This document shows positions 1 through 64,000 of a stretch of 64,000 nucleotides of DNA, piece by piece. Positions within the stretch are counted from its first letter, which is position 1. The number at the start of each line of letters is the position of its first letter. Below the pieces are notes generated by a model. The model saw only the letters and a list, made by a program, of their open reading frames with translations. It did not search any database and was not told the DNA's origin. A program made the translations under genes and the position numbers. Origin of the DNA: a bacterium (lineage in GTDB: Bacteria > Patescibacteriota > Dojkabacteria > SC72); contig JAJTYH010000003.1 of NCBI GenBank assembly GCA_021463465.1, forward strand, positions 351,942 through 415,941. The letters are read 5' to 3'.

Positions 1-683
1 TGATTTAAGGGTAAATTCCATATAGGGAATGTTTCATATTTTGCGTATCCCGAACTTAAACCTTTTGTGTATTCTTGATATATCTGTCCTAAGCAGGTAC
101 TCATCTTACCTGAATTGGAAGCCGCACCAGTAACGAGTACCAAATTTTTTGAAACTGGAACGTACTCATCCTGTCCATACCCTTGTAAAGTTAAAACTCT
201 TTCGGATTTAGGGTAACCCGGAATCTTATATCTAAAGTACGCTCTAATACCCAGTTTAGCCATATACTCTTTGTACTCCATTGCGAATGTAAAGTTCTCT
301 TTGTCAATAAGGTTTATAGCTACGAGGATTTCGGATTTGAAGGTCTTTTTAAAGGTTTGGATTAAGTTTACAGTAGAGCGTATGTAGCCTTCGTTAAAAT
401 TGTAAAGTCTCCGGTTATTTTCTATATCGTCAGAGTTTACGCAGAATAGAATCTCCATATCTTTTTCAAATTTCTTGAAGAGCGTGATTTTGGTTTCTGG
501 ATCAAATCCCGGAAGTACGCGTGCGCCATGGGCATCGTAAAGGAACTTACCTCCAACTTCTAGATAAAGTCTGCCTTTGGAAAACTTTTCAACTCTTTTC
601 TGTATCGCTTTACCTTGTAATTCAAGGTACTTTCTTTGGTCAAACCCCACAGTTTTGTATTTAATTATTTCGTTACTATTCAT
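1..683 (-). CDS. DUF1846/UPF0371 family protein (3' end truncated by window edge)
   Basis: Reverse-strand translation from ATG at 683 gives [30 protein letters not shown]...[47 protein letters not shown]. This matches the signature block of UPF0371 proteins (APGPGSGKLATCLSQLY...GYAKFETFPVWNLPLKH). It is absent from the ORF track because it runs off the window. Confidence 0.7.
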   Translation of the reverse strand, partial: [227 protein letters not shown]

Positions 684-751
684 CCATACTATCGTATACG
701 AAAACAGCCACCCGATAAAGGGGGGCTGTTATACAGGTTAAAAATAAGTTT

Positions 752-1468
752 TTAAGCCTGTGCTCTTTGTGCAGGAGCTCCACTCTTAGGAGTGATTTTA
801 CCCCAAGCTAAATAGCCTATGAATATGTAATTCACAAGCGGAATTAATATGAGCAGACCGAGCATCTTATCAAGACCTCTCTTCTCACTCATCTTCATTG
901 CAGCTAGCACCATCAGTACCAACATATACAAACCATTGACTCCTGGAATTATTATCAACAGTACTGTCCAAGGGTTGATTTCAGCTACTCTGCAAAGGAA
1001 TACTAAGTTTAAGATTGGCACCCATGCCCACCATGAATCTTTGATTCCAATCTTGTTACCTATAACCATAAGTGCCCATGAAGAATATATGTAAAGGATT
1101 AGACCTACAACTACGGCAACCCCGAGTACTGCAAACATGGCACCTCCCCACACAGCAAAAAGGCCAGCAAGAGCTGCTTGCTCGTCTGGGCTGAGGTTCT
1201 CGTAGGAATAATCATAGTTGTAATCGTAATTATCAGAGGCGTCACCAAATGAATCGTAGAGATTCTGATAATAGTCTTGTGGAGTTGCTGTGTCTTCTTG
1301 AGTCTGATAAAGCTGTTCATTTTCAGCCGGGGGGGTAGTATTTTCTTCAGTTTGGTAAAGTCGCTTGTACTCTTCCAGTGTTATTTCTTCAGTCTCGGCT
1401 CTCACTGGCATGAATGAAACGGCCAGTATTGCGAACATAGCGACTGGAATTAGTAATTTTTTAAACAT
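752..1468 (-). CDS. membrane protein with signal peptide, Tyr/Asp-rich low-complexity linker and C-terminal multi-TM domain
   Basis: The track ORF is 752..1639. The credible start is MFKKLLIPVAMFAILAVSFMPVRA (ATG at 1468), which reads as a signal peptide. It is followed by an acidic DNYDYNYDYSYE repeat-like segment and 3-4 hydrophobic helices (WWAWVPILNLVFL..., LLIIIPGVNGLYMLVLMVL...). Confidence 0.55.
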   Translation of the reverse strand: MFKKLLIPVAMFAILAVSFMPVRAETEEITLEEYKRLYQTEENTTPPAENEQLYQTQEDTATPQDYYQNLYDSFGDASDNYDYNYDYSYENLSPDEQAALAGLFAVWGGAMFAVLGVAVVVGLILYIYSSWALMVIGNKIGIKDSWWAWVPILNLVFLCRVAEINPWTVLLIIIPGVNGLYMLVLMVLAAMKMSEKRGLDKMLGLLILIPLVNYIFIGYLAWGKITPKSGAPAQRAQA

Positions 1469-1564
1469 ATCGCAAAAAGTAAATTTATACCCATAATTAT
1501 TAACGTATTCGTAATGATATTGCAATATATGGAAGGAATTTAAGGTATATGTTAATCTGAATAC

Positions 1565-2155
1565 ATGGATTCCTCTGTTTACACTTTGATTGATGGTAGT
1601 GCGCCTGTATTGCTTTCTGCACCGCATAGCTTTGCGCATAAGAGACCAAGCATGAGGGGAGTATTAAAACACGGAGAGCCAGGTACTGATTATATTGTGA
1701 AAAAAGTCTGCGAGGAGACTGGTGCTTTTGGGGTGTATCTGAATGAACCGTCAGTTGAATTCGACCCTAATTTCAACAAAATTGAGTCAAATGAGTATAA
1801 AGGAGCAATTAAAGACCTTTTTGAAACTAAAAAAATTGAAGCAGTTATTGATTTACATGGGTTAAATGAAAAGATTGAATATGATTTTCAAATCTTTTAT
1901 TGTGTTCGGTTTTCGAGGTCAAGAAAATTAGCTATGCAGTTGATGGGCGAAATGGGCAAGCAAAAAGAACTTAAAGGGTGCTCTTACCATGTCGGATATA
2001 CGCCAAGAAATTCTCAGGAGACCATTACTGAATATGTGTGTGAAGGTCTAAGATATCCTGCGATTCAAGTAGAAATTGCTAGATATATCCGGGAAGACCC
2101 AGTTTTGCTAAGTGCTGTTGTTGCTGGTTTAACTGCTTTTGTGAAGTCAATCTAA
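1565..2155 (+). CDS. putative zinc hydrolase, N-formylglutamate amidohydrolase-like fold (tentative)
   Basis: 196 aa. The motifs LLSAPHSFAH and VIDLHG are reminiscent of the FGase (PF05013) metal-binding blocks. The assignment is from memory of motifs only. Confidence 0.3.
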   Translation: MDSSVYTLIDGSAPVLLSAPHSFAHKRPSMRGVLKHGEPGTDYIVKKVCEETGAFGVYLNEPSVEFDPNFNKIESNEYKGAIKDLFETKKIEAVIDLHGLNEKIEYDFQIFYCVRFSRSRKLAMQLMGEMGKQKELKGCSYHVGYTPRNSQETITEYVCEGLRYPAIQVEIARYIREDPVLLSAVVAGLTAFVKSI

Positions 2156-2243
2156 TTATTTCATTAACAGGGTACTTAGTATACATTGATTATACATACC
2201 CTCTGTGGTATGTTTAATCATCTAAAATTTTTCAAAGTTCAGG

Positions 2244-3269
2244 ATGTCACCTAAAAATATTAATCAAGATAATGAGAAGGCTACCCCTAAAGAAGCTCGT
2301 AGTAAAGCTATTGAACTGGCGATCTCTCAGATTGAAAAACAGTTCGGCCAGGGTTCGATTATGAGATTGGGAAGTAGAGAAAAGATAAACATTGCAGCTA
2401 TACCCACTGGGGCATTGTCGCTTGATATTGCGCTTGGTATAGGAGGAATTCCAAGAGGAAGAATCATTGAGATTTATGGACCCGAATCTTCTGGTAAGAC
2501 TACTCTTGCTCAGCATATTTTAGCTGAAGCTCAAAAACTTGGTGAGAATGTAGCCTTTATCGATGCTGAGCATGCTTTTGATCCTACGTATGCTAAGTCA
2601 ATTGGTGTTGATATTGATAATCTTTTCATATCTCAGCCTGATTTTGGTGAACAAGCATTAGAAATTTTAGAGACATTGGTAAGATCAGCAGGTTTTGGTG
2701 TTATTGTTGTTGACTCAGTTGCTGCACTTACCCCAAGAGCTGAGATAGAAGGGGAAATGGGAGATAGTCATATGGGACTTCAAGCTCGTTTGATGTCGCA
2801 AGCTCTGCGTAAGGTTACTGCTATCGCCAGCAAGACTAATACTACAGTTATATTTCTTAACCAGTTGCGTATGAAGATTGGAATTATGTTTGGTAATCCA
2901 GAGACCACTACTGGTGGAAATGCGTTAAAGTTTTATGCTTCGGTTCGAATGGATATTCGTCAGAAAGAAAAAATTATGAAGGGAGATGAGGTGATTGGCC
3001 ATATTCGTGTCGTTAAGATTGTGAAGAATAAGGTTGCTCCTCCTTTTAGAGAAGCTTCTTTTAGTATCATTTATCCATTTGGAATTGATAAAGAAAGTAG
3101 TATCTTGGATGCCGCTCTCGCCAAAGGAATTCTTACCAAATCAGGGGCTTGGATTAGACATGGTGAAACACAGTTAGCACAAGGTCGTGAGTCTGCGATT
3201 GAGATGTTGAAAAATGACAAGGATTTAGCAAGAAAATTAGAAAAAGAAGTTAGAGCAACGATTAAGTAG
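2244..3269 (+). CDS. recA: recombinase RecA
   Basis: 341 aa. Walker [12 protein letters not shown], the block [25 protein letters not shown], and the L2 region [30 protein letters not shown] are all RecA hallmarks. Confidence 0.97.
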
Positions 3270-3925
3270 TGAAGATAACTAAAATTGAGTTACAGCAGAA
3301 GAGGCGGAGATTCAATCTCGAAATTGAAGGTAAGTTTGTCTGCTCTGTTTCTGCAACAACACTGACTCATTATAATCTGTATAAGGGTAAAGAGATTACA
3401 GAGGACGAAATTCAACAGATTGTTGATAAGGAGGTTGAAAATCGTTTCTTTGATAGGGCGGTTGCTCTACTTAGCGCACGTCTTAAAAGTCGTTGGCAAG
3501 TCACGCAATATTTGAACACTCTTTTTATTAAGAAGAAAGGGTTATGGTTTGGTAAAGATTTTCCTAATCAAGTAGGTGTAACTGAAAGTGTTTTGTCCAG
3601 ACTTGAAAAATTAGGATTAATAAATGACCATGAGTTTGCCAGAGCATTTGTTGAAGGTAGAATCAGAAGTAGACCCAGAGGAGGCTCGCAAATTATTGCT
3701 GAGCTTCTATCTAAAGGTATATCTAAAGAAATAGCTAAGACTGTTGTGTACGAAATATTGCCAGATAATGATGATATGATATTTAGAGTATTTAGAAAAA
3801 AGTATCCAAATCAAACTCTGGATTTAAAGAATCGTAAACAAATAGATTTTCTTTTAAGAAAAGGATTTGATTGGGATGATATATCTAAACTATCCAAACA
3901 ACTTAAAGATGACTCTCAAGAGTAA
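3269..3925 (+). CDS. recX: RecA regulator RecX
   Basis: 218 aa immediately after recA. The GTG start overlaps the recA stop (TAGTG). Three-repeat helical composition with LGLINDHEFARAFVEGRIRSRPRGGSQIIAELLSKGIS is typical of RecX. Confidence 0.7.
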   Translation: MKITKIELQQKRRRFNLEIEGKFVCSVSATTLTHYNLYKGKEITEDEIQQIVDKEVENRFFDRAVALLSARLKSRWQVTQYLNTLFIKKKGLWFGKDFPNQVGVTESVLSRLEKLGLINDHEFARAFVEGRIRSRPRGGSQIIAELLSKGISKEIAKTVVYEILPDNDDMIFRVFRKKYPNQTLDLKNRKQIDFLLRKGFDWDDISKLSKQLKDDSQE

Positions 3926-5624
3926 TAAAGTATGGAAAGTTGGAGCTGACCTTGATGCTACTAATCATGAAAAGATCATTACTGCATTACTTGAAAGTAG
4001 AGGAATAAAAGGCAAAAAAGCTGTCAATAATTTCTTAGACCCTAGTTTAGATCAAGTACCTGATGCTTCACTTCTTTTTGGTTGTGAGCAAGCAGCACAG
4101 CAAATACTTGAAGCTATTAAATCGTCGAAAAGTGTTTGCATACATGGAGATTTTGATTGTGATGGAGTTTGTGCAACAGCAATACTCTGGGACTTTTTAT
4201 ACAGAGAACTTGCTGATTTCTTGAAGGTTAAAATAAACGTTACTCCATATATTCCAAGTAGGGTAGATGAGGGGTACGGTTTGTCCGAGTCTTCGATTCA
4301 GGCTATGAAATCACAAGGTGCTCAGTTAGTGATAACAGTTGATTGTGGAATTCGAGATAGGAAATTAATTGAAAAACATACCTCAAAGGATTTCACTGTG
4401 ATAGTAACAGACCATCATGAACCTCCAGATGATGTGACAAAATTCGAATCTGTAGTTGTTCACCCGATGTATCCTGGAAGCGAATATCTCTATCCCAAAA
4501 TATGTGGAAGTGCGGTAGCTTTTTTGTTGACTCAATCGATACGTAAGGCTGCGGGTATGGAGTACGAATTGAAAGAGAGTGTAAAAGGTTTGGATTTAGT
4601 AGGTTTAGCTACTGTTACTGACATGATGCCCCTAGTAGAAGTTAACAGAGTTTTTGTTGTTTGGGGATTAAAACAGATGAAGCAAGATACTCGTTTGGGT
4701 TTGGATGCACTTTTAAGGTTGGCAACAGTAGATAAAACTAAATTGGATAGTTATCACTTCGGTTTTGTTATTGGCTCTAAGATCAATGCTGCGGGTAGGA
4801 TAGGGCATGCTATGGATGCCTTGCGCTTACTTTTAGCGCCTAATCCTAAGAGTGCAATGGAATACAGTAGTAATTTGCATAACCTGAATCTTAAAAGGCA
4901 GGTAAGTACAGAGGAAATATTGAAAGAGGTAGAAGGACAACTTAAAGAATTTGAAGATAAAAAGTTGGTATTTTTAACTGGAAAAAACTGGCATGAAGGT
5001 GTTATTGGCCTAGTGGCTGGACGTATTTTTGAGCGTACTGGTAAACCAACGATTGTAGTTACTTTATCGGGTAAGGAAGTTAAAGCTTCTGCCCGTAGCG
5101 GAAGTCAATTAAATATTACACAATTACTCAAGAAGCATTCTAAATATCTTGAGAAATATGGAGGGCATGCACAAGCGGCAGGGATGTCCATTAAACCCGA
5201 ATTACTTGAAGAATTTAAAACTAAACTCACAAAATACTGTGAGTTGAAACTTTCAAAGGATGATTTGAAATCTGAACTTGAAATTGATTTACGCATAGAG
5301 CCCCAAGATATAACTCAAGAGCTTTTTTCCACGCTAGAGAAGTTAAAGCCATATGGATTTGGAAATGCAAAACCAACTATTCTAATAGAAGACTTAAGTA
5401 TTATTGCAAAGCAAATTTTGAGTGGAGGTAAGCATATGAAGCTAAGCGTTGAAAAGGAAGGAAACCAAACTAATCTCTTAATGTTTAACTGTGATGAAGA
5501 TATCCCTTTATTATCCAATAATGACAGAATTTCGGTTGTTGGAAATATCTCATCAAGCGAATGGAACGGTAAAATGAATTTGGAATTTCAAGTCAGAGAG
5601 TATAAGTTGGGGGGTATGCAGTGA
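3909..5624 (+). CDS. recJ: single-stranded-DNA-specific exonuclease RecJ
   Basis: DHH-family motifs IHGDFDCDGVCATAILW and VTDHHEPP, DHHA1 motif GGHAQAAGMS, and a C-terminal OB region. The start is chosen at ATG 3909 (MTLKSNKVWKV), overlapping the recX end. The track ORF starts at 3867. Confidence 0.88.
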   Translation: MTLKSNKVWKVGADLDATNHEKIITALLESRGIKGKKAVNNFLDPSLDQVPDASLLFGCEQAAQQILEAIKSSKSVCIHGDFDCDGVCATAILWDFLYRELADFLKVKINVTPYIPSRVDEGYGLSESSIQAMKSQGAQLVITVDCGIRDRKLIEKHTSKDFTVIVTDHHEPPDDVTKFESVVVHPMYPGSEYLYPKICGSAVAFLLTQSIRKAAGMEYELKESVKGLDLVGLATVTDMMPLVEVNRVFVVWGLKQMKQDTRLGLDALLRLATVDKTKLDSYHFGFVIGSKINAAGRIGHAMDALRLLLAPNPKSAMEYSSNLHNLNLKRQVSTEEILKEVEGQLKEFEDKKLVFLTGKNWHEGVIGLVAGRIFERTGKPTIVVTLSGKEVKASARSGSQLNITQLLKKHSKYLEKYGGHAQAAGMSIKPELLEEFKTKLTKYCELKLSKDDLKSELEIDLRIEPQDITQELFSTLEKLKPYGFGNAKPTILIEDLSIIAKQILSGGKHMKLSVEKEGNQTNLLMFNCDEDIPLLSNNDRISVVGNISSSEWNGKMNLEFQVREYKLGGMQ

Positions 5625-5760
5625 AGCGCTCGATCGAGTTGATCAGAGAATGCTTCACCGCATAAAACCCTTCACAGGTGAGACGGCAATAAACTTCCGT
5701 CAAAAAACTTTCTCCCAGGGCGGGGGAAAGGCGCCACTCTCGCCTGTGAAGGGCAAGGGA
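5621..5760. ncRNA. candidate structured RNA of unknown class (GC-rich island between convergent genes)
   Basis: An imperfect hairpin at 5621-5658 (GTGAAGC...GCTTCAC arms, loop containing the self-complementary CTCGATCGAG, with several bulges) begins at the recJ stop. An 11-bp perfect helix CCCTTCACAGG (5668-5678)/CCTGTGAAGGG (5743-5753) then encloses about 64 nt containing the nested hairpins GACGG...CCGTC and GGCG-GGGGAAAGG-CGCC. The local GC is far above the surroundings. Confidence 0.3.
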
Positions 5761-5875
5761 CTATAACATTGATTTGATAAGGAATCAAGGGCTTTTAGTA
5801 CAATTAAACCGAGAAGTTGTATTAAAATCCAAGACTTTTCTAGTTTAGATCTAGTATTGGAAGTATAGGATTAAC

Positions 5876-6424
5876 CTATTTAGCAAAGTCTACCATCGCC
5901 TCAAATTCCATCCCTTCCGCTCTTTGGGCAAAGGAGTTCATGCTTGAAAGTAGTTTGTCATTTTCTTCAAGATTCAAAAAAGCTTTTAAATCAATCCTTA
6001 GTGTATCTAAATCTATCTTTTGAATCAGATCTGAGTGTCCACCTTTAGCAAAAAGTTTTATTAAGAAATTGGAAAATACTGGATTAGTTTTAGATTCTAG
6101 TGAGTTTATCTTTTCTCTATCAAGCACATTTGTTTCTAAAAGATATTTTCTTAATTTATACACTCCAAAAGCAAGAACCTTGATTGCCTCCATAGGGCCT
6201 ATATGTCCTGGAGAGATTTTCCCGCCAGGCGCAAAATCTCCATTAATCTGATAACTATCACCATTACCCCTAAAATTGACGACTATTCCGGTATTACCAA
6301 CTTCAACTCCTATGTTGGAATCTGTTTTGATTAGAGCAATATCACCATTAATAGTTGCCTTTTGTCTTTTTTGGATTCTAACGAACTCCAAATCTAACTC
6401 TCTTAGATTGTCAACCATGTCCAA
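5876..6424 (-). CDS. hypothetical protein
   Basis: 182-aa ORF with good coding composition and no recognisable motif. Confidence 0.5.
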   Translation of the reverse strand: MDMVDNLRELDLEFVRIQKRQKATINGDIALIKTDSNIGVEVGNTGIVVNFRGNGDSYQINGDFAPGGKISPGHIGPMEAIKVLAFGVYKLRKYLLETNVLDREKINSLESKTNPVFSNFLIKLFAKGGHSDLIQKIDLDTLRIDLKAFLNLEENDKLLSSMNSFAQRAEGMEFEAMVDFAK

Positions 6425-6614
6425 AATATATCATATATAACGCCTTTGTATTCTATTTAACTAACCGTTGCACTTCTAATCGGTTTAACATTGATCTGTT
6501 TCGTAATCAATGTTACACAACTATTAGAGAATATATCGTTGCAGACTAGGATTTGGTTGATAAGTTACTTATTTAAGCGTAAAATACAGACTATAAGATA
6601 TAAAGGGTTTTCAA

Positions 6615-7103
6615 ATGACAATTACTGACAGTGGCATGCCTGGTCGTTCGGATTTACTGGGTATTAATAAAGTATTTTTGACTGAACTTATTGAGATGGA
6701 TGTTCGCAATGCCAATTTTAATATTGGAATAAAAGCGATAAACGAGCTTTCGTCATTGTTTTTCAATAAGGATGCCTCTGAATTAGAGTGTGAAATTGAT
6801 GAGGAAGAATCATGTTTACCAGGCTATTGTCTTATATCTATTCGTAGTGTTCCAAAAGGTAGTGATGGAATTACGTACTCAATCAGAGTTAATCAGGGTC
6901 AAGGGGTAAATGTGATAAAGTCGGCAGGGGATGTTTGTGAAACAGTTGTACTGGATTCCGAATCATTAAAAGTTTTGCTAAAAGGTGTGGCATCACAGAT
7001 GTACCAGCTAACCGATTTCAACTATTGGCATAGATTCAGTTATATTCTGGACAAGTTGGCAAAAATAGATTTAAATAGTGAGGGTAGTAATTCACCTATT
7101 TAA
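6615..7103 (+). CDS. hypothetical protein
   Basis: 162-aa ORF with no recognisable motif. Confidence 0.45.
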   Translation: MTITDSGMPGRSDLLGINKVFLTELIEMDVRNANFNIGIKAINELSSLFFNKDASELECEIDEEESCLPGYCLISIRSVPKGSDGITYSIRVNQGQGVNVIKSAGDVCETVVLDSESLKVLLKGVASQMYQLTDFNYWHRFSYILDKLAKIDLNSEGSNSPI

Positions 7104-7257
7104 TGATATGATACAGATAAGCGACCAAGGGTAGTGAAAGCTTGGAAAACATATGTGACTCAAACAATTGAAAACCAAGTGGTTGTACGAATGTACAGCA
7201 ACTGGGGTGGCACCGCGATAATAATCGTCCCCTTGTAAGTAGGGGATTTTTTATTTT
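7104..7257 (+). promoter_or_regulatory. T-box riboswitch leader of aspS (extended -10 promoter, stem I, T-box sequence, intrinsic terminator)
   Basis: An extended -10 TGaTATGAT lies at 7104-7112. The T-box sequence ACTGGGGTGGCACCGCG at 7201-7217 fits the consensus AnnnGGGUGGnACCGCG; its UGGC bulge would pair with the NCCA end of a tRNA whose discriminator is G, as in tRNA-Asp. The terminator is TCCCC-ttgtaagta-GGGGA plus a T-run at 7228-7257, only about 12 nt before the aspS start. A GAC (Asp) triplet sits in the upstream hairpin loop at 7157-7159. Confidence 0.75.
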
Positions 7258-7268
7258 AATTTATTTGT

Positions 7269-9161
7269 GTGAAAAACATGGAACGTATATATACAACACA
7301 GACGTTAGAGAAAGTTGGAGAAAACGTTAAGCTGGCTGGTTGGGCTGAAACTGTCCGAAACCACGGCAAAATTGTCTTTATTATGCTTCAAGATATTAAA
7401 AGTGTTATTCAATGTGTCGGTGGCGAAGAGTTGCAGGATGTTTCGGAAGGATATGTTATTGAGATTGAAGGTAAAGTTAAAGAACGTCCTGAAAAAATGG
7501 TAAATAAAGGGATTGAGACAGGTACAGTTGAGGTTGAAGTCACCTCGTGTAAAATTTTAGCCAAAAGCAAAGAATCACCAATTCCACTAAACACAACTGG
7601 TTATGAAATAAACGAGGAAATGCGTCTTAAGTATAGGTACCTCGACCTTAGAAGAAATAGGATGCGGAAGATTATTAAATTGCGCTCTGAATTCGCACAT
7701 GTTGTTAGGAATGAGTTTGTGAAGCATAATTTCATAGAAGTTGAAACTCCTATGTTAGCTAAAGCTACAAAAGAAGGTGCACGCGACTTTATTGTTCCAT
7801 CAAGATACAACCCTGGAAAGTTTTATGCCTTACCTCAAAGTCCACAACAGTATAAGCAGATTCTTATGACAGCTGGTGTTGAGAGATACTTCCAGTTAGC
7901 AAGATGTGTCAGAGATGAAGATCTCCGCTCAGACCGTGGTTATGAATTTACTCAGATCGACTTAGAGATGAGCTTTGTTAATCGAGAAATGGTAATGAAC
8001 ACAACAGAATCAATCATCAAAGCCGCAGTAAATGCTGTTGGAGGAAAGATAAAGGCAGATCCATTCCCTGTAATTGACTACAAGGATGCAATGAAGAAAT
8101 ATGGTGGTGATAAGTTTGACTTAAGGACTGACAAAGAGAAAGAAGAAGGGGTTCTAGCTTTTGCATGGGTAATAAATTTTCCATTTTTTAAGAAGGTAAA
8201 CAAGGAGGACAGTGCAGAGGTTGATGACGGCAAGAGTGGTTGGGTTTTCACGCATAATCCATTCAGTAGACCCACACCAGAATTTGAACAACAGCACTTG
8301 AAGGGCGAAAATCCTGGGGAAATTTTAACTACGCAGTACGACTTGGTTTGTAACGGATACGAAGTAGGTGGAGGTAGTATTAGAGCGCATGAACCAGAGA
8401 TGCTTCGTGCTACTTACGAGATTATGGGTTACAGTGAGCAAGAAATTGAAGATGGTATCGGTCATATGCTTAGAGCTTTCGAACTTGGTACACCACCTCA
8501 CGGAGGTATAGCTTTCGGATTGGACCGTTTGGTTATGTTATTGGCAAACGAAAGTTCGCTTAAAGAGGTAATAGCATTTCCAATGACTTCTAAAGGTTCA
8601 ACTGCAGTTATGGATGCTCCTTCCATTGTCCAGCAAAAAGATTTAGCTGCATTACATTTAGATGTCACTGACAAAGGTGACTGGGCGGTTAAAAGTATTA
8701 AAGCAAAGTTGGACAATTTGGAAATTAAGTATGACTATTTGGAGCATGCGGAAGTTAGAACTTCAGAAGAAGCTGCAAAGGTTAGAAATGTTCCTTTAGA
8801 ATACGGTGCAAAAGCTATGGTTTTAGCTTCAAAGGAGTATGAGAATAAGCTTGCAATGGTGGTTATACCTGGTGACAAACTATTGGATTTAGAGAAGGTT
8901 AAAAAGGCTTTGGGTGAAGAGTTTGATGTAGCGCCAAAAGAGTTAGTTGAAAAGCGAACTGGAATTAAAATGGGTGGAGTTCCACCATTCGGTAGACTGT
9001 TTGGGATTGAAGTTTACATGGATGGAAGCTTTTGGAGCAAAGAGAAATCAGCCTTCAATTGTGGAAGACGTGATGCTTCAATTATAATGAACGCTAATGA
9101 CCTTATTAAAGCCGTACAACCCAACAAGATTTCGGAAGGCTCAAGCTTCACCAAAGAATAA
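7269..9161 (+). CDS. aspS: aspartate--tRNA ligase (GAD-less, archaeal-like core) with C-terminal YbaK/ProX-type aminoacyl-tRNA deacylase domain
   Basis: Class II motif 2 is FQLARCVRDEDLRSDRGYEFTQIDLEMSF and motif 3 is GGGSIRAHEPEMLRA...PPHGGIAFGLDRLVMLL. Only about 160 aa separate them, so there is no GAD insertion. The C-terminal roughly 160 aa (about 8676-9161) carry KAMVLASKEYENKLAMVVIPGDKLLDLEKVKKALG...RTGIKMGGVPPFG, close to YbaK (KTLLVAVNGD...LAVAVTPV...LDLKKVAKALG...GYLVGGISPLG). The track start GTG 7269 has an alternative at ATG 7278. Confidence 0.92.
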   Translation: MKNMERIYTTQTLEKVGENVKLAGWAETVRNHGKIVFIMLQDIKSVIQCVGGEELQDVSEGYVIEIEGKVKERPEKMVNKGIETGTVEVEVTSCKILAKSKESPIPLNTTGYEINEEMRLKYRYLDLRRNRMRKIIKLRSEFAHVVRNEFVKHNFIEVETPMLAKATKEGARDFIVPSRYNPGKFYALPQSPQQYKQILMTAGVERYFQLARCVRDEDLRSDRGYEFTQIDLEMSFVNREMVMNTTESIIKAAVNAVGGKIKADPFPVIDYKDAMKKYGGDKFDLRTDKEKEEGVLAFAWVINFPFFKKVNKEDSAEVDDGKSGWVFTHNPFSRPTPEFEQQHLKGENPGEILTTQYDLVCNGYEVGGGSIRAHEPEMLRATYEIMGYSEQEIEDGIGHMLRAFELGTPPHGGIAFGLDRLVMLLANESSLKEVIAFPMTSKGSTAVMDAPSIVQQKDLAALHLDVTDKGDWAVKSIKAKLDNLEIKYDYLEHAEVRTSEEAAKVRNVPLEYGAKAMVLASKEYENKLAMVVIPGDKLLDLEKVKKALGEEFDVAPKELVEKRTGIKMGGVPPFGRLFGIEVYMDGSFWSKEKSAFNCGRRDASIIMNANDLIKAVQPNKISEGSSFTKE

Positions 9162-10086
9162 AATTATACCAGGCGTTATTACAGGGATTCTTGCTCTTGC
9201 CTTGCTTATGTTTGGGTACGTGCTATATGAGCCAAAGCCGCAAGTGAGCTTTGAAACCCTTTCGTACATTGAACCAATTGCCCAGAGCCAATCAATGCAT
9301 GATTTGGGAGAAATTTCTAAATTCAAAACGCAAATCGGTCGAGTAAACTGGAAGAAAGTGAAGGCCGATTCAGTGTATGCGTTCAACCCTATTACTGGAC
9401 AGATATATTTTGCACGTAAGGAGCATACGCGACGCCCAATTGCGAGCATCACAAAGTTAGTGACGGCACTGACAGCATCGAATGTTTACAAATTGAATGA
9501 AACTCTTAAAATTGTTAAACCTATGCCAAGCATGGATAGGGCTATTGGGTTGAAGTTCGGAGATGAAATCGAGGTTGAAGATTTGATAAAGTGTGGACTC
9601 ATTGGCTCCCACAACGATTGCTCGAATACTTTAGCCTACCAATTCCCTTCAGGTTATGACAGGTTCATTAAAGAAATGAATCTTGTAGCAAAAGACTTAG
9701 GAATGGAGAATAGTCGGTTTAATAATCCCACAGGGTTTATTGATGACGGAAACTACTCAACAGCAAGTGATGTAGGCAGGTTGGCTTCAGCATTTGTAAG
9801 GAATGAAAAACTTTTGAAAATTACAGATAAAACCAAAGCTACAGTAAGTATTAATGGTGTTGATCCCAGAAAGGTGAATATCACTTCTACCAATATTTTA
9901 CTTTCTGAAATCAAAGAATTGAGTGGTCTGAAAACAGGTTTTACATATAAAGCAGGTGAGTGCCTGGTACTCTATTATGATTTCAACGGTGATAACAAGC
10001 TTATTACCGTGGTACTAAACTCTCCCGACAGGTTCGCTGATTCCAAGGTTTTAATGGAACTTGTTCAAGAAGCTTTTAGGAATTAA
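9097..10086 (+). CDS. D-alanyl-D-alanine carboxypeptidase (serine peptidase S11 / PBP5-like), membrane-anchored
   Basis: SxxK motif SITK (RRPIASITKLVTALTA), an SxN-like SHN, and KTG in GLKTGFT. The N-terminal positive patch plus TM is IIPGVITGILALALLMFGYVLY. The ATG at 9097 overlaps the aspS 3' end by 65 nt, so the true start is uncertain. Confidence 0.8.
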   Translation: MTLLKPYNPTRFRKAQASPKNKIIPGVITGILALALLMFGYVLYEPKPQVSFETLSYIEPIAQSQSMHDLGEISKFKTQIGRVNWKKVKADSVYAFNPITGQIYFARKEHTRRPIASITKLVTALTASNVYKLNETLKIVKPMPSMDRAIGLKFGDEIEVEDLIKCGLIGSHNDCSNTLAYQFPSGYDRFIKEMNLVAKDLGMENSRFNNPTGFIDDGNYSTASDVGRLASAFVRNEKLLKITDKTKATVSINGVDPRKVNITSTNILLSEIKELSGLKTGFTYKAGECLVLYYDFNGDNKLITVVLNSPDRFADSKVLMELVQEAFRN

Positions 10087-11405
10087 AAGAATCCAATCCC
10101 AGTATCTTCCTTAGGGACTTCTTGTTCCGCAATCTTGTTTTTCACTAGATTGTAATCTATCGCTGGTACATAGTAGTGGAAAATTCCTACGACTCCAGTA
10201 CTTAATGTAGCCTCACCTGAAATAATATATACAGGTTGCAAGAACTTGGCTTCGGTTTGCGGTTCATAATAACCTAAGGTTATGTTATATATTCTGAAAC
10301 TGCTGACCTTACGAGGTATGTATGTAGCAACATCGTCCCCATTTTTCTCATTGAGATATATCAAACTACCCTTACCTTGTTGCACGGTTTCTAGTGCAGT
10401 TTGGGGAGGAATCAGTTGATAAGTGCCACAAGCTTGTGGGTCGATAGGCCAGTAGGTAAAGTCAGCTCCGTAAACGTACCTGGCGTTGGTATCTTGGGTT
10501 TTGTCTCTGTCATTTTTAGGGCCAATGTAGACTGAGATATTGGGATGGTTTGGGTCTTGGAATGCAACGATAGTATCGAAATTGTATATATCGATTCGTC
10601 CTTTATCTGAAAGAATTGAGTCAGTAGTACTTTTGAATAGCTTCTTTTCCAAACTGTCTCGAATACGTTTAGCATCCTGCAGGTCACTTCTGACGGAAAT
10701 TAAAGGCTTCTGCCGATAAAAGTCTACTCTGAGTAATTCTGCATCTGCTCTGGATCTGGCCTGAGTGTAGGTGCCGTTTGGTTGGATATTTATGTTAACG
10801 ACTTTTGGGGTGATTTTGAAATAATCTTCAAATAACAATCCTTTGCCTCTTAGATAGTTAGAAGCTAAGTTGATAGCTTCGTTTTCGTTAGGAAGAGCAC
10901 TACTGTTATCGATTGCACCAATACGTGTGAAATCAGTTCGTAGTTGGAAGTTTAAATTACGGGCTTGAACAACTAGGGTTCTAAAGTTCTTAGAGTCATA
11001 CCATATGTACTCTGCACTACCTCTGCGCTGAAGTAGGTTTGGGTTGAACCCCAGTTTCTCTGCAATGATTTTTGATTCTCCTTGTGCATTAAGTGATTGC
11101 CCAGGGATACTAAATTTGTGTGTATTAACAACTCTGGGTAATGAGTCAACTTGACCTGATTGTGTTTCTAGTTCAAAGACTAAGTCCGAACCAGCGGCAA
11201 GTGAAAGAGAAGGGATTTCAAGTTTATTTTTCAAGAAATCATCGCGGAGTTCAGTACATGCGTAGTTAGGAGTGAGGAAGTCTCCTGGATCCTGTGTAGC
11301 ATTGAGTGCCAATATTACAGTCACAGCAATGATCATGATTACCAGACCGATACCTCCAATCACTCCGAAACGTTTTGTCCAGTGGGCTGCCTCAGTTAAA
11401 GTCAT
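10083..11405 (-). CDS. hypothetical N-terminally membrane-anchored extracytoplasmic protein
   Basis: 440 aa. The N-terminal TM is FGVIGGIGLVIMIIAVTVILAL. There are no recognisable catalytic motifs. Confidence 0.5.
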   Translation of the reverse strand: MTLTEAAHWTKRFGVIGGIGLVIMIIAVTVILALNATQDPGDFLTPNYACTELRDDFLKNKLEIPSLSLAAGSDLVFELETQSGQVDSLPRVVNTHKFSIPGQSLNAQGESKIIAEKLGFNPNLLQRRGSAEYIWYDSKNFRTLVVQARNLNFQLRTDFTRIGAIDNSSALPNENEAINLASNYLRGKGLLFEDYFKITPKVVNINIQPNGTYTQARSRADAELLRVDFYRQKPLISVRSDLQDAKRIRDSLEKKLFKSTTDSILSDKGRIDIYNFDTIVAFQDPNHPNISVYIGPKNDRDKTQDTNARYVYGADFTYWPIDPQACGTYQLIPPQTALETVQQGKGSLIYLNEKNGDDVATYIPRKVSSFRIYNITLGYYEPQTEAKFLQPVYIISGEATLSTGVVGIFHYYVPAIDYNLVKNKIAEQEVPKEDTGIGFF

Positions 11406-11447
11406 GGTATAATCATAGCAACTGATTACTTAGTCTTCAATCGACTT

Positions 11448-13004
11448 ATGCAACAAAGATTTAGGGCCGCACCAAGCCCTACAGGTAAGGTTCATATTGG
11501 TACTATTCGAGCATATTTACCTAACTTTTTGTTGGCCAAAAAGTATGGGGGAAAAAATATATTGAGAATTGAGGATACTGATCAGACTAGGCTAGTACCA
11601 AATGGAGTTGAAGCTATGATTGAAGCCTACGAAGAGGTGGGTATTTCCTTTGATGAAGGTCCCCACAAAGAGGGAGATTTTGGCCCGTATATACAATCTC
11701 AAAGACTCGATATTTATAAGAAATATGCTCAAGAGCTTTTGGATAATGATTATGCTTATTACTGTTTCTGTACTAAAGAACGCCTTGAAGAATTAAGGGA
11801 AACCCAAAAAGCAAATAAACAGAAACCAAGATACGATGGATTTTGTAGGAATATAGACAAGAGTGAGGCATTGAAACGGGTTAATGATGGGGAAGCACAT
11901 GTTATTCGAATGAAGTTTCCCCAGGAAGGTGGAACTGTTTGTCATGATCTTATATTTGGTAAAGTGAGCGTAAAAAATAGTGATGTAGAGGATCAGGTAT
12001 TAATGAAGGCCGATGGTTTTCCAACTTATCATCTAGCAGTTGTTGTAGACGATCATTTAATGGGAATAACCACTGCAATTCGAGGAGTAGATTGGCTCCC
12101 AAGTTTCCCTAAGCATGTAAAACTTTATGAATTCTTTGGATGGGAACTTCCCAAATTTGCACATTTGCCATTAATACTTAATCCAGACGGTAGAAAGAAA
12201 CTAAGTAAAAGGCATGGAGCTTTTCCAGTCAGTCAGATCTTGAGAAAAGGATATTTAAAAGAGGCTGTAATGAACTATGCCATGTTGTGTGGGTGGTCTC
12301 CAAAACCGGAGCTTGCGCATCAGGATGAGATTTACACTGTAGAAGAATTAATAAAACTGTTTGATTTGGATAGAGTTCATAAAACGGCTGCTCGATACGA
12401 TCAGGCTAAATTTGATTATATTAACTCTAAACATATTAGACGTCTTACCATTGATCAGTTTTCAGAAAGGATTATTGATTGGGCAAAGAGATATGTGATG
12501 CGAAGATTTATTAGCGATGAGTACACCGAAGCAGCGGAGTGGGAAGCAGAAGTAAAAAGTTTTGTAGAGAAGTATCTACCTTTATGGGAGAAAGACTTGG
12601 AGTATTTCAAGCGAGCTTTAGCACTCGAGCATGAAAGGATAACGGTTTTATCCGAGGTTCCTTCTGCTTTAGACTTTTTCTATGAGAAAGAATTAAGTTG
12701 GGAGGATAGTGATTGGAATACCAAGAATCATACTAAGTCAGAATTGGCTGATGCTTTAGAAAAGCTGCTTCCAAGATTAGAAGAAATTTTCAAAGGAAAT
12801 CAGTTTGACCATGAAGCATGGGAGAAAGTTGTCAGAGGATTAGCGGATGAATTAAACTGGAAACATGGAGATATGTTCATGGCGGTAAGGTCGGCTACAA
12901 CTGGTCGTTTACAGAGTCCTCCACTACTTGAAAGTTTTGAAATTATGGGTTGGGAGAAAGTAAAAGCTTTTGTAGAGCAAGCCATTGTTTGGTTGAGAAA
13001 ATAG
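11448..13004 (+). CDS. gltX: glutamate--tRNA ligase
   Basis: HIGH-type motif PSPTGKVHIGTIRAY and KMSKS-type motif KLSKRHG, with class I GluRS architecture. An extended -10 TGgTATAAT lies at 11404-11413. Confidence 0.92.
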   Translation: MQQRFRAAPSPTGKVHIGTIRAYLPNFLLAKKYGGKNILRIEDTDQTRLVPNGVEAMIEAYEEVGISFDEGPHKEGDFGPYIQSQRLDIYKKYAQELLDNDYAYYCFCTKERLEELRETQKANKQKPRYDGFCRNIDKSEALKRVNDGEAHVIRMKFPQEGGTVCHDLIFGKVSVKNSDVEDQVLMKADGFPTYHLAVVVDDHLMGITTAIRGVDWLPSFPKHVKLYEFFGWELPKFAHLPLILNPDGRKKLSKRHGAFPVSQILRKGYLKEAVMNYAMLCGWSPKPELAHQDEIYTVEELIKLFDLDRVHKTAARYDQAKFDYINSKHIRRLTIDQFSERIIDWAKRYVMRRFISDEYTEAAEWEAEVKSFVEKYLPLWEKDLEYFKRALALEHERITVLSEVPSALDFFYEKELSWEDSDWNTKNHTKSELADALEKLLPRLEEIFKGNQFDHEAWEKVVRGLADELNWKHGDMFMAVRSATTGRLQSPPLLESFEIMGWEKVKAFVEQAIVWLRK

Positions 13005-13033
13005 TTTGAAGATAATATAATTCTCGTTGCTAT

Positions 13034-13104
13034 TGCCAGGTCGTCTAATGGTAGGACTACGCTCTCTGGAAGCGTGTATCTTAGTTCGAATCTAAGCCTG
13101 GCAA
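13034..13104 (+). tRNA. tRNA-Gln (anticodon CUG)
   Basis: The cloverleaf was folded by hand. Acceptor is TGCCAGG/CCTGGCA (U1:A72, as is typical of bacterial tRNA-Gln). D arm is GTCT-AATGGTA-GGAC. Anticodon arm is ACGCT-CTCTGGA-AGCGT, giving anticodon CTG. T arm is CTTAG-TTCGAAT-CTAAG. Discriminator is A. Confidence 0.85.
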
Positions 13105-13126
13105 GATGTTTTAACGTTTAAAACAC

Positions 13127-14038
13127 ATGGCCAATTTACTGCTCGCAATAGTGTTTTTGCTGGTACTTATCAAGTCGTGTGATATCCTCGTCAATCAAGC
13201 AACATCATTAGCTAAAAGATTTAAGGTAAGTAATTTTATCATTGGGTTTGTATTTGTAGCCCTGGGGACCTCCCTCCCTGAGTTAATTGCTAGTGGGCAT
13301 TCAATGTTATTTGGACATCCATCGCTTGCAATATCTAGTATCATTGGAAGTAATGTGGTGAATTTATGTCTAATTCTAGGTGCTGTAGCTTGCTATAAAG
13401 GTTTCAAACTCTCTACCATTGATGCGCACTATAATTTGCCTCTAAATTTTATTGCAACATTACTCTTTATTTTCATTGCTTTCTTGGGTAATCAAACCAT
13501 TACTTGGATATCAGGAGTGATAATGTTGACTGTATACTTTGCTTTAACCGTATTTGTTAATGACCATAATCATGTGGTGAGTCAGATTAAATATCATAAA
13601 CTTAATTGGCTAACGCTGGGGTTATCACTGGTGGTAATAGTGTTTGCAGGTAAATTTGCTGTAGAGAATCTGCTAGCTTTTGCAACGGAATTTGGCGTGG
13701 GAGAAACCGTTGTGGGCGCTATTATTGCCGCTCTGATAACCTCACTGCCAGAATTTATCACTGCAATGGTTGCTGTACGCAAAGGAAATGCCGAACTTGG
13801 GGTAGGGAGTATCATTGGGTCGAACATTTTCAACCTCTTCTTTGTCATTGCGATCTGCTCATTCATAAATCCGATTAATTTGGTCGGTTTTGGTGATGAA
13901 TTACTTTTGCTTGCAGTAGCTACACTTAGCTCAGTTATATTAGCTTTAAGTGGGAAACGATACTACTTTAGTCGTAATGAAGGTTTAGTTTTATTACTAT
14001 TTTATCTAGTTTTTCTATACCTACAGGTTCACATTTAA
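13127..14038 (+). CDS. Ca2+:cation antiporter (CaCA / YrbG family)
   Basis: Two alpha-repeat signatures, GTSLPELIAS and ITSLPEFITAM, in a 303-aa polytopic membrane protein. Confidence 0.75.
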   Translation: MANLLLAIVFLLVLIKSCDILVNQATSLAKRFKVSNFIIGFVFVALGTSLPELIASGHSMLFGHPSLAISSIIGSNVVNLCLILGAVACYKGFKLSTIDAHYNLPLNFIATLLFIFIAFLGNQTITWISGVIMLTVYFALTVFVNDHNHVVSQIKYHKLNWLTLGLSLVVIVFAGKFAVENLLAFATEFGVGETVVGAIIAALITSLPEFITAMVAVRKGNAELGVGSIIGSNIFNLFFVIAICSFINPINLVGFGDELLLLAVATLSSVILALSGKRYYFSRNEGLVLLLFYLVFLYLQVHI

Positions 14039-14090
14039 AGTATGATGCTATATAATCGACTCATAATAATGTCACATTCGCACTATATAC

Positions 14091-15605
14091 ATGTCAGTTA
14101 GCGATAAACCTAAAGTTCTTGTTGATCTCTCTCTTGCAATCCTTGAAAATTCTGGAATACCTCTTGATACTAAATGGCTTTTTCGCCAGCTTGCGACAAG
14201 TAAAAAGATTGATCTTTCGGGCTTGATATATTCAATAGATCGACAAAACATAGACTTCTCGCTTAAGAATGGAGTCGACAGACACAAGCTTTTGAGATAC
14301 TCCCAGTACATTGCTTTACTTAGTTCTTTTGATGAGGAAACCAATCAATTACTCTCAAAAGTTTTTCCTTTAAGGCTATTAAAAAGACTAAGACACATTT
14401 ACAAAATATATTTTAAGCGCACCTTTAAGTTGTGGGAGAAAGAGAGTCCCATGTTTAATGATGCAATTTTCAACATTTTTTTTGAAAGTGGTTTGGCATC
14501 AAGTGATAGAGATTTGATTTTGCAGAGTAAATTTTATTTCACTGACTTCTTCAAACACGCTCTTATGACCCGAGTAAATAGCCCATTTCCTGCCATGTTG
14601 CCTAAGGTAGACACTAGGGGTTTTGATATAGTTATTCACCAAGATTCTACCCCAGTGGAACTTTCAAAGGGAACTTTAAAAGTGATTCGATACCACGACC
14701 CAATTCCACTTACAAGTCCAGATATGTTTAAAAATCCCCATGGTAACGCTACTTTGCACTACAAGTCGGTGAGTTTATGTGCTAAACAAGGGGCTGTATA
14801 TGTGTGTAATAGCGGTCCAGTAGAAGAAGAATTACTTGAACTTTTCCCGCAATTAGAGGGAAGAACTACAACTATTCCTTACACAATTTCTCCAATTTAT
14901 GACAAAAAGGTAAAGGACTACCAAACTCTTTTTGATATCTTAGAAATGCGACAATCTCCGAAATTCGAAAAAACACATCCAATGTGGAGTTCATATTTTA
15001 ATAAGATGCGTAAAACGCCTAAGAAGTTCCGGTATATTGCCGAAGTGGCGACTGTTGAACCAAGAAAGAATCACTTGAGAGCACTTAGGGCCTTTACGAT
15101 TGCAAAATCGCGACTCAAGAAAAAAGGAATTGATTTGAAATTTGTAATAGTAGGAGGTTTAGGGTGGAAATATGATCGAATATTAAAAGAGTTGCAGCCT
15201 CTCATAACAAGAGGTGATGTTGTACTAATGGAGAATATGCACCCTAGAGAACTTAAATATCTTTTCAGTCACGCTGATGCGTTTCTCTTTCCAACTCTAA
15301 AAGAGGGTTTTGGACTACCACCTGTAGAGGCGATGCTGTGTGAGACGCCAGTAATTTCTTCAGATATTAAAGTGCACAGGTGGGTTCAGGGTGAAGCTGC
15401 TCATTATGTAAATCCTTATGATTTCGAGGATATTGCAGATAAGATTGAATATGTTGTGGCTAACAAGAGTAAGAAGGATGTTCAGGATAAGATTGCGAAA
15501 GGGAAGGTGCGTGCGAGGAGGTATTCTTCTTCCGAAAATGAAAAAAGATGGGATGAATTTTTTGATGATTACAAAGCAGGAAGATACGATAAGCCTCTCA
15601 ATTAG
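14091..15605 (+). CDS. glycosyltransferase family 4 (GT-B, retaining) with N-terminal extension
   Basis: C-terminal GT4 signature FPTLKEGFGLPPVEAMLCETPVISSD (E-x7-E region). Confidence 0.7.
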   Translation: MSVSDKPKVLVDLSLAILENSGIPLDTKWLFRQLATSKKIDLSGLIYSIDRQNIDFSLKNGVDRHKLLRYSQYIALLSSFDEETNQLLSKVFPLRLLKRLRHIYKIYFKRTFKLWEKESPMFNDAIFNIFFESGLASSDRDLILQSKFYFTDFFKHALMTRVNSPFPAMLPKVDTRGFDIVIHQDSTPVELSKGTLKVIRYHDPIPLTSPDMFKNPHGNATLHYKSVSLCAKQGAVYVCNSGPVEEELLELFPQLEGRTTTIPYTISPIYDKKVKDYQTLFDILEMRQSPKFEKTHPMWSSYFNKMRKTPKKFRYIAEVATVEPRKNHLRALRAFTIAKSRLKKKGIDLKFVIVGGLGWKYDRILKELQPLITRGDVVLMENMHPRELKYLFSHADAFLFPTLKEGFGLPPVEAMLCETPVISSDIKVHRWVQGEAAHYVNPYDFEDIADKIEYVVANKSKKDVQDKIAKGKVRARRYSSSENEKRWDEFFDDYKAGRYDKPLN

Positions 15606-16333
15606 CTTCTCGAATAGTAGGCAAGGACTTCTTTAGGTTTACCTTCTTTGATTATCTCTCCGTCTTCGATTAGAATTGCTCTGTCACAAAAGCTTTCCAC
15701 TAGGTCAGGGGCATGAGATACAAAGATGAATGTTTTCCCCTCTGCTTTGAGTTTGGCGAAAACGGCACGGCATTTCTGTTGAAAGTGAATGTCTCCTACA
15801 GCAAATACTTCATCTAAGACATAGATGTCTGCAGACGACATGAATGCAATCGAAAATGCAAGTCGGACTTGCATCCCTGAGGAGAAGTTCTTCAATGGTA
15901 AATTTAGAAACTCTCTGATTTCAGCAAAGTCTACAATTTCATCAAACTTCTTTTTTATGAATTCTTTTGTCATTCCAAGGATAATGCCGTTTAGAAAAAT
16001 GTTTTCATATGCTGTCAGTTCAGGATGGAACCCTACTCCTAGCTCTAAGAAAGGTACAAGTACACCATGAATAGAGACTGTTCCTTTGTCAGGCTGATAG
16101 ATTCCTGCAAGTACTTTTAGTAGAGTTGATTTACCCGAGCCATTATTTCCTAGTATTGCTAGGTTTTCCCCTTCATTAACCTTTAAATTTATGTTCTTTA
16201 ATGCCCGGAACTTTTTTGTCCTTGTAGCATCAAGTGGATTACGTAAATACTCTATTAAAGTATTCCTTTTCTCTGTTGGAATTTTGAAGGTTTTTTCTAA
16301 CCCTTTTACTTCGACAGCAAGTTTTCTTTCCAT
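15602..16333 (-). CDS. ABC transporter ATP-binding protein (polysaccharide/teichoic-acid exporter type, Wzt/TagH-like)
   Basis: Walker A GNNGSGKSTLL, signature LSSGMQVRLAFS, and Walker B IYVLDE. It is paired with an ABC-2 permease. Confidence 0.88.
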   Translation of the reverse strand: MERKLAVEVKGLEKTFKIPTEKRNTLIEYLRNPLDATRTKKFRALKNINLKVNEGENLAILGNNGSGKSTLLKVLAGIYQPDKGTVSIHGVLVPFLELGVGFHPELTAYENIFLNGIILGMTKEFIKKKFDEIVDFAEIREFLNLPLKNFSSGMQVRLAFSIAFMSSADIYVLDEVFAVGDIHFQQKCRAVFAKLKAEGKTFIFVSHAPDLVESFCDRAILIEDGEIIKEGKPKEVLAYYSRS

Positions 16334-16335
16334 GA

Positions 16336-17112
16336 TTAAATGTATTCGGCTATCTTACGTATCTTATTATTAAAAAAGAGATGTCCAATGAAAGTCAAAA
16401 GTAGGGAGGCAAAGAGTAGTATTATTGCTTTTTCCCACATCTCAGGTGTGATGTGTGAAGCATTGAGGATACCTGTACGAAGCAAGGAAAGGACATGGGT
16501 TAAAGGGTTTAGCAGTACAAGGTTTCTCATTGTTTCGGGAAGTACTTCAAGTTGATAAATTACCGGACTAGACCAGAATACAAGCTGAAGTAGTAACTCT
16601 ACTAAATGCCGAATGTCGTGGAACTTTACAGCCTGGATGCTTAAAAAAAGTGAAATACCTAATATAATGAGTAATAACGAAAGTAGGCTTACAAATGCTA
16701 GTAACAAACCTTCGAAGTTAGTATGCAAGGACCCAAATGCTGCAAATACGGTGAAGATTCCTAGGTTAATTATGAAGTTTATAACGGCGATCGATACGGA
16801 GCTAAATACGACTACCTCCCTCGGAAAGTTAATCTTCATTATGATATGTGCTTTGTTAAATAATGCCTGCAATCCGAAATTAATTCCCTCGTTAAAGAAG
16901 TTAATTGTAATCACACCTAAAAGCAGATAGAGGGCAAACTCGGGCCCAGTTTTGAATAATGAAGACCATACAAAGTAGAGTACGGTAAACAGAGCCAAAG
17001 GTTTGAAAATCACCCAGAGTAAACCTAAGGTAGAATGTTTGTAACGTAGTTTGAAGTCAGTGACAAAAAACTCTTTCCAAAGATCAATATTGTTTCCGTG
17101 TCGATTCATCAA
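16336..17112 (-). CDS. ABC-2 type transport permease (Wzm/TagG-like)
   Basis: 258-aa six-TM protein immediately upstream of, and translationally coupled to, the ATPase. Confidence 0.75.
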   Translation of the reverse strand: MMNRHGNNIDLWKEFFVTDFKLRYKHSTLGLLWVIFKPLALFTVLYFVWSSLFKTGPEFALYLLLGVITINFFNEGINFGLQALFNKAHIIMKINFPREVVVFSSVSIAVINFIINLGIFTVFAAFGSLHTNFEGLLLAFVSLLSLLLIILGISLFLSIQAVKFHDIRHLVELLLQLVFWSSPVIYQLEVLPETMRNLVLLNPLTHVLSLLRTGILNASHITPEMWEKAIILLFASLLLTFIGHLFFNNKIRKIAEYI

Positions 17113-18134
17113 ACCAAATCCTTAAATAATTTCTTGTTGGCCTTAATCCATTCAAAGAGTTTACCAACCCCTTCTTTAACACCGATTTCAGGTTTCCATC
17201 CAAAGCTTTGATGTGCTTTAGTAATATCGCACACAAAAACTTTCTGGTCACCAGGTCTCCACTCGCCAAAATTATACCTTATCTTCTTGTTAAAGAAGCC
17301 TTCTAAGAAGGAAATCAATTCAAGGAGAGACATCTGATTTTGCGATCCCCCTCCTACGTTGTAAATCTGACCGTTAGTACTATTACTTTCGAAGGCCATC
17401 TCATACGCTCGGACCAAGTCATCGATAAAAAGAACATCTCGTGTTTGTTTACCATCACCATAGATAGTAATTGCCTTGTTATGCATGGTAGCAATTGTAA
17501 ACCAAGCTACCCAGCCTTGATCTTCCACTCCGAATTGTCGATAACCGTAAATGCATGATTGTCTGAAAACTACTGTTTTCAATCCATAAATTCGACTATA
17601 ATCCCTTACATATTGATCTCCTGCACCTTTTGAGCATCCGTACGGAGAGTGAAAGTCCAAAAAACGATTCTCAGGAATACCTAAAGGCAAATTTTTGTAC
17701 TCGTATCTACCGTTAGTTTCAAACTCTTCTACATCTTCCATCCCTCCGTAGACCTTATTGGTTGAGGCATAGATTAATTTGGCATCTTTAGCAAAGTTTC
17801 TCATAGCCTCGAGCACGTTGAAAGTACCTTGAGCATTAATTTCAAAATCGTTACGAGGATCAGTAACAGAGAGAGTCACCGTGGTTTGCGCTGCAAGGTG
17901 AAGTATATGAGTGATAGGGTTTGGTTTGAAAGCTTTTTCTAAATCAGAGTATTTACGAATATCCCCTTTTACAAATTTAATATCGTAATTGTCTTGTAAC
18001 CACTTTAGGTTATCTTTTGAGCCTTTACGTGAAAGATTATCGAAAACAACTACGTTCCAGCCTTTATCTTTGAAATATCTAGCGCTGTTGCTACCTATAA
18101 AACCCGCTCCGCCAGTGATTAAGAGTGTATTCAT
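17109..18134 (-). CDS. NAD-dependent sugar-nucleotide epimerase/dehydratase (extended SDR)
   Basis: N-terminal Rossmann TGGAGFIGSN and a YxxxK catalytic dyad in YGCSK. 341 aa. Confidence 0.85.
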   Translation of the reverse strand: MNTLLITGGAGFIGSNSARYFKDKGWNVVVFDNLSRKGSKDNLKWLQDNYDIKFVKGDIRKYSDLEKAFKPNPITHILHLAAQTTVTLSVTDPRNDFEINAQGTFNVLEAMRNFAKDAKLIYASTNKVYGGMEDVEEFETNGRYEYKNLPLGIPENRFLDFHSPYGCSKGAGDQYVRDYSRIYGLKTVVFRQSCIYGYRQFGVEDQGWVAWFTIATMHNKAITIYGDGKQTRDVLFIDDLVRAYEMAFESNSTNGQIYNVGGGSQNQMSLLELISFLEGFFNKKIRYNFGEWRPGDQKVFVCDITKAHQSFGWKPEIGVKEGVGKLFEWIKANKKLFKDLV

Positions 18135-18223
18135 TTACTGTGCTGTGTGATTAAGAATTAATAAACAGTTTCCATTATAAACATAATTAACTAAGACTGT
18201 AAATTATAGGTTTGGAAATACTG

Positions 18224-18886
18224 TTACCATTTAATTGGTTTAATCCCGTTAGCTTGAAGGTAATAATTAGTTTTACTAAACGGCTTACTTCCGAAAAAAC
18301 CTTTATCAGCGGAAAAGGGTGATGGATGAGGTGACTGAATAATATGGTGTTTGAAAGGATCAATTATTTCACCTTTTCTTTGAGCATATGATCCCCAAAG
18401 TATGAAAACTAAGTTTTCTTTCTCTTCCGATAGGACTCGAATTACGCTGTCTGTGAATTCCTCCCATCCTTTGTTTTGGTGACTGCCTGGATTGTTAGCT
18501 TCAACCGTGAGTGTTGCATTTAGTAGAAGCACTCCTTGTTGAGCCCATCTCTCAAGATTACCAGTTTTAGGAGGTTGTGTACCAAGATCTGATTTTAGCT
18601 CTTTATAAATGTTAGTAAGGGAAGGAGGAATAGTTACTTCATCACTTACTGAAAAAGCTAATCCGTTGGCTTGATTGTAGCCATGATAAGGATCCTGGCC
18701 AATGATAACTACTTTTACACTGCCAAAAGGGCATAGTGCAAAAGCGCTAAATATTTTGCTTGGTGGTGGGTAGACATTGTGTGTTTGATATTGCTGTTTT
18801 GCGAAAGCCACCAGTTGTTTAAAATATTCTTTCTCGAACTCACCTTGTAACTTTTCTTTCCACGATTGTTCGATTTTGACATCCAT
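18224..18886 (-). CDS. ung: uracil-DNA glycosylase (family 1)
   Basis: Catalytic water-activating GQDPYHG, plus LLLNATLTV and the leucine-loop region HPSPFSA. Confidence 0.9.
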   Translation of the reverse strand: MDVKIEQSWKEKLQGEFEKEYFKQLVAFAKQQYQTHNVYPPPSKIFSAFALCPFGSVKVVIIGQDPYHGYNQANGLAFSVSDEVTIPPSLTNIYKELKSDLGTQPPKTGNLERWAQQGVLLLNATLTVEANNPGSHQNKGWEEFTDSVIRVLSEEKENLVFILWGSYAQRKGEIIDPFKHHIIQSPHPSPFSADKGFFGSKPFSKTNYYLQANGIKPIKW

Positions 18887-18889
18887 TTT

Positions 18890-20758
18890 TTAGATTTTGC
18901 CTAATTTCTTAGCAAGCGCTTCTAATTGGGTAAGTTTCTTTGAAATCTCACTTAATCCGTCGCTCCAGAAGCTTGGGTCAGTAATATCAATTCCTAGATC
19001 AGCAAAGATAACCTTTGGTGATTTAGATGAGCCAGCACTCAAAAATAGTTTAACGTCGTTAATGAAGCTTGGGTTAGCCTTAATTTTACTTTGCAATGCT
19101 TTGGAAATAAGCAAACCACTCGCATATGAGTATACGTAAAAAGAGTTTCGGATGTGCGACCAGTAAACCCACCAGTTTTCGTGTCCTGGCTGAAACTTCA
19201 CTGTTGGACCTAGGTATGCTGACATGTGTTTTACGAACATCTCGCCAATCTCTTTTTTACTCAGATATCCTTTGGTTTTGGCCTGTTCGTGGAGTTCAAG
19301 TTCGAAGTTGTAGCATGCTACTTGTCGAAATATAGTTGATACATCGTCTTGGATTTTCTTTAGAAGTAGAGCAAATCGTTCTTCTTCACTACATTGTGCT
19401 AGTAGCTCTTCAGATACGAAGTCTTCAAAAAATGTTGATGCTACTTCAGCTGTTGATAAAGGTGTGTCGGAATTTATCGGGAGTTGTTTTTGTGCGATTA
19501 GCTTAGAGTTGATTCCATGGCCTAACTCGTGAGCCAGGGTCATGGTGTCTTGTAGTTTGTCATTATGATTTAAAAGAATGTAGATAGGAAGGTCAATTCC
19601 TTCGTGAATGCAGAATGCTCCTCCTCGTTTGCCTTTTCTGGGTAACACATCAATTAAGCCTTGAGAATTAAACTCCTCCACAATTTTTCCAAGACTGGGG
19701 TCTAGTTTTGTATATACTTGGTTTACTAACGCTAGCGCATCAGAGAAAGGGAACTTCTTATTTCTGGCCTCATAATCTATTGCCCTCTCGTGATAACCTA
19801 AAGTGTCTTGGTTAACAAGCTTAGCTAAGAGGTTGTAAAATCTAGCTGGGATTTGGAAATTCTTCGTTACAGTACGAATCATAGAGTACACAACATCTTT
19901 GTCGAGGTCATCCGAGAGCAACCTGGCTTGATCTGGCTCCTTAATCCCTCTCACTTTACGTAAGTTCCTTCCGACCTCAAGTATAGAGTTAATTTCGTGT
20001 TCGGAGACATCTACCCACTTATTTAGAATCTGATTTATGGCTTGCCCTGCTTGATTTCTGGTAGATGTGTCTAGACTGTGTGTATCTGACATTAACTGCT
20101 CAAATGTTCGTATTTGCTTTTTTACTACACCTACTTCTTTTGAAACAAATTCTGATATCATTGTGGCCCAGTTGCCAGAACTAGTTTTGCCCATGAGGTT
20201 CACAATATTTTCTTCTTTTTCACTTAGTTGATATTTAGCCAGCTCAAATTTCTTTTCGAGGAAATGTTTGTACTCTTTTAGTTGAGATGAGCGTAGAAAT
20301 TTAGGTTGATTTATTTTTGATATCTTTCCTATGTTCAGACCAAAAAACTGAAGCTTATTAGCTAGTTCTGTCTCTTTCTCATTAATCAGGTTCATCCGAG
20401 CTTTAAGTTTGGCGTTATCTTGCTCAAGAGCAAGTCGTAGGTAAAAGTAGTATAGGGGTTTGGCGAGAATATCAATGCCTTTGGAAATCTCATCAGATTC
20501 GGTTAAAGCTTCAAGCAGGATCCTGGGGTCTACCATGTACCTATTGTTGTTGCGCCATTTTTTTTCAAATGCTAAGACTTTTTTTGTGATTTGGTTGATA
20601 TCTTTCTCTATTTGTGGGTCTTCATCCGAAGTGTAAAGATGATTAAGATTCCAGCTCTGATTTGTTTGAATTTTCACCTTAAAATCATACATCAGAGGGT
20701 GTTTTCTTACAATATTTCTGGTGGTATAATTGGCGTATATAAACTTGCTATGAGACAT
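18890..20758 (-). CDS. pepF: oligoendopeptidase F (M3 family)
   Basis: HEXXH in TLAHELGHGINS. The 622-aa size and architecture match M3B. Confidence 0.85.
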   Translation of the reverse strand: MSHSKFIYANYTTRNIVRKHPLMYDFKVKIQTNQSWNLNHLYTSDEDPQIEKDINQITKKVLAFEKKWRNNNRYMVDPRILLEALTESDEISKGIDILAKPLYYFYLRLALEQDNAKLKARMNLINEKETELANKLQFFGLNIGKISKINQPKFLRSSQLKEYKHFLEKKFELAKYQLSEKEENIVNLMGKTSSGNWATMISEFVSKEVGVVKKQIRTFEQLMSDTHSLDTSTRNQAGQAINQILNKWVDVSEHEINSILEVGRNLRKVRGIKEPDQARLLSDDLDKDVVYSMIRTVTKNFQIPARFYNLLAKLVNQDTLGYHERAIDYEARNKKFPFSDALALVNQVYTKLDPSLGKIVEEFNSQGLIDVLPRKGKRGGAFCIHEGIDLPIYILLNHNDKLQDTMTLAHELGHGINSKLIAQKQLPINSDTPLSTAEVASTFFEDFVSEELLAQCSEEERFALLLKKIQDDVSTIFRQVACYNFELELHEQAKTKGYLSKKEIGEMFVKHMSAYLGPTVKFQPGHENWWVYWSHIRNSFYVYSYASGLLISKALQSKIKANPSFINDVKLFLSAGSSKSPKVIFADLGIDITDPSFWSDGLSEISKKLTQLEALAKKLGKI

Positions 20759-21304
20759 ATGCGAAAGGCAGATAGTTCTAGGAAGGAGATTGAGTTAAAA
20801 GTGCCCGAAGAGTATATAGGTACCTTGGGGGTTTCAATGTTTGTTATAAATCCTGAAGTTCCTCCAATTGTCATACAGCCAAATCGCTTAAAAGACAATG
20901 TTTTAACTGATAGCGATCTTCAAGAGTATAGTGCAATATTTCGAGGTCTTAAACCAGATGGTTTTTATTCTAAAACAGGTGTTGCTGTTAATATTCACGG
21001 GCTGGATGATTCTTCAGTTACTCGCGTCACCTCTCAAGCTATAAGTGATTTTCAGGAAAGTGGATACGATGTCGAAGTTGTAGATGTCCGTAAAATGAAT
21101 GATATTTCAGAAGGGCAATTAGAGGCTGTTGGAAAATTCACTGATGCAGAAAATAAGGGAAGAATGAAAGCGACTGTTATCCTTAGCGATGGAGAATTAG
21201 GATTCGAGGGCAGTGGGGCTTTTAAACTTAGAAATTCTTGTAAGCAAATACGAGTTAAAGAGTATCATGATGATGATATGGAACGGCTTTTTCATGCGTT
21301 TTAG
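20759..21304 (+). CDS. hypothetical protein
   Basis: The track ORF starts at 20591 inside pepF. The first non-overlapping ATG is used (MRKADSSRK...). There are no recognisable motifs. Confidence 0.4.
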   Translation: MRKADSSRKEIELKVPEEYIGTLGVSMFVINPEVPPIVIQPNRLKDNVLTDSDLQEYSAIFRGLKPDGFYSKTGVAVNIHGLDDSSVTRVTSQAISDFQESGYDVEVVDVRKMNDISEGQLEAVGKFTDAENKGRMKATVILSDGELGFEGSGAFKLRNSCKQIRVKEYHDDDMERLFHAF

Positions 21305-21315
21305 AGAAATTTACA

Positions 21316-22278
21316 ATGAACGAGCAAAGGTTACTTGAGGCCGCAGTTATTGCATCAGTTGTCCCATCGTACTGGACAGGTTGGTCGGTGGATGAGATTA
21401 GAAAGATAATTCATGGCGATATTGCACCAGATGGAGGGCATAGCGGTATTGAATATTTCCATGATGAAGGACATTTGGCTGCAAAGGGAATTTCAGGTTA
21501 TATGCCTATTGGAGGCTCAAGGATTTATCCAGAAGTTGCTGCAATTTTAAGATTGTACGCAGATCGAGAGATGCCTGAGTTAATTAGAGGAGCCGAATCT
21601 GTGGTTGAATTCGTTAAACGAAAGTTTATGAGGGACATGTCTATTGCCAGGTTCTCTCCTGCATTTAGTGGTCACAGCTACAACACACGAGACCCTTGGT
21701 TTGTTGATATTTATAACCTCTTGATGTGTAAGCCTGAGGTGGATACTGGTGAGAAATCCATTGTAACAGATTTTCTTGAAGGTTACTTTGCCTATATGAA
21801 GTTGCAAGGGGCTCATTATCCGTATAACTCAGAAATAAAAAATTATGCATTAGTACGCTGTCTAATGAATAGGTATGGTAGTAAAGTAAGGGTTTTGGGT
21901 AAAGATCGTTTAGATCGTCCAATTAAGGTAAGAATTGGGAATGGTAAAGCCTTTAATGTTGTTGAAAAAGATGTTAACTATCTTGAGACAGCTTTTTATG
22001 GGGCAGTTTTTTTAGCAGGGTATTTGGGAGGTGATAACTCCTCAGAGCTGGAGAATCTAACTGAGGAGAAACAAAGGTTTGCGTTTGAATTAGGTTTGAA
22101 GTTGACGGAGATGATGGCAGATAACTATAGAGGGAATGAGCGACAAAGGAGACCTGATATTTATGCTTTAGGAAAGTATATTCGAGAGCGTTTATCGAGG
22201 AGCTCTGGGTATGAAGTTGATTGGAATGGTATGAATAGATATGCCCGTATTCACATGAACTTGTTAGAGAACAAGTAA
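21316..22278 (+). CDS. hypothetical protein
   Basis: 320-aa ORF with good coding composition and no motif recognised. Confidence 0.5.
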   Translation: MNEQRLLEAAVIASVVPSYWTGWSVDEIRKIIHGDIAPDGGHSGIEYFHDEGHLAAKGISGYMPIGGSRIYPEVAAILRLYADREMPELIRGAESVVEFVKRKFMRDMSIARFSPAFSGHSYNTRDPWFVDIYNLLMCKPEVDTGEKSIVTDFLEGYFAYMKLQGAHYPYNSEIKNYALVRCLMNRYGSKVRVLGKDRLDRPIKVRIGNGKAFNVVEKDVNYLETAFYGAVFLAGYLGGDNSSELENLTEEKQRFAFELGLKLTEMMADNYRGNERQRRPDIYALGKYIRERLSRSSGYEVDWNGMNRYARIHMNLLENK

Positions 22279-22299
22279 CATTAGATTTAATTACATCGT

Positions 22300-22540
22300 A
22301 GTGGTGTGATATAATGTCTGGCAATACTTTGACCCAGCTATCACTGGTGAGTATCAGGAAGAAATCTAAAAGAGAGTAAAACCTGACGGAGAGCTTCCGA
22401 AACCACAAGCGAAAACCATACAAATGTGTGGTTAAGTGAAAAGTGAGGGTGGTACCGTGTACTACTTCAATGAATTTGAAATTACACCCCTCCATACTGT
22501 ATAGATTTAGTATCTATGCAATACGGAGGGGTTTTGTTTT
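22300..22540 (+). promoter_or_regulatory. T-box riboswitch leader of ileS (extended -10 promoter, T-box sequence, intrinsic terminator)
   Basis: An extended -10 TGaTATAAT lies at 22307-22315. The T-box sequence GTGAGGGTGGTACCGTG is at 22443-22459; its UGGU bulge would pair with an ACCA 3' end, as in tRNA-Ile (discriminator A). The terminator is CCCCTCC (22487-22493)...GGAGGGG (22525-22531) plus TTTTGTTTT (22532-22540). An ATC (Ile) triplet is present in the stem I region (GAGTATCAGG). Confidence 0.75.
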
Positions 22541-22558
22541 AACTTTACAATTACAAAT

Positions 22559-25438
22559 ATGTCCAAATTACAAAATGTAGATCCAAAGCATGATTTTGTA
22601 GCTATGGAAAATCGTCTACTTAAATGGTGGGAGGAGCAAGGGATACTGACTCAGTACATGGAAAAGAATCGAAAATCGAAAAAGAAGTTCGGTTTTATTG
22701 ATGGACCAATCACCGCTAATAATGAGATGGGACTTCACCACGCTTGGGGTAGAACCTACAAAGACTTAGTAAGTCGTTATAAAAACATGCAGGGCTTCGA
22801 GCAGCGTTTCCAGATGGGTTTTGACTGTCAGGGACTTTGGGTTGAGGTAGAAGTTGAGAAAGCACTTGGGTTTAACAGTAAGAAAGACATTTTCGATTAC
22901 GGTATGGATAAGTTTGTGAATGCTTGTAAAGACAGAGTATACAAATATTCAAAAATACAGACAGACCAATCAGTTAGATTGGGAATGTTCATGGATTGGG
23001 AGAACTCATACTACACAATGTCAGAGGAAAACAATCTTTACATCTGGAACTTCTTAAAGGTATGTCAACAAAAAGGATTGTTGTATAAGAGCCACTCATC
23101 GACCACTTGGTGTCCACGTTGTGAGACAGGTTTGTCTGAGCATGAAAAAGCTGATGGATACGCTGATATTGTTGATACTTCGGTCTACGTGAAATTCAAG
23201 GTAAAAGGTAAGGAGAATGAGTACCTTTTAGCTTGGACTACCACACCTTGGACTCTATCAGCAAATGTGTTGTTAGCTGTACATCCTGAACTTGAGTATG
23301 TCAAAGCCAAAGATGGAAATAGTACATACTATCTTGCGGCTAAACCTGCGGGAAAATTAGGTTTTAAAGATGTAGAGAGTGTAGATGTCAAAACCTTGGT
23401 TGGTATGAAATTTGAATCCCTTTATGATATCCCAGCACAGGAAGGCGTTGACCACTATGTAGTTGAGTGGGATTTAGTATCTGAGAATGATGGGTCAGGA
23501 ATTGTTCATATCGCACCAGGGTGTGGTCAGGAAGATTATGAGTTGGGTATGGAATTAAAAGTCCCTGCATTGTCACCGTTGGATGAAACTGGTCACTATA
23601 TGAATGGGTATGGTGATTTAACAGGTAAGTACGCCCATGACGTGAAAGATGAAGTCATATCCTATCTTAAGTCCGAAGGTTTATTGTTTAAGACCGAGGA
23701 TTACAAGCATACCTACCCTCACTGTTGGAGGTGCAAGACAAAGTGTTTGTTCCGGTTAGAAAACAATTGGTTTATTAATATTAGTAAGATAAGAGAAGAT
23801 TTAAAGAAAGCCGCTAATGAAGCTAAATGGACCCCAGAATTTGGAGGAAAACGAATGCAAGATTGGCTGAGGAATATGGGTGATTGGATGATAAGTAGAA
23901 AGCGTTTTTACGGCCTTGCCCTTCCATTTTATGAGTGTGAATGCGGTGAGGTTACAGTAGTTAGCGGTAAGGAAGAATTGAAGCAATTAGCAACAGATCC
24001 AGGAAAGGTTGATAAGTTGGAAAGCATACATCGACCTTGGATTGATGAGGTCACTATCAAATGCCCGAAGTGCAGCAAAGAAGTTAAGCGTGTTGCAGAT
24101 GTAGGTGACTGTTGGCTAGATGCCGGAGTGGTCCCATTTTCGACCTTAAAGTATCTTGAAGATAAGAAATATTGGAAGAAATGGTTCCCAGGCGATTTCA
24201 TAACTGAAATGGTTGAGCAGGTACGTTTATGGTTCTACTCAATGTTGGTTTTTGGTGTAGTTATGGAAGATAAGGTTCCTTATAGAGTGGTGGTAACCTA
24301 CGCTGAAATGAGGGATGAGAATAACAATAAAATGAGCAAGACAAAGAAGAACTATGTGCCGTTTAATGAAGCTGCGGACAAGGTTGGGGCAGATTTAATC
24401 CGTTGGAACTTCTGTCTTTCACCGTTTGGTAAGAATGTAAGATTTGGTTGGAATGTAGTTGAAGATGCTAGGCGTCAATTCTTATTGCCATTCTGGAACA
24501 GCTATTCATATTTTGTGACTTATGCAAATATGCACAGTTGGAAGTTTGATCCTAAATTTGATGCTAGCAAACTGACGAATATAATGGATCGATGGATTGT
24601 AGCCAGATTAGGTAAACTAGTAGAAGAAGTCACCAATGACATGGACCAATACAGTTTCTACGGTAGCGCAAATAAGATGCAAGCGTTTGTTGTGGACCTT
24701 TCCACTTGGTATATTCGACGTAGTCGAGATCGATTTAAAGTAGGCAATAAGGATGCCCTTAATACTCTCTATTTTGTTCTTGTAGAGCTTAACAAGATGC
24801 TTGCGCCTTTTGTTCCATTTGTGACCGAGGAGATGTATCAAAATCTAGTGGTCAATGGTGGAAATAAGGATGCTAAGATGTCTGTACATTTGGAAAGTTT
24901 TCCTGAGGTAAAGGAAGTTGATGAGAAGGTGCTTGAAGATATGGAGGTGGCAAGGGGAGTGGCATCACTTGGTCTTAAGGTTCGAGATGAGAAGCGATTA
25001 AAATTACGACAACCTTTGGCTAAAGCTTATGTTAATCTTAATTCAGAAGAGCTTAAAGAACTTGTAAGATTGGAGCTGAATGTGAAAGAAGTGGAGAGTA
25101 GCGAGAAAGCTCAGCAAGGAGAAGGAATGGTGATGATGGAAGGCAATGGATACTTTGTCACTCTGGATACTAATTTGACTGAAGAGCTAAAACAGGAGGG
25201 TTTGTACCGTGAATTGGTAAGGCAACTACAGGATTTGAGAAAACGTAATGGATTACAGGTAGGACAGCAGGTAGCAGCATTAATGTACAGTGAAAGTAAG
25301 GAAGTCGAGAATTTGGTAGGTAAATTTGATTCAGAATTAAGGCAGGATGTAAGCCTTTCTGATATAAAATTTGCCAAAAACGATGGTGAAAGTGTAAACT
25401 TTGACTCGTTTGATGTTAATGTTACTTTTGAAAAATAA
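22559..25438 (+). CDS. ileS: isoleucine--tRNA ligase
   Basis: HIGH-type motif MGLHHAWG and KMSKS motif NNKMSKTKKN. The CP1 editing domain and anticodon-binding region are present. 959 aa. Confidence 0.96.
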   Translation: MSKLQNVDPKHDFVAMENRLLKWWEEQGILTQYMEKNRKSKKKFGFIDGPITANNEMGLHHAWGRTYKDLVSRYKNMQGFEQRFQMGFDCQGLWVEVEVEKALGFNSKKDIFDYGMDKFVNACKDRVYKYSKIQTDQSVRLGMFMDWENSYYTMSEENNLYIWNFLKVCQQKGLLYKSHSSTTWCPRCETGLSEHEKADGYADIVDTSVYVKFKVKGKENEYLLAWTTTPWTLSANVLLAVHPELEYVKAKDGNSTYYLAAKPAGKLGFKDVESVDVKTLVGMKFESLYDIPAQEGVDHYVVEWDLVSENDGSGIVHIAPGCGQEDYELGMELKVPALSPLDETGHYMNGYGDLTGKYAHDVKDEVISYLKSEGLLFKTEDYKHTYPHCWRCKTKCLFRLENNWFINISKIREDLKKAANEAKWTPEFGGKRMQDWLRNMGDWMISRKRFYGLALPFYECECGEVTVVSGKEELKQLATDPGKVDKLESIHRPWIDEVTIKCPKCSKEVKRVADVGDCWLDAGVVPFSTLKYLEDKKYWKKWFPGDFITEMVEQVRLWFYSMLVFGVVMEDKVPYRVVVTYAEMRDENNNKMSKTKKNYVPFNEAADKVGADLIRWNFCLSPFGKNVRFGWNVVEDARRQFLLPFWNSYSYFVTYANMHSWKFDPKFDASKLTNIMDRWIVARLGKLVEEVTNDMDQYSFYGSANKMQAFVVDLSTWYIRRSRDRFKVGNKDALNTLYFVLVELNKMLAPFVPFVTEEMYQNLVVNGGNKDAKMSVHLESFPEVKEVDEKVLEDMEVARGVASLGLKVRDEKRLKLRQPLAKAYVNLNSEELKELVRLELNVKEVESSEKAQQGEGMVMMEGNGYFVTLDTNLTEELKQEGLYRELVRQLQDLRKRNGLQVGQQVAALMYSESKEVENLVGKFDSELRQDVSLSDIKFAKNDGESVNFDSFDVNVTFEK

Positions 25439-25684
25439 ATGCTTCGAGGTCTAGTACAACTTAGTAAATCACAGGTATTACAGCTTTTTGCCAGCCTAAA
25501 TCAATCTCTTCTTGGTGATACCCCACTGTGGGCAAAGATGCAGGCTGCTGTTAGTCAGACAAATGATTTAGTATCGGTTGAATTATCAGAAGACGAAATT
25601 GAAACCCTTTTGGATCAACTTGATGCTAGTTACAATGATGTGAGGCAAGTATTAAGTGACGCAGTGCTTAGCTGGCGGTCTTGA
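25439..25684 (+). CDS. small hypothetical protein (81 aa)
   Basis: The ATG directly abuts the ileS stop (TAAATG). It reads as acidic and helical. Confidence 0.35.
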   Translation: MLRGLVQLSKSQVLQLFASLNQSLLGDTPLWAKMQAAVSQTNDLVSVELSEDEIETLLDQLDASYNDVRQVLSDAVLSWRS

Positions 25685-26021
25685 TACCCATTAGACTTTG
25701 AACGTCAAGAAGCGCTTTCGAAAAATCAATTCCTGCGGATACAGCTAGTTCACCAGCAATCTGTTCAATTGCATTTTTTTGACTCTTTTCTATGCTGCTA
25801 GGAACAAGTCTTCCATCTTTTTCTCTCTCGCGTTTAACGAAATTACAATACTGAATGATTTCAAGGAAGGCTTCAATTCCTCCCAAACCTTCTAAATCAC
25901 GAATGATATTTGAAAGAGAGTTGAAGTCTGTGAACTTTGGTTTTTTAATCTTGTTTTTCTTTAAGGCTGATACCGTCTTCTTGATAACCTGAGGCTTTAT
26001 CACTTCACGAATAGAAAGCAT
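25668..26021 (-). CDS. hypothetical protein (possible N-terminal extension to about 26200)
   Basis: 117 aa from the ATG at 26021. The same frame is open for a further 60 codons upstream (SIKNNPSSKSITLKINSKIFYPSHGAGWVKAQKEIEFGGVKKQYFEFEFVNNPLTVSVPIENVD) with protein-like composition, but no ATG/GTG/TTG start. Confidence 0.4.
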   Translation of the reverse strand: MLSIREVIKPQVIKKTVSALKKNKIKKPKFTDFNSLSNIIRDLEGLGGIEAFLEIIQYCNFVKREREKDGRLVPSSIEKSQKNAIEQIAGELAVSAGIDFSKALLDVQSLMGIKTAS

Positions 26022-26315
26022 ATCGACATTTTCAATAGGAACTGAGACTGTAAGAGGATTATTAACAAATTCAAACTCGAAATACTGCTTCTTAACTCCG
26101 CCAAATTCTATCTCTTTTTGAGCTTTAACCCAGCCAGCGCCATGCGAAGGATAAAAAATCTTTGAGTTGATTTTTAATGTGATAGATTTTGAGGAGGGAT
26201 TGTTCTTTATACTTTAATTATAACATAATTACCTGCATTAAGATATCGTGTAAAAGGGTTGTAGGGTGAGCTATATAGGTTTAGAATTAAAAAGAAATTC
26301 TTAATATTTATCCTT

Positions 26316-26972
26316 TTGAAAATGTTACCAAAAAGTATTCCTGGAGTAGATAAAACCTTAGTTATGATTGATTATGCAAACCTTAGAAGTTCAGCAAGGT
26401 TTTTGGGTAAATCAACTAATCTACGGATTTTGTACGAGTATTTGAAAGCGTTGAGCTATGTTGAAAATATTTCAATTTATTACGGCACTGATCCAGAAAA
26501 TCCTAAATCTGCTGGATTTATATCGTGGCTAAGAAAAGAAGGCTTTATTGTTGTCACAAAAGACGTGAAATACATCAAGGTAAAGCTCTCTGAATTACTG
26601 AAAAGTAAGAATAATCAGGCTATGTTAGAGGCTATGGAAGGTAAGTTTGCAAAACAGATCCTGAATAAAGCTGAGGAATTAGAGTCAAAAGGGCATTTCA
26701 TTAGGTCTCCGAAATGTAATATGGATGTTGAAATGGCAATTGATATGTATAAATCTTTTGATAAATATGATGGTTATATCCTATTTACTGGAGATGGCGA
26801 TTTTAGCTATGCCGCTCAACTCGCTCGATCTGAAGGTAAAAAGATTATCACAGTTTCCTTGAGAAAGTATTTGGCGGGTGAGTTATTTAAGAGTAGTGAT
26901 ATTTTTGTGAATTTGGATGGGTTTCTAAAACTAGAAGGTTTTCTTTATGATCAAGAAACCCAAGGTGAGTAA
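26316..26972 (+). CDS. NYN-domain (LabA/DUF88-like, PIN-related) putative RNase
   Basis: N-terminal VMIDYANL and C-terminal ILFTGDGDF acidic motifs are characteristic of NYN/LabA domains. Confidence 0.6.
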   Translation: MKMLPKSIPGVDKTLVMIDYANLRSSARFLGKSTNLRILYEYLKALSYVENISIYYGTDPENPKSAGFISWLRKEGFIVVTKDVKYIKVKLSELLKSKNNQAMLEAMEGKFAKQILNKAEELESKGHFIRSPKCNMDVEMAIDMYKSFDKYDGYILFTGDGDFSYAAQLARSEGKKIITVSLRKYLAGELFKSSDIFVNLDGFLKLEGFLYDQETQGE

Positions 26973-27106
26973 AAAACAAGAACCCCCCGTTAGGAGAGTT
27001 CTTGAAGAAATATACAAAATTATACTTCTGTGTCCCCATTGTGTCAAGTTCGTTTAGCTAAGAAAAGCCTGTAAATAAGGATAAACTAGTGAAAGGATAG
27101 AGTAGA

Positions 27107-28195
27107 TTACTTATCCCACTTGAACATTCTGGATGTGACTACGTATACCACTATTGCCCAAATGAGAAGTACAAGTAAGTGAGTCCCTACTTCACTGAAA
27201 CTTGCCCCTTCGAAGGCAATCTTTCTCATAGCTTCATTGAGATGTGTGAGAGGCATTAGGTGACCAATTGGTTGTAACCAGGTTGGGAATACATCTACTG
27301 GAAAGAAAACTCCACCAAGAAGAAATTGGGGAAGTGTAAATAGGTTGGCGATTGGTGCGACCGAATTTTCATCTCTGGATATGCTTGAAATCATTAAACC
27401 CATTCCCAAGAATACGATTAATCCAGCCATTGCAATAATTATCATTTCTATTGCTGTCCAGACACCGTGCACCAGTGTGAAATCAAAGAAGAAGTAGCCT
27501 ATCGCAATTATTAGTATAGCTTGGAATGTTGAGAAGATAAGTCGTGATAATCCTTCGGCCAGAAGGATGTTAATTCTTTTGATAGGGGTTGCAAAGAAAC
27601 GTTTCAATACTAAAGTTTCTTTGAGGGATAGTAACACGAAGGCACTCCCGAAAATTCCTGAGTTTAGTAGTGCGAAACCTAGCTGTCCTGGGAGTATGAA
27701 ATCAATTTGTTTGTACTCTCTACCTGCAATTGACGTGGTTTGTAATGTTGCACTTTCTGTTATTTCATTTGTGGCCAGGTTTACATCTGTTACCAGACTT
27801 TTGAGAATTGAGGTGACGATTGAACCATTAGTCACGGAAGCTTCAGATGTAGTGAGGTCTATTTCAGATTTGCCATTAGTTTGTGTGATTTTCACTATCG
27901 CATCTATCTGTCCACTCTCCAAAGCTTCGTATGCCTCGTTATAGTTTTCGTAATCAACTTGTTTAAGTGGTTTGATTTGTTCGAATAGAGAATAAATGGG
28001 TGCGGATTTATTGGTTGAAGAATCTAGATAGATATCATAGGTACTTCCTCCGTTGCCAAGTAGTCCGAAAATGGCGATGAAGATAACTGGAAATATAATG
28101 CTGAATACCACTGCAGAAGGGTTGTGGATTAATGAGATAAGACTGGCTTTAGTGATTGCAAGCATAGCTTTTATTTGGCTGTACCTTTTACTCAT
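27107..28195 (-). CDS. ABC-2 family transporter permease
   Basis: 362 aa, with an N-terminal TM, a large extracytoplasmic loop and five C-terminal TMs. It overlaps the upstream ATPase gene. Confidence 0.75.
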   Translation of the reverse strand: MSKRYSQIKAMLAITKASLISLIHNPSAVVFSIIFPVIFIAIFGLLGNGGSTYDIYLDSSTNKSAPIYSLFEQIKPLKQVDYENYNEAYEALESGQIDAIVKITQTNGKSEIDLTTSEASVTNGSIVTSILKSLVTDVNLATNEITESATLQTTSIAGREYKQIDFILPGQLGFALLNSGIFGSAFVLLSLKETLVLKRFFATPIKRINILLAEGLSRLIFSTFQAILIIAIGYFFFDFTLVHGVWTAIEMIIIAMAGLIVFLGMGLMISSISRDENSVAPIANLFTLPQFLLGGVFFPVDVFPTWLQPIGHLMPLTHLNEAMRKIAFEGASFSEVGTHLLVLLIWAIVVYVVTSRMFKWDK

Positions 28196-28952
28196 CTCTT
28201 AGTTCCCGACCTGTTAACTTAATAAATACATCTTCGAGGTTCGCCTCACGTACTTTTATTTCCTTTTTAAATCCAGATTTAATGAGTTTATCGATCAGTT
28301 TGTCAGGTGTATCGAGCGCAATAATCTTTCCTTCGTCCATGATTCCAACGCGGTCGCACAAATATTGTGCTTCATCCATGTAATGAGTTGTAAGAACTAT
28401 TGTAATACCTGAATCTCTAAGCTCTTTGACAAGCTCCCATAGATTTCGTCTAGCTTGAGGATCAAGACCAGTAGTTGGTTCGTCTAAGAAAATAATCAAT
28501 GGTTTGTTGACCAGAGTAGTGGCAATTGAGAATCTTTGCTTCTGACCACCTGAGAGTTTTTTATAAACTGAAGTAGCTTTGTCACCTAATCCGACTTTTT
28601 TAAGTAGTTTGAGAGGGTCTGATGTTACGTCGTAAAGCCCGTTAAATAGTTCAATGATTTGTTTCAGATTCAAGTTGGGGTAAAAGCCCGATTCTTGGAG
28701 CTGAATACCAATAATCTCTTTGATTTTCTCTGGCTCCTTATTGATTGAAAAACCTTTAACTATAACATCTCCCTCGGTTTCATCTCGAAGTGTCTCAATA
28801 ATCTCAAGGGTTGTTGTTTTTCCGGCTCCGTTTGGACCTAACAATCCAAAAATTTCTCCTTCGTAAACTTGGAATGAAACACCTTTTACCGCGGTAAAAT
28901 CGTTGTATTTCTTGATTATATTTTTAACTTCAATGATAGTTTTCCTTGCCAT
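28188..28952 (-). CDS. ABC transporter ATP-binding protein
   Basis: Walker A GPNGAGKTTTL, signature LSGGQKQRFSIA, and Walker B IIFLDEPTTGLD. Confidence 0.9.
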   Translation of the reverse strand: MARKTIIEVKNIIKKYNDFTAVKGVSFQVYEGEIFGLLGPNGAGKTTTLEIIETLRDETEGDVIVKGFSINKEPEKIKEIIGIQLQESGFYPNLNLKQIIELFNGLYDVTSDPLKLLKKVGLGDKATSVYKKLSGGQKQRFSIATTLVNKPLIIFLDEPTTGLDPQARRNLWELVKELRDSGITIVLTTHYMDEAQYLCDRVGIMDEGKIIALDTPDKLIDKLIKSGFKKEIKVREANLEDVFIKLTGRELRDE

Positions 28953-29013
28953 GCGCCTGGGAATGTTAGCTCAAAATCCGCCCACTGGCAATCGGTATTC
29001 TGTATAATTGTGT

Positions 29014-29880
29014 ATGGATTTGAAATTTACACAGAACTTTCTGACAAATGAGCCTTTAGTTAAAAGGTTGGTTGAAACTTCAAATATTGCGCAAGGGGAT
29101 ATTGTTGTGGAGATTGGAGGTGGGAAAGGTGCCATAACCAAGCATTTGGTTGAAAAGGTTGGTGGCACTGGGAAAGTTATTGTTGTGGAATTAGATGCTC
29201 AATTGGCTAAGCAACTGCGTGAAAAGTTCAACAATGTTGAAATATTACAACAAGATGTTAGGGACTTTGAGTGGCCAAATAAATACTTCAAGGTATTTTC
29301 AAATATTCCTTTTAATATTACTTCGAACATCTTCAATTCATTGTTAAACCCTGAATTAGAACTTCATACCGCTTATTTAATTATGCAAGAAGAAGCTGCT
29401 TTGATGTATGGAGGTAGGGCAATTGGATCTTCAGTAGAAACTCTGAAGTCTTTCTTAGGTGCGCCTTTCTATGACTTTACAGTCGTTCATAAGTTTATTG
29501 CATCTGATTTCTCTCCCAGACCCAACGTTGATGTTGTTTGTTTAAAAGTTGAACGAAAGACTTCACCGCTTGTTTCTTTAGAGAGATTTGAAAAATATTG
29601 TGACTTTTTAGCTTTTGTGATCTCAAGCCCTTACGGTAGAGGTAATTGGGAGAAACTTTTTACTTCTAAACAACTGCAATACATGTCAAAGCTGTATAAA
29701 CTTAAGTTTGGTGTAGGCATGAGTGGACAACCTCAGGATGCAGTAATAGGGTCCTTTCTGTCTTTTTTGGAGAAGGTGTCAGAGTTAAATAAGAAAAAAG
29801 TTGATGGAGCATTTTCTACTCTTCAATATCAACAAATGAAACTGTCAAAGATTAATAGGACTCGCGCTACAGGATATTGA
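29014..29880 (+). CDS. rRNA adenine N6-methyltransferase, Erm/KsgA family with Erm-like motifs
   Basis: FTQNFLTNE (QNFL box), motif I VEIGGGKGAIT (GxGKG as in ErmC FEIGSGKGHFT, versus GPGLGALT in KsgA), motif IV FSNIPFNITS (Erm GNIPYNIST), and FSPRPNVDVVCLKV (Erm FHPKPKVNSSLIRL). The track ORF starts two codons earlier, at 29008. Confidence 0.75.
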   Translation: MDLKFTQNFLTNEPLVKRLVETSNIAQGDIVVEIGGGKGAITKHLVEKVGGTGKVIVVELDAQLAKQLREKFNNVEILQQDVRDFEWPNKYFKVFSNIPFNITSNIFNSLLNPELELHTAYLIMQEEAALMYGGRAIGSSVETLKSFLGAPFYDFTVVHKFIASDFSPRPNVDVVCLKVERKTSPLVSLERFEKYCDFLAFVISSPYGRGNWEKLFTSKQLQYMSKLYKLKFGVGMSGQPQDAVIGSFLSFLEKVSELNKKKVDGAFSTLQYQQMKLSKINRTRATGY

Positions 29881-29933
29881 AGTTTCTTGCCAGTTGGTAT
29901 ACGCTGTATACTAGTAATATATCCGATTTAAAT

Positions 29934-30284
29934 ATGGCTAAACCCTCAGTCAACTTTCTACGATCAGAAAACCTCGAATTTAATACTGGAATTGACCTGA
30001 ATCGTGAATTGGTGAATCATCCTCTCTCTACATTTTTTCTCAGAGTCGCTGATGAAATCCCTGGAGAAGATTCAATTATAAGAGGTGATGTATTGGTAGT
30101 TGACCGTTCTGAAGTCTTAGTTGAGGGTAAAAACTTAGTTTATTCTGACGGTGATAGATTGCTTTGGGGGCAAGTAATCAAAAAGGTCGACGGTTTTTGG
30201 ATTAGGAGAGGTGAACAGTATTTCAAATTGAATGAAGAAACTGAAGTGTGGGGTAATATAACTTATATTATTCGCAAAGTATGA
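29934..30284 (+). CDS. UmuD'-like protein (S24 peptidase fold, apparently lacking catalytic Ser and cleavable N-terminus)
   Basis: GIDLNRELVNHPLSTFFLRVADEIPGEDSIIRGDVLVVD...QVIKKV aligns with E. coli UmuD [39 protein letters not shown]...TVKKL. The Ser of GDSM aligns to Ile, while the Lys is conserved. Only 19 aa precede the IDLN block, against about 41 in UmuD, with no Cys-Gly/Ala-Gly site. The track start is TTG 29877 and ATG 29934 is preferred. The stop overlaps the next gene (ATGA). Confidence 0.65.
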   Translation: MAKPSVNFLRSENLEFNTGIDLNRELVNHPLSTFFLRVADEIPGEDSIIRGDVLVVDRSEVLVEGKNLVYSDGDRLLWGQVIKKVDGFWIRRGEQYFKLNEETEVWGNITYIIRKV

Positions 30285-31513
30285 AAAAAGTCTTTATGTT
30301 AGTTGATTGCAATAATTTTTTTGTGTCATGTGAGCGGGTTTTCAATCCGAAATTGCGAAGTGTCCCCACAGTAGTACTTTCAAATAATGAAGCCTGTGTT
30401 ATTGCCAGATCTAATGAAGCGAAGGATATAGGGATAAAGATGGCTGAGCCAGTCTTTAAGTGCCGCGATATCCTGAATTTCTTTGATGTGAAATGTTTTT
30501 CTACTAATTTCGCTCTTTATGGAGATTTATCTTCTAGGGTTATGAGGATTTTGGAAAGTTTTTCACCTAAAGTTGAAAGCTACTCTGTCGACGAAGCCTT
30601 CTTAGATATCACGGATTTAGAAGAGGCTAACTACTTCGATTTTGGTAAAGCTGTAGGGGATCGGGTTTACAAATATGTCGGCATACCCGTTTCCGTAGGT
30701 ATTGCGCCTACTAAAACCCTAGCCAAGATTGCATCCAAACAAGCCAAAAGAAGTGGAGGAGTTTGTGTCCTTTTAGAAGGGGTCAATACAGTTTTGAAAG
30801 CTACACCTGTAGGGGAAGTGTGGGGTATTGGTTGGGCTTCAACCAAGAAGCTAAGGCAAAATAGCGTTCATACCGCTTATGATTTCGTCAATCAAAAACC
30901 TTCATGGATTGTAAATCGGTTTGGTGTGGGAGGAGCTCGGACTTACTGGGAACTTAAAGGCAAGAGTGTCTCTGAAGTAAATAATGCTAAAGCTTTGCCT
31001 AAATCTATGGCTCACACGCGCTCTTTTAAGAATCCAATTACCGAGAAATCTGAAATGCGCAAACGTCTAGTTAATTTTGCGAGTAGCGTAGCTGCGGCCT
31101 TGAGGGCAGACAATCTTTTATGCCATGAGGTTATTGTTTTTCTTAAAGGAGATAAAAACCGTGACGTCTACTATTCTAACGGCGTCACCTTGCCGTTGGA
31201 AAATTACAGTAACCTGCGAACTGACATTGTGAAGTTGGTTGGGAAAGGATTGGATCGTTTGTTCAAATCCGGTGAAAGGTATAAAAGAGCTGGGATTGTA
31301 GCGATTAATATCATCTCATCTAAAGATAATAATTCGCTCTTTGAGAACAATACAAAACGAAAGGAAGTTGCAGAACGTGCGGTCGATCTCTTAAATGCTA
31401 AATGGGGGCGAACAATTACGGTGGCTTCAGATATGTTGGTGAAACCAGAGAAAACGTTTAGCAGGAGTCCTGAGTTCACTACTAAGTGGCAGGAGTTGGC
31501 TTTAGTTTTTTGA
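30281..31513 (+). CDS. Y-family translesion DNA polymerase (UmuC/DinB-like)
   Basis: N-terminal catalytic blocks LVDCNNFFVSCE and SVDEAFLDIT (acidic triad), with palm/fingers/little-finger length of 410 aa. Confidence 0.85.
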   Translation: MKKVFMLVDCNNFFVSCERVFNPKLRSVPTVVLSNNEACVIARSNEAKDIGIKMAEPVFKCRDILNFFDVKCFSTNFALYGDLSSRVMRILESFSPKVESYSVDEAFLDITDLEEANYFDFGKAVGDRVYKYVGIPVSVGIAPTKTLAKIASKQAKRSGGVCVLLEGVNTVLKATPVGEVWGIGWASTKKLRQNSVHTAYDFVNQKPSWIVNRFGVGGARTYWELKGKSVSEVNNAKALPKSMAHTRSFKNPITEKSEMRKRLVNFASSVAAALRADNLLCHEVIVFLKGDKNRDVYYSNGVTLPLENYSNLRTDIVKLVGKGLDRLFKSGERYKRAGIVAINIISSKDNNSLFENNTKRKEVAERAVDLLNAKWGRTITVASDMLVKPEKTFSRSPEFTTKWQELALVF

Positions 31514-32522
31514 ACGATCGAAAAACAAATAGACCAAGTAGTGCTGGTAACCATAAAGTCATTATTCGATATGAAAGAATTGCGACCACAGCATGTTCTG
31601 AGGGTACCCCTATTGATACGGCTGTAATCTGAGCTAATCCTTCGACTATACCAACACCTTGGGGAGTTGGTGAGACTGAAGAGAATAAGACAATAGTCCC
31701 ATAAATAGCTATTACAATCTCGATTGCTGGTGAATCCCCATAAGCCTTGAAAGCGATAGCTAGGATTAGGATATTGAGTAAGTGATAGAGCAAAGACAAA
31801 GGAAGTGAACCTAAGAACTTTGAAAGTGAGTGACTGAAGTTTCCTGAAGCCTTTTGTACCTCATGAATGTATCCGGATAGTTTGGTTGTATTGATAAGTG
31901 ATTTCCGAAGTACTGGTTTGAAAAGAATGTTTGAAAAGTTACCTGCAAAAGTTGCGGCTTTAATGCTGAATTGCGGAAGAAGAAGTATAAAAGAAATTAC
32001 CCCGATTATTACCAGATTGATGATTAAAAGCACTTGAGAGGCTATTATTTGATAGTCATTTAAGTGATTGGTTAAGTTAAGATACCAGAGTGTTGTTCCA
32101 AGCACTGGGGAAAATGCAATACTGATTGAAAGCTGTGCTGCAAAGATAGAGAAGATACTACGCATGTAATTGTTGCCTTGATCGACAAGGCGTTTGACCA
32201 TATAGGCTGTAGCTCCCGTTGCTCCTAAAGGGTTAGATATTGTTACAAAAGAGTTGATAATGATTTCTGGTAGTAATTTCCCCAGGTTCACTGTTTGTGC
32301 AAAAATCGCGAAGTTTGATCTAAAAATCATTGTTGTAACACTGAGGTTTCCCATCGCTAATAGGACTCCCCAACCTAACAGGACATAATCCGCCTCCCTT
32401 ATCGTATTTAAAATCTTCTGGTAATCACCTGCACTGCGATAAAGTAACCAGAGGAAGAATAGTATGACTCCCCATGAAATAGCAGTTTTTAATACCTTTT
32501 TGATTAAAACGGAAATTTTCAT
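31482..32522 (-). CDS. UPF0104 / lysylphosphatidylglycerol-synthase-TM-like (flippase-like) membrane protein
   Basis: 346-aa polytopic protein with a topology and sequence style matching the PF03706 family, which often accompanies glycosyltransferases. Confidence 0.5.
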   Translation of the reverse strand: MKISVLIKKVLKTAISWGVILFFLWLLYRSAGDYQKILNTIREADYVLLGWGVLLAMGNLSVTTMIFRSNFAIFAQTVNLGKLLPEIIINSFVTISNPLGATGATAYMVKRLVDQGNNYMRSIFSIFAAQLSISIAFSPVLGTTLWYLNLTNHLNDYQIIASQVLLIINLVIIGVISFILLLPQFSIKAATFAGNFSNILFKPVLRKSLINTTKLSGYIHEVQKASGNFSHSLSKFLGSLPLSLLYHLLNILILAIAFKAYGDSPAIEIVIAIYGTIVLFSSVSPTPQGVGIVEGLAQITAVSIGVPSEHAVVAILSYRIMTLWLPALLGLFVFRSFKKLKPTPAT

Positions 32523-32559
32523 TTTTTCAGTATAGCGATAAAAGAGAGGTGAGTAAAAG

Positions 32560-33243
32560 TTAGCGGGTACCTCGGATTACAAGTAATTTTTTGGTGTCAG
32601 GATTTAAAACCGGCTTGCCGTCTTGAATATAATTTAGTTTGAAACCCGATGTTTTAAGTAGGCGCTCAAGTTTTGTGAAATTAGTTCCGGGGTGATACTC
32701 CACGGCAATATTTTTGATTAAAGAGAGTTTCGAAGAAACTTCGTTGAGCACATTTAATTCATTGCCCTCTATATCAAGCTTCAGAATATCGAATTCTGTT
32801 TCAATGTATTTTGATAAGGGCTCCGTCACAATTTTTATCGGAGATGTTAATGTGTTCGCATTCCACCCTCCGTGTTTGAGGCCACCTGTTGAGAGCCAAG
32901 CGTCTTCTGTCGGATCAGTATGAAAGTCTTTTTCGCCTGGGGTGCTGTCGACTCCAATATTTAATAGGGTAACGCCTTCAATCTTGTTTACGAATATGTT
33001 CTCTTCAAGGATGGAAAAGAGTTTTGGATTGGGTTCAAAGGCTGTTATTTGTGAATCGGGAAATTCTCGTTTGAAAAAGAGTGTAGCCAAACCTACATGT
33101 GCACCGACGTCCAAAATTTTCGGTGTTGAACTTTGGATTGGAAAATCATAGATACGATTATTAAAAATTTCGTTCTTTAAGATATGATACTCCTGTGAGT
33201 TGGTCGATGTGATGTGATATTTATATAGGTTCGTTGTGAACAT
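32560..33243 (-). CDS. FkbM-family SAM-dependent methyltransferase
   Basis: ILDVGAHVGLATLFFKREFPDSQITAFEPNPKLFSIL matches the FkbM motif (fDvGAn.G...~~~v.afEPnp). Confidence 0.7.
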   Translation of the reverse strand: MFTTNLYKYHITSTNSQEYHILKNEIFNNRIYDFPIQSSTPKILDVGAHVGLATLFFKREFPDSQITAFEPNPKLFSILEENIFVNKIEGVTLLNIGVDSTPGEKDFHTDPTEDAWLSTGGLKHGGWNANTLTSPIKIVTEPLSKYIETEFDILKLDIEGNELNVLNEVSSKLSLIKNIAVEYHPGTNFTKLERLLKTSGFKLNYIQDGKPVLNPDTKKLLVIRGTR

Positions 33244-33286
33244 ACCGTATTTTATTGTATTGTTCTAGATATGTAAAAAAGAAATT

Positions 33287-34924
33287 ATGCGGATTAGTTA
33301 CACGGATACAACCAAACCAGAAGAAAAACCAAAGAGTCAAGTCAAGCTTAGGCACTTTCTTGTGGTCTTTGCTTCTGCGTTTTTAATAACTTTCCTTTGG
33401 TTAGGAGGAAGCGAAGCTTTAAAAACTCCTAGATTTGTTAAACCTTATGAGACTTTCTCTTTGGAACTTCCGTCTGACTTACCAGCAGAAATTAAAACAA
33501 AATTGGAGGAAGATCTGAGTAAGATTGCACTTGAGGGTAAACCTAGGTTCAGTTTTAGCAAGGAGGGTGAATTTGAATTAGGATTCTCTGCTGGGTCAGG
33601 CATTTTGAATTATTATGTTGTGCCAGTGGCACATTTGTACGCAATTGTTGATGATTTTAATCCTGCAAAGCAAAAGATGGTGTTTAGCTCATCTTTACCG
33701 ACTCAAGTAAAGCACTTGCTCTTAGAAGACTATCCTCAAGCTAAAGAAGTCGAAGATATAGATAAGGTTTTAGATGAAGCTGGGAAGACCGTGGCTTTAG
33801 TGGAAGTTAAGACACTCAAGGCTACAAACAAATTGCTTAAATTTGAGGGTAAGTATTTTTTGGATGATAACAACGGATCTCTGGTTTACAGCTTAGGTAT
33901 TAAATCTGGTAACACTTTTGTGTCGGATTTAATTAGGCGTAATGTTGTTGGGCTTAAAGAGTTCGCTTTTGACACAAGTACCATCTCAAAAGTTAATCAA
34001 ACGGGAGTAACTGCAATTACCAGGGCTTTAGCAAAAAAGATTGATGCAAGCGGAGATTTCGCATATCCGGCTAAAAAGATTTCGGAGTTTTTAAAAGATG
34101 TGGATATTACTCATGTGAGTAATGAGATTTCATCGGTACCAGGGTGCGTTCCTACTGATGGGTTAAGGTTTTGTGCCAAACCAGAATATTTGAAGGTTTT
34201 AGAAGAGAGTGGTGTGGATGTAGTTGAGCTAACAGGGAATCACAATAACGATTATGGTGCCAGTTTTAACTTATCAACGATAAAGTCCTACGAAAAAATG
34301 GGTCTTAAGTATTTTGGTGGTGGAAAAGATAAGGAGGATGCAGCCAAAATTCTCTACCTTGAAAATAAGGGTACTAAATTAGCATTCATTGGTTATAACT
34401 ATTATGACACTATTTTAGGAACAGGGGCTTTGGCAGGTGAAGATAGAGCGGGGGCAAATATATACTCTGACAGGAAAATGGAGAAAGATATCCAGAAGGC
34501 CAGGAGCGAAGCAGATGTAGTGATTGTCGACTTCCAATTCCAAGAATGTTACTCGTACCCATCTTCGGATGTGATTTACCCTATCTGTTACAAGCCATTG
34601 GCTTCACCAGATCAGAAAGGTTTGTTTCGTAAAGCAGTTGATTATGGTGCTGATATTGTAGTAGGCACCCAGGCGCACCAGCCACAAACCTTTGAAGCAT
34701 ACAAAGGTAAATTGATATTTTACGGTTTAGGGAATCTGTTCTTCGATCAGATTAATTGGATTGGCACCCGACACGGTTTGATTCTCACCCATTATTTTTC
34801 AAAAGGTAAGTTGATACAAACCAAGTTAACAACTACCAATTACGACGGTGATATGCAGACATATGTTACAAAGGGGGCTCAAAGGGTTCAACTACTTAAT
34901 CTTATAAAAGTAGCTAGGGATTGA
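33287..34924 (+). CDS. CapA/PGA_cap-family metallophosphatase-like capsule/exopolymer biosynthesis protein, membrane-anchored
   Basis: N-terminal TM. C-terminal blocks GNHNNDYG, ADVVIVDFQFQE, GTQAHQPQ and FYGLGNLFFDQ are characteristic of CapA (PF09587). Confidence 0.7.
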   Translation: MRISYTDTTKPEEKPKSQVKLRHFLVVFASAFLITFLWLGGSEALKTPRFVKPYETFSLELPSDLPAEIKTKLEEDLSKIALEGKPRFSFSKEGEFELGFSAGSGILNYYVVPVAHLYAIVDDFNPAKQKMVFSSSLPTQVKHLLLEDYPQAKEVEDIDKVLDEAGKTVALVEVKTLKATNKLLKFEGKYFLDDNNGSLVYSLGIKSGNTFVSDLIRRNVVGLKEFAFDTSTISKVNQTGVTAITRALAKKIDASGDFAYPAKKISEFLKDVDITHVSNEISSVPGCVPTDGLRFCAKPEYLKVLEESGVDVVELTGNHNNDYGASFNLSTIKSYEKMGLKYFGGGKDKEDAAKILYLENKGTKLAFIGYNYYDTILGTGALAGEDRAGANIYSDRKMEKDIQKARSEADVVIVDFQFQECYSYPSSDVIYPICYKPLASPDQKGLFRKAVDYGADIVVGTQAHQPQTFEAYKGKLIFYGLGNLFFDQINWIGTRHGLILTHYFSKGKLIQTKLTTTNYDGDMQTYVTKGAQRVQLLNLIKVARD

Positions 34925-35175
34925 TACTGATATCCTGGATTGTGCCTTCACTTTCCCATGATTTTGTTGTAAAATCGTCGACTTCCCTAATTTGTTATTA
35001 ATACATTAATTGGTTGAGTTCTTACAAGGATTAAATCTAGATATTGCTCCGATGTATAAGTATTTAATCACGCTTTACTCTGGATTTTTGATTCTTGTTG
35101 TATTAACGAATATAACTGCTTTTTCTATGTACTATATATATAAATTTATTCCAATTCGACCTACGGTAAGAAGAA

Positions 35176-35805
35176 ATGGTAAAAAAGTCCCAAATCAAAA
35201 AAAGTATTAGTATTAGCTTTGAAACAGTTATATTAATTATAATTGGCCTGTTCTCGCTGCTGTTTACAATTTATATCATTCTGAATGCCTATGAGCAGGT
35301 GTTTTTTCAAGATATAAGATACCTGCAGACCCTTAGGCGATTCAGAAACAACTTTGTATTGGAATTGATTGAACAGAAGATTTTTACAGCGGGTAGTGAT
35401 GTGAGTTTGCATGAAATAACCAAGGACAATTTCAGGTATATAAGTTTTCCATCTATCAATAGTAGTATTGAGGTTACTGCTTCTTTAAAAAAAGGTGATC
35501 AGTATTACATCAGGGGGAATAAAGCCCATGTGATTAGGAGGGAAAATAGTAATGACACACTTGTATATTTTGATGAGAAATGGAGAACAACATTAAGCAT
35601 GGATGAGCTTGATATAAATAGCCTTATTTTTCTATCATCAAATGATGTAAATTACCTCTTTAAAATTTCTAATATCGCAATTAAGACAGATGAATTTAAA
35701 ACTGATAGTGAGGAAAATCTAGTCCCTAAGCTTTTTATTGTTTGCGAGAATAGTAATAGGGTAAAAATAATTACTGCTGAATTAGTAAATGCAACAAGAA
35801 AATAA
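35176..35805 (+). CDS. hypothetical single-pass membrane protein
   Basis: 209 aa. The N-terminus is KK-rich then a TM (VILIIIGLFSLLFTIYIIL). It lies directly upstream of the GT2 synthase. A 66-aa overlapping ORF at 35010..35210 is also possible. Confidence 0.4.
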   Translation: MVKKSQIKKSISISFETVILIIIGLFSLLFTIYIILNAYEQVFFQDIRYLQTLRRFRNNFVLELIEQKIFTAGSDVSLHEITKDNFRYISFPSINSSIEVTASLKKGDQYYIRGNKAHVIRRENSNDTLVYFDEKWRTTLSMDELDINSLIFLSSNDVNYLFKISNIAIKTDEFKTDSEENLVPKLFIVCENSNRVKIITAELVNATRK

Positions 35806-35807
35806 CT

Positions 35808-37067
35808 ATGACAGGCGAATGGTTCGGAATATTTAGGAATTTAGCTCTCATCTTCGCAAATTTAATGCTTGTTAAGTACTTTATTTTCTTACTACTTGCA
35901 CCAATCTATAGAATACAAGAATTGATTAGGAGAAGGAGAACAGAATCCAACGCTCCCTCAAAACCTTACCTAGTATCAGTAGTTATACCTGCCTGGAATG
36001 AAGAAGTTGGAGTTTTAAAAACTGTTAGGACTGTTTTAAACAATACTTACGAAAATGTTGAGATTGTAATTATAAATGATGGATCAACTGATGACACCTC
36101 GGGAAAAGTTCGCGCATTTATTAAGCTTTTTAGGAGACTTAAAGTATTCCATCCATGGAGGAGAAAAAGAATCAAGTTCATAGATTACAAGCGCAACGGT
36201 GGAAAAGGAAAGGCATTAAATAAAGGAATAGAAAACTCAACTGGTGAAATTGTGCTGACTATTGATGCGGACTCAGTTTTAGAAAGAAATGCAATTGAAA
36301 ATTTAGTAAGGTATTACTACGATGATAAGATTGATGGAGTTGTTGGTAATGTAGTAGTCGCCAATTCCAGGTCAATTATCGGTATAACACAGAAGCTTGA
36401 GTACATGTTTGGGTTCTACTTTAAAAGATCTCATGCTGTCATGGGTGCGGAGTATATTTTTGGTGGAGCTTGTGCATCTTTTAGGCGTAAGGTATTTAAA
36501 AAAATCGGATTATATGATGAGAAAAATAAAACTGAAGATATTGAGATGACAATGAGATTTCGTTTCCATGGGTATAATTGTACATATGCAGAGGATGTGG
36601 TTTGTTTTACTGAAGGTGCTTCAGATGTAGTTGGTCTCATAAGACAAAGAGAAAGGTGGAAAAAAGGACGAATGGATACTTTTATAAAATATAGAAATAT
36701 GTTCTTTAGCACTGACAAAAAACATAATAAACCTCTAACCTTCTTTGTTCTCCCGTTTGCATTATTGTCTGAATTTCAACTGTTACTTGAACCAATATCT
36801 ATTGCACTGTTAATAACTTATTCTTTTGTGGCGCTAGACTTTCTTTCTTTAGCCTTCGGGATTCTGTTTACTTTTGTACTTTACTTAGTGAATGGCATTT
36901 TTAGTGGCAAGGGAATAAATTTAAAGTTACTGATACTATTCCCTTTTACATGGCCTTTCTTTTATTTTCTTATATGGATAGAATTTGTAGCGCTGATTGG
37001 AAGCGTTACTATGGTCTTAAAGGGACAAGAGATTGTGTGGCAAAAGTGGGATAGAAAAGGGATTTAA
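35808..37067 (+). CDS. processive family-2 glycosyltransferase (polysaccharide synthase with QxxRW)
   Basis: GT-A core VVIPAWNEE...IINDGSTDDT, DxD in TIDADSV, and the processive-synthase motif QRERW (QRERWKKGR). TM helices flank both ends. Confidence 0.85.
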   Translation: MTGEWFGIFRNLALIFANLMLVKYFIFLLLAPIYRIQELIRRRRTESNAPSKPYLVSVVIPAWNEEVGVLKTVRTVLNNTYENVEIVIINDGSTDDTSGKVRAFIKLFRRLKVFHPWRRKRIKFIDYKRNGGKGKALNKGIENSTGEIVLTIDADSVLERNAIENLVRYYYDDKIDGVVGNVVVANSRSIIGITQKLEYMFGFYFKRSHAVMGAEYIFGGACASFRRKVFKKIGLYDEKNKTEDIEMTMRFRFHGYNCTYAEDVVCFTEGASDVVGLIRQRERWKKGRMDTFIKYRNMFFSTDKKHNKPLTFFVLPFALLSEFQLLLEPISIALLITYSFVALDFLSLAFGILFTFVLYLVNGIFSGKGINLKLLILFPFTWPFFYFLIWIEFVALIGSVTMVLKGQEIVWQKWDRKGI

Positions 37068-37069
37068 AA

Positions 37070-38332
37070 ATGAATCAACATACCAAAAAAATTAAAAATA
37101 GTTCGATAATATTTATCTTACTTATAACCATAGGCGTTTTTGTTACATTAGGAAGCCTAAGTGGTAATTACGGCTATTTAACTAATGTTCAAAAAACATT
37201 TAGCTCAACTACTTTGAGCCTACTACATCGTCTATTACCTTTTTTAAATAAACAGGCAAATGACCCTAGTATTTTAGAGCCTATTGCTTCAACGCCAGAA
37301 GTGAAATGTAGTAGCAAAAAGCCTATCTTAGGACTAAATGAATCCAAAGACTCAACTTTAAAACGACTTGGAGAGCTCCAGCAAATTTGTGAATCGTTCG
37401 CGACAGACACACAGATGATATTTACAAATATGCCCAATAGTGAAATTAATGCGAGTCGACTTGGGTTAGCCGTTGCAACTAAACTCAAAGAGTTTAGTAA
37501 GTTTGGTGTCCGGCCCCTGGTAATAGTCGAACCAGTGACCGAATGGGGGCCAATTGATTTTGAAGAGTTTAATAGTGGATTTTATAATAAATGGATAGAG
37601 TCATTCTTTGTTAAGCTTAAGAATGAAGGGGTTGGTCAGGGCGATATGGGTATATGGGTACCTTTTCCTGAAGCTAACCTCCCTTATTGGAATAGAGGGT
37701 CATCAAAACCAGAGTTGTTTGGAGAGAATGTGATGATATATTTTAAACTCTTAAGAAAGTACTATCCAACTACTGAAAGGTCTATCCTTCTAAATTCAGT
37801 TTCTTATGCTGCGGATGACGAAAATTGGGAGGATGGTCGTTATACTAGTCTTCTTCCGTATGTCAAAACGTTAAAGCCTGGTAGTGTTGATAGTTTCGGT
37901 ATACAGGGATTCCCGTGGAGATCTCCAAAGAGTGAGAAAAATCCCGTCTATATTTATGATCCGCTTGAGTTTATCAACCCTAGTTTAGCTGTAGAGGCGG
38001 CAAAGTTCTTACATGTTAAAAAAATATGGATAAATACTGGAACATTTAGGGCAAAGTTTACAAATGACCCTGGTGAGTTGGTAACTGAGCCTCCAAATTT
38101 GCGTGCGGAGATATTAAATGAGATTCTAAACCAAGCTGACATTTTGAAAAAAGATGGGTTTGATGTTGCAATCAATATCTTTGCTGAAAATAAAACTGAA
38201 ACAAATGAAGCCACTGACTGGTCGTATTGGGGCAAAAAAGTAACGGAAGCAGATAAACATTCGGAGATATTCAAAGATTTTATCAGCAAATTAAGTGAAA
38301 AAGAAATAGGCTTTTGGTTTTTTGATAGATAA
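37070..38332 (+). CDS. exported hypothetical protein, possibly a TIM-barrel glycoside-hydrolase-like partner of the synthase
   Basis: N-terminal TM/signal, 420 aa. The functional guess rests only on context and weak motifs (e.g. NIFAEN). Confidence 0.35.
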   Translation: MNQHTKKIKNSSIIFILLITIGVFVTLGSLSGNYGYLTNVQKTFSSTTLSLLHRLLPFLNKQANDPSILEPIASTPEVKCSSKKPILGLNESKDSTLKRLGELQQICESFATDTQMIFTNMPNSEINASRLGLAVATKLKEFSKFGVRPLVIVEPVTEWGPIDFEEFNSGFYNKWIESFFVKLKNEGVGQGDMGIWVPFPEANLPYWNRGSSKPELFGENVMIYFKLLRKYYPTTERSILLNSVSYAADDENWEDGRYTSLLPYVKTLKPGSVDSFGIQGFPWRSPKSEKNPVYIYDPLEFINPSLAVEAAKFLHVKKIWINTGTFRAKFTNDPGELVTEPPNLRAEILNEILNQADILKKDGFDVAINIFAENKTETNEATDWSYWGKKVTEADKHSEIFKDFISKLSEKEIGFWFFDR

Positions 38333-38434
38333 CCTTCTACTGCGATTTGAACCTATAATAATTGTTATAGGTCTTTTAGTAGGCCCTTATAAGTATTAAA
38401 ATTCATTAACAATTTAAATTTTAGCAACCGGTCA

Positions 38435-41400
38435 ATGCTAAGAAAGTTATTTAAACTCCCCAAGAGATATTTTTCTCGATTTATTTCTATTTATCTTGCA
38501 CTTTATCTTACAGTAAGTCCTGCATTAGCCTTCGCAACTACGGAAGGGCTTTTGGTGGATGAAGGCGCTCAAAGTACACCTGTAGTAGCGGAAGAAGAGA
38601 CGGTGCAGACTCCTGAGCCCACAGTCGAAGAAGAATCATCAGAAGTTACGCCTGAACCAGAAGTTGAACCTGAGGTTGTACCGGAGCCAAAGGTAGATGA
38701 ACCTGAAAATGATGAGGTTGATGTAGACGTAGTTAAGTCAGCGGATGGCGAACTTGAAGTTGGTGTGATTGAAACTACACAGTGTTTGGAAAACTCTCTC
38801 AACCCTTGTATTGGAACAGATAAGGAAGATTACGCACCGCATGAGGTAGTTACGTTGAGAGGCCATGGTTACTTACCAGAAAGTCGATACCTACTCATTA
38901 TTACTTCAGCTAATCAACCTCCTGTACGTTTTGAAGCTGAAATTATTACAAACAGCATTGGTGGTTTTAATTACAGTTATCAATTGGATGGTAGATATCG
39001 TCCTGATTACGCAGTAGAGGTTAGGAGTTTGCTCGGTGATATTATTGCAACAGATACATTTACTGATAGTCGTACTATCAATTCTGCTACAGTGAACGGC
39101 GTTGCGAGTATAACCGTCGCTCAGGGTACAACAATATTAGGTGGGGTTAACGTTTCTACAAATGGAAGTGGAAATAATGATGATTGGGCAAGTACGGGAT
39201 GGAGAATCTCTACAAGTGCTCCTGGTGGAGTTAGTTGTGATAATTTCGAGCCCGACATTACCGACGATGTAATGGGTGCTACTAAAGCCTTTAATATGAC
39301 AGCTCCTAATACACCAGGTATTTATAATGCATACTTTATTGCTTACAACAACGATAGTTGTAGCGGTGGAGCAAGTGCAGTCTACGTTCTTGAAAATGCT
39401 GTTACAGTGACAGGACCTGATCTTACAATTTCAAAAAGCAATGATGTAGGAGGTGTTGTAAATGTTGGAGGCTCATTTAACTGGATTATTACGGTTAAAA
39501 ATGAAGGGACTTCATCTGCCATCTTTAACAATGAAGATATTTTGTCGGACTCATTACCAAATGATGGGGTATCGTTTGTTGATACAAGTGATTTGGTAGT
39601 AACAACTGCGGGGGGAGTAACTGGTTCTATTGATTGCGATATTAACAGTAGTACACTTGTTTGCGACGATAACAGCGGTGGCTCTACAGTTGTAATTCCT
39701 GCTGGCGGTTCGTTTACTGTTACAGTCGAAGTGATTGCAAATGAAATTAGAACTTTATCTAACCCAAGAAAAGGTGGAAAGTGTGAAGTTGACCCAAATG
39801 AAGAAGTCGCTGAACAAAATGAGCATAATAATAAGTGTAATGACTCAGTGAAAGTTAACCCAGATACTGGAGTTACTAATCCACCGTTAGGACAATTTTG
39901 TGGCTTAGACATTGCTCTTGTTCTTGATAATTCTACAAGTATAAGCTCAGGAGAGTTGACTCAGATGAAAGCTGCAATGACTGCGTTTACATCCGCATTC
40001 AATGGTACACCTACCGAGTTTTCCGTCTCAAGATTCGCCACTACTGCATCGGTCGTTCAATCATTTACTTCCAATATAACTGCAGTTAACGCTGCAATTA
40101 ATGGAATTCCTTCAGGCGGAGGGTATACAAACTGGGAAGATGGTTTATTTAAAGGTCAAAGTACTTTGACAAATAGACCTACATACCCTGATTTGATGAT
40201 TTTTGCTTCCGATGGTAATCCAAATAGGGTTGATAACGGTACAGATGCAAGTGAGTCGCAAGCAGTAAGCGAAGCTAAAATCATTGCAAATAACATAAAA
40301 ACTGCAGGGGTGAGGATACTTGCACTTGGGATAGGTGATGAGCTGGATACACCTAATCTACAGACTATCTCTGGTAATAATGTTAATACTGGTATTAGTT
40401 CTGATGTTATAACTTCGGACTTCGCGACCCTTGCTGCCGATTTAGCTGATTACGCTATTCAACTTTGTGGAGGAACTATTAATGTAAAAAAATTGGTTGA
40501 CGGTAATCCTGCTGCTAACTGGGTATTTACTATTGATGGTGATCAGCATATTACAGGAGCTGATGGCTTTATCCCTTCAGTTGAAGTAGATAATGGTACT
40601 TACAGTGTAGTTGAGACTCCAAAGAATGGATTTACATTCCAATCTGCCGTTTGTACGATCAACAATCAGTCAGTAGGTTCACCGATTACTAATGGCGTAG
40701 GAGCAATCTCAGTAGATTCAAACGATATTGTGACCTGTACATTTAACAATATTACGAACGCATTCTGTGGCGATGGAGTTGTGAACCAGCAGTCCGAGCA
40801 GTGTGACAGTGGAGCTTCCAATGGTATTGCTTGTACTCCAACTTATGCTAACAGCTGTAATTACTGTAGTAACACCTGTCAAACCGTGAATATTCATGGG
40901 CCATACTGTGGTGATGGAATCAAGAATGGTCCTGAGCAGTGTGATGGCTCAGATGGTGTATCTGGGTCTGATTTCGCATGTACACAGAGTTGTGAGTTGG
41001 ATTTGGTTGAAAAGAAAGTAATGATCTGTCATGCGACAAGTAGTAATACTAATCCTTATGTCTCTAATGAACCTGCTAAATCAGCTGATGTAGCGGGTCA
41101 TGATGGCCATAATGGACCAGTTTGGTCTGCAGGAATTGATGGCGATTGGGGAGATATTATACCTCCGTTTAATTATGTAGGAGGTTCATATCCAGGCAAG
41201 AACTGGACAGCTGAGGGTCAAGCGATTTGGAATAATCAATGCGAAATTGAAAAGGGAACTATTGTTGTACAAAAGACCACTGTACCAGCAGGCAATCAAA
41301 CCAACTTTGATGTTTCTATAACTGGGGATGGATATATTTTTGAAAATGATAAAGGTACTGTAAGTGATTCACAGGATCACTCATTTATCGTTGAACCAGG

Positions 41401-44400
41401 AACTTATTCAGTTGAAGAGGATGCGGTTTCAGGCTGGGAAATTACGGGCAATACCTGTGATGATGTTACAGTTGCAAACGGAGAGACTAAGTATTGCCAG
41501 ATTACTAACACTAAAGTAACTGATGTGTCAATCACAAAATCGGACACACCTGATCCAGTATTAACTGGTGGTTTGTTGACTTATATTGTGACGATTGAGA
41601 ATGAAAGTGATACTAATGCAGAGAATGTTGTAGTAACCGATAACCTTCCTGCCGCATTTATGGCCATTTTCTCGGTAATACCAAGTCAGGGTTCATGTTC
41701 AGATACAACCCTTCCTTCTCCTGTGGTTTGTGAACTTGGAACTTTAGCTGCAGATGCCAGTGCCACAATTGAAATTAAAGGCTTAGCTTTTGGCATAGGA
41801 AGTATTGAGAATAATGCTTCAGTTACAACTTCGACTTACGAGATTGATTTGAAAGATAACACTACCGTTGAGGATACGACTATTGTAGATCAACCATCAG
41901 CGTGTGTTGAAGGCCAGAGATGGGCTAGTAGTGTAGTGAGTGCTTCGCAAGGTTTGCAAAAAGATGGATCGACCGTACTTTTGTCCCGCAGTGTACCTGC
42001 GAGTGCGATTGGTTTACCTGATGCTGCCACTAATCCTGATACAGGCTTTTATAGTTTAGGTAAGGGTGGTTCTATCGTGGTGGCGTTCACCTCACCAGTT
42101 GTTAACGGTGAAGGTACAGACATTTCAATTCATGAAGTGACTAATGGAAGAGAGAATTACCCTGAAGAAACCGCAAGTGTAGAGGTCAGTACGGACAATG
42201 GAGGAAGCTGGCACAATGTAGGTAGTGCATCAAGTTTGTCCACTAATGGTGTGACTTTGATTGATATAGCACCTTACACAGGTGTAACGCATGTTAGAGT
42301 GACTGATACTACTAACTTTAACCTCAATCCAAATTCGAATGCTGATGGATTTGATTTGGACGCAGTTGATGTCGACTGTAAGGCTTCTATAACCGTGATT
42401 AAAGATGTTGATATCAATGGTGATGGACAAGTTGATAAGACTAATTCTACTGATTGGGCTTGGGATATCAATGGAAGTGGTAATTATGAGACTGGAAGCA
42501 AAGTAGATGTCCAACCTGGATCATATGTGATTTCTGAAAGCCAGAAGCCTTCATACCATGTAGTTTCCTTAGTTTGTGGTCAGACTAACTACGGTGCAGT
42601 TGAGAGTCAGCAGATAAGCGTCTCGGAAGGTGAAGAACTTACTTGTACTTTTACTAACAGTGTCGATACTGGTTCTGTGAAAGTTAACAAGAGAGTTGAT
42701 CTAAATGGTGATGGAGTGTGGGGAGGTGGAAATGAGAATAGTAAGGCATATATCAGCTCCCTTGGATTTAGCTGGACTTTAGATGCAGTTGGTTCAATTA
42801 ACTTCGGCGATACCGTTACTCCTGTAATCACAGGTGCTCATCAAGTGAATGAGAATAGTCTCGAAGGCTACCACTTTGTTGCATGGTATGTAACGGGTGA
42901 AGAGGGACGTTCATGCACAAATCCTAATGGAACAACCGTACCTGTTGATATTAATGTCGTGAAGAACTCAACAGCTGAAATCACTTTGTGTAATGCAAGG
43001 GATATGGGTCAAATTACTATTGTTAAGGATTCAGTTAACAATGATGGAAAAGACTTTAACTTTTCAACTAGTACTTTGGGGTCATTTATATTAGATGATG
43101 ATGGTAATAATGGAAATCAGCACTCAAATACCAAAGTGTTCAATGTACCTTCGGGAGCATATTGGGTACGTGAGAATAGTGCCTCGGGCTGGAAACTGAC
43201 TGATTTGGTTTGTATCGGAGATGACAATTCTGTTGTTGATATCGAAAATCGAAGAGCTGATTTAGACCTAGATTTGAATGAAAATATTACCTGTACCTTT
43301 ACCAATACTAAGTTAGCAGAGATCAAGGGAACGAAGTTCAACGATCGAAACGGTGATAATCACCAAAGCTTACTCTCAGGAGAGACTTGGATGAACGGCT
43401 GGAAGATTTTTATTGATGAAAATCACAATAGCAGTTATGACACTGGAGAACTTACAGATACAACCAGTGGTTGGTTCTTTATGGATTTAGGAAAGTATGA
43501 TTTCGAGGGTTTGTTACCGGGAACTTATACGGTTTGTGAACAAATGCAAGAAGGTTGGTATGCCTCAGGTCCAGTCTGTCGTGAGATATTACTTGAGCCA
43601 GGTGATAGGAAAGAGGTGAATTTCGGTAATCACCAATCGCTAAGAATTATCGCTTCAAAGATTGTCTGTAACAGTGAAGATGACTTACCTAACTGGGGAA
43701 GTGGAGCAGGTAATATCAATTCAAATACTGCAACCAATTTCGTTGCGAATAACCCAGATTGTCAGTTAGTTTCTGACTGGCAGTTCCAGTGGGGATATGA
43801 TGGTGAAGTAGATAAGTACGGTAATGGAGACCAGTTAGGTTTGGCTCCGGAACCATGGCAGATTCTTGGATCGACGGATGCTAGTGGTGTAGCTGACATT
43901 GAGATTATGACAACTCCTGAAGGAAAAGGACTTAGTAACTTGTGGGTACGTGAGAGTTTAATGCCAGGGTATGTGGCATTCAGTTATCCACCAGCACAAC
44001 CTGAAGAAAATCCATACTCGGCTGAAATGTATTGTCACAAAGATGTCCTTTATTATGACAATTTTGATCGAATTGAAGAGGTAAAGTTTGGTGAGACCTA
44101 TTACTGTGTAGCCTTCAATGCTCTAAAGACTGGTGATATCACCGTTACTAAAGAGGTTGTAGATCCAGATGGTAATCCAGTTGAAGATACATCTACTCTC
44201 TTTACAGTGAATCTTAATGAAAGCAATCCACAACAGCTTACTGATGGTCAGTCAGTGGTTTACGGTGACTTGCCAATCGGTACATATACCGTGACTGAGG
44301 ATCCATCCGGAAACTATACTTTTGATAGTTTCGAAGGGGATGAAAATAGCGAAATAGAAGGAGCGCAGGTTACGGTTACTGAGGAAGGTAATACTAATGT

Positions 44401-46369
44401 GAAGGTAATCAATAAGCAGATTAAGGGTAAAGTCATTGTGCACAAAGATGTAGTAGATGCTAACTTTGACTCCGAAGCTACTAGCGACGATCTTTTTGAA
44501 GTAGTACTTGGTGGTGAAGGGTTAGAAGGCGCAGTGAAGTTTATTTCTGATGCACAGAGTGAACCAGTGGTTGCCGAATATGAGCTTAATCCCGGTGAAT
44601 ATAGCTTTACTGAGAATAATCTTCCCGGTTATAACTTCTTGGGTTGTTACATTGAAGAAGTTGAAGCAAGACAAGTTGGAATCGAAGAAAATGTCGCGAT
44701 TTATGATACGCAGGTCGAAGTAGAACTTGGTAGCAATCAAACCAAGGAATATACCTGCGTCAACCAGGCAGTGGGGGCACAGTTGCAACTGGAAAAAACT
44801 AACAATGTCCTTGGAGTTGATCAAATTGCAGGTAATGTTGTTCAGTATACTTTGACAGTAACTGCACCAACTGATGACGAAGTTCCAGAGGATGTGGTAT
44901 TAACAGGATTAAGTGATAACCCTTATGTCTTAGAAGATGTGAAGGTGGTAGATTTGACTCCAGAGGGTTTCACCTACGTTAACGGTACCTGGACAGCAAG
45001 TTCCGATATTAGAGGTGATATCAAAGCTTCAAATGTAACTACAGAGCCTACTTACGCTTCACCTGGTACATGGAACTTAGGTGATATGGTGGAAGGTGAG
45101 GTAGTAACACTTACGTACCTTGCTACGATTTCTAACGCTCAAGATGCAGGTTTATACAAAGACTTAGCATGGACTCAAGGAACTAATGTATTGGGAAATA
45201 GCATTTATGGCACTGCAGCCTTCGGCCTCTTTGCTGGTACACAAGTTAATGTGATTGATGATTTGGAAGAGGGTCAAGCTGAGGTGCTTGGTGTGTCATT
45301 GCCAAACACAGGTGCTAATATAATCTGGGCAATATTTGCTTTGGCTTCCTTCTCATTGGGTGTAATCCTAGTTGGATATGGACTTGGTAAGAAGAGTCGC
45401 AAGATTTCCATCTTGGTGGCCGTCTTGATACTGTTGGGATTGGTTGGATTTTCACGACCTGAAGATGTATACGCGGCTTCTAGCCTTGCCGTACGAATCG
45501 AACAGCCAGAAGCTTTGTCAAATGACAATACAATTAAGGTAGGGTTTGTAGCACTTGATTTAGAAGGTAGGGATGTGAGCGTACAATGTCTTAAGAAAGG
45601 ACCTGGAGACGGTAGTTTCGTAGACTTTGGGACAACTATCAACTTAGGAAGTGGTGGAAATAGCGGTGATTGTAACGTAGGCAGCGCTATACTAAATGCA
45701 GATGGTACTTACGAATTCAAAGTTGAGGCCACAGCAGAAGAGGAAGTAATTGAGTCAGAAGCAGCGTCAATGACATTGGACACAGTAGGTCCTGATATGA
45801 TTACTGGGTATGAGAAGAGTAAGAATGCTTGTGAATATACTTTGAACTTAACAACAGCAAGTGACGGACAGACCTCAGCAGTACAGATTTTCAGATCGAC
45901 TGAGCGAACCTTTGTAGCTAACAGTTCAACACTTGTGGTTGAGCTTCCTGCCACACCTGGCCAGGTAATTGAATATGTTGATAATGTATCTAATTGTAAT
46001 CTTGAGTATTTCTATGCCATTAGAGCTTTGGATAATGCTGACAATAGCTCAGACTTTGTAGCTGACTCACTTGTTGAGGTCACTCCAGGAGTTGTCGATG
46101 AAGATAGACAAGAAGGAGAAGATGGAGAAGTTGCTGGTAGTGAGACTGAATCAGACGACGGTGCGGTAAAGGGTGAAGCAGATAACGAAGAGGATGAAAA
46201 TCAAGGAAATACCCCGGGAGAAGAGACCAAAGTGACTTCAACTGGAGGAGACAATAATGTAATGTGGATTGTAGGAATTATTTTAGGCGGAGCAGTTGTA
46301 TGGCTATTGACCCGACTCGGGATTATACAATCAATCTTCCAGTGGATAATGATGAAGCTAAGAAAGTAA
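38435..46369 (+). CDS. giant multi-domain cell-surface protein (signal peptide, EP-rich acidic linker, DUF11 repeats, vWA domain, Cys-rich CGDG repeats, Cna-B/prealbumin-like repeats, internal LPNTG sorting signal, C-terminal TM)
   Basis: 2,644-aa single ORF. Signal peptide MLRKLFKLPKRYFSRFISIYLALYLTVSPALA. vWA block LDIALVLDNSTSIS...IFASDGNPN. DUF11-like blocks LTISKSNDVGGVVNVGGSFNWIITVKNEG and VSITKSDTPDPVLTGGLLTYIVTIENES. Repeats CGDGVVNQQSEQCD and CGDGIKNGPEQCD. The sorting signal LPNTG is at 45299-45313, followed by a TM and KKSRK. A further 351 aa follow, ending in a second TM plus KLRK. Confidence 0.85.
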   Translation: MLRKLFKLPKRYFSRFISIYLALYLTVSPALAFATTEGLLVDEGAQSTPVVAEEETVQTPEPTVEEESSEVTPEPEVEPEVVPEPKVDEPENDEVDVDVVKSADGELEVGVIETTQCLENSLNPCIGTDKEDYAPHEVVTLRGHGYLPESRYLLIITSANQPPVRFEAEIITNSIGGFNYSYQLDGRYRPDYAVEVRSLLGDIIATDTFTDSRTINSATVNGVASITVAQGTTILGGVNVSTNGSGNNDDWASTGWRISTSAPGGVSCDNFEPDITDDVMGATKAFNMTAPNTPGIYNAYFIAYNNDSCSGGASAVYVLENAVTVTGPDLTISKSNDVGGVVNVGGSFNWIITVKNEGTSSAIFNNEDILSDSLPNDGVSFVDTSDLVVTTAGGVTGSIDCDINSSTLVCDDNSGGSTVVIPAGGSFTVTVEVIANEIRTLSNPRKGGKCEVDPNEEVAEQNEHNNKCNDSVKVNPDTGVTNPPLGQFCGLDIALVLDNSTSISSGELTQMKAAMTAFTSAFNGTPTEFSVSRFATTASVVQSFTSNITAVNAAINGIPSGGGYTNWEDGLFKGQSTLTNRPTYPDLMIFASDGNPNRVDNGTDASESQAVSEAKIIANNIKTAGVRILALGIGDELDTPNLQTISGNNVNTGISSDVITSDFATLAADLADYAIQLCGGTINVKKLVDGNPAANWVFTIDGDQHITGADGFIPSVEVDNGTYSVVETPKNGFTFQSAVCTINNQSVGSPITNGVGAISVDSNDIVTCTFNNITNAFCGDGVVNQQSEQCDSGASNGIACTPTYANSCNYCSNTCQTVNIHGPYCGDGIKNGPEQCDGSDGVSGSDFACTQSCELDLVEKKVMICHATSSNTNPYVSNEPAKSADVAGHDGHNGPVWSAGIDGDWGDIIPPFNYVGGSYPGKNWTAEGQAIWNNQCEIEKGTIVVQKTTVPAGNQTNFDVSITGDGYIFENDKGTVSDSQDHSFIVEPGTYSVEEDAVSGWEITGNTCDDVTVANGETKYCQITNTKVTDVSITKSDTPDPVLTGGLLTYIVTIENESDTNAENVVVTDNLPAAFMAIFSVIPSQGSCSDTTLPSPVVCELGTLAADASATIEIKGLAFGIGSIENNASVTTSTYEIDLKDNTTVEDTTIVDQPSACVEGQRWASSVVSASQGLQKDGSTVLLSRSVPASAIGLPDAATNPDTGFYSLGKGGSIVVAFTSPVVNGEGTDISIHEVTNGRENYPEETASVEVSTDNGGSWHNVGSASSLSTNGVTLIDIAPYTGVTHVRVTDTTNFNLNPNSNADGFDLDAVDVDCKASITVIKDVDINGDGQVDKTNSTDWAWDINGSGNYETGSKVDVQPGSYVISESQKPSYHVVSLVCGQTNYGAVESQQISVSEGEELTCTFTNSVDTGSVKVNKRVDLNGDGVWGGGNENSKAYISSLGFSWTLDAVGSINFGDTVTPVITGAHQVNENSLEGYHFVAWYVTGEEGRSCTNPNGTTVPVDINVVKNSTAEITLCNARDMGQITIVKDSVNNDGKDFNFSTSTLGSFILDDDGNNGNQHSNTKVFNVPSGAYWVRENSASGWKLTDLVCIGDDNSVVDIENRRADLDLDLNENITCTFTNTKLAEIKGTKFNDRNGDNHQSLLSGETWMNGWKIFIDENHNSSYDTGELTDTTSGWFFMDLGKYDFEGLLPGTYTVCEQMQEGWYASGPVCREILLEPGDRKEVNFGNHQSLRIIASKIVCNSEDDLPNWGSGAGNINSNTATNFVANNPDCQLVSDWQFQWGYDGEVDKYGNGDQLGLAPEPWQILGSTDASGVADIEIMTTPEGKGLSNLWVRESLMPGYVAFSYPPAQPEENPYSAEMYCHKDVLYYDNFDRIEEVKFGETYYCVAFNALKTGDITVTKEVVDPDGNPVEDTSTLFTVNLNESNPQQLTDGQSVVYGDLPIGTYTVTEDPSGNYTFDSFEGDENSEIEGAQVTVTEEGNTNVKVINKQIKGKVIVHKDVVDANFDSEATSDDLFEVVLGGEGLEGAVKFISDAQSEPVVAEYELNPGEYSFTENNLPGYNFLGCYIEEVEARQVGIEENVAIYDTQVEVELGSNQTKEYTCVNQAVGAQLQLEKTNNVLGVDQIAGNVVQYTLTVTAPTDDEVPEDVVLTGLSDNPYVLEDVKVVDLTPEGFTYVNGTWTASSDIRGDIKASNVTTEPTYASPGTWNLGDMVEGEVVTLTYLATISNAQDAGLYKDLAWTQGTNVLGNSIYGTAAFGLFAGTQVNVIDDLEEGQAEVLGVSLPNTGANIIWAIFALASFSLGVILVGYGLGKKSRKISILVAVLILLGLVGFSRPEDVYAASSLAVRIEQPEALSNDNTIKVGFVALDLEGRDVSVQCLKKGPGDGSFVDFGTTINLGSGGNSGDCNVGSAILNADGTYEFKVEATAEEEVIESEAASMTLDTVGPDMITGYEKSKNACEYTLNLTTASDGQTSAVQIFRSTERTFVANSSTLVVELPATPGQVIEYVDNVSNCNLEYFYAIRALDNADNSSDFVADSLVEVTPGVVDEDRQEGEDGEVAGSETESDDGAVKGEADNEEDENQGNTPGEETKVTSTGGDNNVMWIVGIILGGAVVWLLTRLGIIQSIFQWIMMKLRK

Positions 46370-46989
46370 TGCCTTGGTCTTTGAAAGCAGGGATTGCTCT
46401 GATAGTTATTGGAGCAGTCCTAGCCTTTCTGAACTTTCACACGATTCTATTTAATGAAGTTAATTATCTGGTGAATCAGCCTCAACCTGATTATGCTGAT
46501 GTCGAAATTAGTGAAAGTGACAATACAGAGGTTAAAGACAATATCGCATTCTTAAGTCCAAACTTTGGAATTGCAATCCCTAAGATTGGAGCTAATGCTA
46601 ATGTAATTTTAGACGTTGACCCTTTTAGTTATAATCAGTACACAGAGGCATTAAAAGGAGGCGTAGCACATGCTAAAGGTACCCCCGTGCCAGGTCAGAG
46701 TGGAAATATTTTTATGTTTGCCCATTCTGCAGTAAATTTTTACGAATCGGGGAAGTATAATGTTAATTTCTATCTGCTACCTAAGCTGATAGAGGGTGAT
46801 AAGATTTATGTCTCTTATCGAAAAAAGATTTATACATACGAGGTTGAAAAGGTAAAGATTGTTAGTCGGACAGATGTACACTATTTATCTAAACTTGAAG
46901 AGTACAACACCTTAACACTTATGACATGCTGGCCAGCTGGTTTGAATATAAACAGGGTTATAGTTATTGCAAAACAACTCAACCTTTAG
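46369..46989 (+). CDS. sortase (transpeptidase)
   Basis: Catalytic TLxTC motif TLMTCWPAG, His in NIFMFAHSAV, and N-terminal TM anchor. The ATG overlaps the stop of the giant gene (TAATG). The track ORF 46264 start lies inside the upstream gene. Confidence 0.8.
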   Translation: MPWSLKAGIALIVIGAVLAFLNFHTILFNEVNYLVNQPQPDYADVEISESDNTEVKDNIAFLSPNFGIAIPKIGANANVILDVDPFSYNQYTEALKGGVAHAKGTPVPGQSGNIFMFAHSAVNFYESGKYNVNFYLLPKLIEGDKIYVSYRKKIYTYEVEKVKIVSRTDVHYLSKLEEYNTLTLMTCWPAGLNINRVIVIAKQLNL

Positions 46990-48367
46990 TTATACGTTGA
47001 AATGCTTTGGTTTTTTCCACTACAGCTTTTACCTTGTTGATTTCTAAATTAGTATCTATCCAAAGCATATAAGAGTCTTTGAAAGTATTTGCGGCCAAAG
47101 CTTTTCGCAATGTGTCGATTGTTAAGTCTTTTACAAAAGTTCTAGCTTTTTCAAAGTGGTAAAGTTCAAAACCTCTGAGAATCGCTGTAGCTTTTGAGTC
47201 GGTATAGTCAGGGTCAAAAGCAGCGGTGTGAGGAAAGAGATAGTTGCTAATTTCATTTTCTAGCCAGCGGTGACCATCTTTACTCTCTAGGAACTCTTCG
47301 ACTTTAAAGTTAATTGAATCATCAATGCTATTAATAACTTTGCGTAAGTTTTTAAAGTCCGAGGTTACTTTAAACGCCTTCTCATCGTAAAACCACGTAG
47401 CGTTTGAATTAACATAGCTCACGCTTCCATAAATCAAACCTTTATTTTGTCTTAACTCCCGATTTACATAAAAGTTTATAATCCATCTTATGAAGTTGTT
47501 AACGATCTCATACGAGTAGTCATATTCAGGTCCTCTGATTTTCTCAAATCTTAATAAGTGAGTTGTGATCGCCTGGCTTTCGGTATTATGGAAGTAACCT
47601 GCTTGAACTTTCGTATTAATACTTTCGTCAAAAAGATGAGCTTTTTGATTATTATTTTTACTAAGAGATGAATCGATTGTTTTGATATATTTAATGGTTC
47701 TTGGACTGAGTTCGTTAGGAGATTGGATTGCAATAATAGTATTTTTAGGTGTGTAGGTGTTTGTGTAAAAGTCAATTAAGTTTTCTGTTGTAATTGCCTT
47801 TATGTTTGATTCTTTCTCACCCAAAATAGAAAAATTGGTGTTATATACTTCTCCATTACCAAGTGCGAAGCGTCGGAAAAGCAGATTTTGATTTTTTTCA
47901 GGCTTGAGATCTGTACCAAGTTCAGCTAATATTACTTTCCGTTGTTTTTCAACATTTGCTTCGAATTGATCCAATGGTTTGAATGATGTCTGGGAGAGAA
48001 CTTTTATTAAGTCTTCTTCTCTGTTTGCATGACAGTATCCCCAATATGAACAATACTTGAATGATGTTGATGCATTCATAACAAGTTCGGGGGTGTTTCT
48101 ACCTCCAAAAGAGTATCGTGTAAAGGCCTTTTCAGTCTTGAATAGCTTATTAGGGGGCGTAGAAATAGTATGTTCTAAAAAATGAGCAGTGCCATTCGGA
48201 ACATTAAATGCCTTTTCGAAGTATGTTCCCGCCATTAAAATTATTGATGCGTAAGAGTCCAATGATTGCTTGTTAAGGGTATGAAGAATTTGTAAGCCTG
48301 AATCCAATATGTAGTGTCGATTTCTAACGTTGTATCTGGTATCAAACCATTCATTTAGAAGTTTCAT
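46979..48367 (-). CDS. M16 (pitrilysin/insulinase)-family zinc peptidase-like protein
   Basis: Inverted zinc motif HxxEH in NGTAHFLEHTIS. 462 aa. Confidence 0.5.
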   Translation of the reverse strand: MKLLNEWFDTRYNVRNRHYILDSGLQILHTLNKQSLDSYASIILMAGTYFEKAFNVPNGTAHFLEHTISTPPNKLFKTEKAFTRYSFGGRNTPELVMNASTSFKYCSYWGYCHANREEDLIKVLSQTSFKPLDQFEANVEKQRKVILAELGTDLKPEKNQNLLFRRFALGNGEVYNTNFSILGEKESNIKAITTENLIDFYTNTYTPKNTIIAIQSPNELSPRTIKYIKTIDSSLSKNNNQKAHLFDESINTKVQAGYFHNTESQAITTHLLRFEKIRGPEYDYSYEIVNNFIRWIINFYVNRELRQNKGLIYGSVSYVNSNATWFYDEKAFKVTSDFKNLRKVINSIDDSINFKVEEFLESKDGHRWLENEISNYLFPHTAAFDPDYTDSKATAILRGFELYHFEKARTFVKDLTIDTLRKALAANTFKDSYMLWIDTNLEINKVKAVVEKTKAFQRITKG

Positions 48368-48608
48368 CGGCCTATTTTATTAGATTTCTTGAAATAAAGC
48401 TATTTAAAGGTCTTTAATAGAGCTTTTAGTTGATTAGAAGGAAATCAATGTCATTAACAATAAATAAATTTATGATAGTGAAAGTTGCTATCTCAATGCC
48501 AATAAACCTCTTTAAGAAAGTTTTCATTACTCTGTAACTGCAACGCCAATCTCTTCTTCTTCAAGAATTGTGTTTGAAGAGTGATTGTAATGTACAACTA
48601 TCTTTGGG

Positions 48609-48923
48609 TTAAAAAATGCTCCACAAAGAAACTTCAAGATCAACTCTGTTTGGGGTCTTAAATTTTATCCCTTCTTGTTTTAATTTTTCTATCTTGGTTT
48701 TAATGCCTTCGCCTGCTGAGTAACCGTGCATACTTCCATCGCTTCCTACTACTCTGTGACAGGGTATAGATGTTATGTCTGGGTTTTGAGCCATAGCACT
48801 TCCAACTGCTCTGTACGCACCAGGACTGCCTGCCAATTTAGCAAGTAATTTATATGTTATTACTTTACCTTTCGGTATGTCTTTAGCAACAGCGTAAACC
48901 TTTTGAAAAAAATAGTTTTTCAT
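48609..48923 (-). CDS. methylated-DNA--protein-cysteine methyltransferase (MGMT/Ogt C-terminal domain only)
   Basis: Active-site PCHRVV and HTH-like region in a 104-aa protein. No N-terminal domain. Confidence 0.8.
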   Translation of the reverse strand: MKNYFFQKVYAVAKDIPKGKVITYKLLAKLAGSPGAYRAVGSAMAQNPDITSIPCHRVVGSDGSMHGYSAGEGIKTKIEKLKQEGIKFKTPNRVDLEVSLWSIF

Positions 48924-49477
48924 TTCTCAAGTCCCAAAAGCTTATTTAAGAGAAGATATCGGAGCTTTTCGCCCCAACTGTAACTTACAGTATAGCTCTT
49001 GAAGTGAATCCAGTACTCTTGGCAGAACTTTCCAATCACTAAAGGTACTAATATATACATTGAGTACACGTCAATTTTGAGACTGAACTTTTCAATTGTA
49101 AAATATATTAATGCTACATACTCTCCAAAATTTGGGAAAAAGAGATATGTTTTAGTTGTACGAAGTTTCAATGAAAGAAGATACCCTATTGTTCGCCATC
49201 CAAGTAGGAGTAGGTATACCTTGAAAATAGGGGTGTGGAAAAGTATTGGTATAAGAAAGACGTATTGAAGGTAATCAAGAGGTTTATCTATTTCGTGATA
49301 CTTTTTAAGTGGTAATTTACCAAAACTTAGTATAAACCAGTCAAGAATGTCAAAAAGTATGGAAATCAGCATCCCCTCGAAAGGACGGTACAGCATGTAT
49401 ATGTATCCAGACACACGTAGGATTACTACAACAACAACATATTTATTTGTCCAAAGTTTTCTGTTAATGCTCCTCAT
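48920..49477 (-). CDS. hypothetical polytopic membrane protein
   Basis: 185 aa with about 5 hydrophobic helices. It overlaps the MGMT start (operon). Confidence 0.5.
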   Translation of the reverse strand: MRSINRKLWTNKYVVVVVILRVSGYIYMLYRPFEGMLISILFDILDWFILSFGKLPLKKYHEIDKPLDYLQYVFLIPILFHTPIFKVYLLLLGWRTIGYLLSLKLRTTKTYLFFPNFGEYVALIYFTIEKFSLKIDVYSMYILVPLVIGKFCQEYWIHFKSYTVSYSWGEKLRYLLLNKLLGLEK

Positions 49478-49517
49478 CGAACTAATTTTTCATCTATAAG
49501 AGACTGTTTACACAAGA

Positions 49518-50324
49518 TCAAATGTCTTTGCAAAGGTTTTGAATAAAGGTTTTTGAAATATGTTCCGATTTAAACAATGATTTCAAATTATTTTGCATGT
49601 TGACATCAAAGTATTGGAAAGGACATACCGCGAACTGATATTTGTCTGAAGTTTTTACAATAGGGTCATTTTTGTACTTGGGGTGAGTAACCAAATCGGT
49701 TTTTGGGGCTGTTGTGTTAATTACGCCCATGTCAAAACGCCCCCTTCCTGCTCGGTTGGTGTATCCAACCAGTTCACCTGCCTTCACACTTATTCGATCG
49801 ACTTTAATGCTCTTAGTATCATTTTGAGCCTTCGGGGGAAATGCGTTCATAATTTTATCAGGCACATTAATTATGTGATCTAACCAGTATCCAACTTCGC
49901 AACTTGCTTCAAAATGAAGAATGTATTGAACTTCTTCAACTGGATCCTCTCCCATGCGTTCTATGTAGTTCGCTCCGCTTACTAATGTAGAATCAACAGG
50001 TGCATACACTGGAGAACTTTTTTCTACCTCAATAAAAGCATGAGTTTTAATATCCTGGCCGCTCAGTATTCTAATCGGATTTTCAATGACAGTAATACTA
50101 CTGATATCAGTGGGATAGTGTGTAAATACTGGTGCTGGATTTGAAACGCATAAGGAATTAGGATTGTTTTGATTTGAAGGTGGTTGAAAGTTTGTTTCAA
50201 TGTCTTGAGATTGATTTGAAGTAATGATTACGCTATTTTTACCGTTATTTCTAAGGATTGTCGCAAAGGCTACAAAAACAATTAAAAGTAGGGCAACAAT
50301 AACAGCGGATTTAAACTTTCCCAT
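49518..50324 (-). CDS. exported hypothetical protein
   Basis: Start chosen at MGKFKSAVIVALLLIVFVAFA (signal/anchor). The track ORF begins 14 codons earlier. Confidence 0.5.
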   Translation of the reverse strand: MGKFKSAVIVALLLIVFVAFATILRNNGKNSVIITSNQSQDIETNFQPPSNQNNPNSLCVSNPAPVFTHYPTDISSITVIENPIRILSGQDIKTHAFIEVEKSSPVYAPVDSTLVSGANYIERMGEDPVEEVQYILHFEASCEVGYWLDHIINVPDKIMNAFPPKAQNDTKSIKVDRISVKAGELVGYTNRAGRGRFDMGVINTTAPKTDLVTHPKYKNDPIVKTSDKYQFAVCPFQYFDVNMQNNLKSLFKSEHISKTFIQNLCKDI

Positions 50325-50375
50325 GTTGAATAATTTACATGTAATGGGACAAGAGTTCAATGACAAAAAATGGAG

Positions 50376-50500
50376 CCATTTAGCTTCTTAGGAATGGACG
50401 GGAGAGAGGGTTACCCCAAACTCCAGTACTCGCAGAACGCATCCTATGTTAACCTGCGAGGTTGCCCGCTAACTGACTCCATTTATGATGATACTCTCCA
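50376..50500 (-). promoter_or_regulatory. candidate cis-regulatory structured RNA / attenuator in 5' leader of the exported-protein gene
   Basis: A GC-rich (about 50%) 120-nt segment in a 37% GC genome. The outer helix AAATGGAG (50376-83)/CTCCATTT (50487-94) encloses nested hairpins. On the minus strand the structure ends in a T-run (AAAAAA at 50368-50373 on plus) about 40 nt before the ATG. Confidence 0.3.
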
Positions 50501-50611
50501 TATAGGGTAATGTCAACACTTTTACAAAGAATTATTTAACAGGGTATTATCTTGCCGTGATAAGGTTTGTGATATATTTATTTACTGCAGATAAAATAAA
50601 TACACAATATT

Positions 50612-51028
50612 TTGGGAGTGGAAATAAGTAAGATAGTTGAAAGAGATATTGAATCTACTGCTAAAGTAATGGTAGAAGCTTTTAATTTTGTTAATCAGGG
50701 ATGGACTGAAGAGGACGGTTTGAAAAATATTGAGATGATCTTGAATTATGATTATTCCATTAAAGCAACTGTTGAGGGAAAGATTGTTGGTTTTCTGGCT
50801 TCATATATTAAAGATGACCACTTGTACATTGATGAGATTGCAGTTTTACCTAAACATATGGGTAAAGGTATAGGTAAAGAACTGTGGAAAAACGCATTGG
50901 AATTTGCTAGAGAAATGAAATTGGATTACGTTAAGTTGATAGCAGATCCTAAATCAGATGCTTATAAATGGTATTCACAAATAGGTTTTAAGGAAACAGG
51001 ATGGGTTGAGATGAGTTTGGAAGCCTAA
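50612..51028 (+). CDS. GNAT-family N-acetyltransferase
   Basis: 138 aa. GNAT motif A-like IDEIAVLPKHMGKGIGKELW. TTG start in the track. Confidence 0.6.
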   Translation: MGVEISKIVERDIESTAKVMVEAFNFVNQGWTEEDGLKNIEMILNYDYSIKATVEGKIVGFLASYIKDDHLYIDEIAVLPKHMGKGIGKELWKNALEFAREMKLDYVKLIADPKSDAYKWYSQIGFKETGWVEMSLEA

Positions 51029-51972
51029 TGTATGTTTCCTAGGATTTCAACTGCCAAAAATGTCAGATAGAGTAAGAGAAGTATGAAACCTTCTAATCTT
51101 GATATCGTGTTTTTTGTCCTTGCAAAATAGTAGAAAAGCAGGAGCCCAACAGTTAGAAACAGTAAACTAATGGAATAGTTATTGCTTAAAAGTATTGGTT
51201 TACCATAGTAGAAAGTTAAGGCTCCAAGCAAAAAAGTATTGAAGGCTGCTGAACCGACATAATCTCCGAAAGCAATTTGATGATTTCGCATAAATGCTGA
51301 TCTCACAACAAGCGAAAGCTCAGGTACATTAGTTCCTACGCTAATTAAGAGTAAGCTAATTAGAAATGGTGATATTTGTAAGAGATTTGAGAAGTAAAGA
51401 GTCTCTTCTACAACAAAGTGGCTCGCTGTAAATATAACGGCTATTCCAAATAGAATTTTCAAAAGTTCCTTTCCAGTTTTAATTCTATTCCTCTGTATAT
51501 TTTGAAATTTTTCAATCAAACCTTTTTTAGATTGGATGCATATTACAAGAAATCCAAAGAGAGCTAGAGAAATGAGGCTATCTTGGGCTGTAACAATCCC
51601 ATCCATGACCAGAATTACTGGTGAGGCAATAACTACAAGTGAAGCGGGTAAATTGAAACCTTGAAATTCGGGAGTTATTCGAATTGAGTTACCCACGAGT
51701 GCTAGCAAAGGAACTATTAGCATACAAAGGACAATAGATGCTCCTATAACGTTACCAACAAAAATTTCTGGATCGTTCTCTATAATAGAATTATATCCTA
51801 CTGAAAGTTCTGTGATAGAAGTAAAAAAACCCAAGACTAAAAAAGAAATGAGGAAAGAGGACACTTTGAGTGATTTAGCAATGTTTTCAACTGATTTAAC
51901 GGCAAGTCCCGATCCAATCCAAATTCCTACAAACGAAAATAGAAATATTGAGAGATGTATAATTAAGGGCAT
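51025..51972 (-). CDS. Ca2+:cation antiporter (CaCA family), second copy
   Basis: Alpha-repeats FTSITELSVG and GTNVPELSLVV. 315-aa polytopic protein. Confidence 0.7.
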   Translation of the reverse strand: MPLIIHLSIFLFSFVGIWIGSGLAVKSVENIAKSLKVSSFLISFLVLGFFTSITELSVGYNSIIENDPEIFVGNVIGASIVLCMLIVPLLALVGNSIRITPEFQGFNLPASLVVIASPVILVMDGIVTAQDSLISLALFGFLVICIQSKKGLIEKFQNIQRNRIKTGKELLKILFGIAVIFTASHFVVEETLYFSNLLQISPFLISLLLISVGTNVPELSLVVRSAFMRNHQIAFGDYVGSAAFNTFLLGALTFYYGKPILLSNNYSISLLFLTVGLLLFYYFARTKNTISRLEGFILLLLYLTFLAVEILGNIH

Positions 51973-52061
51973 TTAACTCAAAAGTGTAATTTTAAAGTAA
52001 ACAATTCATTTAAGATACCTTTTTTGAGTAGAAATAATCAAGGCAATACAGGTTCAACCCG

Positions 52062-52391
52062 TCATCGGATAACCCTCGAAAGGTAGAGAACAATAATGGT
52101 TAAGGGGAAAATTGCAAAGATAAGGATTGTGGTCACAAAAAGAGTAAGTGCTTCTTCCTTTTTTCCGTCCAAATACAGTCTTAATGGTTGAAGACAAAAT
52201 ATGTATCCCATTACAGCCGCTGAAAGCGTGAAGAGGGATAGAAATAAGATTGGCATTAATAGGGAGGTCTCCAAAATTTCAATATTTGATATCGAATGAA
52301 TCACAATAACAATGATGATAATGTAACTTAGTGCTGCCAGCGCATTGTAGAAAGGATTTTTACTCACACCTAACTTTACTTTTGGTTTCAA
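52062..52391 (-). CDS. small hypothetical membrane protein (109 aa)
   Basis: Three hydrophobic helices and nothing else. Confidence 0.4.
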   Translation of the reverse strand: MKPKVKLGVSKNPFYNALAALSYIIIIVIVIHSISNIEILETSLLMPILFLSLFTLSAAVMGYIFCLQPLRLYLDGKKEEALTLFVTTILIFAIFPLTIIVLYLSRVIR

Positions 52392-52782
52392 AGTAAGTCA
52401 AGGTAAGATTCTAATCAGACTTTGAACTACTTTTAGAATGAATTCGTCTGCTCTAGTTACAAATGAGTGGCTAAGAAAATTCAAAGAATAATTTGGCAAC
52501 TTAGTAAAAGAGATGAACTACCGGTCTTACACTAGATGAGTAAAAGTTAGACTATAACTTGATAAAGCCATTTAACATAATACTTAAATCAGAGGATAAT
52601 CATAACTTGCTCCGCAGAGGTAATTTTGCTCTAACTTGTTAAAGATATAAATGATAGCGATAGTTGATAAGCTTAGATGTATATTCAGATATTAAAATAC
52701 ATAAGTTTGTTACACGCTAAATAGTGAGTTTAATAACAGTCGAGGTACTTAGAATACAGCTCTGTATAGGATTGGGACTTAG

Positions 52783-53334
52783 TTGTATAATATAGGATAT
52801 AAAGTAAGGGCAATTACTATGATTATTATAACTAATACAAGTACAGATCAAACCGTTGTTTTGGGAAAAGATAAAACTTTGGATACCCTTTTAATTATAT
52901 CACTGTTTGATATCTCTGAAGGTATTGATATAACAAGACTAGAAGATGGAGCAATTGACGCTGATTCTCTATTAAAACTTTGTGAAGCTGGTATTGTTAA
53001 ATCTGGTAGATTAAGTAATAAAATCTATTGTGAAGAGCCAGATTCTACAAGGTATTTCATTAACCCATTGATTGCTTACTTTCTACATCAAGAATTCTCT
53101 CCAGATAAAGAGTTTATTACTCGGGAATTAAGTGTAGAAGCAACTATGCATCCTCTAACTTTTTACAATGAAAGCTATAGGCAATTCTGGGAACTTGATG
53201 ACTTGAGATTACCAGAAATCCATAGCAGTGGAGTAGAAGAGTATAATAGTGGTATTGAAGCCGTGTCAGTGCAAATTAATGAGTACCTCAGAAAAAACCA
53301 AAGATTCCACATTGAAAGTATTGAGGAATATTAA
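52783..53334 (+). CDS. hypothetical protein with possible winged-helix segment
   Basis: Sits in an AT-rich island. LLKLCEAGIVKSGRLSNKIYCEEPDS is wHTH-like. The start may be M13 (52819). Confidence 0.4.
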   Translation: MYNIGYKVRAITMIIITNTSTDQTVVLGKDKTLDTLLIISLFDISEGIDITRLEDGAIDADSLLKLCEAGIVKSGRLSNKIYCEEPDSTRYFINPLIAYFLHQEFSPDKEFITRELSVEATMHPLTFYNESYRQFWELDDLRLPEIHSSGVEEYNSGIEAVSVQINEYLRKNQRFHIESIEEY

Positions 53335-53345
53335 CGTGAATTATT

Positions 53346-53924
53346 TTAGTCGACCTCAACCGTTTGAGGTGGAAAACTCTGGAGCATAATGCTTATATTA
53401 TCCTCATATTTACAAAGATCTTTAGCAGATTTATATAAAGCTATAGCAATTAGTTTTCTAGAAATTGAACTTTCAGTTTCCAAATTTTCCCATTGATAAC
53501 CCTCTGTTCCAATCAATGCTACAGACCCAAACTTAGGTGATCCTTTACCTGTATATTTTCTTACTTTAAAGCCAGGATCGAGTTGCATAAATGTATCGCC
53601 AGATTTCGCGAAGAATACCTGGAATGTTGCTTCGTCAGTACTTACTTCACACCAAAATTCTTCAAGTTCGGGAACATCATTGTGAGATCCTGTTACAAGT
53701 TTTGTTATTTTTGTACTGTAACGTTCTAGTTCTTGATTTTTAATTGCGGGATAAGTATCTTCAATATCTTTTCTTGATTTGATAATTCTTTGCGCCCAAT
53801 TCTTTAGAGTTTGGATTGTTAAAGCAAGCTCATGATTGAGTTCGCTTGTAAATATCTTTGCGGATTCGCCAGTAATTCCTAGATCTTCAAGTTTTAAATC
53901 TGTTTTTATAGGTTTCTTGTTCAC
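53346..53924 (-). CDS. hypothetical protein
   Basis: 192 aa, convergent with the previous gene. No recognisable motif. Confidence 0.4.
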   Translation of the reverse strand: MNKKPIKTDLKLEDLGITGESAKIFTSELNHELALTIQTLKNWAQRIIKSRKDIEDTYPAIKNQELERYSTKITKLVTGSHNDVPELEEFWCEVSTDEATFQVFFAKSGDTFMQLDPGFKVRKYTGKGSPKFGSVALIGTEGYQWENLETESSISRKLIAIALYKSAKDLCKYEDNISIMLQSFPPQTVEVD

Positions 53925-54252
53925 TTAAGTTTTACTAAAGTAATATCGACATTATAGCGGAGTACTACGGGATAGCAAGGTTTGAGATATACGTAAGTAG
54001 TTAGATTGTGGAAGAATCTCCTTACTTACAGAACTATACTCTTAGGTATTCAATTTACTTGATTAGTTAATGATAGTTTTATACATACGAGCATAAAGCC
54101 ACGAGTGTAAGGTTATGGAAGTTTTCATTACTAATTGAATCTCTAGAAAAGAAGATATCAGATAACCTCCCCGTATATGACATATTCCTGAACCTGAAGT
54201 TTAACTTCAACTTGGATATGTTCAAAATCAATAATCTGCTGAAACTAGAAAT

Positions 54253-54675
54253 TTAGACCTTAATTATTCGGTCTTCCGATGGAATTAACCCCTCAAGATA
54301 CTCCTTTACCTTTGGGAATAAGGTTGGCATATAGGTCGGCAATTCTTTAATGTCAACCCAAACTAGAGTATCAATGTCATTATTTTCACTTGATGCCGTT
54401 GTTTCTACCCCTGAAATCCTTTTGCAATGGAAGTATTCTATTTCTTTTAGTGTTTTAGGATGAACTCTCTCTCCAATCTTCTCAACAATAACAGTGTCTA
54501 GTCCAGATTCTTCTTTAATTTCTCTAATAACTGCATTTGTGCTTGTTTCTCCATCTTCTATTTTGCCACCAGGAAAAACATACTCAATTCCCCCAAATGC
54601 CTCCAACTGCTCCTTTTTCAGTTTACCAATTAGTATCTTATTGTTATCAGTTATTATTCCTAAAACGGTTTTCAT
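54253..54675 (-). CDS. NUDIX hydrolase
   Basis: Nudix box GGKIEDGETSTNAVIREIKEESGL (GX5EX7REUXEEXGU). Confidence 0.82.
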   Translation of the reverse strand: MKTVLGIITDNNKILIGKLKKEQLEAFGGIEYVFPGGKIEDGETSTNAVIREIKEESGLDTVIVEKIGERVHPKTLKEIEYFHCKRISGVETTASSENNDIDTLVWVDIKELPTYMPTLFPKVKEYLEGLIPSEDRIIKV

Positions 54676-54731
54676 TTTTTTATTTGGTTATGTATTGGAA
54701 TTATTGTATCTCAATAAGAGGAAATTGACTC

Positions 54732-54803
54732 CTCCGCGACCAGGATTCGAACCTGGAACCAACCGGTTAACAGCCGGTCGCTCTACCGTTGAGCTATCGC
54801 GGA
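54732..54803 (-). tRNA. tRNA-Asn (anticodon GUU)
   Basis: The reverse complement folds by hand. Acceptor TCCGCGA/TCGCGGA. D arm GCTC-AACGGTA-GAGC. Anticodon arm ACCGG-CTGTTAA-CCGGT, giving GTT. T arm CCAGG-TTCGAAT-CCTGG. Discriminator G. Confidence 0.88.
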
Positions 54804-54898
54804 ATATCAGCAATCATTATACTTATCGCCTCCCATTTACGCAATATTTACATATCTGGTAATATATATGTAGATTCTAATTTCAAATCAATATTCAA

Positions 54899-55359
54899 TT
54901 GAAAAAACTACTTTTAGCCTTGCTTATGTCCCTTCTTTTCCCTATGTTTGTGAATGCCCAAGAAGTTGGTGATAAACCAATACTTTTTGTCCGTAAAGGT
55001 TGTCCGCATTGTGCAAAAGTGGAAGCTTTTTTGGATAAATATAACTTGAGGGAAACTGTTGAATTTAAAGAAACATTTAATAACGAAGCCAATACAAAAG
55101 AGATGGGTGATTGGTTTACTAAATTAAATGTGACCGATCCTAATCAGCGCGGAGTTCCTTTTTGGTAGTTGATGACAAGACTTATTATGTTGGAGATATC
55201 CCTATTATCGAGTATTTGGCAGAAAAAAATAATATTGAAGTTGACGTTTCTGAATACCAATCTTCAATGGCAGATACTATCTTCCTTGTTGTAGGAGGTT
55301 TAGTACTTTTTGGAGTTGTTGGTTATGGATTATATTCCTCGTTCGCAAAGAAAAAATAA
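54899..55359 (+). pseudogene. thioredoxin/glutaredoxin-fold membrane-anchored protein split by a +1/-1 frameshift in a T5 homopolymer (or assembly error)
   Basis: ORF A (54899-55168) has a signal peptide, CPHC and ...NQRGVPFW*. ORF B (55162-55359) reads (L)VVDDKTYYVGDIPIIEYL plus a C-terminal TM. One extra T in TTTTT (55159-55163) would give the contiguous thioredoxin-fold reading ...GVPFLVVDDKTYYVGD... Confidence 0.55.
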
Positions 55360-55376
55360 ATTTATTCTTTACTACG

Positions 55377-55958
55377 ATGAAGGTACAAACCTCCTTTAAC
55401 GGCATGGCTGTTTCAGAAGCCTTGCGTAATTATCTCGAAGAGAAACTTAATAGGCATGAGAGTATCTTAAATCATGCAACATCTATCTCTGGAGAATTTA
55501 ATGACCATGTTGCTTCCAGAGGCGTTAAAGCAGATTTCCGTTTGGATTTGAATGTTGTATTACCTAAGGCGGTTGTTAGGGTAGAGGAAGAGGGAGAGGA
55601 TATGTACAGTGTTGTTGATAAGGCGGTAGATACACTTATCAGAAGGGTAAAAAGATATAACGACAAGAAAGTTAATTGGGATGGAGTGACTCCTTGGAAA
55701 GACATCGAAGCAATGTCCGAGACGGAAGAAGTAGCTGAAGAAGCCATTGATAATTACATCAATTATGTTCCCAAGATTAAGCACAGAATCAAACTTGAGA
55801 ACATAGCACCAATGGGTGAAGCTGAAGCAATTGAGAGAATGGAGCTACAAGGTCAGGATCAAATCTTGTTTAAAAATGTTCAAACCGGTGAATTCTCAAT
55901 GATATACCGAAATGGCAGAGGTGAATACTGCCTTGTCATACCTAAAAATTCCGTTTAG
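55377..55958 (+). CDS. hpf: ribosome hibernation promoting factor, long form
   Basis: S30AE/RaiA N-domain with EDMYSVVDKAVDTLIRRVKRYNDKK. The C-terminal dimerisation domain ILFKNVQTGEFSMIYRNGRGEYCLVIP is typical of long HPF. Confidence 0.8.
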   Translation: MKVQTSFNGMAVSEALRNYLEEKLNRHESILNHATSISGEFNDHVASRGVKADFRLDLNVVLPKAVVRVEEEGEDMYSVVDKAVDTLIRRVKRYNDKKVNWDGVTPWKDIEAMSETEEVAEEAIDNYINYVPKIKHRIKLENIAPMGEAEAIERMELQGQDQILFKNVQTGEFSMIYRNGRGEYCLVIPKNSV

Positions 55959-56743
55959 TTGGATTTCAACTGGTTTGAAATCTCGGTATAAAGGTTTTTA
56001 ACTATGGTTGTGCTGGTTTTCAAGAAACCATACTTAGGTACATTTGCGACGTTGTTTTGAACCTTAGCAGCAGCTTCCAATTCGGCTAACCAACCTTCCT
56101 TGAGATCTTGGACACTTTTGTTTACATAATACTCAACAATTTCAGCCTTCTTGTCTTCAAACTTCACCTTTTCAGTACCGTATAACACATCCTTATATTG
56201 TTTAAAGAAATCCTCAAGCTCCTTGTCCGTGTAGGACACTCTCTTGGCAAGAACCTTCTCCATCAAAAGACCTATTTTAATCTGCTCTCTGACATCTTGC
56301 TCTGTAAAATTGTTGGCTTTTAGCGTGGCAAGTACTGCGTCTCGTCCTCCATTTTCATTGTAATAGTCGTTTAGACGTTTCTGTATATCATCTTCAGTAA
56401 CTGCGACGCCTTCTTTTGCGGCTCCTTGTGTTACGAGCTCTTCTTGTATCAAGCTTTTGGTAGTGCTAAGCCCGTAAGTCTTCTCAAGTCGATTGTAGAA
56501 GTCACCTCTGGTGATTCTTACACCATTAACAATAGCCACACTGTAGGAGTTATTTAGGTATTGCACAAGTAAATCAACAAGTGCAAATGAAAAAACAAGA
56601 ATTAAAGCCAGGACAATCGTCTTAACAACTTTGTCTGTATTGAATTTCTCTCTTAGCTTATTCAAATCAATCTTTGGAAGTGTTAACTTCTTAGGAATTG
56701 CAATTTTAGCAGGTGTAGCAACTTTCTTTTCGGTCTTAGCCAT
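55955..56743 (-). CDS. SurA-N-terminal-domain-like / PrsA-like membrane-anchored chaperone lacking an obvious PPIase domain
   Basis: Start chosen at MAKTEKK (ATG 56743). It has a TM anchor and then a helical domain resembling the SurA N-terminal chaperone module. Weak assignment. Confidence 0.4.
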   Translation of the reverse strand: MAKTEKKVATPAKIAIPKKLTLPKIDLNKLREKFNTDKVVKTIVLALILVFSFALVDLLVQYLNNSYSVAIVNGVRITRGDFYNRLEKTYGLSTTKSLIQEELVTQGAAKEGVAVTEDDIQKRLNDYYNENGGRDAVLATLKANNFTEQDVREQIKIGLLMEKVLAKRVSYTDKELEDFFKQYKDVLYGTEKVKFEDKKAEIVEYYVNKSVQDLKEGWLAELEAAAKVQNNVANVPKYGFLKTSTTIVKNLYTEISNQLKSN

Positions 56744-57470
56744 ATTTAAGAATGTACAAGTTATATTTACGTACAAGAATAGCAGAAATTACCCCTATCA
56801 GCAAAATAATTAACAATGGGAACAATGAGTCACCTGTCTGTGGCAGACCTTCTTGAGCAATTCCACCAATATTCTCAGCGCCAGGGGTAGGGGTAGCGTA
56901 GACTAGAAAGTCTGTATAAGAGTTGTTGGTATCTGTGAACTCATGGCGTCCAAGGCTTTCACCAGATGCACCGACTATTGCAGTCTGATTGTCTGGCACC
57001 ATATTGTTGCCGAAGTCCCAAAGAGAGTTAGAATTAGGTTGATCGTAAAAGATCTGGTCCACGTGCACTCCTTCTGTTGTCACAATAGAAATTGCGTCGG
57101 TAGCGGTCCCACCGTTTTGTAATCCGAGCCTAGGTGTAGGCATATTGCAATTGGGGACGCCTACATCGCAGATTAAAAAGTATGAATGTGCCGGGATAGT
57201 TGCTGAAAAGGTTAACTGCTCTTGGAAGGTTGTACCAGCAATGAGAATCTTCCAATTGTTTAATACAACAGTGTTGGCAGAAACATTGAATAATTCAATC
57301 CATTCCTTGCCAGTATCTTCTCCTTCAGGGTCAAAAAGTACTTCATTGATAATCACAGGGTTAGGAGTCTCGCCAGCCAGGACACTTTGGTCTAGCCAAA
57401 TAAGGCTAAACAAAAGTAGAAGTAAAATAAAAATAGGTTTAAAAGGTTTTAAAAAGTTTTTCATACTCAA
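56736..57470 (-). CDS. LPXTG-anchored lamin-tail-domain (LTD) surface protein
   Basis: Signal peptide, LTD signature VIINEVLFDPEGEDTGKEWIELFNVS, and the C-terminal sorting signal LPQTGDS plus TM plus RK. Confidence 0.7.
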   Translation of the reverse strand: MSMKNFLKPFKPIFILLLLLFSLIWLDQSVLAGETPNPVIINEVLFDPEGEDTGKEWIELFNVSANTVVLNNWKILIAGTTFQEQLTFSATIPAHSYFLICDVGVPNCNMPTPRLGLQNGGTATDAISIVTTEGVHVDQIFYDQPNSNSLWDFGNNMVPDNQTAIVGASGESLGRHEFTDTNNSYTDFLVYATPTPGAENIGGIAQEGLPQTGDSLFPLLIILLIGVISAILVRKYNLYILKYG

Positions 57471-57502
57471 TTATCAAACGTGAGTATGAAAAGAGTCTGA
57501 AT

Positions 57503-58786
57503 TTAACGCAGGTGGAGATACATAGAGGTTAAACCATTGCCGTAATCGACTATAACAGCCTTACCGCCGCAAGCATCTGTGAACACCTTACTGACTTTAC
57601 CGTTACGAATAGCTCTAAGAGGGGCTCCTTCTCCGTTAAGATTGTAATAGCCTGCGGGAACTCTATAACCGTAGCAACTAACTCCTTTAGTGTAATATTT
57701 ATCTCCTCGTTGATACAAATAGTCGCTACCACTTACCATATCGATGGCCGAGTATCCGCTGTGAGGGAATTGAGTGATGATGGCATTGTCTTCAGGAAAT
57801 CGGGATGAACCGCTGCCATTTGACCAGACAAAATGTCCTGAAGAATAAGGATTGATTACAGCACCGTTCTTTCGAAGTTCAAAGTGTAGGTGTGAACCGA
57901 AAGCTAAACCTGTGTGACCCTGAAACCCAACGATATCACCTTTATTAACAGGTGTATTTGTAGGTAGTTGACCCTTACTATACAGATTGAAGATAAGGTT
58001 GCTGATTTGCGCCGTGATCTTGTCTTCCTGCTTTTTGAGGGTAGCTAATTTAGCGTTGTAGTCAGCCTCTTTTTGTTGTGATAATGAGAGAAGGTATGAT
58101 TTCTCGTCTCGTTGTTTAGTAAGACTCTCTTTTTCGGCAAAAAGTTCCGTCTTATCCTCTTCTACCTCATTTCGTTTCATTTCAACTGAAACTTTTTTTT
58201 CTGCTAAAACGGTCTCCTCCTGTTTCAAAATCTCTGCCTTTTGTGAAAGTTCTTCTAGTAGTTCTTTATCCTTCTTTCGAGTTTCAACAAGATATTTGAA
58301 CCTTCGTAGCAGCGATTCGAAATTAGAAGATTCTAAGAAGATTTCAAGGGGCGTAATGAAAGAGTATTTATAAGTTAGGGACATTCGCTTTTGGATGGCG
58401 CTATCGAGTTTATGCACCTCTTGCGAAACCGTATCAATATTATTTTGAAGCTCTACTATATATCTTCCTAAGATTCTGATTTCCACGTTCTTGGTTTCGA
58501 TTTCGAGCTCGAGTTTTTTGATTTGGGCTTCAGAAGATGCAATTTGTGAATCGATGTAATTGATTTTCTCATGAAGTGAGAGCTGATTGTACTGTTCAAT
58601 ACCTATCTTACTGTTTAAATTTGATTTCTGATTCTGTAGAGCTTGTGACTGCTGTTGTAGGTATGCTAGGCACTGTGCATCGGACATATGTGACGGGCAT
58701 GTAGTATCCACAGCCATTACAGGAAAAACTAGCAAGTTGGTTAACACTACAATTAATGTTGTAAAGACATTTATGAAGATTTTCAT
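57503..58786 (-). CDS. coiled-coil M23/LytM-domain murein hydrolase activator (EnvC/PcsB-like)
   Basis: Signal/TM, about 250 aa of coiled coil, and a C-terminal M23 motif GFQGHTGLAFGSHLHFELRKNG. It is the last gene of the ftsE-ftsX operon. Confidence 0.8.
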   Translation of the reverse strand: MKIFINVFTTLIVVLTNLLVFPVMAVDTTCPSHMSDAQCLAYLQQQSQALQNQKSNLNSKIGIEQYNQLSLHEKINYIDSQIASSEAQIKKLELEIETKNVEIRILGRYIVELQNNIDTVSQEVHKLDSAIQKRMSLTYKYSFITPLEIFLESSNFESLLRRFKYLVETRKKDKELLEELSQKAEILKQEETVLAEKKVSVEMKRNEVEEDKTELFAEKESLTKQRDEKSYLLSLSQQKEADYNAKLATLKKQEDKITAQISNLIFNLYSKGQLPTNTPVNKGDIVGFQGHTGLAFGSHLHFELRKNGAVINPYSSGHFVWSNGSGSSRFPEDNAIITQFPHSGYSAIDMVSGSDYLYQRGDKYYTKGVSCYGYRVPAGYYNLNGEGAPLRAIRNGKVSKVFTDACGGKAVIVDYGNGLTSMYLHLR

Positions 58787-59725
58787 CTATTTCTGCTTAA
58801 GTTCTAAATATCGCAGTACCGCTATGTAACTACTTATGACTCCAAAAATGAGTCCAGAAGCCATTAGGACGGCGTAAAAGATTAAAGTAAATTTCAAATC
58901 GAACGAGGAGAGGAAGCCAAGCGACAGCTCATTTAAAAGTGACGAAATCCAGAAGTGGAAGTCACTGCCTGATGAAACATGCATTACGGTATACCATGGG
59001 AAGAGAATTAATGACGAGGCTAAAAAAGAACCGGTAAGACCGTAAATAGCTCCCTCTATCAGAAATGGTACTTTTATGAACGGTGCTGGACTTCCAACAA
59101 GATCCATAATCTCTATTTCATCTTTGTGAGCCAAGATATTAAATCCAATTCCAATCATAATGAGTGCAAAAGTGATACCTCCAAGTCCCAAAATCAAGGC
59201 CGCAACCCCAATATTAAACCCTTTTGAGAGAGCTGAAAGTATTGAAAGTACATCCCTGAAGTACATCACATCATCAATATAGGCATTTTTCTCACGTTCT
59301 TCGTTTATGGTCTTAACCACCGTTTCCAAATCTTGTGCAGACTTAGCACGAATTCCAAGGCTTGGTGGAAGAGTATCTGTAGAGAGTGTGTCTACCAAAT
59401 CGGGATCATTTATGAAATCAGCTTTATACTGTTCTAAAGCCTTTTCTTTTGAAATGTATTCAATGTTATCAACAGTACTGGTATCGTTGATTTTATCCCT
59501 GAATTTGAAGATTTCCTCTTCAGGAGTTTCTTGCTTGAAGAACACAATCACTTGAGCTTTCTTTTCATAGTATTTAACTGCCTTTTGCGCAATTATTCCG
59601 GTGCCAATAAAAAAGGCAGAGAGTGTGAAGACAATCGATACCACAAGAATCGTGGAGATTGAAAGCCATCGGTTTCGTGTGATGTTATCTTTAGTTGTTT
59701 TAAGTAATCTTGAAAATGTTTCCAT
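58787..59725 (-). CDS. ftsX: cell division permease FtsX-like
   Basis: 312 aa with an N-terminal TM, a large extracytoplasmic loop and three C-terminal TMs. It sits directly downstream of ftsE with overlapping stop/start. Confidence 0.8.
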   Translation of the reverse strand: METFSRLLKTTKDNITRNRWLSISTILVVSIVFTLSAFFIGTGIIAQKAVKYYEKKAQVIVFFKQETPEEEIFKFRDKINDTSTVDNIEYISKEKALEQYKADFINDPDLVDTLSTDTLPPSLGIRAKSAQDLETVVKTINEEREKNAYIDDVMYFRDVLSILSALSKGFNIGVAALILGLGGITFALIMIGIGFNILAHKDEIEIMDLVGSPAPFIKVPFLIEGAIYGLTGSFLASSLILFPWYTVMHVSSGSDFHFWISSLLNELSLGFLSSFDLKFTLIFYAVLMASGLIFGVISSYIAVLRYLELKQK

Positions 59726-60591
59726 TATTTATGGGCAATTAAATAATTCTGAATTTTCTCATTTAGCATCTTCAGTTGATGATCGGTAAGGCCTACCTTC
59801 TCCAAACTGTCTTCAGATTGTGAGAGTAATTCTTCTAAGCTATCTATACCATGCATTCTCAGTTTCTTGCGTACGGGTCTTTCAATCTGCGCAAACAATG
59901 AATTGTGGGCACTTTTAGATTTCTCTTTCTTGCCTTCATCCTTGAGAATTTTACCTTCTTTCAATGTAATTGTTCGAGTCTTAAGGTTGCTGGTTAAGGT
60001 AGGGTCATGGGTAATAACAATAACGGTAGTTCCCCAGTTATTGATGGCCTTAAGTATTTCTAATATCTCAAAAGAGGTGTCAGTATCCAAGTTACCTGTG
60101 GGTTCGTCTGCAACTACCAGTTTGGGGTCATTAGCTAAGGCTCTGGCGATTGCCACTTTCTGACGCTCACCTCCTGATAGCTCATGTGGAAATAGGTGAG
60201 AACGGCCTTTAAGGTTCACCACGTCCATCAAATATTGAGTGGTTTCTGAGACCTCTTTTTCAGACTTACCTGCAATTTCCAAAGCGAACTCGATGTTTTC
60301 GAGTACTGTTTTGGTGGGGATTAGTTTCAAGTCTTGAAAAACGATTCCCAGCTTCTGGCGGTAAATCGAAAGTAGTTTATTTGGAATTGTAGGTACTTCT
60401 ACGTCTTCAAAAAAGATTGTCCCATTACTTGGTAATTCTTGTCTGACCAAGAGTCTGATTAAAGTTGACTTACCGGCTCCTGATGGACCAATGATAAAAG
60501 TAAACTCACCCTCATCAATCTGAAAGGATATGTTACTCAACGCCACGATATTTCCAGGATATACTTTTTTTACGTCAATGTATCTAATCAT
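59725..60591 (-). CDS. ftsE: cell division ATP-binding protein FtsE with about 60-aa C-terminal HhH-like extension
   Basis: Walker A GPSGAGKSTLIRLL, signature LSGGERQKVAIARAL, and Walker B LVVADEPTGNLD. The extra C-terminus is RMHGIDSLEELLSQSEDSLEKVGLTDHQLKMLNEKI. Confidence 0.88.
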   Translation of the reverse strand: MIRYIDVKKVYPGNIVALSNISFQIDEGEFTFIIGPSGAGKSTLIRLLVRQELPSNGTIFFEDVEVPTIPNKLLSIYRQKLGIVFQDLKLIPTKTVLENIEFALEIAGKSEKEVSETTQYLMDVVNLKGRSHLFPHELSGGERQKVAIARALANDPKLVVADEPTGNLDTDTSFEILEILKAINNWGTTVIVITHDPTLTSNLKTRTITLKEGKILKDEGKKEKSKSAHNSLFAQIERPVRKKLRMHGIDSLEELLSQSEDSLEKVGLTDHQLKMLNEKIQNYLIAHK

Positions 60592-60606
60592 GACAGTCCT
60601 TATATA

Positions 60607-61689
60607 CTACCCGATTCTGATCTGGGCGTCTATAAATGGTTCGAGGTTACCATCAAGGACCTCAGTGGGGTTGCTAGATTCCACATCTGTTCTTAAGTCT
60701 TTAACAAGTTTGTAGGGGTGGAGAACATAATTGCGGATTTGATTGCCCCAACCAGCAATTTTATGTTCGCCTTTGATGCTTTTAAGCTCCTGTTCACGTT
60801 TGGCTTCTTCGATCTGCCACAATTTTGCCTTTAAAATCTGCATTGCGGCTTGCCGGTTCTGAAATTGGTCTCTGCGCTCCGTCGAATGGACAGTTATGCC
60901 TGTAGGCAAATGTTTAATCTGTACAGCTGATGAGGTTTTATTCACTTTTTGTCCTCCGGCACCACCAGCTCTGACAGCCTTAAATTCTATATCTTCATCT
61001 TTAATTAAAATGTCACTATCTTGATCGGTTATAAGTGGTATGACTTCCACGCCAGCAAAAGAAGTCTGGCGCAAATTCTGAGCATTAAAAGGGGAGATTC
61101 TAACTAGTCTGTGTGTACCAGCTTCGCGTTTAAGCCTGCCAAATGCGTATGGTCCTTCAATTTCTAATGTAGCACTGCTGATACCAGTTTCAGTACCAGA
61201 GACCATATGTATGATTTCTGCCTTAAAGCCTTCTCGTTCTGCAAATCGGGTGTACATACGAAGTAGCATTGAAGTCCAATCATTAGCTTCAGTTCCTCCT
61301 TGTCCCGCGTGAAGGGTGAGAATCGCTCCGGCTTTATCGTATTTCCCTGACATGAATTTTAATGTTTGAAATCCTAATAATTTCTGTTCAATGTTTCCTA
61401 TATCTTCACGTAGACTCTCGTACTGGTCTTCATCGCTTTGGTTGAAAAGTTCTAGTATAGCTTGGATATCTGATTGTAGTGAATTAGCCGTTTCGATTTC
61501 ATTCTTAAGTTGTTCAATATCGCTCATTATCTGTTTGGCGACGTTTTGATCTTGCCAGAAATCCGGTTCCAAAGCTTTGGTTTCCAGCTCTCCTAATCGT
61601 TGTTGCTTGTTCTTAAGATCTAAAGTTTCAACCGTCTGCTCGATTTCAGCTTGAAGGCTTTCAAGGTTGCTTTTACTTATAATTTCCAT
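60607..61689 (-). CDS. prfB: peptide chain release factor 2
   Basis: GGQ in RAGGAGGQKVNKTSSAV. The RF2-specific SPF tripeptide is in HRLVRISPFNAQ. It is a continuous 360-aa ORF with no frameshift site. Confidence 0.93.
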   Translation of the reverse strand: MEIISKSNLESLQAEIEQTVETLDLKNKQQRLGELETKALEPDFWQDQNVAKQIMSDIEQLKNEIETANSLQSDIQAILELFNQSDEDQYESLREDIGNIEQKLLGFQTLKFMSGKYDKAGAILTLHAGQGGTEANDWTSMLLRMYTRFAEREGFKAEIIHMVSGTETGISSATLEIEGPYAFGRLKREAGTHRLVRISPFNAQNLRQTSFAGVEVIPLITDQDSDILIKDEDIEFKAVRAGGAGGQKVNKTSSAVQIKHLPTGITVHSTERRDQFQNRQAAMQILKAKLWQIEEAKREQELKSIKGEHKIAGWGNQIRNYVLHPYKLVKDLRTDVESSNPTEVLDGNLEPFIDAQIRIG

Positions 61690-61735
61690 ATTCTGGTATT
61701 ATACTTATATTGTATGAATTGTAAAAATACTCTCG

Positions 61736-63394
61736 GTGTCTATCTTTGATTTCTTTTTTGAGAAAAATCAGAAAACCCCTGTATCTCAGACGCCTTATGA
61801 CTTAAAGTCTCGTTTGGTTACATTAATTATTTTGGATGGTTTTGGAGTACATCCTGACCCATTGGGAAACTCAGTGCTTCAAGCCAAAACACCGTTTCTG
61901 GATAAAGCATGGACTTATGGAACCTCTACATTACTGCACGCCTCGGGAACGCATGTTGGTCTACCACCTGAAGAACCTGGGAATTCGGAGGTAGGGCATC
62001 TTAATATTGGAACAGGTCAGGTAGTCTACCAATCTTTGCCTCGAATTAACGATGCTATCGCGTCAGGTGATTTTGCCGAGATTGAAGAGGTGAGACTGGC
62101 CTTTGAAGAGGCGCAGAATCGTAAGGTAAATGTCCATCTCATGGGTATTTTGACTACAGCTGGTGTTCACGGTCATATTGATCACCTTTATGCTTTGATG
62201 GATGTAGCGAAGAGCTACGGAATAAGCCCTTTTTTACATTTGATGATGGATGGGCGGGATACTCCAGCTACTGATGGTTATTTCTTCCTTTCCAAGCTTG
62301 TACAAAAGATTAAAGAAACCCATTCGGGAAAGATTGCAAGTGTTATGGGAAGAATTTACGGTATGGATCGGGATAATCGTTCTGAAAGAACCGAAAAAGC
62401 ATATAACGCTATGGTTGGTTTGGGTGAGCGCAAATCTAACGATGTGTTTGCGCTAATCCAAGAGTGTTACAAGAATAATGAGACCGATCAGTTCATAATC
62501 CCTACAACTATAGTTGATGCAGAAAATAATGCGGTTGGTCCTATTAAAGATAACGATATTGTAATTTTTTTTAACTTTCGAGAAGATCGTGCGCGACAAA
62601 TTACTAAAGCTTTTGTAATACAAGATTTCGATAGTTTTAAAAGGTTGAATTATCCTCAAAATCTCTACTTTGTAACAATGACCGGTTATTCAGAAGATCT
62701 TCAGACACACGTTATTTTCCCACCTAAGAAGGTTTATGACACACTGTCATCCACAATTTCGAGCGCTGGGCTACGACAGCTGCATATCTCGGAGACAGAA
62801 AAGTTTATGCACATCAGCTATTTCTTTAATGGTGGAATTGAAAAACCACATCCAGGAGAGGATTTCTTTAATGTGCCTTCTCCTAAAGTATTTGATTACG
62901 CACAGGTACCTGAGATGAGTTCTTACATCATTCGTGATGAGGTGTTGTATCGACTTGATCATATCAATGAGAAACCTTACTCTTTTATTGTCATCAATTT
63001 TGCTAACCCAGATATGATTGGTCATACTGGAAATCTTGATGCTGCTGTTCGAGCATGCGAGGTTGCAGATGAGTGTGCAAGAGATATTGTTAAAAAAACC
63101 GTAGAAAAAAATGGGGTGGCTATAATCATTGCTGATCATGGTAATTGTGAGACAATGATTGATCGTATCACTAAAAAGCCTGATACGATGCACACTAATA
63201 ACCCCATTCCTTTTATTTTAGTATCTGATTTACGCCAAATAAGTGAGAGTAAGGTGGAAGCGATCAAGATAGGGACGGGTAAGCGTGCAACTTCAACAGG
63301 TATTTTGGCAGATGTCGCACCTACAATCCTATCTATTCTTGGTTTGAAGGCTGGCAATGATATGACAGGTGTTAATTTGTTGGAAGTAATTTAA
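61736..63394 (+). CDS. gpmI: 2,3-bisphosphoglycerate-independent phosphoglycerate mutase
   Basis: iPGM motifs SEVGHLNIGTGQVVYQ and IIADHGNCETM. 552 aa. Confidence 0.93.
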   Translation: MSIFDFFFEKNQKTPVSQTPYDLKSRLVTLIILDGFGVHPDPLGNSVLQAKTPFLDKAWTYGTSTLLHASGTHVGLPPEEPGNSEVGHLNIGTGQVVYQSLPRINDAIASGDFAEIEEVRLAFEEAQNRKVNVHLMGILTTAGVHGHIDHLYALMDVAKSYGISPFLHLMMDGRDTPATDGYFFLSKLVQKIKETHSGKIASVMGRIYGMDRDNRSERTEKAYNAMVGLGERKSNDVFALIQECYKNNETDQFIIPTTIVDAENNAVGPIKDNDIVIFFNFREDRARQITKAFVIQDFDSFKRLNYPQNLYFVTMTGYSEDLQTHVIFPPKKVYDTLSSTISSAGLRQLHISETEKFMHISYFFNGGIEKPHPGEDFFNVPSPKVFDYAQVPEMSSYIIRDEVLYRLDHINEKPYSFIVINFANPDMIGHTGNLDAAVRACEVADECARDIVKKTVEKNGVAIIIADHGNCETMIDRITKKPDTMHTNNPIPFILVSDLRQISESKVEAIKIGTGKRATSTGILADVAPTILSILGLKAGNDMTGVNLLEVI

Positions 63395-63405
63395 GGATAT
63401 TCATA

Positions 63406-64000
63406 ATGAAAGGCTTTTATCCAGCCACAACGCCATTAATCATGCATAAAGGGAATGCGGAAAATGTTTACCGACTTGATTGTCTTGATCATTGTATTAG
63501 ATTTATGAAAAGATGGAAGTCCAACTTTGAAGTTGTCGATATCAAATATAATGGAAGGAGTCGGAGTGAATCCATCGAATTGGTCAAGACTGTTCATAAT
63601 GCTAATTTCATTTCATGCTTTCAATCTGGTACCCCAAAGGAGTTCTTTGATTCAATGGGTATTCAGTGGCAGCCTAAACTCTTTGACTTCGTTATGGAAC
63701 AATCGATAACCTCTAAGGAAGTTGTCGATGAAGTTATGTTATATGACAGGGCAGTTGCAATCACTGGTGGGGGACATCACTCTGAAACGGATAAACCTTA
63801 TGGGTTCGGTCCCATTAACACTATGTCTATCTCAGCGATTGAAGCATTGAAGCGTAAACTTAAGGTTGCCGTTATTGATTTAGATACTCATTACAGCAAT
63901 GGGTGTATGGAGATTTTGAAGGGTAGGGATGGAGTAAAATTTTATAGCTTGTGGAATCAGAAATTGGATAAATGGTCAGTAACCGAATCGGGTGGAAATA
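63406..64000 (+). CDS. histone-deacetylase/acetoin-utilisation (HDAC/AcuC) superfamily protein, 3' end beyond window
   Basis: Open frame from ATG 63406 to the window end. AITGGGHHSE and VIDLDTHYSNG resemble the HDAC GGGxHHA and DxDxHHGxG blocks. Not in the ORF track because no stop falls within the window. Confidence 0.5.
   Translation, partial: MKGFYPATTPLIMHKGNAENVYRLDCLDHCIRFMKRWKSNFEVVDIKYNGRSRSESIELVKTVHNANFISCFQSGTPKEFFDSMGIQWQPKLFDFVMEQSITSKEVVDEVMLYDRAVAITGGGHHSETDKPYGFGPINTMSISAIEALKRKLKVAVIDLDTHYSNGCMEILKGRDGVKFYSLWNQKLDKWSVTESGGN

Follow-up and report, generated by a model that had tools for sequence, protein, structure and literature searches.

The window, a 64,000-nucleotide stretch of a Dojkabacteria contig, contains a 2,644-aa open reading frame (ORF) that arose by in-frame fusion of two adjacent, coupled genes, one encoding a giant adhesin and the other a small membrane-anchored protein hereafter called the module, and that probably acts as a polyprotein. 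The original prediction, made from the sequence, had offered gene fusion and polyprotein as competing explanations; both are supported, fusion as the evolutionary origin and the polyprotein as its likely consequence, and they are thus not alternatives. Homologue comparisons indicate that both parts belong to a conserved three-gene unit of Patescibacteria, found mainly in the Microgenomates and Dojkabacteria groups, which comprises a giant VWA/SpaA/DUF11 adhesin with an LPXTG signal, a module of ~300 aa and a sortase. The module starts with a signal peptide, followed by two FnIII-like domains, an acidic linker and, at the C-terminus, a transmembrane (TM) anchor, and appears to represent a previously undescribed conserved protein family that partners a sortase.

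Sortase substrates are defined, taught and computationally searched by their C-terminal sorting signal. The fusion protein shares with canonical Gram-positive (Schneewind-type) substrates an N-terminal secretion signal, visible in the translation as a hydrophobic segment, a pentapeptide, a hydrophobic stretch of ~21 residues, a basic tail and a neighbouring sortase (Table 1). The internal LPNTG, TM helix and KKSRK that had been predicted within one ORF are all present at the positions given, with the elements of a sorting signal (LPXTG, a hydrophobic stretch of ~20 residues and a basic tail) represented by LPNTG, 25 uncharged residues and KKSRK. The stretch spanning the motif reads ...AEVLGVSLPNTGAN..., and AEVLGVSLPNTGANII is a candidate sortase-substrate peptide at this junction. 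Unlike in the canonical form, the frame continues for 351 residues past LPNTG, as had been predicted, and the signal is thus not C-terminal. The same genome also encodes a canonical LPQTG protein with an ordinary C-terminal signal (56736-57470).

Table 1. Positions in the window of the fusion gene, its segments and the adjacent sortase gene.
Feature	Position	Strand	Length or basis
Fusion ORF (one continuous frame)	38435..46369	+	2,644 aa
N-terminal Sec-type signal peptide MLRKLFKLPKRYFSRFISIYLALYLTVSPALAFA	38435..38536	+	translation and hydropathy; cleavage site inferred from pattern (ALAFA followed by T)
Giant adhesin body	38537..45298	+	Pfam and NCBIfam matches; ends ...EGQAEVLGVS right before sorting motif
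Internal sortase motif LPNTG, aa 2289-2293	45299..45313	+	translation, hydropathy, homologue comparison
TM1 ANIIWAIFALASFSLGVILVGYGLG, stop-transfer segment of sorting signal, aa ~2294-2318	45314..45388	+	hydropathy; AF2 helix, model residues 28-48
KKSRK, aa 2319-2323, cytoplasmic basic tail of sorting signal and n-region of next segment	45389..45403	+	motif scan, homologues
TM2, signal-peptide-like: h-region ISILVAVLILLGLVGF, c-region SRPEDVYA	45404..45475	+	translation, hydropathy; AF2 helix 54-72
Module ectodomain, two beta-sandwich (FnIII-like) domains, conserved Cys pair in first	45476..46100	+	
Acidic disordered linker	46101..46261	+	AF2 pLDDT <50; motif alignment
TM3, amphipathic helix and basic end ...MMKLRK, stop	46262..46369	+	hydropathy; AF2 helices 340-359, 362-375
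Sortase gene, N-terminal TM anchor	46369..46989	+	206 aa; PF04203 E=7e-24

The adhesin body consists of an acidic, Pro-rich linker, a VWA domain (aa 492-650) and several SpaA/prealbumin-like (CnaB-type) and DUF11/CLIPPER domains, with Pfam matches to VWA (E=6.5e-15), DUF11 (3.3e-17), SpaA_2 (4.7e-14), SpaA_4 (1.9e-12) and also SpaA. Neither the Pfam Gram-positive anchor model (PF00746) nor the NCBIfam LPXTG-anchor model was among the matches of the 2,644-aa protein, and no peptidase family was found among its Pfam and NCBIfam matches. Past the sorting signal, TM2 leads to a predicted signal peptidase I site after VYA (SRPEDVYA followed by ASS). In place of the predicted Ig-like module, the AF2 model contains two confident beta-sandwich domains that form a tandem FnIII-like pair. 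The acidic linker is present as well and holds G-E-V-A-G and G-A-V-K-G copies of a motif of the module family, G-[EQ]-V-[LA]-G, and the last hydrophobic segment (TM3, aa ~2610-2634) leads to KLRK at the C-terminus and, again in agreement with the prediction, is not preceded by an LPXTG motif.

An exhaustive HMMER search for module homologues returned 1,950 matches at E<=1e-3 and 532 at E<=1e-30. Among the 149 best representatives obtained by clustering at 50% identity, 124 contain an internal LPXTG motif and TM helix at the equivalent place with at least 200 aa beyond, and the LPNTG of the window is therefore not a chance occurrence. The motif is kept in 124 of 130 long representatives, though their modules are only ~30% identical; the other six carry variant motifs (LAQTG, LAVTG and VITG; three representatives) or AATG/AITG (three representatives) at this place. 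These numbers indicate that, in Patescibacteria, fused forms are common and extend over hundreds of sequence clusters.

The comparison with orthologous loci that the original prediction had proposed revealed both states among 72 classified Patescibacteria loci, namely a fused ORF in 45 and a stand-alone module gene in 27. In 24 of these 27 loci, a giant adhesin with an exactly canonical C-terminal LPXTG, TM helix and basic tail is encoded just upstream. The stand-alone gene (~300-320 aa, with its own Met and signal peptide) begins within a few bases of the adhesin stop codon, which it either overlaps by 8 or 4 nt or abuts in frame (TAAATG), for example as ...KSGNKK, stop, MKLKLFF. On a module tree, the fused and separate states change ~5 times (4-8 in bootstrap replicates) versus ~22 times with shuffled labels, a count that is approximate, as the tree is a simple neighbour-joining tree of ~250 columns with some very large distances. 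The two states thus appear to have interconverted several times.

The junction accounts for how two such genes can be joined. The basic tail that closes a sorting signal and the basic n-region that opens a signal peptide both lie in the cytoplasm; loss of the intervening stop codon therefore yields a topologically coherent protein. Two-gene relatives have the adhesin tail, a stop codon and the module Met-Lys-Lys at the position of KKSRK, and in fused forms these are replaced by a loop between TM1 and TM2 with a median length of 8 residues and a net charge of +4, which supports the proposal that KKSRK doubles as the n-region of a second signal-peptide-like segment. A Met still resides in this loop in 37 of 82 fused forms, which we read as a likely fossil start of the module gene. 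TM2 corresponds by homology to the genuine N-terminal signal peptide with which stand-alone modules begin. As 75% of control windows passed a simple (-3,-1) score threshold, this was dropped in favour of a stricter [AV]-x-A criterion; such a site follows TM2 or the signal peptide in 60 of 116 fused (52%) and 13 of 16 stand-alone forms (81%), compared with 8.4% of control windows, corresponding to an about six-fold enrichment across the module family. Together with the loop charge, this enrichment suggests that TM2 functions like a signal peptide. Since the site is found in a smaller share of fused than of stand-alone forms, signal peptidase processing may have been lost in some lineages.

In the polyprotein that we consider likely, the adhesin would lie outside the cell, TM1 would cross the membrane inwards, KKSRK would be cytoplasmic, TM2 would cross outwards, and the module would again lie outside, followed by TM3 crossing inwards and a cytoplasmic KLRK. 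The adjacent sortase would cut between Thr and Gly of LPNTG and move the adhesin to an acceptor, presumably a cell-wall precursor; this N-terminal product had been estimated at ~2,290 aa, a size that decreases to ~2,260 aa for the mature form once the signal peptide is removed. TM2 would restart export of the module, and signal peptidase I would probably cut after VYA. The mature products would match those of two-gene relatives, at a fixed 1:1 ratio and from the same translocon. Retention of LPXTG and the position of a sortase directly downstream in fused loci are signs of continued use of the putative sortase site. A benefit of fusion via stoichiometry or co-localisation is speculative.

A translationally coupled sortase gene directly downstream, also part of the original prediction, was corroborated by its PF04203 match and by the overlap of the fusion-gene stop TAA (46367-46369) with the sortase ATG (46369-46371) in TAATG. 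Its translation contains the His (FMFAHS), Cys (TLMTC) and Arg (NINRV) motifs at the expected positions, and a TIGR01076 score of 59 bits (cut-off 39) identifies a sortase domain. The protein scores below all NCBIfam class cut-offs, with NF033745 as the top class C model (64 bits, cut-off 160), and its nearest solved relatives in the PDB are class C pilus sortases, only at E~1e-10. No class C lid (DPW/DPF/DPY) was seen by eye, the sole DPF coming after the IPKIG strand and outside the lid position. By these sequence measures, the enzyme does not qualify as a pilus-polymerising class C sortase. Of 68 informative related loci, 61 have a sortase gene directly 3' of the module, as do 37 of the 41 informative fused loci considered alone. 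Complete genomes that contain the trio include CP011214.1 and OY969569.1. The upstream GT2 gene, 209-aa ORF and 420-aa ORF are not conserved across related loci, which rules them out as members of the conserved unit.

Smaller precedents for an internal LPXTG motif exist. In SpaCB, encoded on Lactococcus lactis pSH74 (KX138410), the tip pilin SpaC is fused to the basal pilin SpaB, with a vWFA adhesin containing CnaB-type domains, an internal LPXTG motif (LPSTGGSG) and a subsequent small surface protein in one ORF; the parts are encoded by separate adjacent genes, spaC and spaB, in L. rhamnosus GG, and the fusion is conserved in several strains, with sortase genes in the same cluster (Tarazanova et al., 2016, PMC5152845). 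Judged by this published description, the likeness is close: the upstream part in the window is a VWA adhesin with SpaA-type domains and LPNTG at the junction, and adhesin and module are abutting or overlapping genes in 24 related loci. Unlike the basal pilin, the module is a TM-held tandem FnIII-like protein without a pilin motif and nearly always without a C-terminal LPXTG. Furthermore, the conserved unit of Patescibacteria lacks a backbone pilin gene, a single sortase that cannot be assigned to a class takes the place of SrtC1, SrtC2 and a housekeeping SrtA, the adhesin is larger by a factor of two to three, and the fusion occurs in hundreds of Patescibacteria sequence clusters with several switches of state. 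A tblastn search with the VWA region against a plasmid collection gave no match.

A second parallel is provided by the streptococcal IgA1 protease/Zmp, which has a non-C-terminal LPXTG motif, two TM helices and a second signal peptidase site (PMC3518915). The membrane logic of LPNTG, TM1, KKSRK, TM2 and a predicted cleavage after VYA is the same. However, the Zmp motif is near the N-terminus, such that a small piece would be wall-linked with a large enzyme downstream, whereas here the motif lies at aa 2289 of 2,644, with the 2,260-aa piece upstream and the small piece downstream. The fusion protein also lacks an M26 zinc metalloprotease (HEXXH) domain, its downstream piece has its own C-terminal TM anchor, and two-gene orthologues document its fusion origin. 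No description of an adhesin-module fusion was found in the literature on sortases of CPR/Patescibacteria, and nothing was found under the name 'internal LPXTG'. The published precedents, the sortase-partner family and the commonness of the fusion in Patescibacteria are points that the original prediction did not contain.

Searches of Pfam, NCBIfam and PDB sequences with the C-terminal 321-376 aa found no family assignment for the module. An LPXTG-like motif precedes TM3 in 2 of 222 family members (L020 and P0160), which rules out a hidden sorting motif at this place as a family feature. The best-conserved Lys (K115 in a Y-S-K motif, 96%) gives way to Arg in three lineages and therefore probably provides a conserved charge rather than a nucleophile; the Lys of an N-terminal EQPK motif (K13) occurs in 63% of module sequences and is a Glu in the window. 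A universal pilin-like Lys nucleophile is thus unsupported.

These features bear on what the module may do. One tentative and rather unlikely idea is that, in these bacteria, which are ultra-small and probably episymbiotic, it provides the giant adhesin with a dedicated platform tethered to the membrane; that the sortase transfers the adhesin onto the module, or that the module hands the sorting signal to the sortase, we regard as similarly doubtful. If true, the trio would be a self-contained surface-display machine distinct from both wall anchoring and pilus polymerisation, and recurrent fusion into a polyprotein processed by sortase and signal peptidase would have been favoured because it sets donor and partner at 1:1 at one translocon. 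A related reading, which seems improbable to us, casts the module as the acceptor itself, with the sortase linking Thr2292 of the adhesin to a module amine to form a basal-pilin-like base. The amine could be a Lys side chain or the N-terminus made by signal peptidase, and fusion could guarantee one acceptor per donor, details that we consider just as improbable. The analogy to the SpaCB tip-basal pilin fusion (PMC5152845) is direct, the trio is conserved at most informative loci, the nearest solved relatives and the best NCBIfam match of the sortase are of the pilus-type class C, a long acidic linker plus TM helix would fit a wall-spanning base, and the two rare modules retain their own LPXTG-like signal. 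However, no Lys is universally conserved, with K115 exchanged for Arg and the EQPK Lys missing in the window, the FnIII fold is unlike the CnaA/CnaB fold of pilins, and the sortase falls short of the class C cut-off and shows no recognisable lid motif.

It is also quite unlikely that LPNTG is merely a relic and that three TM helices hold the uncut giant adhesin in the membrane, the module being just its membrane-proximal stalk. The module possesses its own TM anchor, and an uncleaved form is apparently tolerable, since AATG/AITG replaces LPXTG in three of the long representatives. Yet LPXTG persists over very deep divergence in nearly all long representatives, with variant motifs in three others, and fused loci retain a translationally coupled sortase gene immediately downstream; furthermore, a TM1-loop-TM2 hairpin would be an odd feature to preserve over a plain linker if cleavage were unneeded. 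We consider it very improbable that internal translation initiation yields a separate module and that the two parts are thus joined as a reading frame only. Although some fused homologues retain a Met at the old start position and a purine-rich AAGAAGAG precedes the ATT/TTG/GTG codons at 45404-45418 in the window by a few bases, there is no ATG at this place in the window or its Dojkabacteria-type relatives, and a TTG or GTG start would drop the basic n-region and shorten the h-region. The fused product would be made in any case, because ribosomes translating the adhesin would read through.

Junction support, which the original prediction had asked to be re-inspected for a missed stop codon or frameshift, was checked in independent assemblies, which show the same intact frame. 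The identical 7,935-nt ORF is present in SRR17318675, a variant in SRR30163053 differs by 21 substitutions and 0 gaps (13 synonymous and 6 non-synonymous codons), and three further sequencing runs contain partial copies. In GenBank, one entry (MCC7290032.1) comprises an entire 2,644-aa protein that falls into the same cluster at 90% identity, labelled only 'VWA domain-containing protein'. A stop codon at the junction was sought in the window's own lineage with a negative result, which leaves the proposed fusion standing. An artefact or pseudogene, in which two ordinary adjacent genes would be separated between KKSRK and ISILVAV, is effectively refuted: two-gene relatives in which one base change makes the difference do exist and one related assembly (L001/L041) is riddled with frameshifts, but independent assemblies of at least five sequencing runs, the indel-free strain variant among them, share an identical junction, the frame is also continuous in 45 related loci and 124 representative clusters, and even L001 has LPKTG, TM, KKRK, TM and module in a single frame.

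Sortase biology is not overturned by these findings, as SpaCB and Zmp had already shown that an LPXTG motif can be internal. They do suggest that a large family of giant Candidate Phyla Radiation adhesins carries its sorting signal internally and that this arrangement arose via fusion with a protein that is encoded next to the sortase and had not been described before. Tools for annotation and for the prediction of sortase substrates thus need room for internal signals. The interconversion of fused and split states represents a natural experiment in which a sorting signal and a signal peptide share one cytoplasmic loop, and the module family, with about 530 clusters at E<=1e-30, is an unstudied one to test. 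The adhesin-module-sortase cassette is a candidate route for the display of host-attachment proteins in Microgenomates and Dojkabacteria.

The ORF under study joins an adhesin, ending in an internal LPNTG signal, to a downstream module that follows TM1 and KKSRK and comprises TM2, an ectodomain, an acidic linker and TM3. Translation and motif mapping placed every element of the original prediction at its expected position, and a check of the whole 2,644-aa protein found no second LPXTG. In the adhesin part, Pfam identifies DUF11 and several SpaA/prealbumin-like (CnaB-type) domains in addition to a VWA domain (aa 492-650), the composition of a Gram-positive-type tip adhesin, and the adhesin body ends in ...EGQAEVLGVS before LPNTG. 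The adjacent 206-aa ORF encodes a sortase (PF04203 at 7e-24; TIGR01076 over its cut-off) with the His, Cys and Arg motifs visible in its sequence. The window (1-64000) has a GC content of about 38% and an almost uniformly positive GC skew, the cumulative skew climbing throughout.

Coordinates of the fused ORF, its elements, the sortase gene and tRNA genes in the window
Feature	Position	Strand	Remarks
Fused ORF	38435..46369	+	2,644 aa
LPNTG	aa 2289-2293, from nt 45299	+	motif-to-coordinate mapping
Uncharged stretch after LPNTG	to aa 2318	+	motif-to-coordinate mapping
KKSRK	aa 2319-2323, from nt 45389	+	motif-to-coordinate mapping
Second signal-peptide-like segment	directly after KKSRK	+	ISILVAVLILLGLVGF-SRPEDVYA/ASS; motif-to-coordinate mapping
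Long hydrophilic region	between SRPEDVYA/ASS segment and last hydrophobic segment	+	
Last hydrophobic segment	from aa ~2610	+	then C-terminal KLRK
Sortase gene	46369-46989	+	206-aa ORF; its ATG overlaps fusion-gene stop TAA (46367-46369)
tRNA gene	13034-13104	+	
tRNA gene	54732-54803	-	

The same genome also uses ordinary C-terminal LPXTG signals beside the internal one, since a 244-aa lamin-tail-domain protein (56736-57470, minus strand) ends in LPQTG, a hydrophobic stretch and RKYNLYILKYG. A G-[EQ]-V-[LA]-G motif, one Gly of which is 97% conserved, directly precedes LPXTG in adhesins of the window (45281-45298) and of related loci L010-L083 (consensus EGEVLGAST.LPATG) and has one or two further copies in the module's acidic linker before the last TM (window 46113-46170); it may be an extended recognition element.

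An assembly artefact was rejected, as the intact ORF recurs in independent assemblies with no stop or frameshift at the junction. Nine contigs assembled from independent sequencing runs encode the sortase protein. SRR17318675 contains the full 7,935-nt adhesin ORF at 100% identity, SRR30163053 a version with 21 substitutions and no gaps (affecting 13 codons synonymously and 6 non-synonymously, each of them far from the junction), and three further runs partial copies at 99.98-100% identity. Furthermore, GenBank MCC7290032.1, named 'VWA domain-containing protein', is a single 2,644-aa protein of the same 90%-identity cluster.

Scanning one genome per species identified 77 related loci, nearly all of them patescibacterial; the labels among them include Dojkabacteria/WS6, Shapiro-, Collier-, Gottesman-, Davies-, Levy- and Woesebacteria. 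In each locus the module frame was then located and extended. Whether orthologues hold one gene or two thus has both answers: 45 loci are fused as in the window, with a giant ORF of the pattern ...G(E/Q)VLGAS(T)xLPxTG - TM - basic loop - TM with AxA-type end - module, whereas in 27 a separate gene encodes a module of ~310-345 aa that starts with a Met and signal peptide of its own. The immediate upstream gene in 24 of the 27 encodes a giant adhesin (about 370 to >2,000 aa) with a canonical LPxTG-TM-basic-stop end, and the two genes meet in an 8-nt overlap (ATGnnTAA type), a 4-nt overlap (ATGA) or a stop followed immediately by an in-frame ATG (for example '...KSGNKK-stop-MKLKLFFF'). Therefore, one base change interconverts the two states. 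The ORF is a gene fusion, one of the two readings originally offered, and most likely works as a polyprotein, the other. Of 68 informative loci, 61 have a sortase gene directly 3' of the module and on its strand. Conservation does not extend, across these loci, to the GT2 glycosyltransferase gene and the two ORFs that precede the adhesin in the window; the conserved unit is adhesin, module and sortase.

Several loci deviate. Four in a deep-branching module clade (L074, L076, L079, L081) encode adhesin and module, lack a recognisable sortase in the flanks that were fetched, and have LPKE/LPKEG-like strings in their linkers ahead of the G-x-V-L-G motif. L002 (Logan SRR22388342, 2965-4952) contains a 131-aa ORF consisting only of a signal peptide and a Pro/Ser/Thr-rich linker, after which come in turn a perfect 13-bp inverted repeat (about 3327-3372), a truncated-leader module and a sortase, and looks like a deletion derivative of an adhesin gene or an assembly chimera. 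L001/L041 (GCA_040767225.1, Dojkabacteria AnMBR.bin290) is a frameshift-rich assembly, with the adhesin in four ORFs and folD in three, which is why its module protein P0004 seems to start inside TM1.

Exhaustive profile searching with HMMER across 1.84 billion cluster representatives yielded 1,950 matches at E<=1e-3, of which 532 reach E<=1e-30. Among the best 149 representatives, 124 have an internal LPXTG and hydrophobic stretch followed by at least 200 aa, 19 are short stand-alone proteins or N-terminally truncated by the gene call, three are long proteins with a variant motif (LAQTG, LAVTG, VITG) and three are long proteins with AATG/AITG replacing LPXTG; the motif most often reads LPATG (57 representatives). 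Fusion is thus the predominant arrangement in a large family and no peculiarity of the window. In a neighbour-joining tree of 73 modules, fused and separate states form clades yet interleave, and Fitch parsimony requires 5 state changes (4-8 over 25 bootstrap replicates) versus about 22 for shuffled labels. A Met in or beside the basic loop, where the module start codon would have been, is kept in 37 of 82 fused representatives, which favours fusion as the usual direction of change. The window clade falls together with L010 and L012, two loci labelled Dojkabacteria, and has lost this Met.

For the last 321 aa, no match was obtained among Pfam families, NCBIfam families or PDB sequences, though homologues exist at 27-41% identity. 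AlphaFold2 modelling from 37 homologues gave two beta-sandwich domains (pLDDT above 95) and helical TM1, TM2 and TM3; the surroundings of LPNTG and the acidic linker are disordered in the model. Conserved features include a Cys pair in domain 1, the FnIII signature YYYAxRAxDxxGNxS, a Y-x-K motif where domain 2 starts, the recurring linker motif and, strongly, the mature N-terminus LSVRLEQPKSPTN. Rare modules end in an LPXTG-like signal of their own (LPQTG-TM-RRSRK in L020, 5959-6942; VPVTG-TM-RKHKRG in protein P0160), a hint that the last TM and basic end of the module may have originated as a sorting signal.

Across fused representatives, TM1 (about 21 residues), a basic loop (median 8 residues, net charge +4, never below +2) and TM2 (about 15 uncharged residues) form a predicted out-in/in-out hairpin that obeys the positive-inside rule. 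Ahead of the conserved N-terminus of the module, 60 of 116 fused and 13 of 16 stand-alone proteins carry an [AV]-x-A site, compared with 8.4% of control windows from the same proteins; a looser first score, which 75% of control windows passed, was dropped. LPXTG and the adjacent sortase are both kept despite modules at about 30% identity, which argues that the sortase probably still acts on the internal motif.

The comparisons demonstrate anatomy, homology and conservation, and we infer the two cleavages, the acceptor and the role of the module. In the proposed mechanism, the N-terminal signal peptide would start adhesin export, TM1 would halt transfer with KKSRK remaining cytoplasmic, and TM2 would re-initiate export of the module, which TM3 would anchor. 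Sortase would cut LPNTG between T and G and transfer the adhesin to its acceptor, and signal peptidase I would probably cleave after VYA. The products would match those of two-gene relatives, except that a leftover TM1-loop-TM2 hairpin replaces the separate C-peptide and signal peptide, and adhesin and module would be made 1:1 at one site.

That the acceptor is the module itself, acting like a basal pilin, appears improbable. The conserved trio, a linker-plus-TM layout that would suit a base, the LPXTG-like signal before the last TM in two family members and the parallel to the Lactococcus lactis fusion SpaCB speak for such a role, but the module fold is FnIII rather than CnaB, and an invariant Lys is absent (K115 is Arg in three lineages; the EQPK Lys is missing in the window). 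The sortase speaks both ways: in favour, class C pilus sortases are the nearest solved relatives of the window sortase (2w1j, 6ixz, 3o0p; E~1e-10) and class C its best NCBIfam match; against, its score is far under the class C cut-off, as under every NCBIfam class threshold, and no lid motif is obvious by eye; it may belong to an unclassified Patescibacteria sortase group.

Full-text literature searches returned no description of this adhesin-module fusion in CPR bacteria. In SpaCB of L. lactis pSH74, the basal pilin SpaB is fused to a vWFA tip pilin that carries LPSTGGSG internally, whereas L. rhamnosus GG encodes the two as separate genes (PMC5152845). The window fusion shares this evolutionary logic and differs in its different kind of downstream protein, the absence of a backbone pilin, its TM anchor, and its scale and recurrence. 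Similarly, the streptococcal Zmp/IgA1 proteases follow the same membrane logic, but their motif is N-terminal and they are metalloproteases (PMC3518915). With these two precedents already known, the fusion extends sortase biology and does not overturn it, adding a widespread, unannotated and experimentally tractable architecture alongside a conserved partner.

Follow-up and report, generated by a model that had tools for sequence, protein, structure and literature searches.

A giant fibrillar adhesin of a CPR bacterium, probably encoded as a polyprotein with a membrane partner next to a sortase gene

A single uninterrupted open reading frame (38435..46369, + strand, 2644 aa) of a small-genome CPR bacterium encodes a giant protein whose LPXTG-type sorting signal is not at the extreme C-terminus: the chain runs on for 351 residues past the motif, owing to the fusion of a conserved accessory membrane protein at this end. 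A sortase gene adjoins the frame downstream. We think it likely that two functional units are made here as one polyprotein, with the sortase freeing the adhesin at LPNTG while the accessory protein stays in the membrane. The frame takes up 12.4% of the window, as we call the whole 64,000-nt stretch of DNA analysed; an earlier note on the same DNA had put it at about 12%.

Architecture of the adhesin

In its architecture, as read from the sequence, the giant frame is a fibrillar surface adhesin, and the adhesin part is of an ordinary kind. We read it so because it combines a signal peptide, a MIDAS-complete VWA domain and a stalk of CLIPPER and SpaA-type domains with an LPxTG signal, and because a sortase gene lies next to it (Table 1). 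The earlier note had likewise proposed an adhesin-type giant protein, and the fibrillar adhesin architecture supports this in part; the protein is not one functional unit, since the final ~320 residues belong to a distinct conserved accessory protein that is joined on in frame. Residues 1-2292 would form a Sec-exported fibrillar adhesin, made up of an acidic linker, N-terminal beta domains, a VWA head and a long stalk, and may bind a host or particles.

Table 1. Features of the giant gene and the adjoining sortase gene, in nucleotide positions of the window and residues of the giant protein
Feature	Position	Residues	Strand	Evidence
Predicted N-terminal signal peptide	38435..38536	1-34	+	basic n-region, hydrophobic aa 16-34, ALAFA; read from sequence
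Acidic E/P/V-rich linker	38537..38746	35-104	+	18 E, 14 V, 9 P per 70 residues
Two conserved beta-rich domains	38747..39424	105-215 and 213-330	+	local jackhmmer
DUF11/CARDB-like domain, sub-threshold	39419..39868	329-478	+	PF01345 E 0.028, CARDB E 0.0022, both under cutoffs
VWA domain, complete MIDAS	39908..40384	492-650	+	PF00092 E 6.5e-15 to 2.5e-16
SpaA-type repeat 1	40472..40762	680-776	+	SpaA, SpaA_2 matches; GTINVKK (K), YSVVE (E), CTFNN (N), Cys pair
Two CGDG cysteine-rich repeats	40766..41008	778-858	+	CGDG at aa 778, 825
Uncharacterised 'ICHAT' domain	41012..41254	860-940	+	conserved across 18 sequences
SpaA-type repeat 2	41255..41515	941-1027	+	weak SpaA_2 match; GTIVVQK...YSVEE...CQITN
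CLIPPER/DUF11 domain	41522..41866	1030-1144	+	PF01345 63-67 bits, cutoff 24.6; TIGR01451 27-30 bits
Uncharacterised domain	41888..42379	1152-1315	+	seven copies in 6 other CPR giant proteins
SpaA-type repeats 3-5	42383..43312	1317-1626	+	SpaA_2 on aa 1314-1405, SpaA_4 on aa 1527-1626; K/E/N in each
SdrD_B-like repeat	43322..43633	1630-1733	+	PF17210 22.5 bits, under cutoff 29.7
Uncharacterised four-cysteine domain	43637..44122	1735-1896	+	15 copies in 14 other CPR giant proteins
Two further CnaB-like repeats	44132..44773	1900-2113	+	weak, sub-threshold DUF5979; GDITVTK...YTVTE...VINK, GKVIVHK...YSFTE...CVNQ
Membrane-proximal CLIPPER-like domain	44774..45244	2114-2270	+	weak DUF11 (E 0.003), RrgB_K2N_iso_D2 (E 0.045)
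Sorting signal VLGVS-LPNTG, TM1, KKSRK	45281..45403	2283-2323	+	LPNTG aa 2289-2293, TM1 aa 2296-2314, basic cluster after
Second hydrophobic segment (signal peptide of accessory protein)	45404..45475	2324-2347	+	aligns with N-terminal signal peptides of standalone homologues
Accessory module, tandem Fn3-like domains	45476..46090	2348-2552	+	AF2 pLDDT 95, predicted Fn3 fold
Acidic stalk and C-terminal TM anchor of accessory module	46091..46366	2553-2644	+	TM3 aa 2613-2631
Sortase gene, 206 aa	46369..46989		+	PF04203 84.4 bits (cutoff 26.6); TIGR01076 58.8 bits (cutoff 39.35)

The domain-profile annotation proposed in the earlier note was carried out with Pfam and placed VWA, DUF11/CLIPPER and SpaA families above their cutoffs. 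Within the range that the note gave, 39870-41010 (aa 479-859), lie the VWA domain, SpaA-like repeat 1 and the two CGDG repeats. The EP-rich acidic stretch that the note had described is the linker near the N-terminus, for which a profile search returned nothing beyond low-complexity TonB-like matches. Local jackhmmer found the first beta-rich domain in 46 other CPR giant proteins and the second in 12, and neither has a Pfam match. The DUF11/CARDB-like domain that follows scores 15.2 bits against PF01345 at aa 329-384 (cutoff 24.6) and has the sequence pattern K334...D372...N-rich end. The vWA domain of the earlier note is well above the PF00092 cutoff (56.2-60.8 bits against 23.8). Its MIDAS motif appears complete from the residues D498-N-S500-T-S502, T565 (GGYTNWEDG) and D593 (FASDGNPN), and it would act as a metal-dependent ligand-binding domain; a PDB search with the VWA domain and first SpaA repeat gave no meaningful sequence relative.

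SpaA-type repeats that bear K/E/N signatures number seven or eight in the giant protein. SpaA/CnaB-type families tested were PF17802, PF19403 and PF24514, and the Pfam scores were 53.2 bits for SpaA_2 (cutoff 25), 48.4 for SpaA_4 (27.3) and 27.1 for SpaA (23.1); Pfam Cna_B (PF05738) has no match in the giant protein. The prealbumin-like repeats, which the earlier note had called Cna-B-like, are by profile SpaA-type families rather than Cna_B. Seven of them share [GS]x[ILV]x[ILV]xK ... Yx[ILVFW]xE ... (C)xxxN, a pattern of sequence, geometry apart. Where two DUF11 blocks had been proposed, one (aa 1030-1144) clears the PF01345 cutoff; the others, at aa 329-384 and about aa 2163-2236 (the latter 18.3 bits), fall below. 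In the domain at aa 1030-1144, a candidate isopeptide triad (K1035, D1069, N1126/1127) lies at the expected places along the chain; the domain has no meaningful PDB sequence match, and the triad is therefore not alignable to 9IFR, the solved structure of a CLIPPER domain. The isopeptide bond is formed by some DUF11 domains but not by all (PMC12617251). The membrane-proximal CLIPPER-like domain is common to 135 of 216 related proteins by jackhmmer, with K2121, D2173 and D2243 as candidate residues.

The two cysteine-rich CGDG repeats, found where the earlier note saw them, resemble the Myxococcus cysteine-rich repeat (TIGR02232) in their CGDGxxxxxExCD spacing of cysteines and acidic residues, but score below its threshold (16.8 bits against 20.8) and are often followed by the ICHAT domain (10 of 19 proteins). 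There are 60 copies in 25 related giant proteins. Their AF2 model is poor (pLDDT 31-55); that of the ICHAT domain is confident (84-95). Across 18 sequences the invariant residues of ICHAT are I-C-H, P, G-H, DIIPP, G, NW, I and C. It has no Pfam match and no PDB sequence match, its best Foldseek fold match in the PDB has an E-value of 3.2, and a PDB sequence search with the CGDG and ICHAT region together gave nothing meaningful. The domains at aa 1152-1315 and aa 1735-1896 also lack Pfam and PDB sequence matches. These three uncharacterised families are candidate new Pfam entries. The stalk would combine them with CLIPPER and SpaA/CnaB-type domains, and isopeptide bonds and disulfides probably stabilise it.

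Giant repetitive wall-anchored proteins can also be structural, and the neighbouring PGA_cap and GT2 genes suggest surface polysaccharide synthesis. The protein might in that case be a structural fibre of the envelope, a spacer or a coat like an S-layer, with the VWA domain serving self-assembly rather than host binding. We regard this as distinctly unlikely: a MIDAS-complete VWA domain placed distally on a long stalk is the usual layout of an adhesin, seen in tip adhesins of the RrgA and SpaC type and in fibrillar adhesins (PMC12617251), and domain content varies strongly among relatives, as expected of interaction proteins.

The internal sorting signal and the fused accessory protein

LPXTG motif, hydrophobic segment and basic tail are all present in the giant protein, so placed that aa 2289-2323 constitute a complete LPXTG sorting signal; no other LPxTG-type signal lies in the window. 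Residues from about 2324 to 2644 are the accessory protein, which opens with a signal-like TM segment and continues through two Fn3-like domains and an acidic stalk to a TM anchor at the C-terminus. The TM segment ends in VYA, followed by ASS. A regular expression for AxA-type cleavage sites before the module was discounted as evidence, being too permissive. The predicted fold of the module is generic Fn3 only. Being neither CnaA- nor CnaB-type, with a TM anchor and no LPxTG of its own, the module does not match a sortase-assembled pilus base or minor pilin in fold and sorting signal. A tail of ~98 residues follows the Fn3 module throughout the family. The internal LPNTG signal, the fused module and the adjoining sortase are all absent from the earlier note.

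Relatives of the tail module were sought with an alignment as query, a single-module word-indexed search having given one fragment only; for the genome scan the query was an alignment of six closer sequences. Relatives of the giant protein are found in CPR/Patescibacteria genomes belonging to the Microgenomates group. The accessory tail is encoded in other CPR genomes by a gene of its own (~320 aa), placed between a giant LPxTG protein and a sortase. Analysable species-level loci numbered 40 (21 standalone, 18 fused) and cluster representatives 157 (60 standalone, 93 fused). The loci L002 and L003 show this order, and so do all 21 standalone loci, in each of which the upstream protein ends in an LPxTG sorting signal. 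In 36 of the 40 loci the distance from the module ORF's end to a sortase gene is between -130 and +11 nt. Of the 96 cluster representatives with the fusion, 93 retain the LPxTG motif, with 45-74 aa separating it from the module downstream, and all 93 have two hydrophobic segments split by a basic cluster; the internal signal is therefore under selection.

We know of no canonical sortase substrate with a large extension past its sorting signal. The LPNTG motif might accordingly go unprocessed, the whole three-TM polytopic protein displaying both ectodomain and Fn3 module while the sortase serves other substrates; such a topology would be self-consistent. We find this very doubtful, given that fused forms hold the motif at a fixed distance from the module, that the same signal terminates the upstream protein wherever the genes are separate, that a sortase is adjacent almost without exception, and that the window has no other LPxTG protein for it to serve.

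In many relatives the giant and accessory genes are separate, with slightly overlapping ends (-52 to +1 nt); a small indel would be enough to fuse them. The fusion might then be an assembly frameshift or a recent inactivating mutation (a pseudogene) affecting two separate genes. This is exceedingly improbable. Three Logan contigs, each assembled independently, carry the identical 2644-aa protein, as does an NCBI record from a MAG (MCC7290032.1, 'VWA domain-containing protein [bacterium]'), and the fused form is common among both loci and cluster representatives. On an NJ tree there are at least 21 switches between the fused and the standalone state, yet the state is clustered when compared with shuffles, which gave 41-55 changes.

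The sortase and the fate of the cleaved adhesin

The sortase ATG overlaps the TAA of the giant gene (junction TAATG), and its translation is probably coupled to that of the giant gene. H119, C187 (TLMTC) and R196 are candidate catalytic residues. The sortase falls in no curated class: the best class score, for class C (NF033745), is 63.5 bits against a cutoff of 160, with the catalytic core alone aligned. It ends 10 residues past the Arg and so lacks a C-terminal TM segment. Among solved structures, the ten that match it best all belong to the pilus-type class C (E 2.5e-10 to 2e-7), with class A following at ~1e-5. The DPF in its DVDPFSY was considered as a class C 'lid' and rejected, as it sits after the IPKIG strand, not before it.

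We favour cleavage between T2292 and G2293 because the Pfam and sortase scores are above cutoffs, the MIDAS and H/C/R residues are in place, the lone LPNTG signal is intact and the two genes overlap; because the tail is homologous to standalone genes lying between an LPxTG giant and a sortase; and because, across relatives, the sortase adjoins the module and the internal LPxTG is kept. The adhesin would then be passed to an envelope acceptor, most simply a peptidoglycan precursor, and the accessory protein would be left in the membrane beside the sortase, as its partner there. The reading as a whole is also supported by the peptidoglycan enzymes in the window (an S11 carboxypeptidase and FtsEX-M23) and by CLIPPER, SpaA_2 and SpaA_4, published isopeptide-domain families typical of fibrillar adhesins (PMC12617251).

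Alternatively, the sortase might make the accessory Fn3 protein, in place of peptidoglycan, the covalent partner of T2292, giving a pilus-like two-piece fibre. The acceptor would be Lys2459, in P..P..Y-x-K between the Fn3 domains, or the N-terminus exposed by signal peptidase; the accessory protein would be a membrane-anchored base subunit, fusion would ensure a 1:1 ratio of donor to acceptor, and the sortase would be a polyprotein-splitting and re-joining enzyme of Microgenomates CPR, working without a major pilin. Several observations fit. Besides the class C relatives of the sortase, the gene order resembles a minimal pilus operon (a VWA tip-like adhesin, a small two-domain protein, a sortase), with the accessory protein always between substrate and sortase. 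Among 158 modules K2459 is conserved in 91%, Y2457 in 88% and P2451 in 100%, and [VIL]LG occurs in 142 of 156 accessory stalks, resembling the VLGAS that precedes LPxTG, which would fit an origin of the accessory protein from a sortase substrate. Yet the module fold is Fn3, not the CnaA/CnaB of known pilins; P-x-x-P-x-N is a generic feature of Fn3 domain starts; K2459 is replaced by R in the relatives P0006 and P0008; the sortase does not reach the class C cutoff, nor does a TM segment stand at its C-terminus; and the accessory protein lacks an LPxTG. We consider a joined fibre of this kind unlikely, and release of the adhesin to the envelope remains our preferred reading.

Known systems and significance

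Among the closest known systems are RrgA, GBS104/PilA and SpaC, tip adhesins of Gram-positive pili that contain a VWA domain and depend on a sortase. As in these, a MIDAS VWA domain stands amid CnaB/CnaA-type isopeptide domains, with an LPXTG signal and an adjoining sortase whose nearest solved relatives are class C pilus sortases. The giant protein is three to four times longer, however, with ~20 domains and a VWA domain without detectable PDB sequence relative; there is no major pilin gene, the sortase scores under the class C threshold and does not end in a TM segment, and the partner has an Fn3 fold, is membrane-anchored and has no LPXTG. With the fibrillar adhesins built on CLIPPER and SpaA_2/3/4 (PMC12617251) it shares signal peptide, adhesive domain, isopeptide-family stalk, frequent disulfides and sorting domain, but it differs in having one CLIPPER domain above threshold, at least three non-Pfam stalk domain types and an internal sorting signal. 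The Gram-negative sortase TIGR03784 is paired with an adjacent LPXTG VIT/VWA target (PMC3237569), and here too a sortase sits beside a single VWA-containing LPXTG substrate, enzyme and target forming one cassette; the similarity of the sortase is weak (25 bits, cutoff 158), the lineage is CPR, and the cassette has the Fn3 accessory protein as a conserved third member, which in many cases is fused to the substrate.

Literature searches on sortase or LPXTG in CPR, Patescibacteria and Microgenomates, and on internal LPXTG, returned passing mentions of a sortase gene only, and neither the three-part cassette nor its repeated fusion seems to have been described in what was searched. The textbook rule is that a sortase sorting signal ends its protein; in most members examined here the signal is internal, with a whole second protein behind it. 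This gives a testable prediction, that the sortase splits a polyprotein. Were the two-piece fibre true instead, it would be a membrane-anchored pilus-like fibre with neither a major pilin nor peptidoglycan attachment. The Fn3 module is a clean marker for such adhesins in metagenomes.

The attachment of ultrasmall CPR bacteria to hosts or particles is for the most part unexplained, and the focus so far has been on type IV pili. The present locus points to a second, widespread CPR surface system, with at least 529 protein clusters, in which a sortase is combined with a giant variable adhesin and with a conserved membrane partner of the tandem-Fn3 type.

The giant adhesin and its domains

The giant ORF, a single unbroken frame of 2644 aa, fills 12.4% of the window, in agreement with the share of about 12% given in an earlier note on this DNA. 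Three public contigs, assembled independently, encode the same protein, 100% identical, and it has an NCBI entry (MCC7290032.1, 'VWA domain-containing protein [bacterium]'), which rules out an assembly artefact. The segment singled out in that note (39870-41010, aa 479-859) takes in VWA, the first of the SpaA-like repeats and the two CGDG repeats. The VWA assignment holds, above the Pfam cutoff and with a complete MIDAS set (D498-x-S500-x-S502, T565, D593). Where two DUF11 blocks had been proposed, one DUF11 domain, CLIPPER, is firm and the others are two weak Pfam stretches, sub-threshold like the SdrD_B-like, DUF5979-like and CARDB-like ones. The Cna-B/prealbumin-like repeats were recovered above cutoff as SpaA families, whereas Pfam Cna_B itself had no match in the giant ORF; the repeats are of SpaA-type prealbumin-like families related to Cna_B. 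The cysteine-rich CGDG repeats are present (aa 778 and 825), with a likeness to TIGR02232 only below its cutoff. The suggested look for isopeptide-forming residues found the CnaB-type pattern (first-strand Lys, central Glu, last-strand Asn) in seven repeats, most with a Cys pair, and candidate triad residues K1035, D1069 and N1126/1127 in CLIPPER; isopeptide bonds are predicted from this pattern. CLIPPER, SpaA_2 and SpaA_4 have been described as isopeptide-domain families of fibrillar adhesins, in which disulfides are frequent (PMC12617251). The observation itself holds; reading the protein as an adhesin is reasonable, though short of proof.

Three further domains recur in CPR surface proteins and have no Pfam or PDB relative. 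The first, here called ICHAT (~80 residues; invariant positions include I-C-H, P, G-H, DIIPP, NW and a final C), occurs in 19 other CPR giant proteins, following a CGDG repeat in 10. Its model is confident (pLDDT 84-95), a fold search against the PDB gave no match (best E 3.2), and its conserved His and Cys might suggest metal binding. The other two, each of ~165 residues, are found in 7 copies in 6 and 15 copies in 14 related CPR surface proteins (aa 1152-1315 and 1735-1896, respectively).

The genes just upstream of the adhesin gene (33287-38332) form a tightly packed, co-directional set, which may be a surface-polymer cluster; besides PGA_cap, a family 2 glycosyltransferase and a 420-aa protein, it holds a 209-aa protein of no assigned family between PGA_cap and the glycosyltransferase. 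An antisense ORF entirely within the giant gene most likely exists by chance, the gene being long. Rfam found nothing in the window besides two tRNA genes. GC skew is positive in nearly all 2-kb bins of the window (1-64000; cumulative up to +3.9); strong strand compositional disparity is noted for a published Microgenomates genome (PMC7143001).

Features of the window and of the giant ORF
Feature	Window (nt)	Giant ORF (aa)	Strand	Basis or remark
Aspartyl/asparaginyl-type class II tRNA synthetase	7269-9161			630 aa; C-terminal YbaK-type tRNA_edit domain
tRNA-Gln(CTG)	13033-13105		+	Rfam
PGA_cap	33287-34924			same direction as adhesin gene
Family 2 glycosyltransferase	35808-37067			same direction as adhesin gene
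420-aa protein, no assigned family	37070-38332			same direction as adhesin gene
Giant ORF	38435..46369		+	
DUF11-like stretch		329-384		sub-threshold
Antisense ORF	39382-39912		-	176 aa
VWA (PF00092)		492-650		Pfam 56-61 bits, cutoff 23.8
SpaA		681-742		best stretch; Pfam 27 bits, cutoff 23.1
ICHAT	41012-41254	860-940		
CLIPPER/DUF11 (PF01345)		1030-1144		Pfam 63-67 bits, cutoff 24.6
Recurring domain	41888-42379	1152-1315		
SpaA_2		1314-1405		best stretch; Pfam 53 bits, cutoff 25
SpaA_4		1527-1626		best stretch; Pfam 48 bits, cutoff 27.3
Recurring domain	43637-44122	1735-1896		
DUF11-like stretch		about 2163-2236		sub-threshold
LPNTG		2289-2293		
First hydrophobic segment		2296-2314		followed by KKSRK
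Second hydrophobic segment		2324-2342		
Third hydrophobic segment		2613-2631		
Sortase gene	46369-46989			PF04203 84 bits vs 26.6; TIGR01076 58.8 bits vs 39.35
tRNA-Asn(GTT)	54731-54804		-	Rfam
Lamin Tail Domain ORF (PF00932)	56736-57470		-	244 aa; 42.6 bits; adjoins next row
M23 peptidase and FtsX/FtsE genes	57503-60591			

An internal sorting signal and the accessory module

LPNTG, the hydrophobic segment behind it and KKSRK make up a complete sortase sorting signal, and a motif search of the 64 kb found no further LPxTG-type signal. Past LPNTG 351 residues remain, running through a second hydrophobic segment, a globular region and an acidic stalk to a third hydrophobic segment. The sortase gene is next in line, its ATG overlapping the TAA of the giant gene (TAATG), and its product has H119, C187 (TLMTC) and R196. 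Signal, extension and sortase had been overlooked in the earlier note.

No Pfam family covers the accessory module formed by this tail. An AF2 model from an 18-row alignment predicts two beta-sandwiches (mean pLDDT 95.3). The module has two conserved disulfides (C2383-C2411 and C2464-C2519) and a conserved motif, P2451..P2454..Y2457-x-K2459, with K at 91%; a [VIL]LG motif occurs in the stalk of 142/156 proteins.

The module as a separate gene

Six of the 15 closest homologues examined end canonically after LPxTG, TM and KKK, and nine have the same extension as the giant ORF, one with LSETG replacing LPxTG. Extended forms are followed directly by the sortase gene; two loci with a canonical end (L002, from Levybacteria, and L003) have between giant gene and sortase a separate gene of 320-337 aa, whose product shares 37% identity with the tail in the window. 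L002 (1-108 and 10415-11035) also has an additional sortase gene ~5 kb upstream of the cassette, so at least some of these genomes have more than one sortase.

The module alignment, run against a single genome for each species, picked up 41 loci, 40 of them analysable, from Gottesman-, Davies-, Pace-, Levy-, Collier-, Shapiro-, Roizman- and Moraniibacteria, WWE3, Dojkabacteria and Saccharimonadales; several third-party MAG records among them bear proteobacterial titles. A sortase homologue (phmmer E 6e-9 to 2e-53, most <1e-38) starts -130 to +11 nt from the end of the module ORF in 36/40; contig ends truncate two of the remaining four. The module is fused in frame behind LPxTG in 18/40 and standalone in 21/40, and in all 21 of the latter ...VLGAS..LPxTG-TM-basic closes an upstream ORF of 204-3075 aa, which meets the module's open frame at -52 to +1 nt.

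Searched with a profile, 1.84 billion cluster representatives yielded 529 proteins at E<=1e-30, with the module constantly about 98 residues from the C-terminus. Among 157 representatives the fused form (93) outnumbers the standalone one (60). LPxTG in fused proteins stands 45-74 aa upstream of the module (LPATG 57, LPSTG 15, LPGTG 11), preceded within 8 residues by [VIL]LG in 78/93, and all 93 have two hydrophobic segments with a basic cluster between. On our reading of the alignment, this cluster would double as the charged end of the sorting signal and as n-region for the signal peptide that follows. Mapped on an NJ tree of 155 modules, the state (fused or standalone) requires 21 changes, against 41-55 for shuffled states; fusion or fission is therefore recurrent but lineage-clustered.

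Proposed export and anchoring, and precedent

Most economically, the polyprotein would be exported via Sec, TM1 would stop transfer and TM2 re-insert, exporting the Fn3 module; the co-expressed sortase would then cut at LPNT|G and pass the adhesin to an envelope acceptor, the Fn3 protein staying in the membrane. The usual acceptor is plausible, since genes for peptidoglycan enzymes lie in the window. We consider an acceptor role for the Fn3 protein itself, which would give a minimal pilus-like fibre, unlikely: although the nearest solved relatives of the sortase are class C pilus sortases, the module has a conserved Lys, the stalk bears a substrate-like VLG motif and the three-gene association is strict, the module fold is that of Fn3, K is replaced by R in some members, and the sortase misses the class C cutoff (63.5 bits vs 160).

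The adhesin part belongs to a known kind, fibrillar and sortase-anchored with a VWA head, and a sortase encoded beside a single VWA target, as here, has a precedent in TIGR03784 (PMC3237569). The searchable literature on Microgenomates says only that the genomes encode a sortase. A literature search of limited scope, which does not prove novelty, gave no match for an obligatory third component, an internal sorting signal or recurrent fusion. Of more interest at this locus are the cassette, in which a giant LPxTG protein is combined with the Fn3 accessory protein and a sortase, and its polyprotein form.

Follow-up and report, generated by a model that had tools for sequence, protein, structure and literature searches.

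The window, which is the whole stretch of 64,000 nucleotides of DNA analyzed here, contains a 565-bp gene cassette (54167..54731, minus strand) that carries a NUDIX hydrolase gene and lies flush against the last base of a tRNA-Asn gene. Comparison of strains shows this cassette to be the only unit that moves today in the window. We consider it fairly probable that the cassette belongs to a system of site-specific cassette exchange, integron-like or CIME-like, which operates at tRNA-Asn, at the tRNA-proximal end of a lineage-variable accessory zone. Judged from the sequence comparisons, the results point to an undescribed mode of single-gene exchange that lacks an integrase, and no description of such a site or system was found in the literature searched. 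The host clade is probably one of small-genome, CPR/Patescibacteria-like bacteria.

The tRNA-Asn gene (anticodon GTT) was located on the minus strand at 54732..54803 by Rfam (73 bits) and at 54731-54804 by ARAGORN. It ends in ...CGCGGAG with the discriminator base at 54732, CCA is not encoded, and the genes upstream of it encode glutaredoxin-like and HPF proteins. The cassette on its 3' side consists of a 55-nt leader bearing a promoter, the NUDIX open reading frame, and an 86-nt tail that ends in a conserved site. The NUDIX gene (54253..54675, minus strand) is the cargo; its 140-aa product matches Pfam PF00293 (E 3.5e-13, residues 3-115) as well as MutT-like families of NCBIfam, and the Nudix box GKIEDGETSTNAVIREIKEESG, which fits GX5EX7REUXEEXGU, is readable in the translation. 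The similarity to the PADLOC candidate PDC-S07 (E 7e-17) was read as generic NUDIX similarity. Three strains from three samples (L007, L009, and L011) lack exactly 565 nt, so that 54170 is joined to 54731 and one copy of CCTCC is kept; they are otherwise 99.8-99.95% identical to the window, with five differences in 10 kb in the case of L011. A further contig, L010, stops at 54170. The two BLAST segments of the empty-site strains overlap by 5 nt, which marks a direct repeat, CCTCC (minus-strand GGAGG), with the distal copy at 54166..54170 and the proximal copy at 54731-54735, and the exact boundary of the cassette is ambiguous within it. As read from these junctions, gain or loss of the NUDIX gene appears to be a conservative exchange within the shared GGAG(G), and the last bases of tRNA-Asn (...CGCGGAG) appear to serve as the primary recombination site, with the crossover falling within the CCTCC repeat. 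At the junction, the tRNA end and the site share only 4-5 identical nt, and a single NUDIX event, if considered by itself, could reflect deletion by microhomology.

The tail of the cassette contains a 26-nt att-like site, TTCAGGAATATGTCATATACGGGGAG (54167..54192, minus strand), inside what the first-pass annotation had regarded as a long non-coding spacer. It is present in a single copy in the window, where none is expected by chance, has only a 13-nt AT palindrome, ends in GGAG, and aligns without gaps to the T-arm and the 3' strand of the acceptor of tRNA-Asn with 14 of 26 positions identical. Among the loci listed, six lineages from at least five projects have between them seven distinct copies with 0-3 mismatches, namely in L107 (two copies), L134, L095, L057, and L085, besides the window; no copies with 4-7 mismatches occurred among these loci. 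All seven are downstream of tRNA-Asn and co-oriented with it, and their 3' ends lie 565-1484 nt past the tRNA end. The site is conserved at 26 of 26 positions across genomes with 66% identical core DNA, yet 12 of its 26 positions depart from the tRNA, as would be expected of a site that is maintained and not decayed. The NUDIX gene and the L095 gene run in the direction of the tRNA, whereas the genes for GNAT, nucleotidyltransferase (NTase), and ImmA+XRE and the L085 gene run against it; this independence from gene orientation indicates a DNA-level site and not a terminator. No free, attP-like copy was found in IMG/VR, GenBank phages, or PLSDB plasmids. Two core matches in IMG/VR have no flanking half and are probably due to chance.

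The tRNA-Asn survey covered at least 120 loci, 102 of them with at least 500 nt downstream. Among the loci listed, five distant metagenome contigs have site-ended cassettes of 0.7-1.5 kb directly 3' of tRNA-Asn, and the cargo comprises GNAT, NTase, an ImmA+XRE pair, and a membrane protein. Between L107 and L134, identity is 66-68% in core DNA and 88.7% in the tRNA, whereas it reaches 97.5% in the NTase cassette. Furthermore, L107 carries two cassettes in tandem, the extra GNAT cassette lying between the tRNA and the NTase cassette, with junctions that again follow ...GGAG. From these identities, the NTase cassette appears to have been transferred horizontally as a motif-bounded unit. Relatives keep the block ...FtsE-FtsX-M23-SurA-HPF-tRNA-Asn and have unrelated genes 3' of the tRNA; in at least 12 metagenome loci, SurA-HPF-tRNA-Asn is kept while the region downstream of the tRNA differs. 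L029 and L057 show a difference of ~2 kb that begins at the tRNA end, and in L016 and L017 all of 48924-54252 is replaced by other genes. The 3' flank of tRNA-Asn as an accessory-gene hotspot in this clade is supported by these sequence comparisons. Hotspot cargo elsewhere also includes DUF4238. A NUDIX gene 3' of tRNA-Asn is not a general rule, as none was detected in the 102 loci with a Nudix-box regular expression or in all 120 listed with tblastn. When HPF was used to look for close relatives, neither the representative genomes of GTDB nor the JGI metagenomes yielded any; the nearest HPF found is 56% identical.

With Pfam, including precomputed Pfam results, no recombinase was found in the 64 kb of the window or in any of the contigs that bear cassettes, although several ORFs there have no Pfam match; neither the window nor 13 loci matched a regular expression for the tyrosine-recombinase signature. 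We propose that a circular cassette with one copy of the site would recombine with the 3' end of tRNA-Asn; the newest cassette would therefore adjoin the tRNA, as in an integron array or a CIME string, and the junction of the excised circle would read ...ATACGGGGAG followed directly by GAGTCAATTTCC. The same site ends the other one- or two-gene cassettes at tRNA-Asn in distant genomes, sometimes as a tandem pair. The catalyst may be a site-specific recombinase whose gene lies at another place in the genome or on a visiting element. A more specific version, which we advance only tentatively, is that the 26-nt site and the 3' end of tRNA-Asn might be the partner sites of a dedicated cassette-capture system and not decayed relics of integrase-bearing islands. 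Recombinase-less cassettes of 0.6-1.5 kb might then be shuttled between distant genomes by a recombinase whose gene is not near the site, which would make the system a tRNA-anchored counterpart of the integron.

In integrons, IntI catalyzes recombination between attC and attI. Integron cassettes and the present units are alike in being small, mostly single-gene, recombinase-less units with one conserved site at the distal end of each, in their serial insertion at a fixed primary site with the newest nearest, and in their exchange between unrelated genomes; the tandem units of L107 and the same orientation of all seven site copies belong to this likeness. However, the primary site here is the 3' end of a tRNA and not an attI beside intI, there is no adjacent integrase, the 26-nt site has neither a GTTRRRY core nor a long imperfect palindrome of the attC type (R''-L''...L'-R'), and the cargo lies in both orientations, seemingly with its own promoters. 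CIMEs have attL and attR as their borders at tRNA 3' ends, carry no genes for integration or transfer, and can stack in tandem (PMC5704250). They arise by decay of ICEs or IMEs, are moved by the integrase of a related element, usually measure several kb, and have att repeats that copy the tRNA end. The NUDIX unit likewise has the tRNA end and the 26-nt site as its borders, and the NUDIX gene is its sole cargo. Unlike CIMEs, the units here measure 0.57-1.5 kb, have intact cargo, and end in a site that is conserved across hosts and that departs from the tRNA as described above, and no parent element or integrase was found for them.

Flexible genes also pile up at tRNAs by repeated site-specific integration in the streamlined genomes of Prochlorococcus, where the newer arrivals push the older ones outward; these tRNA-seeded islands, or tycheposons, have their own tyrosine recombinase and ~40-nt partial-tRNA repeats (bioRxiv 10.1101/2020.12.28.424599). 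The streamlined genome and the flexible genes placed beside a tRNA by repeated integration have their counterparts here, whereas no recombinase was found here and the exact repeat is just 4-5 nt. For the ssrA-targeted tandem islands of Dehalococcoides, repeated integration at the 3' end of one small-RNA gene, marked by direct repeats, has been described (PMC3146451). The cassettes at tRNA-Asn differ from these islands in being short and in lacking a recombinase of their own. The Dehalococcoides islands reportedly span many kb and carry the gene for a site-specific recombinase of their own. Xer-dependent dif/pdif modules are small gene modules without a recombinase, with ~28-nt sites on which the host recombinase acts in trans. 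The present units resemble them as small recombinase-less modules bounded by short sites; however, in a comparison by eye with dif consensus sequences the 26-nt site shows no XerC-spacer-XerD (11-6-11) pattern and no dif similarity, and the modules here are at a tRNA end and not on plasmids or at the chromosome dimer-resolution site.

On the far side of the cassette from the tRNA lies the AT-rich island (52392-54252) to which the first-pass annotation had drawn attention. Its two convergent ORFs exist as described, ORF A on the plus strand (52819-53334 from ATG, with an alternative TTG start at 52783) and ORF B on the minus strand (53346-53924), and the position of the island on the 3' side of the minus-strand tRNA-Asn, together with a NUDIX gene, agrees with ARAGORN, Rfam, and Pfam. 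The spacers of ~390 nt (52392-52782 to TTG; 52392-52818 to ATG) and ~330 nt (53925-54252) are indeed the two longest non-coding gaps in the window, and the bigger apparent gaps in a crude gene map all proved to hold ORFs. The median intergenic gap is 37 nt; gaps of merely tens of nucleotides everywhere else were an overstatement, because several others measure 240-294 nt. The GC content of the island is 0.327 against a mean of 0.380 (sd 0.021), which places it in the lowest 0.2% of same-size windows as the most AT-rich 1.9 kb of the window, and GC3 of both ORF A and ORF B is 0.23, the lowest among 28 genes checked. This dip belongs to a broader low-GC zone at ~47-55.4 kb. The wider variable accessory zone (48924..54731), between a conserved MGMT-like gene (48609-48923) and tRNA-Asn, has a GC content of 0.343, again in the lowest 0.2% of same-size windows.

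Spacer 1 (52392..52818), which separates a membrane ORF from the divergently oriented ORF A, diverges faster than any other segment of the locus (7.3% divergence from L002) and can be explained as an unconstrained, putative divergent promoter region. The native part of spacer 2 (53925..54166, minus strand) is the upstream region of ORF B, follows the tRNA directly in the NUDIX-less strains, is 2.6% diverged in L002, and has a promoter-like TTGCTA-16-TATAAT at 53951-53978 (promoter scan, 10/12 matches); spacer 2 as a whole can be explained as the predicted promoter region of ORF B plus the cassette tail with the att-like site. For ncRNA, Rfam was negative in both spacers at gathering and E-value thresholds, and the fold z-scores were +0.18 for spacer 1 and -0.48 for the native part of spacer 2; a repeat finder run over 46-58 kb gave chance-level pairs only. 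The membrane ORF is not between the spacers, where it had been placed, and is actually to the left of spacer 1 (52062..52391, minus strand). It is a real gene for a small protein with three TM segments, older than ORF A and ORF B, and the relative L039 has a homologue (48-49% identity over ~100 aa, E 2e-22) on the same strand as its tRNA-Asn, 329 nt downstream of it.

ORF A encodes an acidic protein of 171 aa (pI 4.5), and a TATAAT hexamer can be read 5' of its ATG at 52786-52791. No homologue of it was found outside the species, and it is an orphan in a database of 5.8 billion clusters. ORF B encodes 192 aa, with the N-terminal third predicted to be helical, and gave self-matches alone among the 5.8 billion clusters; an exhaustive HMMER search identified one true relative, P0003 (35% identity, E 2e-19), in which the C-terminal ~140 aa is the part conserved. 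As to function, Pfam (even at E<=10), PHROGs, PADLOC, NCBIfam, and PDB (sequence and profile) gave nothing usable for either protein, and the winged-helix-like segment ascribed to ORF A found no Pfam match at this permissive threshold. AF2 single-sequence models had a pLDDT of 35-36 and were unusable. An FN3-like lead for the C-terminus of ORF B via the repeat protein P0004 (BLASTP E 4e-6) was rejected because the hhalign probability was just 14%, u193 of L016 was dismissed as a homologue of ORF B, being alpha/beta-hydrolase-like, and a phage origin was set aside as ORF A and ORF B have no relatives in IMG/VR. Both ORFs occur in the same context in every conspecific contig examined; they are base-for-base the same as in the window in the three NUDIX-less strains, and SNPs are limited to L001, L012, and the divergent L002 lineage. 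Their codon scores (0.20 for ORF A and 0.21 for ORF B) are typical of the codon log-odds of the genome's genes. No cassette boundary was found for the pair, and 48-54.1 kb contains no copy of the 26-nt site (<=7 mismatches) and no tRNA fragment. The expected att-like site, a look-alike of the tRNA end, is present at 54167-54192, where it bounds the NUDIX gene only; none lies near 52000-52400, where it had been sought, and the 19-mer of the tRNA end proposed for it matched only the tRNA itself in the whole window (<=3 mismatches, blastn-short of the tRNA, and 11-mer repeats).

The proposal that ORF A and ORF B make up a cassette of two genes with a toxin-antitoxin or anti-phage defence function draws on their being two small adjacent orphans in a hotspot whose cargo has a defence or toxin-antitoxin flavour (ImmA+XRE, nucleotidyltransferase, and DUF4238), and on a weak PADLOC match of ORF B to NsnC (E 0.012, 13 bits). 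However, the genes are convergent, with separate promoters and no operon, and not co-directional as in a type II pair; no toxin or antitoxin family and no significant match emerged from PADLOC (none at all for ORF A), PHROGs, Pfam, NCBIfam, or PDB; and the P0003 gene is followed by a co-directional PF06983 gene and not by a convergent ORF A, its upstream side being a contig end. Furthermore, L002 has a 1-bp frameshift in each gene, and ORF A still keeps 159 of 171 residues while ORF B is frameshifted, a combination that a toxin-antitoxin pair would tolerate in one direction only. We therefore regard this function as very improbable. Slightly less probable still is that one or both ORFs are chance or decaying frames in AT-rich junk DNA, for which one may cite the same frameshifts, the lack of known domains, the low-confidence models, and a pairwise nonsynonymous/synonymous ratio of 0.3-0.4 based on few substitutions. 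Relative to L002, ORF A has 10 nonsynonymous and 9 synonymous changes over 408/105 sites and ORF B has 11 and 7 over 455/121 sites; pooled, 16 of 37 substitutions are synonymous where ~7.7 would be expected under neutrality (p ~0.002, an estimate). This synonymous excess, the native codon usage, the motifs conserved along 140 residues between ORF B and P0003, and the intact frames in all spanning conspecific contigs except L002 (eight further samples) argue against junk. ORF A and ORF B thus appear to be genuine, separately transcribed convergent protein-coding orphan genes, species-specific and carried by all sampled strains, which seem to evolve fast under weak purifying selection and to be dispensable in at least one strain lineage. 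Most likely, they were acquired earlier via the same tRNA-Asn hotspot.

In essence, the view of the first-pass annotation is that 52392-54731 (ORF A, ORF B, and NUDIX) is what remains of one or several elements that had integrated at tRNA-Asn. ORF A and ORF B would then be earlier cassettes or cargo that have lost their integrase and have a degenerated end site. The hotspot clearly gathers foreign genes, the ORFs are orphans, the segment has the lowest GC and GC3 of the window, and the membrane ORF of L039 is only 329 nt from tRNA-Asn, so the window DNA between the tRNA and the membrane ORF looks inserted. However, a deletion in L039 is equally possible because L039 is so distant (its HPF is ~47-49% identical to that of the window); the spacers cannot be aligned, neither showing homology above shuffled controls to the L039 spacer between tRNA and membrane ORF. 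As in a tRNA-integrated island, presence or absence between close relatives is precise for the NUDIX unit. At its far end, 5 exact nt plus the 26-nt look-alike form a candidate counterpart of the direct tRNA repeat of such islands. Unlike in such an island, no integrase gene was found inside or beside the element, and for ORF A and ORF B there is neither a repeat nor an empty site, and their presence in all strains with native-like codons also weighs against a remnant. The interpretation of the first-pass annotation is partly supported, by the hotspot and the att-like site, and the remnant as a whole seems doubtful to us. Another explanation is a replication-slippage deletion between chance GGAGG pentamers, which removed an ancestral tRNA-linked NUDIX gene, the 26-nt motif being a regulatory or terminator element. 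Just 5 nt are common to both sides at the junction, the NUDIX-less strains have a SNP at 52179 in common, which fits a single event, and in the outgroup L016 tRNA-Asn is also followed by a NUDIX gene, 58 nt downstream and without the 26-nt site, and the 10-mer ATACAATAAT is shared in the spacer. However, this NUDIX1 is about as far from the window NUDIX (31% identity) as from its own paralogue (30%). Two independent comparisons (NUDIX presence or absence, and GNAT presence or absence in L107 versus L134) place the end of the motif precisely at the boundary of the indel, its full conservation across distant genomes holds on either side of genes whatever their orientation, and the NTase cassette seems to have moved horizontally as a unit bounded by it. 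We find slippage improbable and prefer site-specific cassette exchange.

For annotation, the lesson is that a "long spacer" appears to hold a functional DNA site, and that ORF A and ORF B are genuine, albeit orphan, genes. The 26-nt site is a concrete sequence signature with which flexible genes can be mapped in metagenomes. If a dedicated recombinase moves the cassettes, they would make up a new and compact system of cassette exchange, which might also serve for inserting DNA site-specifically at tRNA ends. Little is established about gene exchange among ultra-small uncultured bacteria, which have few recognizable mobile elements. In the present case, accessory genes (NUDIX, GNAT, nucleotidyltransferase, and ImmA+XRE) move singly, as minimal units that a short and strongly conserved site delimits at one tRNA gene, both between strains and between genomes with only about two-thirds identity in their core DNA.

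A comparison of strains shows that the NUDIX gene (54253-54675, minus strand) next to tRNA-Asn(GTT) (54732-54803, minus strand) belongs to a discrete unit. The conspecific set, gathered by exact-protein look-up, comprised about 20 contigs from at least 14 samples, including MAG GCA_020853275.1. Three of these contigs (L007, L009 and L011, from three samples) are without exactly 565 nt, window position 54170 being joined to 54731, and a fourth stops at 54170. The absent unit consists of the NUDIX gene with a 55-nt upstream and an 86-nt downstream flank; one breakpoint falls at the tRNA's last base. Of the two copies of the pentamer CCTCC that the window has (at 54166-54170 and at 54731-54735), one is left in the three contigs; the gain or loss is thus precise, within GGAG(G). 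Outside the gap L011 has only 5 differences in 10 kb, and in all three contigs ORF A (52819-53334, plus strand) and ORF B (53346-53924, minus strand), the convergent orphan genes of the neighbouring island (52392-54252), are 100% identical to those of the window. In PADLOC, the NUDIX gene hits PDC-S07, a candidate family of single-gene defence systems (E 7e-17), and in PHROGs a MutT/NUDIX family (E 6e-16). These matches may reflect generic NUDIX similarity, although that to PDC-S07 fits the defence-flavoured cargo of the sister cassettes.

These sister cassettes were recognized by a shared terminal sequence. The 26-mer TTCAGGAATATGTCATATACGGGGAG, which ends the NUDIX unit (54167-54192, minus strand) and occurs nowhere else in the window (0 chance matches expected), also ends both of the units in the metagenome locus L107. 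L107 and a second locus, L134, are only 66-68% identical in core DNA and 88.7% in the tRNA, whereas the 750-nt nucleotidyltransferase (NTase) segment directly downstream of tRNA-Asn is 97.5% identical, and L107 has an extra 697-nt GNAT unit between the tRNA and this segment. Thus, a unit has been transferred horizontally between divergent genomes, and units are stacked in tandem. A search of the window and 148 loci with up to 7 mismatches permitted found seven copies of the site in six lineages: the NUDIX-positive contigs of the species, L107 (two copies), L134, L095, L057 and L085. All have 0-3 mismatches, with nothing at 4-7 in the window and the 148 loci, and the loci come from at least five independent projects; the site is therefore strongly conserved. 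Every copy is found downstream of tRNA-Asn, oriented like the tRNA, and its 3' end is 565-1484 nt past the end of the tRNA. Each unit holds one or two genes, which can point either way: NUDIX in the window (565 nt), GNAT in L107 (697 nt), NTase in L107 and L134 (742 and 743 nt), a 230-aa membrane protein in L095 (827 nt), two ORFs in L085 (1444 nt), and ImmA+XRE in L057 (1484 nt). The junctions are invariably tRNA...CGCGGAG|unit...CGGGGAG|next, and an ungapped alignment pairs the site with the T-arm and acceptor strand of the tRNA (14/26 identical). The first-pass annotation had proposed a search for a direct repeat of the tRNA 3' end near the far end of the island. Such a repeat exists, but it is diverged, lies inside spacer 2 (53925-54252) and bounds only the NUDIX gene; the proposal was right in spirit, because the site resembles the tRNA 3' end. 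We found no description of such a cassette family in the literature searched.

In more distant relatives the flank of tRNA-Asn is a variable hotspot. The closest HPF proteins share only 44-56% identity with that of the window, so the lineage is isolated; one relative with a 760-kb contig is consistent with a small genome of the CPR type. In the relative represented by L016/L017, the block BacA-iPGM-RF1-FtsE-FtsX-M23-LTD-SurA-HPF-Grx and tRNA-Asn are kept, as is, at the far end, an MGMT-like gene 65% identical to window 48609-48923, but all content between tRNA-Asn and this gene differs (NUDIX, PF06983, hydrolase, DUF5680, a second NUDIX, DinB, Zip and others). An exact-pattern scan with the 3' half of tRNA-Asn retrieved at least 120 metagenome loci; among those listed, at least 12 keep SurA-HPF-tRNA-Asn, and all 12 differ downstream of the tRNA, with cargo including ImmA(M78)+XRE, GNAT, NTase and DUF4238. 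The first NUDIX gene of this relative (L016 2329-2862, L017 and L018) lies 58 nt downstream of tRNA-Asn and is 31% identical to that of the window. In L016, whose HPF is 53% identical, this gene is without the 26-nt site, the second NUDIX gene lies 2 kb further, and the spacer between tRNA and NUDIX shares the 10-mer ATACAATAAT with the corresponding spacer of the window. The recurrence of NUDIX beside tRNA-Asn could reflect either common ancestry or repeated capture of NUDIX genes. Two other loci, L029 and L057, are 99.6% identical through the last base of tRNA-Asn, followed by CCA in L057 and TTTT in L029; a replacement (61 nt versus 2007 nt) then separates them before identity resumes at 89-93%. 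The L057 insert holds the ImmA+XRE cassette and a HAD-like gene, which directly adjoins the tRNA in L075 and L106.

Within the window, the order on the other side of the NUDIX gene, from which the tRNA is separated by 55 nt, is spacer 2 (328 nt), ORF B, 11 nt, ORF A (ATG at 52819), spacer 1 (427 nt, 52392-52818), a 109-aa ORF with three TM segments (52062-52391, minus strand), and a Na/Ca-exchanger gene (51025-51972, minus strand); beyond the tRNA lie a glutaredoxin-like gene and HPF/RaiA. The membrane ORF is real, since L039 has a homologue (48-49% identity, E 2e-22) 329 nt past its tRNA, and ORF A, ORF B and the NUDIX gene thus sit between two features that are each tRNA-adjacent in some relative. 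A second Na/Ca-exchanger (PF01699) gene occurs at 13127-14038, 38 kb away; the copy in the variable zone is therefore a paralogue and may be accessory. The two spacers are the longest ORF-free stretches of the window, as the seemingly larger gaps of a crude gene map all hold ORFs; they have no Rfam match and no unusual folding. A promoter-like TTGCTA-16-TATAAT, graded good, precedes ORF B at 53951-53978. The GC content of 52392-54252 is 0.327 versus a mean of 0.380 (sd 0.021; about 38% for the window), in the lowest 0.2% among same-size windows, and GC3 in ORF A and ORF B (0.23) is the lowest among 28 genes checked. The ORFs, long spacers and AT-richness of the island described earlier were confirmed. 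However, low GC extends over a wider zone (about 47-55.4 kb), the membrane ORF is not enclosed by the two spacers, and the intergenic gaps, said to be of tens of nucleotides elsewhere (median 37 nt), include some of 240-294 nt.

Against the diverged conspecific lineage (L002, L021-L024), neighbouring housekeeping-type genes differ by 1.6-2%, ORF A and ORF B by about 4%, and spacer 1, the fastest-diverging segment of the locus, by 7.3%. The segment 54077-55547 differs by 0.27%, with 1.6-7% in the flanks on both sides; it is a recent import by homologous recombination. It covers the glutaredoxin-like gene and tRNA-Asn as well as the cassette, but has other end points than the cassette. At 55154-55159 the window has 5 T versus 6 T in all other conspecific contigs covering the site, which splits the glutaredoxin-like gene (54899-55168 and 55162-55359; intact elsewhere, 144 aa). 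The source assembly likely carries either a homopolymer error or a private frameshift here. Elsewhere, strains that are otherwise near-identical differ by two dense, strain-dependent groups of SNPs (12-13 in 93 nt at 41381-41473; 4-9 in 166 nt at 42469-42634) inside the gene for a 2644-aa VWA/SpaA-type surface protein; these resemble tracts of recombination or gene conversion.

ORF A and ORF B have no match in Pfam, PHROGs, PADLOC, NCBIfam or PDB sequences, and among 5.8 billion protein clusters each has no match but near-identical copies within the species. For ORF B, an exhaustive HMMER search yielded a single genuine relative, the distant P0003 (35% identity, E 2e-19; BLASTP 8e-31), on a 2-kb contig that breaks off on the upstream side of its gene; this gene is followed by a co-directional PF06983 gene, with no convergent ORF A there. 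This contig (33% GC) is identical in two assemblies (contigs CAZRXP010000030.1 and DASZSY010000014.1), one of them binned as a Candidatus Nanoarchaeia MAG. Because the neighbouring genes (PF06983 and one for a membrane protein that by eye resembles YggT) seem bacterial, it may have been misbinned. An FN3-like lead for ORF B, from two repeat-protein HMMER hits, was rejected (profile comparison probability 14%), and single-sequence AF2 models of both proteins were unusable (pLDDT 35-36). Compared with L002, ORF A has 10 nonsynonymous and 9 synonymous changes and ORF B 11 and 7; since about 79% of sites are nonsynonymous, this is a synonymous excess, with a nonsynonymous/synonymous ratio of roughly 0.3-0.4. 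Codon log-odds per codon (0.20 and 0.21) are typical for genes of the genome. L002 has a 1-bp indel in each ORF, that in ORF B deleting the conserved C-terminal 46 residues. ORF A and ORF B are thus genuine genes, though dispensable and under weak constraint. The idea that they form a toxin-antitoxin or defence pair failed all tests available.

The probable explanation of the cassettes is that the single site of a circular cassette recombines with the tRNA end by conservative site-specific recombination, which would be catalyzed in trans. Neither the 64-kb window nor the cassette contigs, where several ORFs are unannotated and RecA, RecX and RecJ are present, contain a recognizable recombinase, and no attP-like copy of the site was found in IMG/VR, GenBank phages or PLSDB. 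The systems most similar in working are integron cassettes and tandem CIMEs at a tRNA gene (PMC5704250), and tycheposon-built tRNA-seeded islands work alike (bioRxiv 10.1101/2020.12.28.424599). However, the present system departs from the definition of each: there is no adjacent integrase and, unlike in integron cassettes, no attC architecture, the exact repeat is only 4-5 nt, and decayed ICEs are much larger than these units. As for ORF A and ORF B, they occur in the same context in every conspecific contig spanning the region and have no copy of the site attached (up to 7 mismatches, window); they were probably gained earlier via the same tRNA hotspot. Thus, their island as such is ordinary, orphan genes within a tRNA-flank hotspot, but its coordinates also include the end site that marks a small mobile cassette family.
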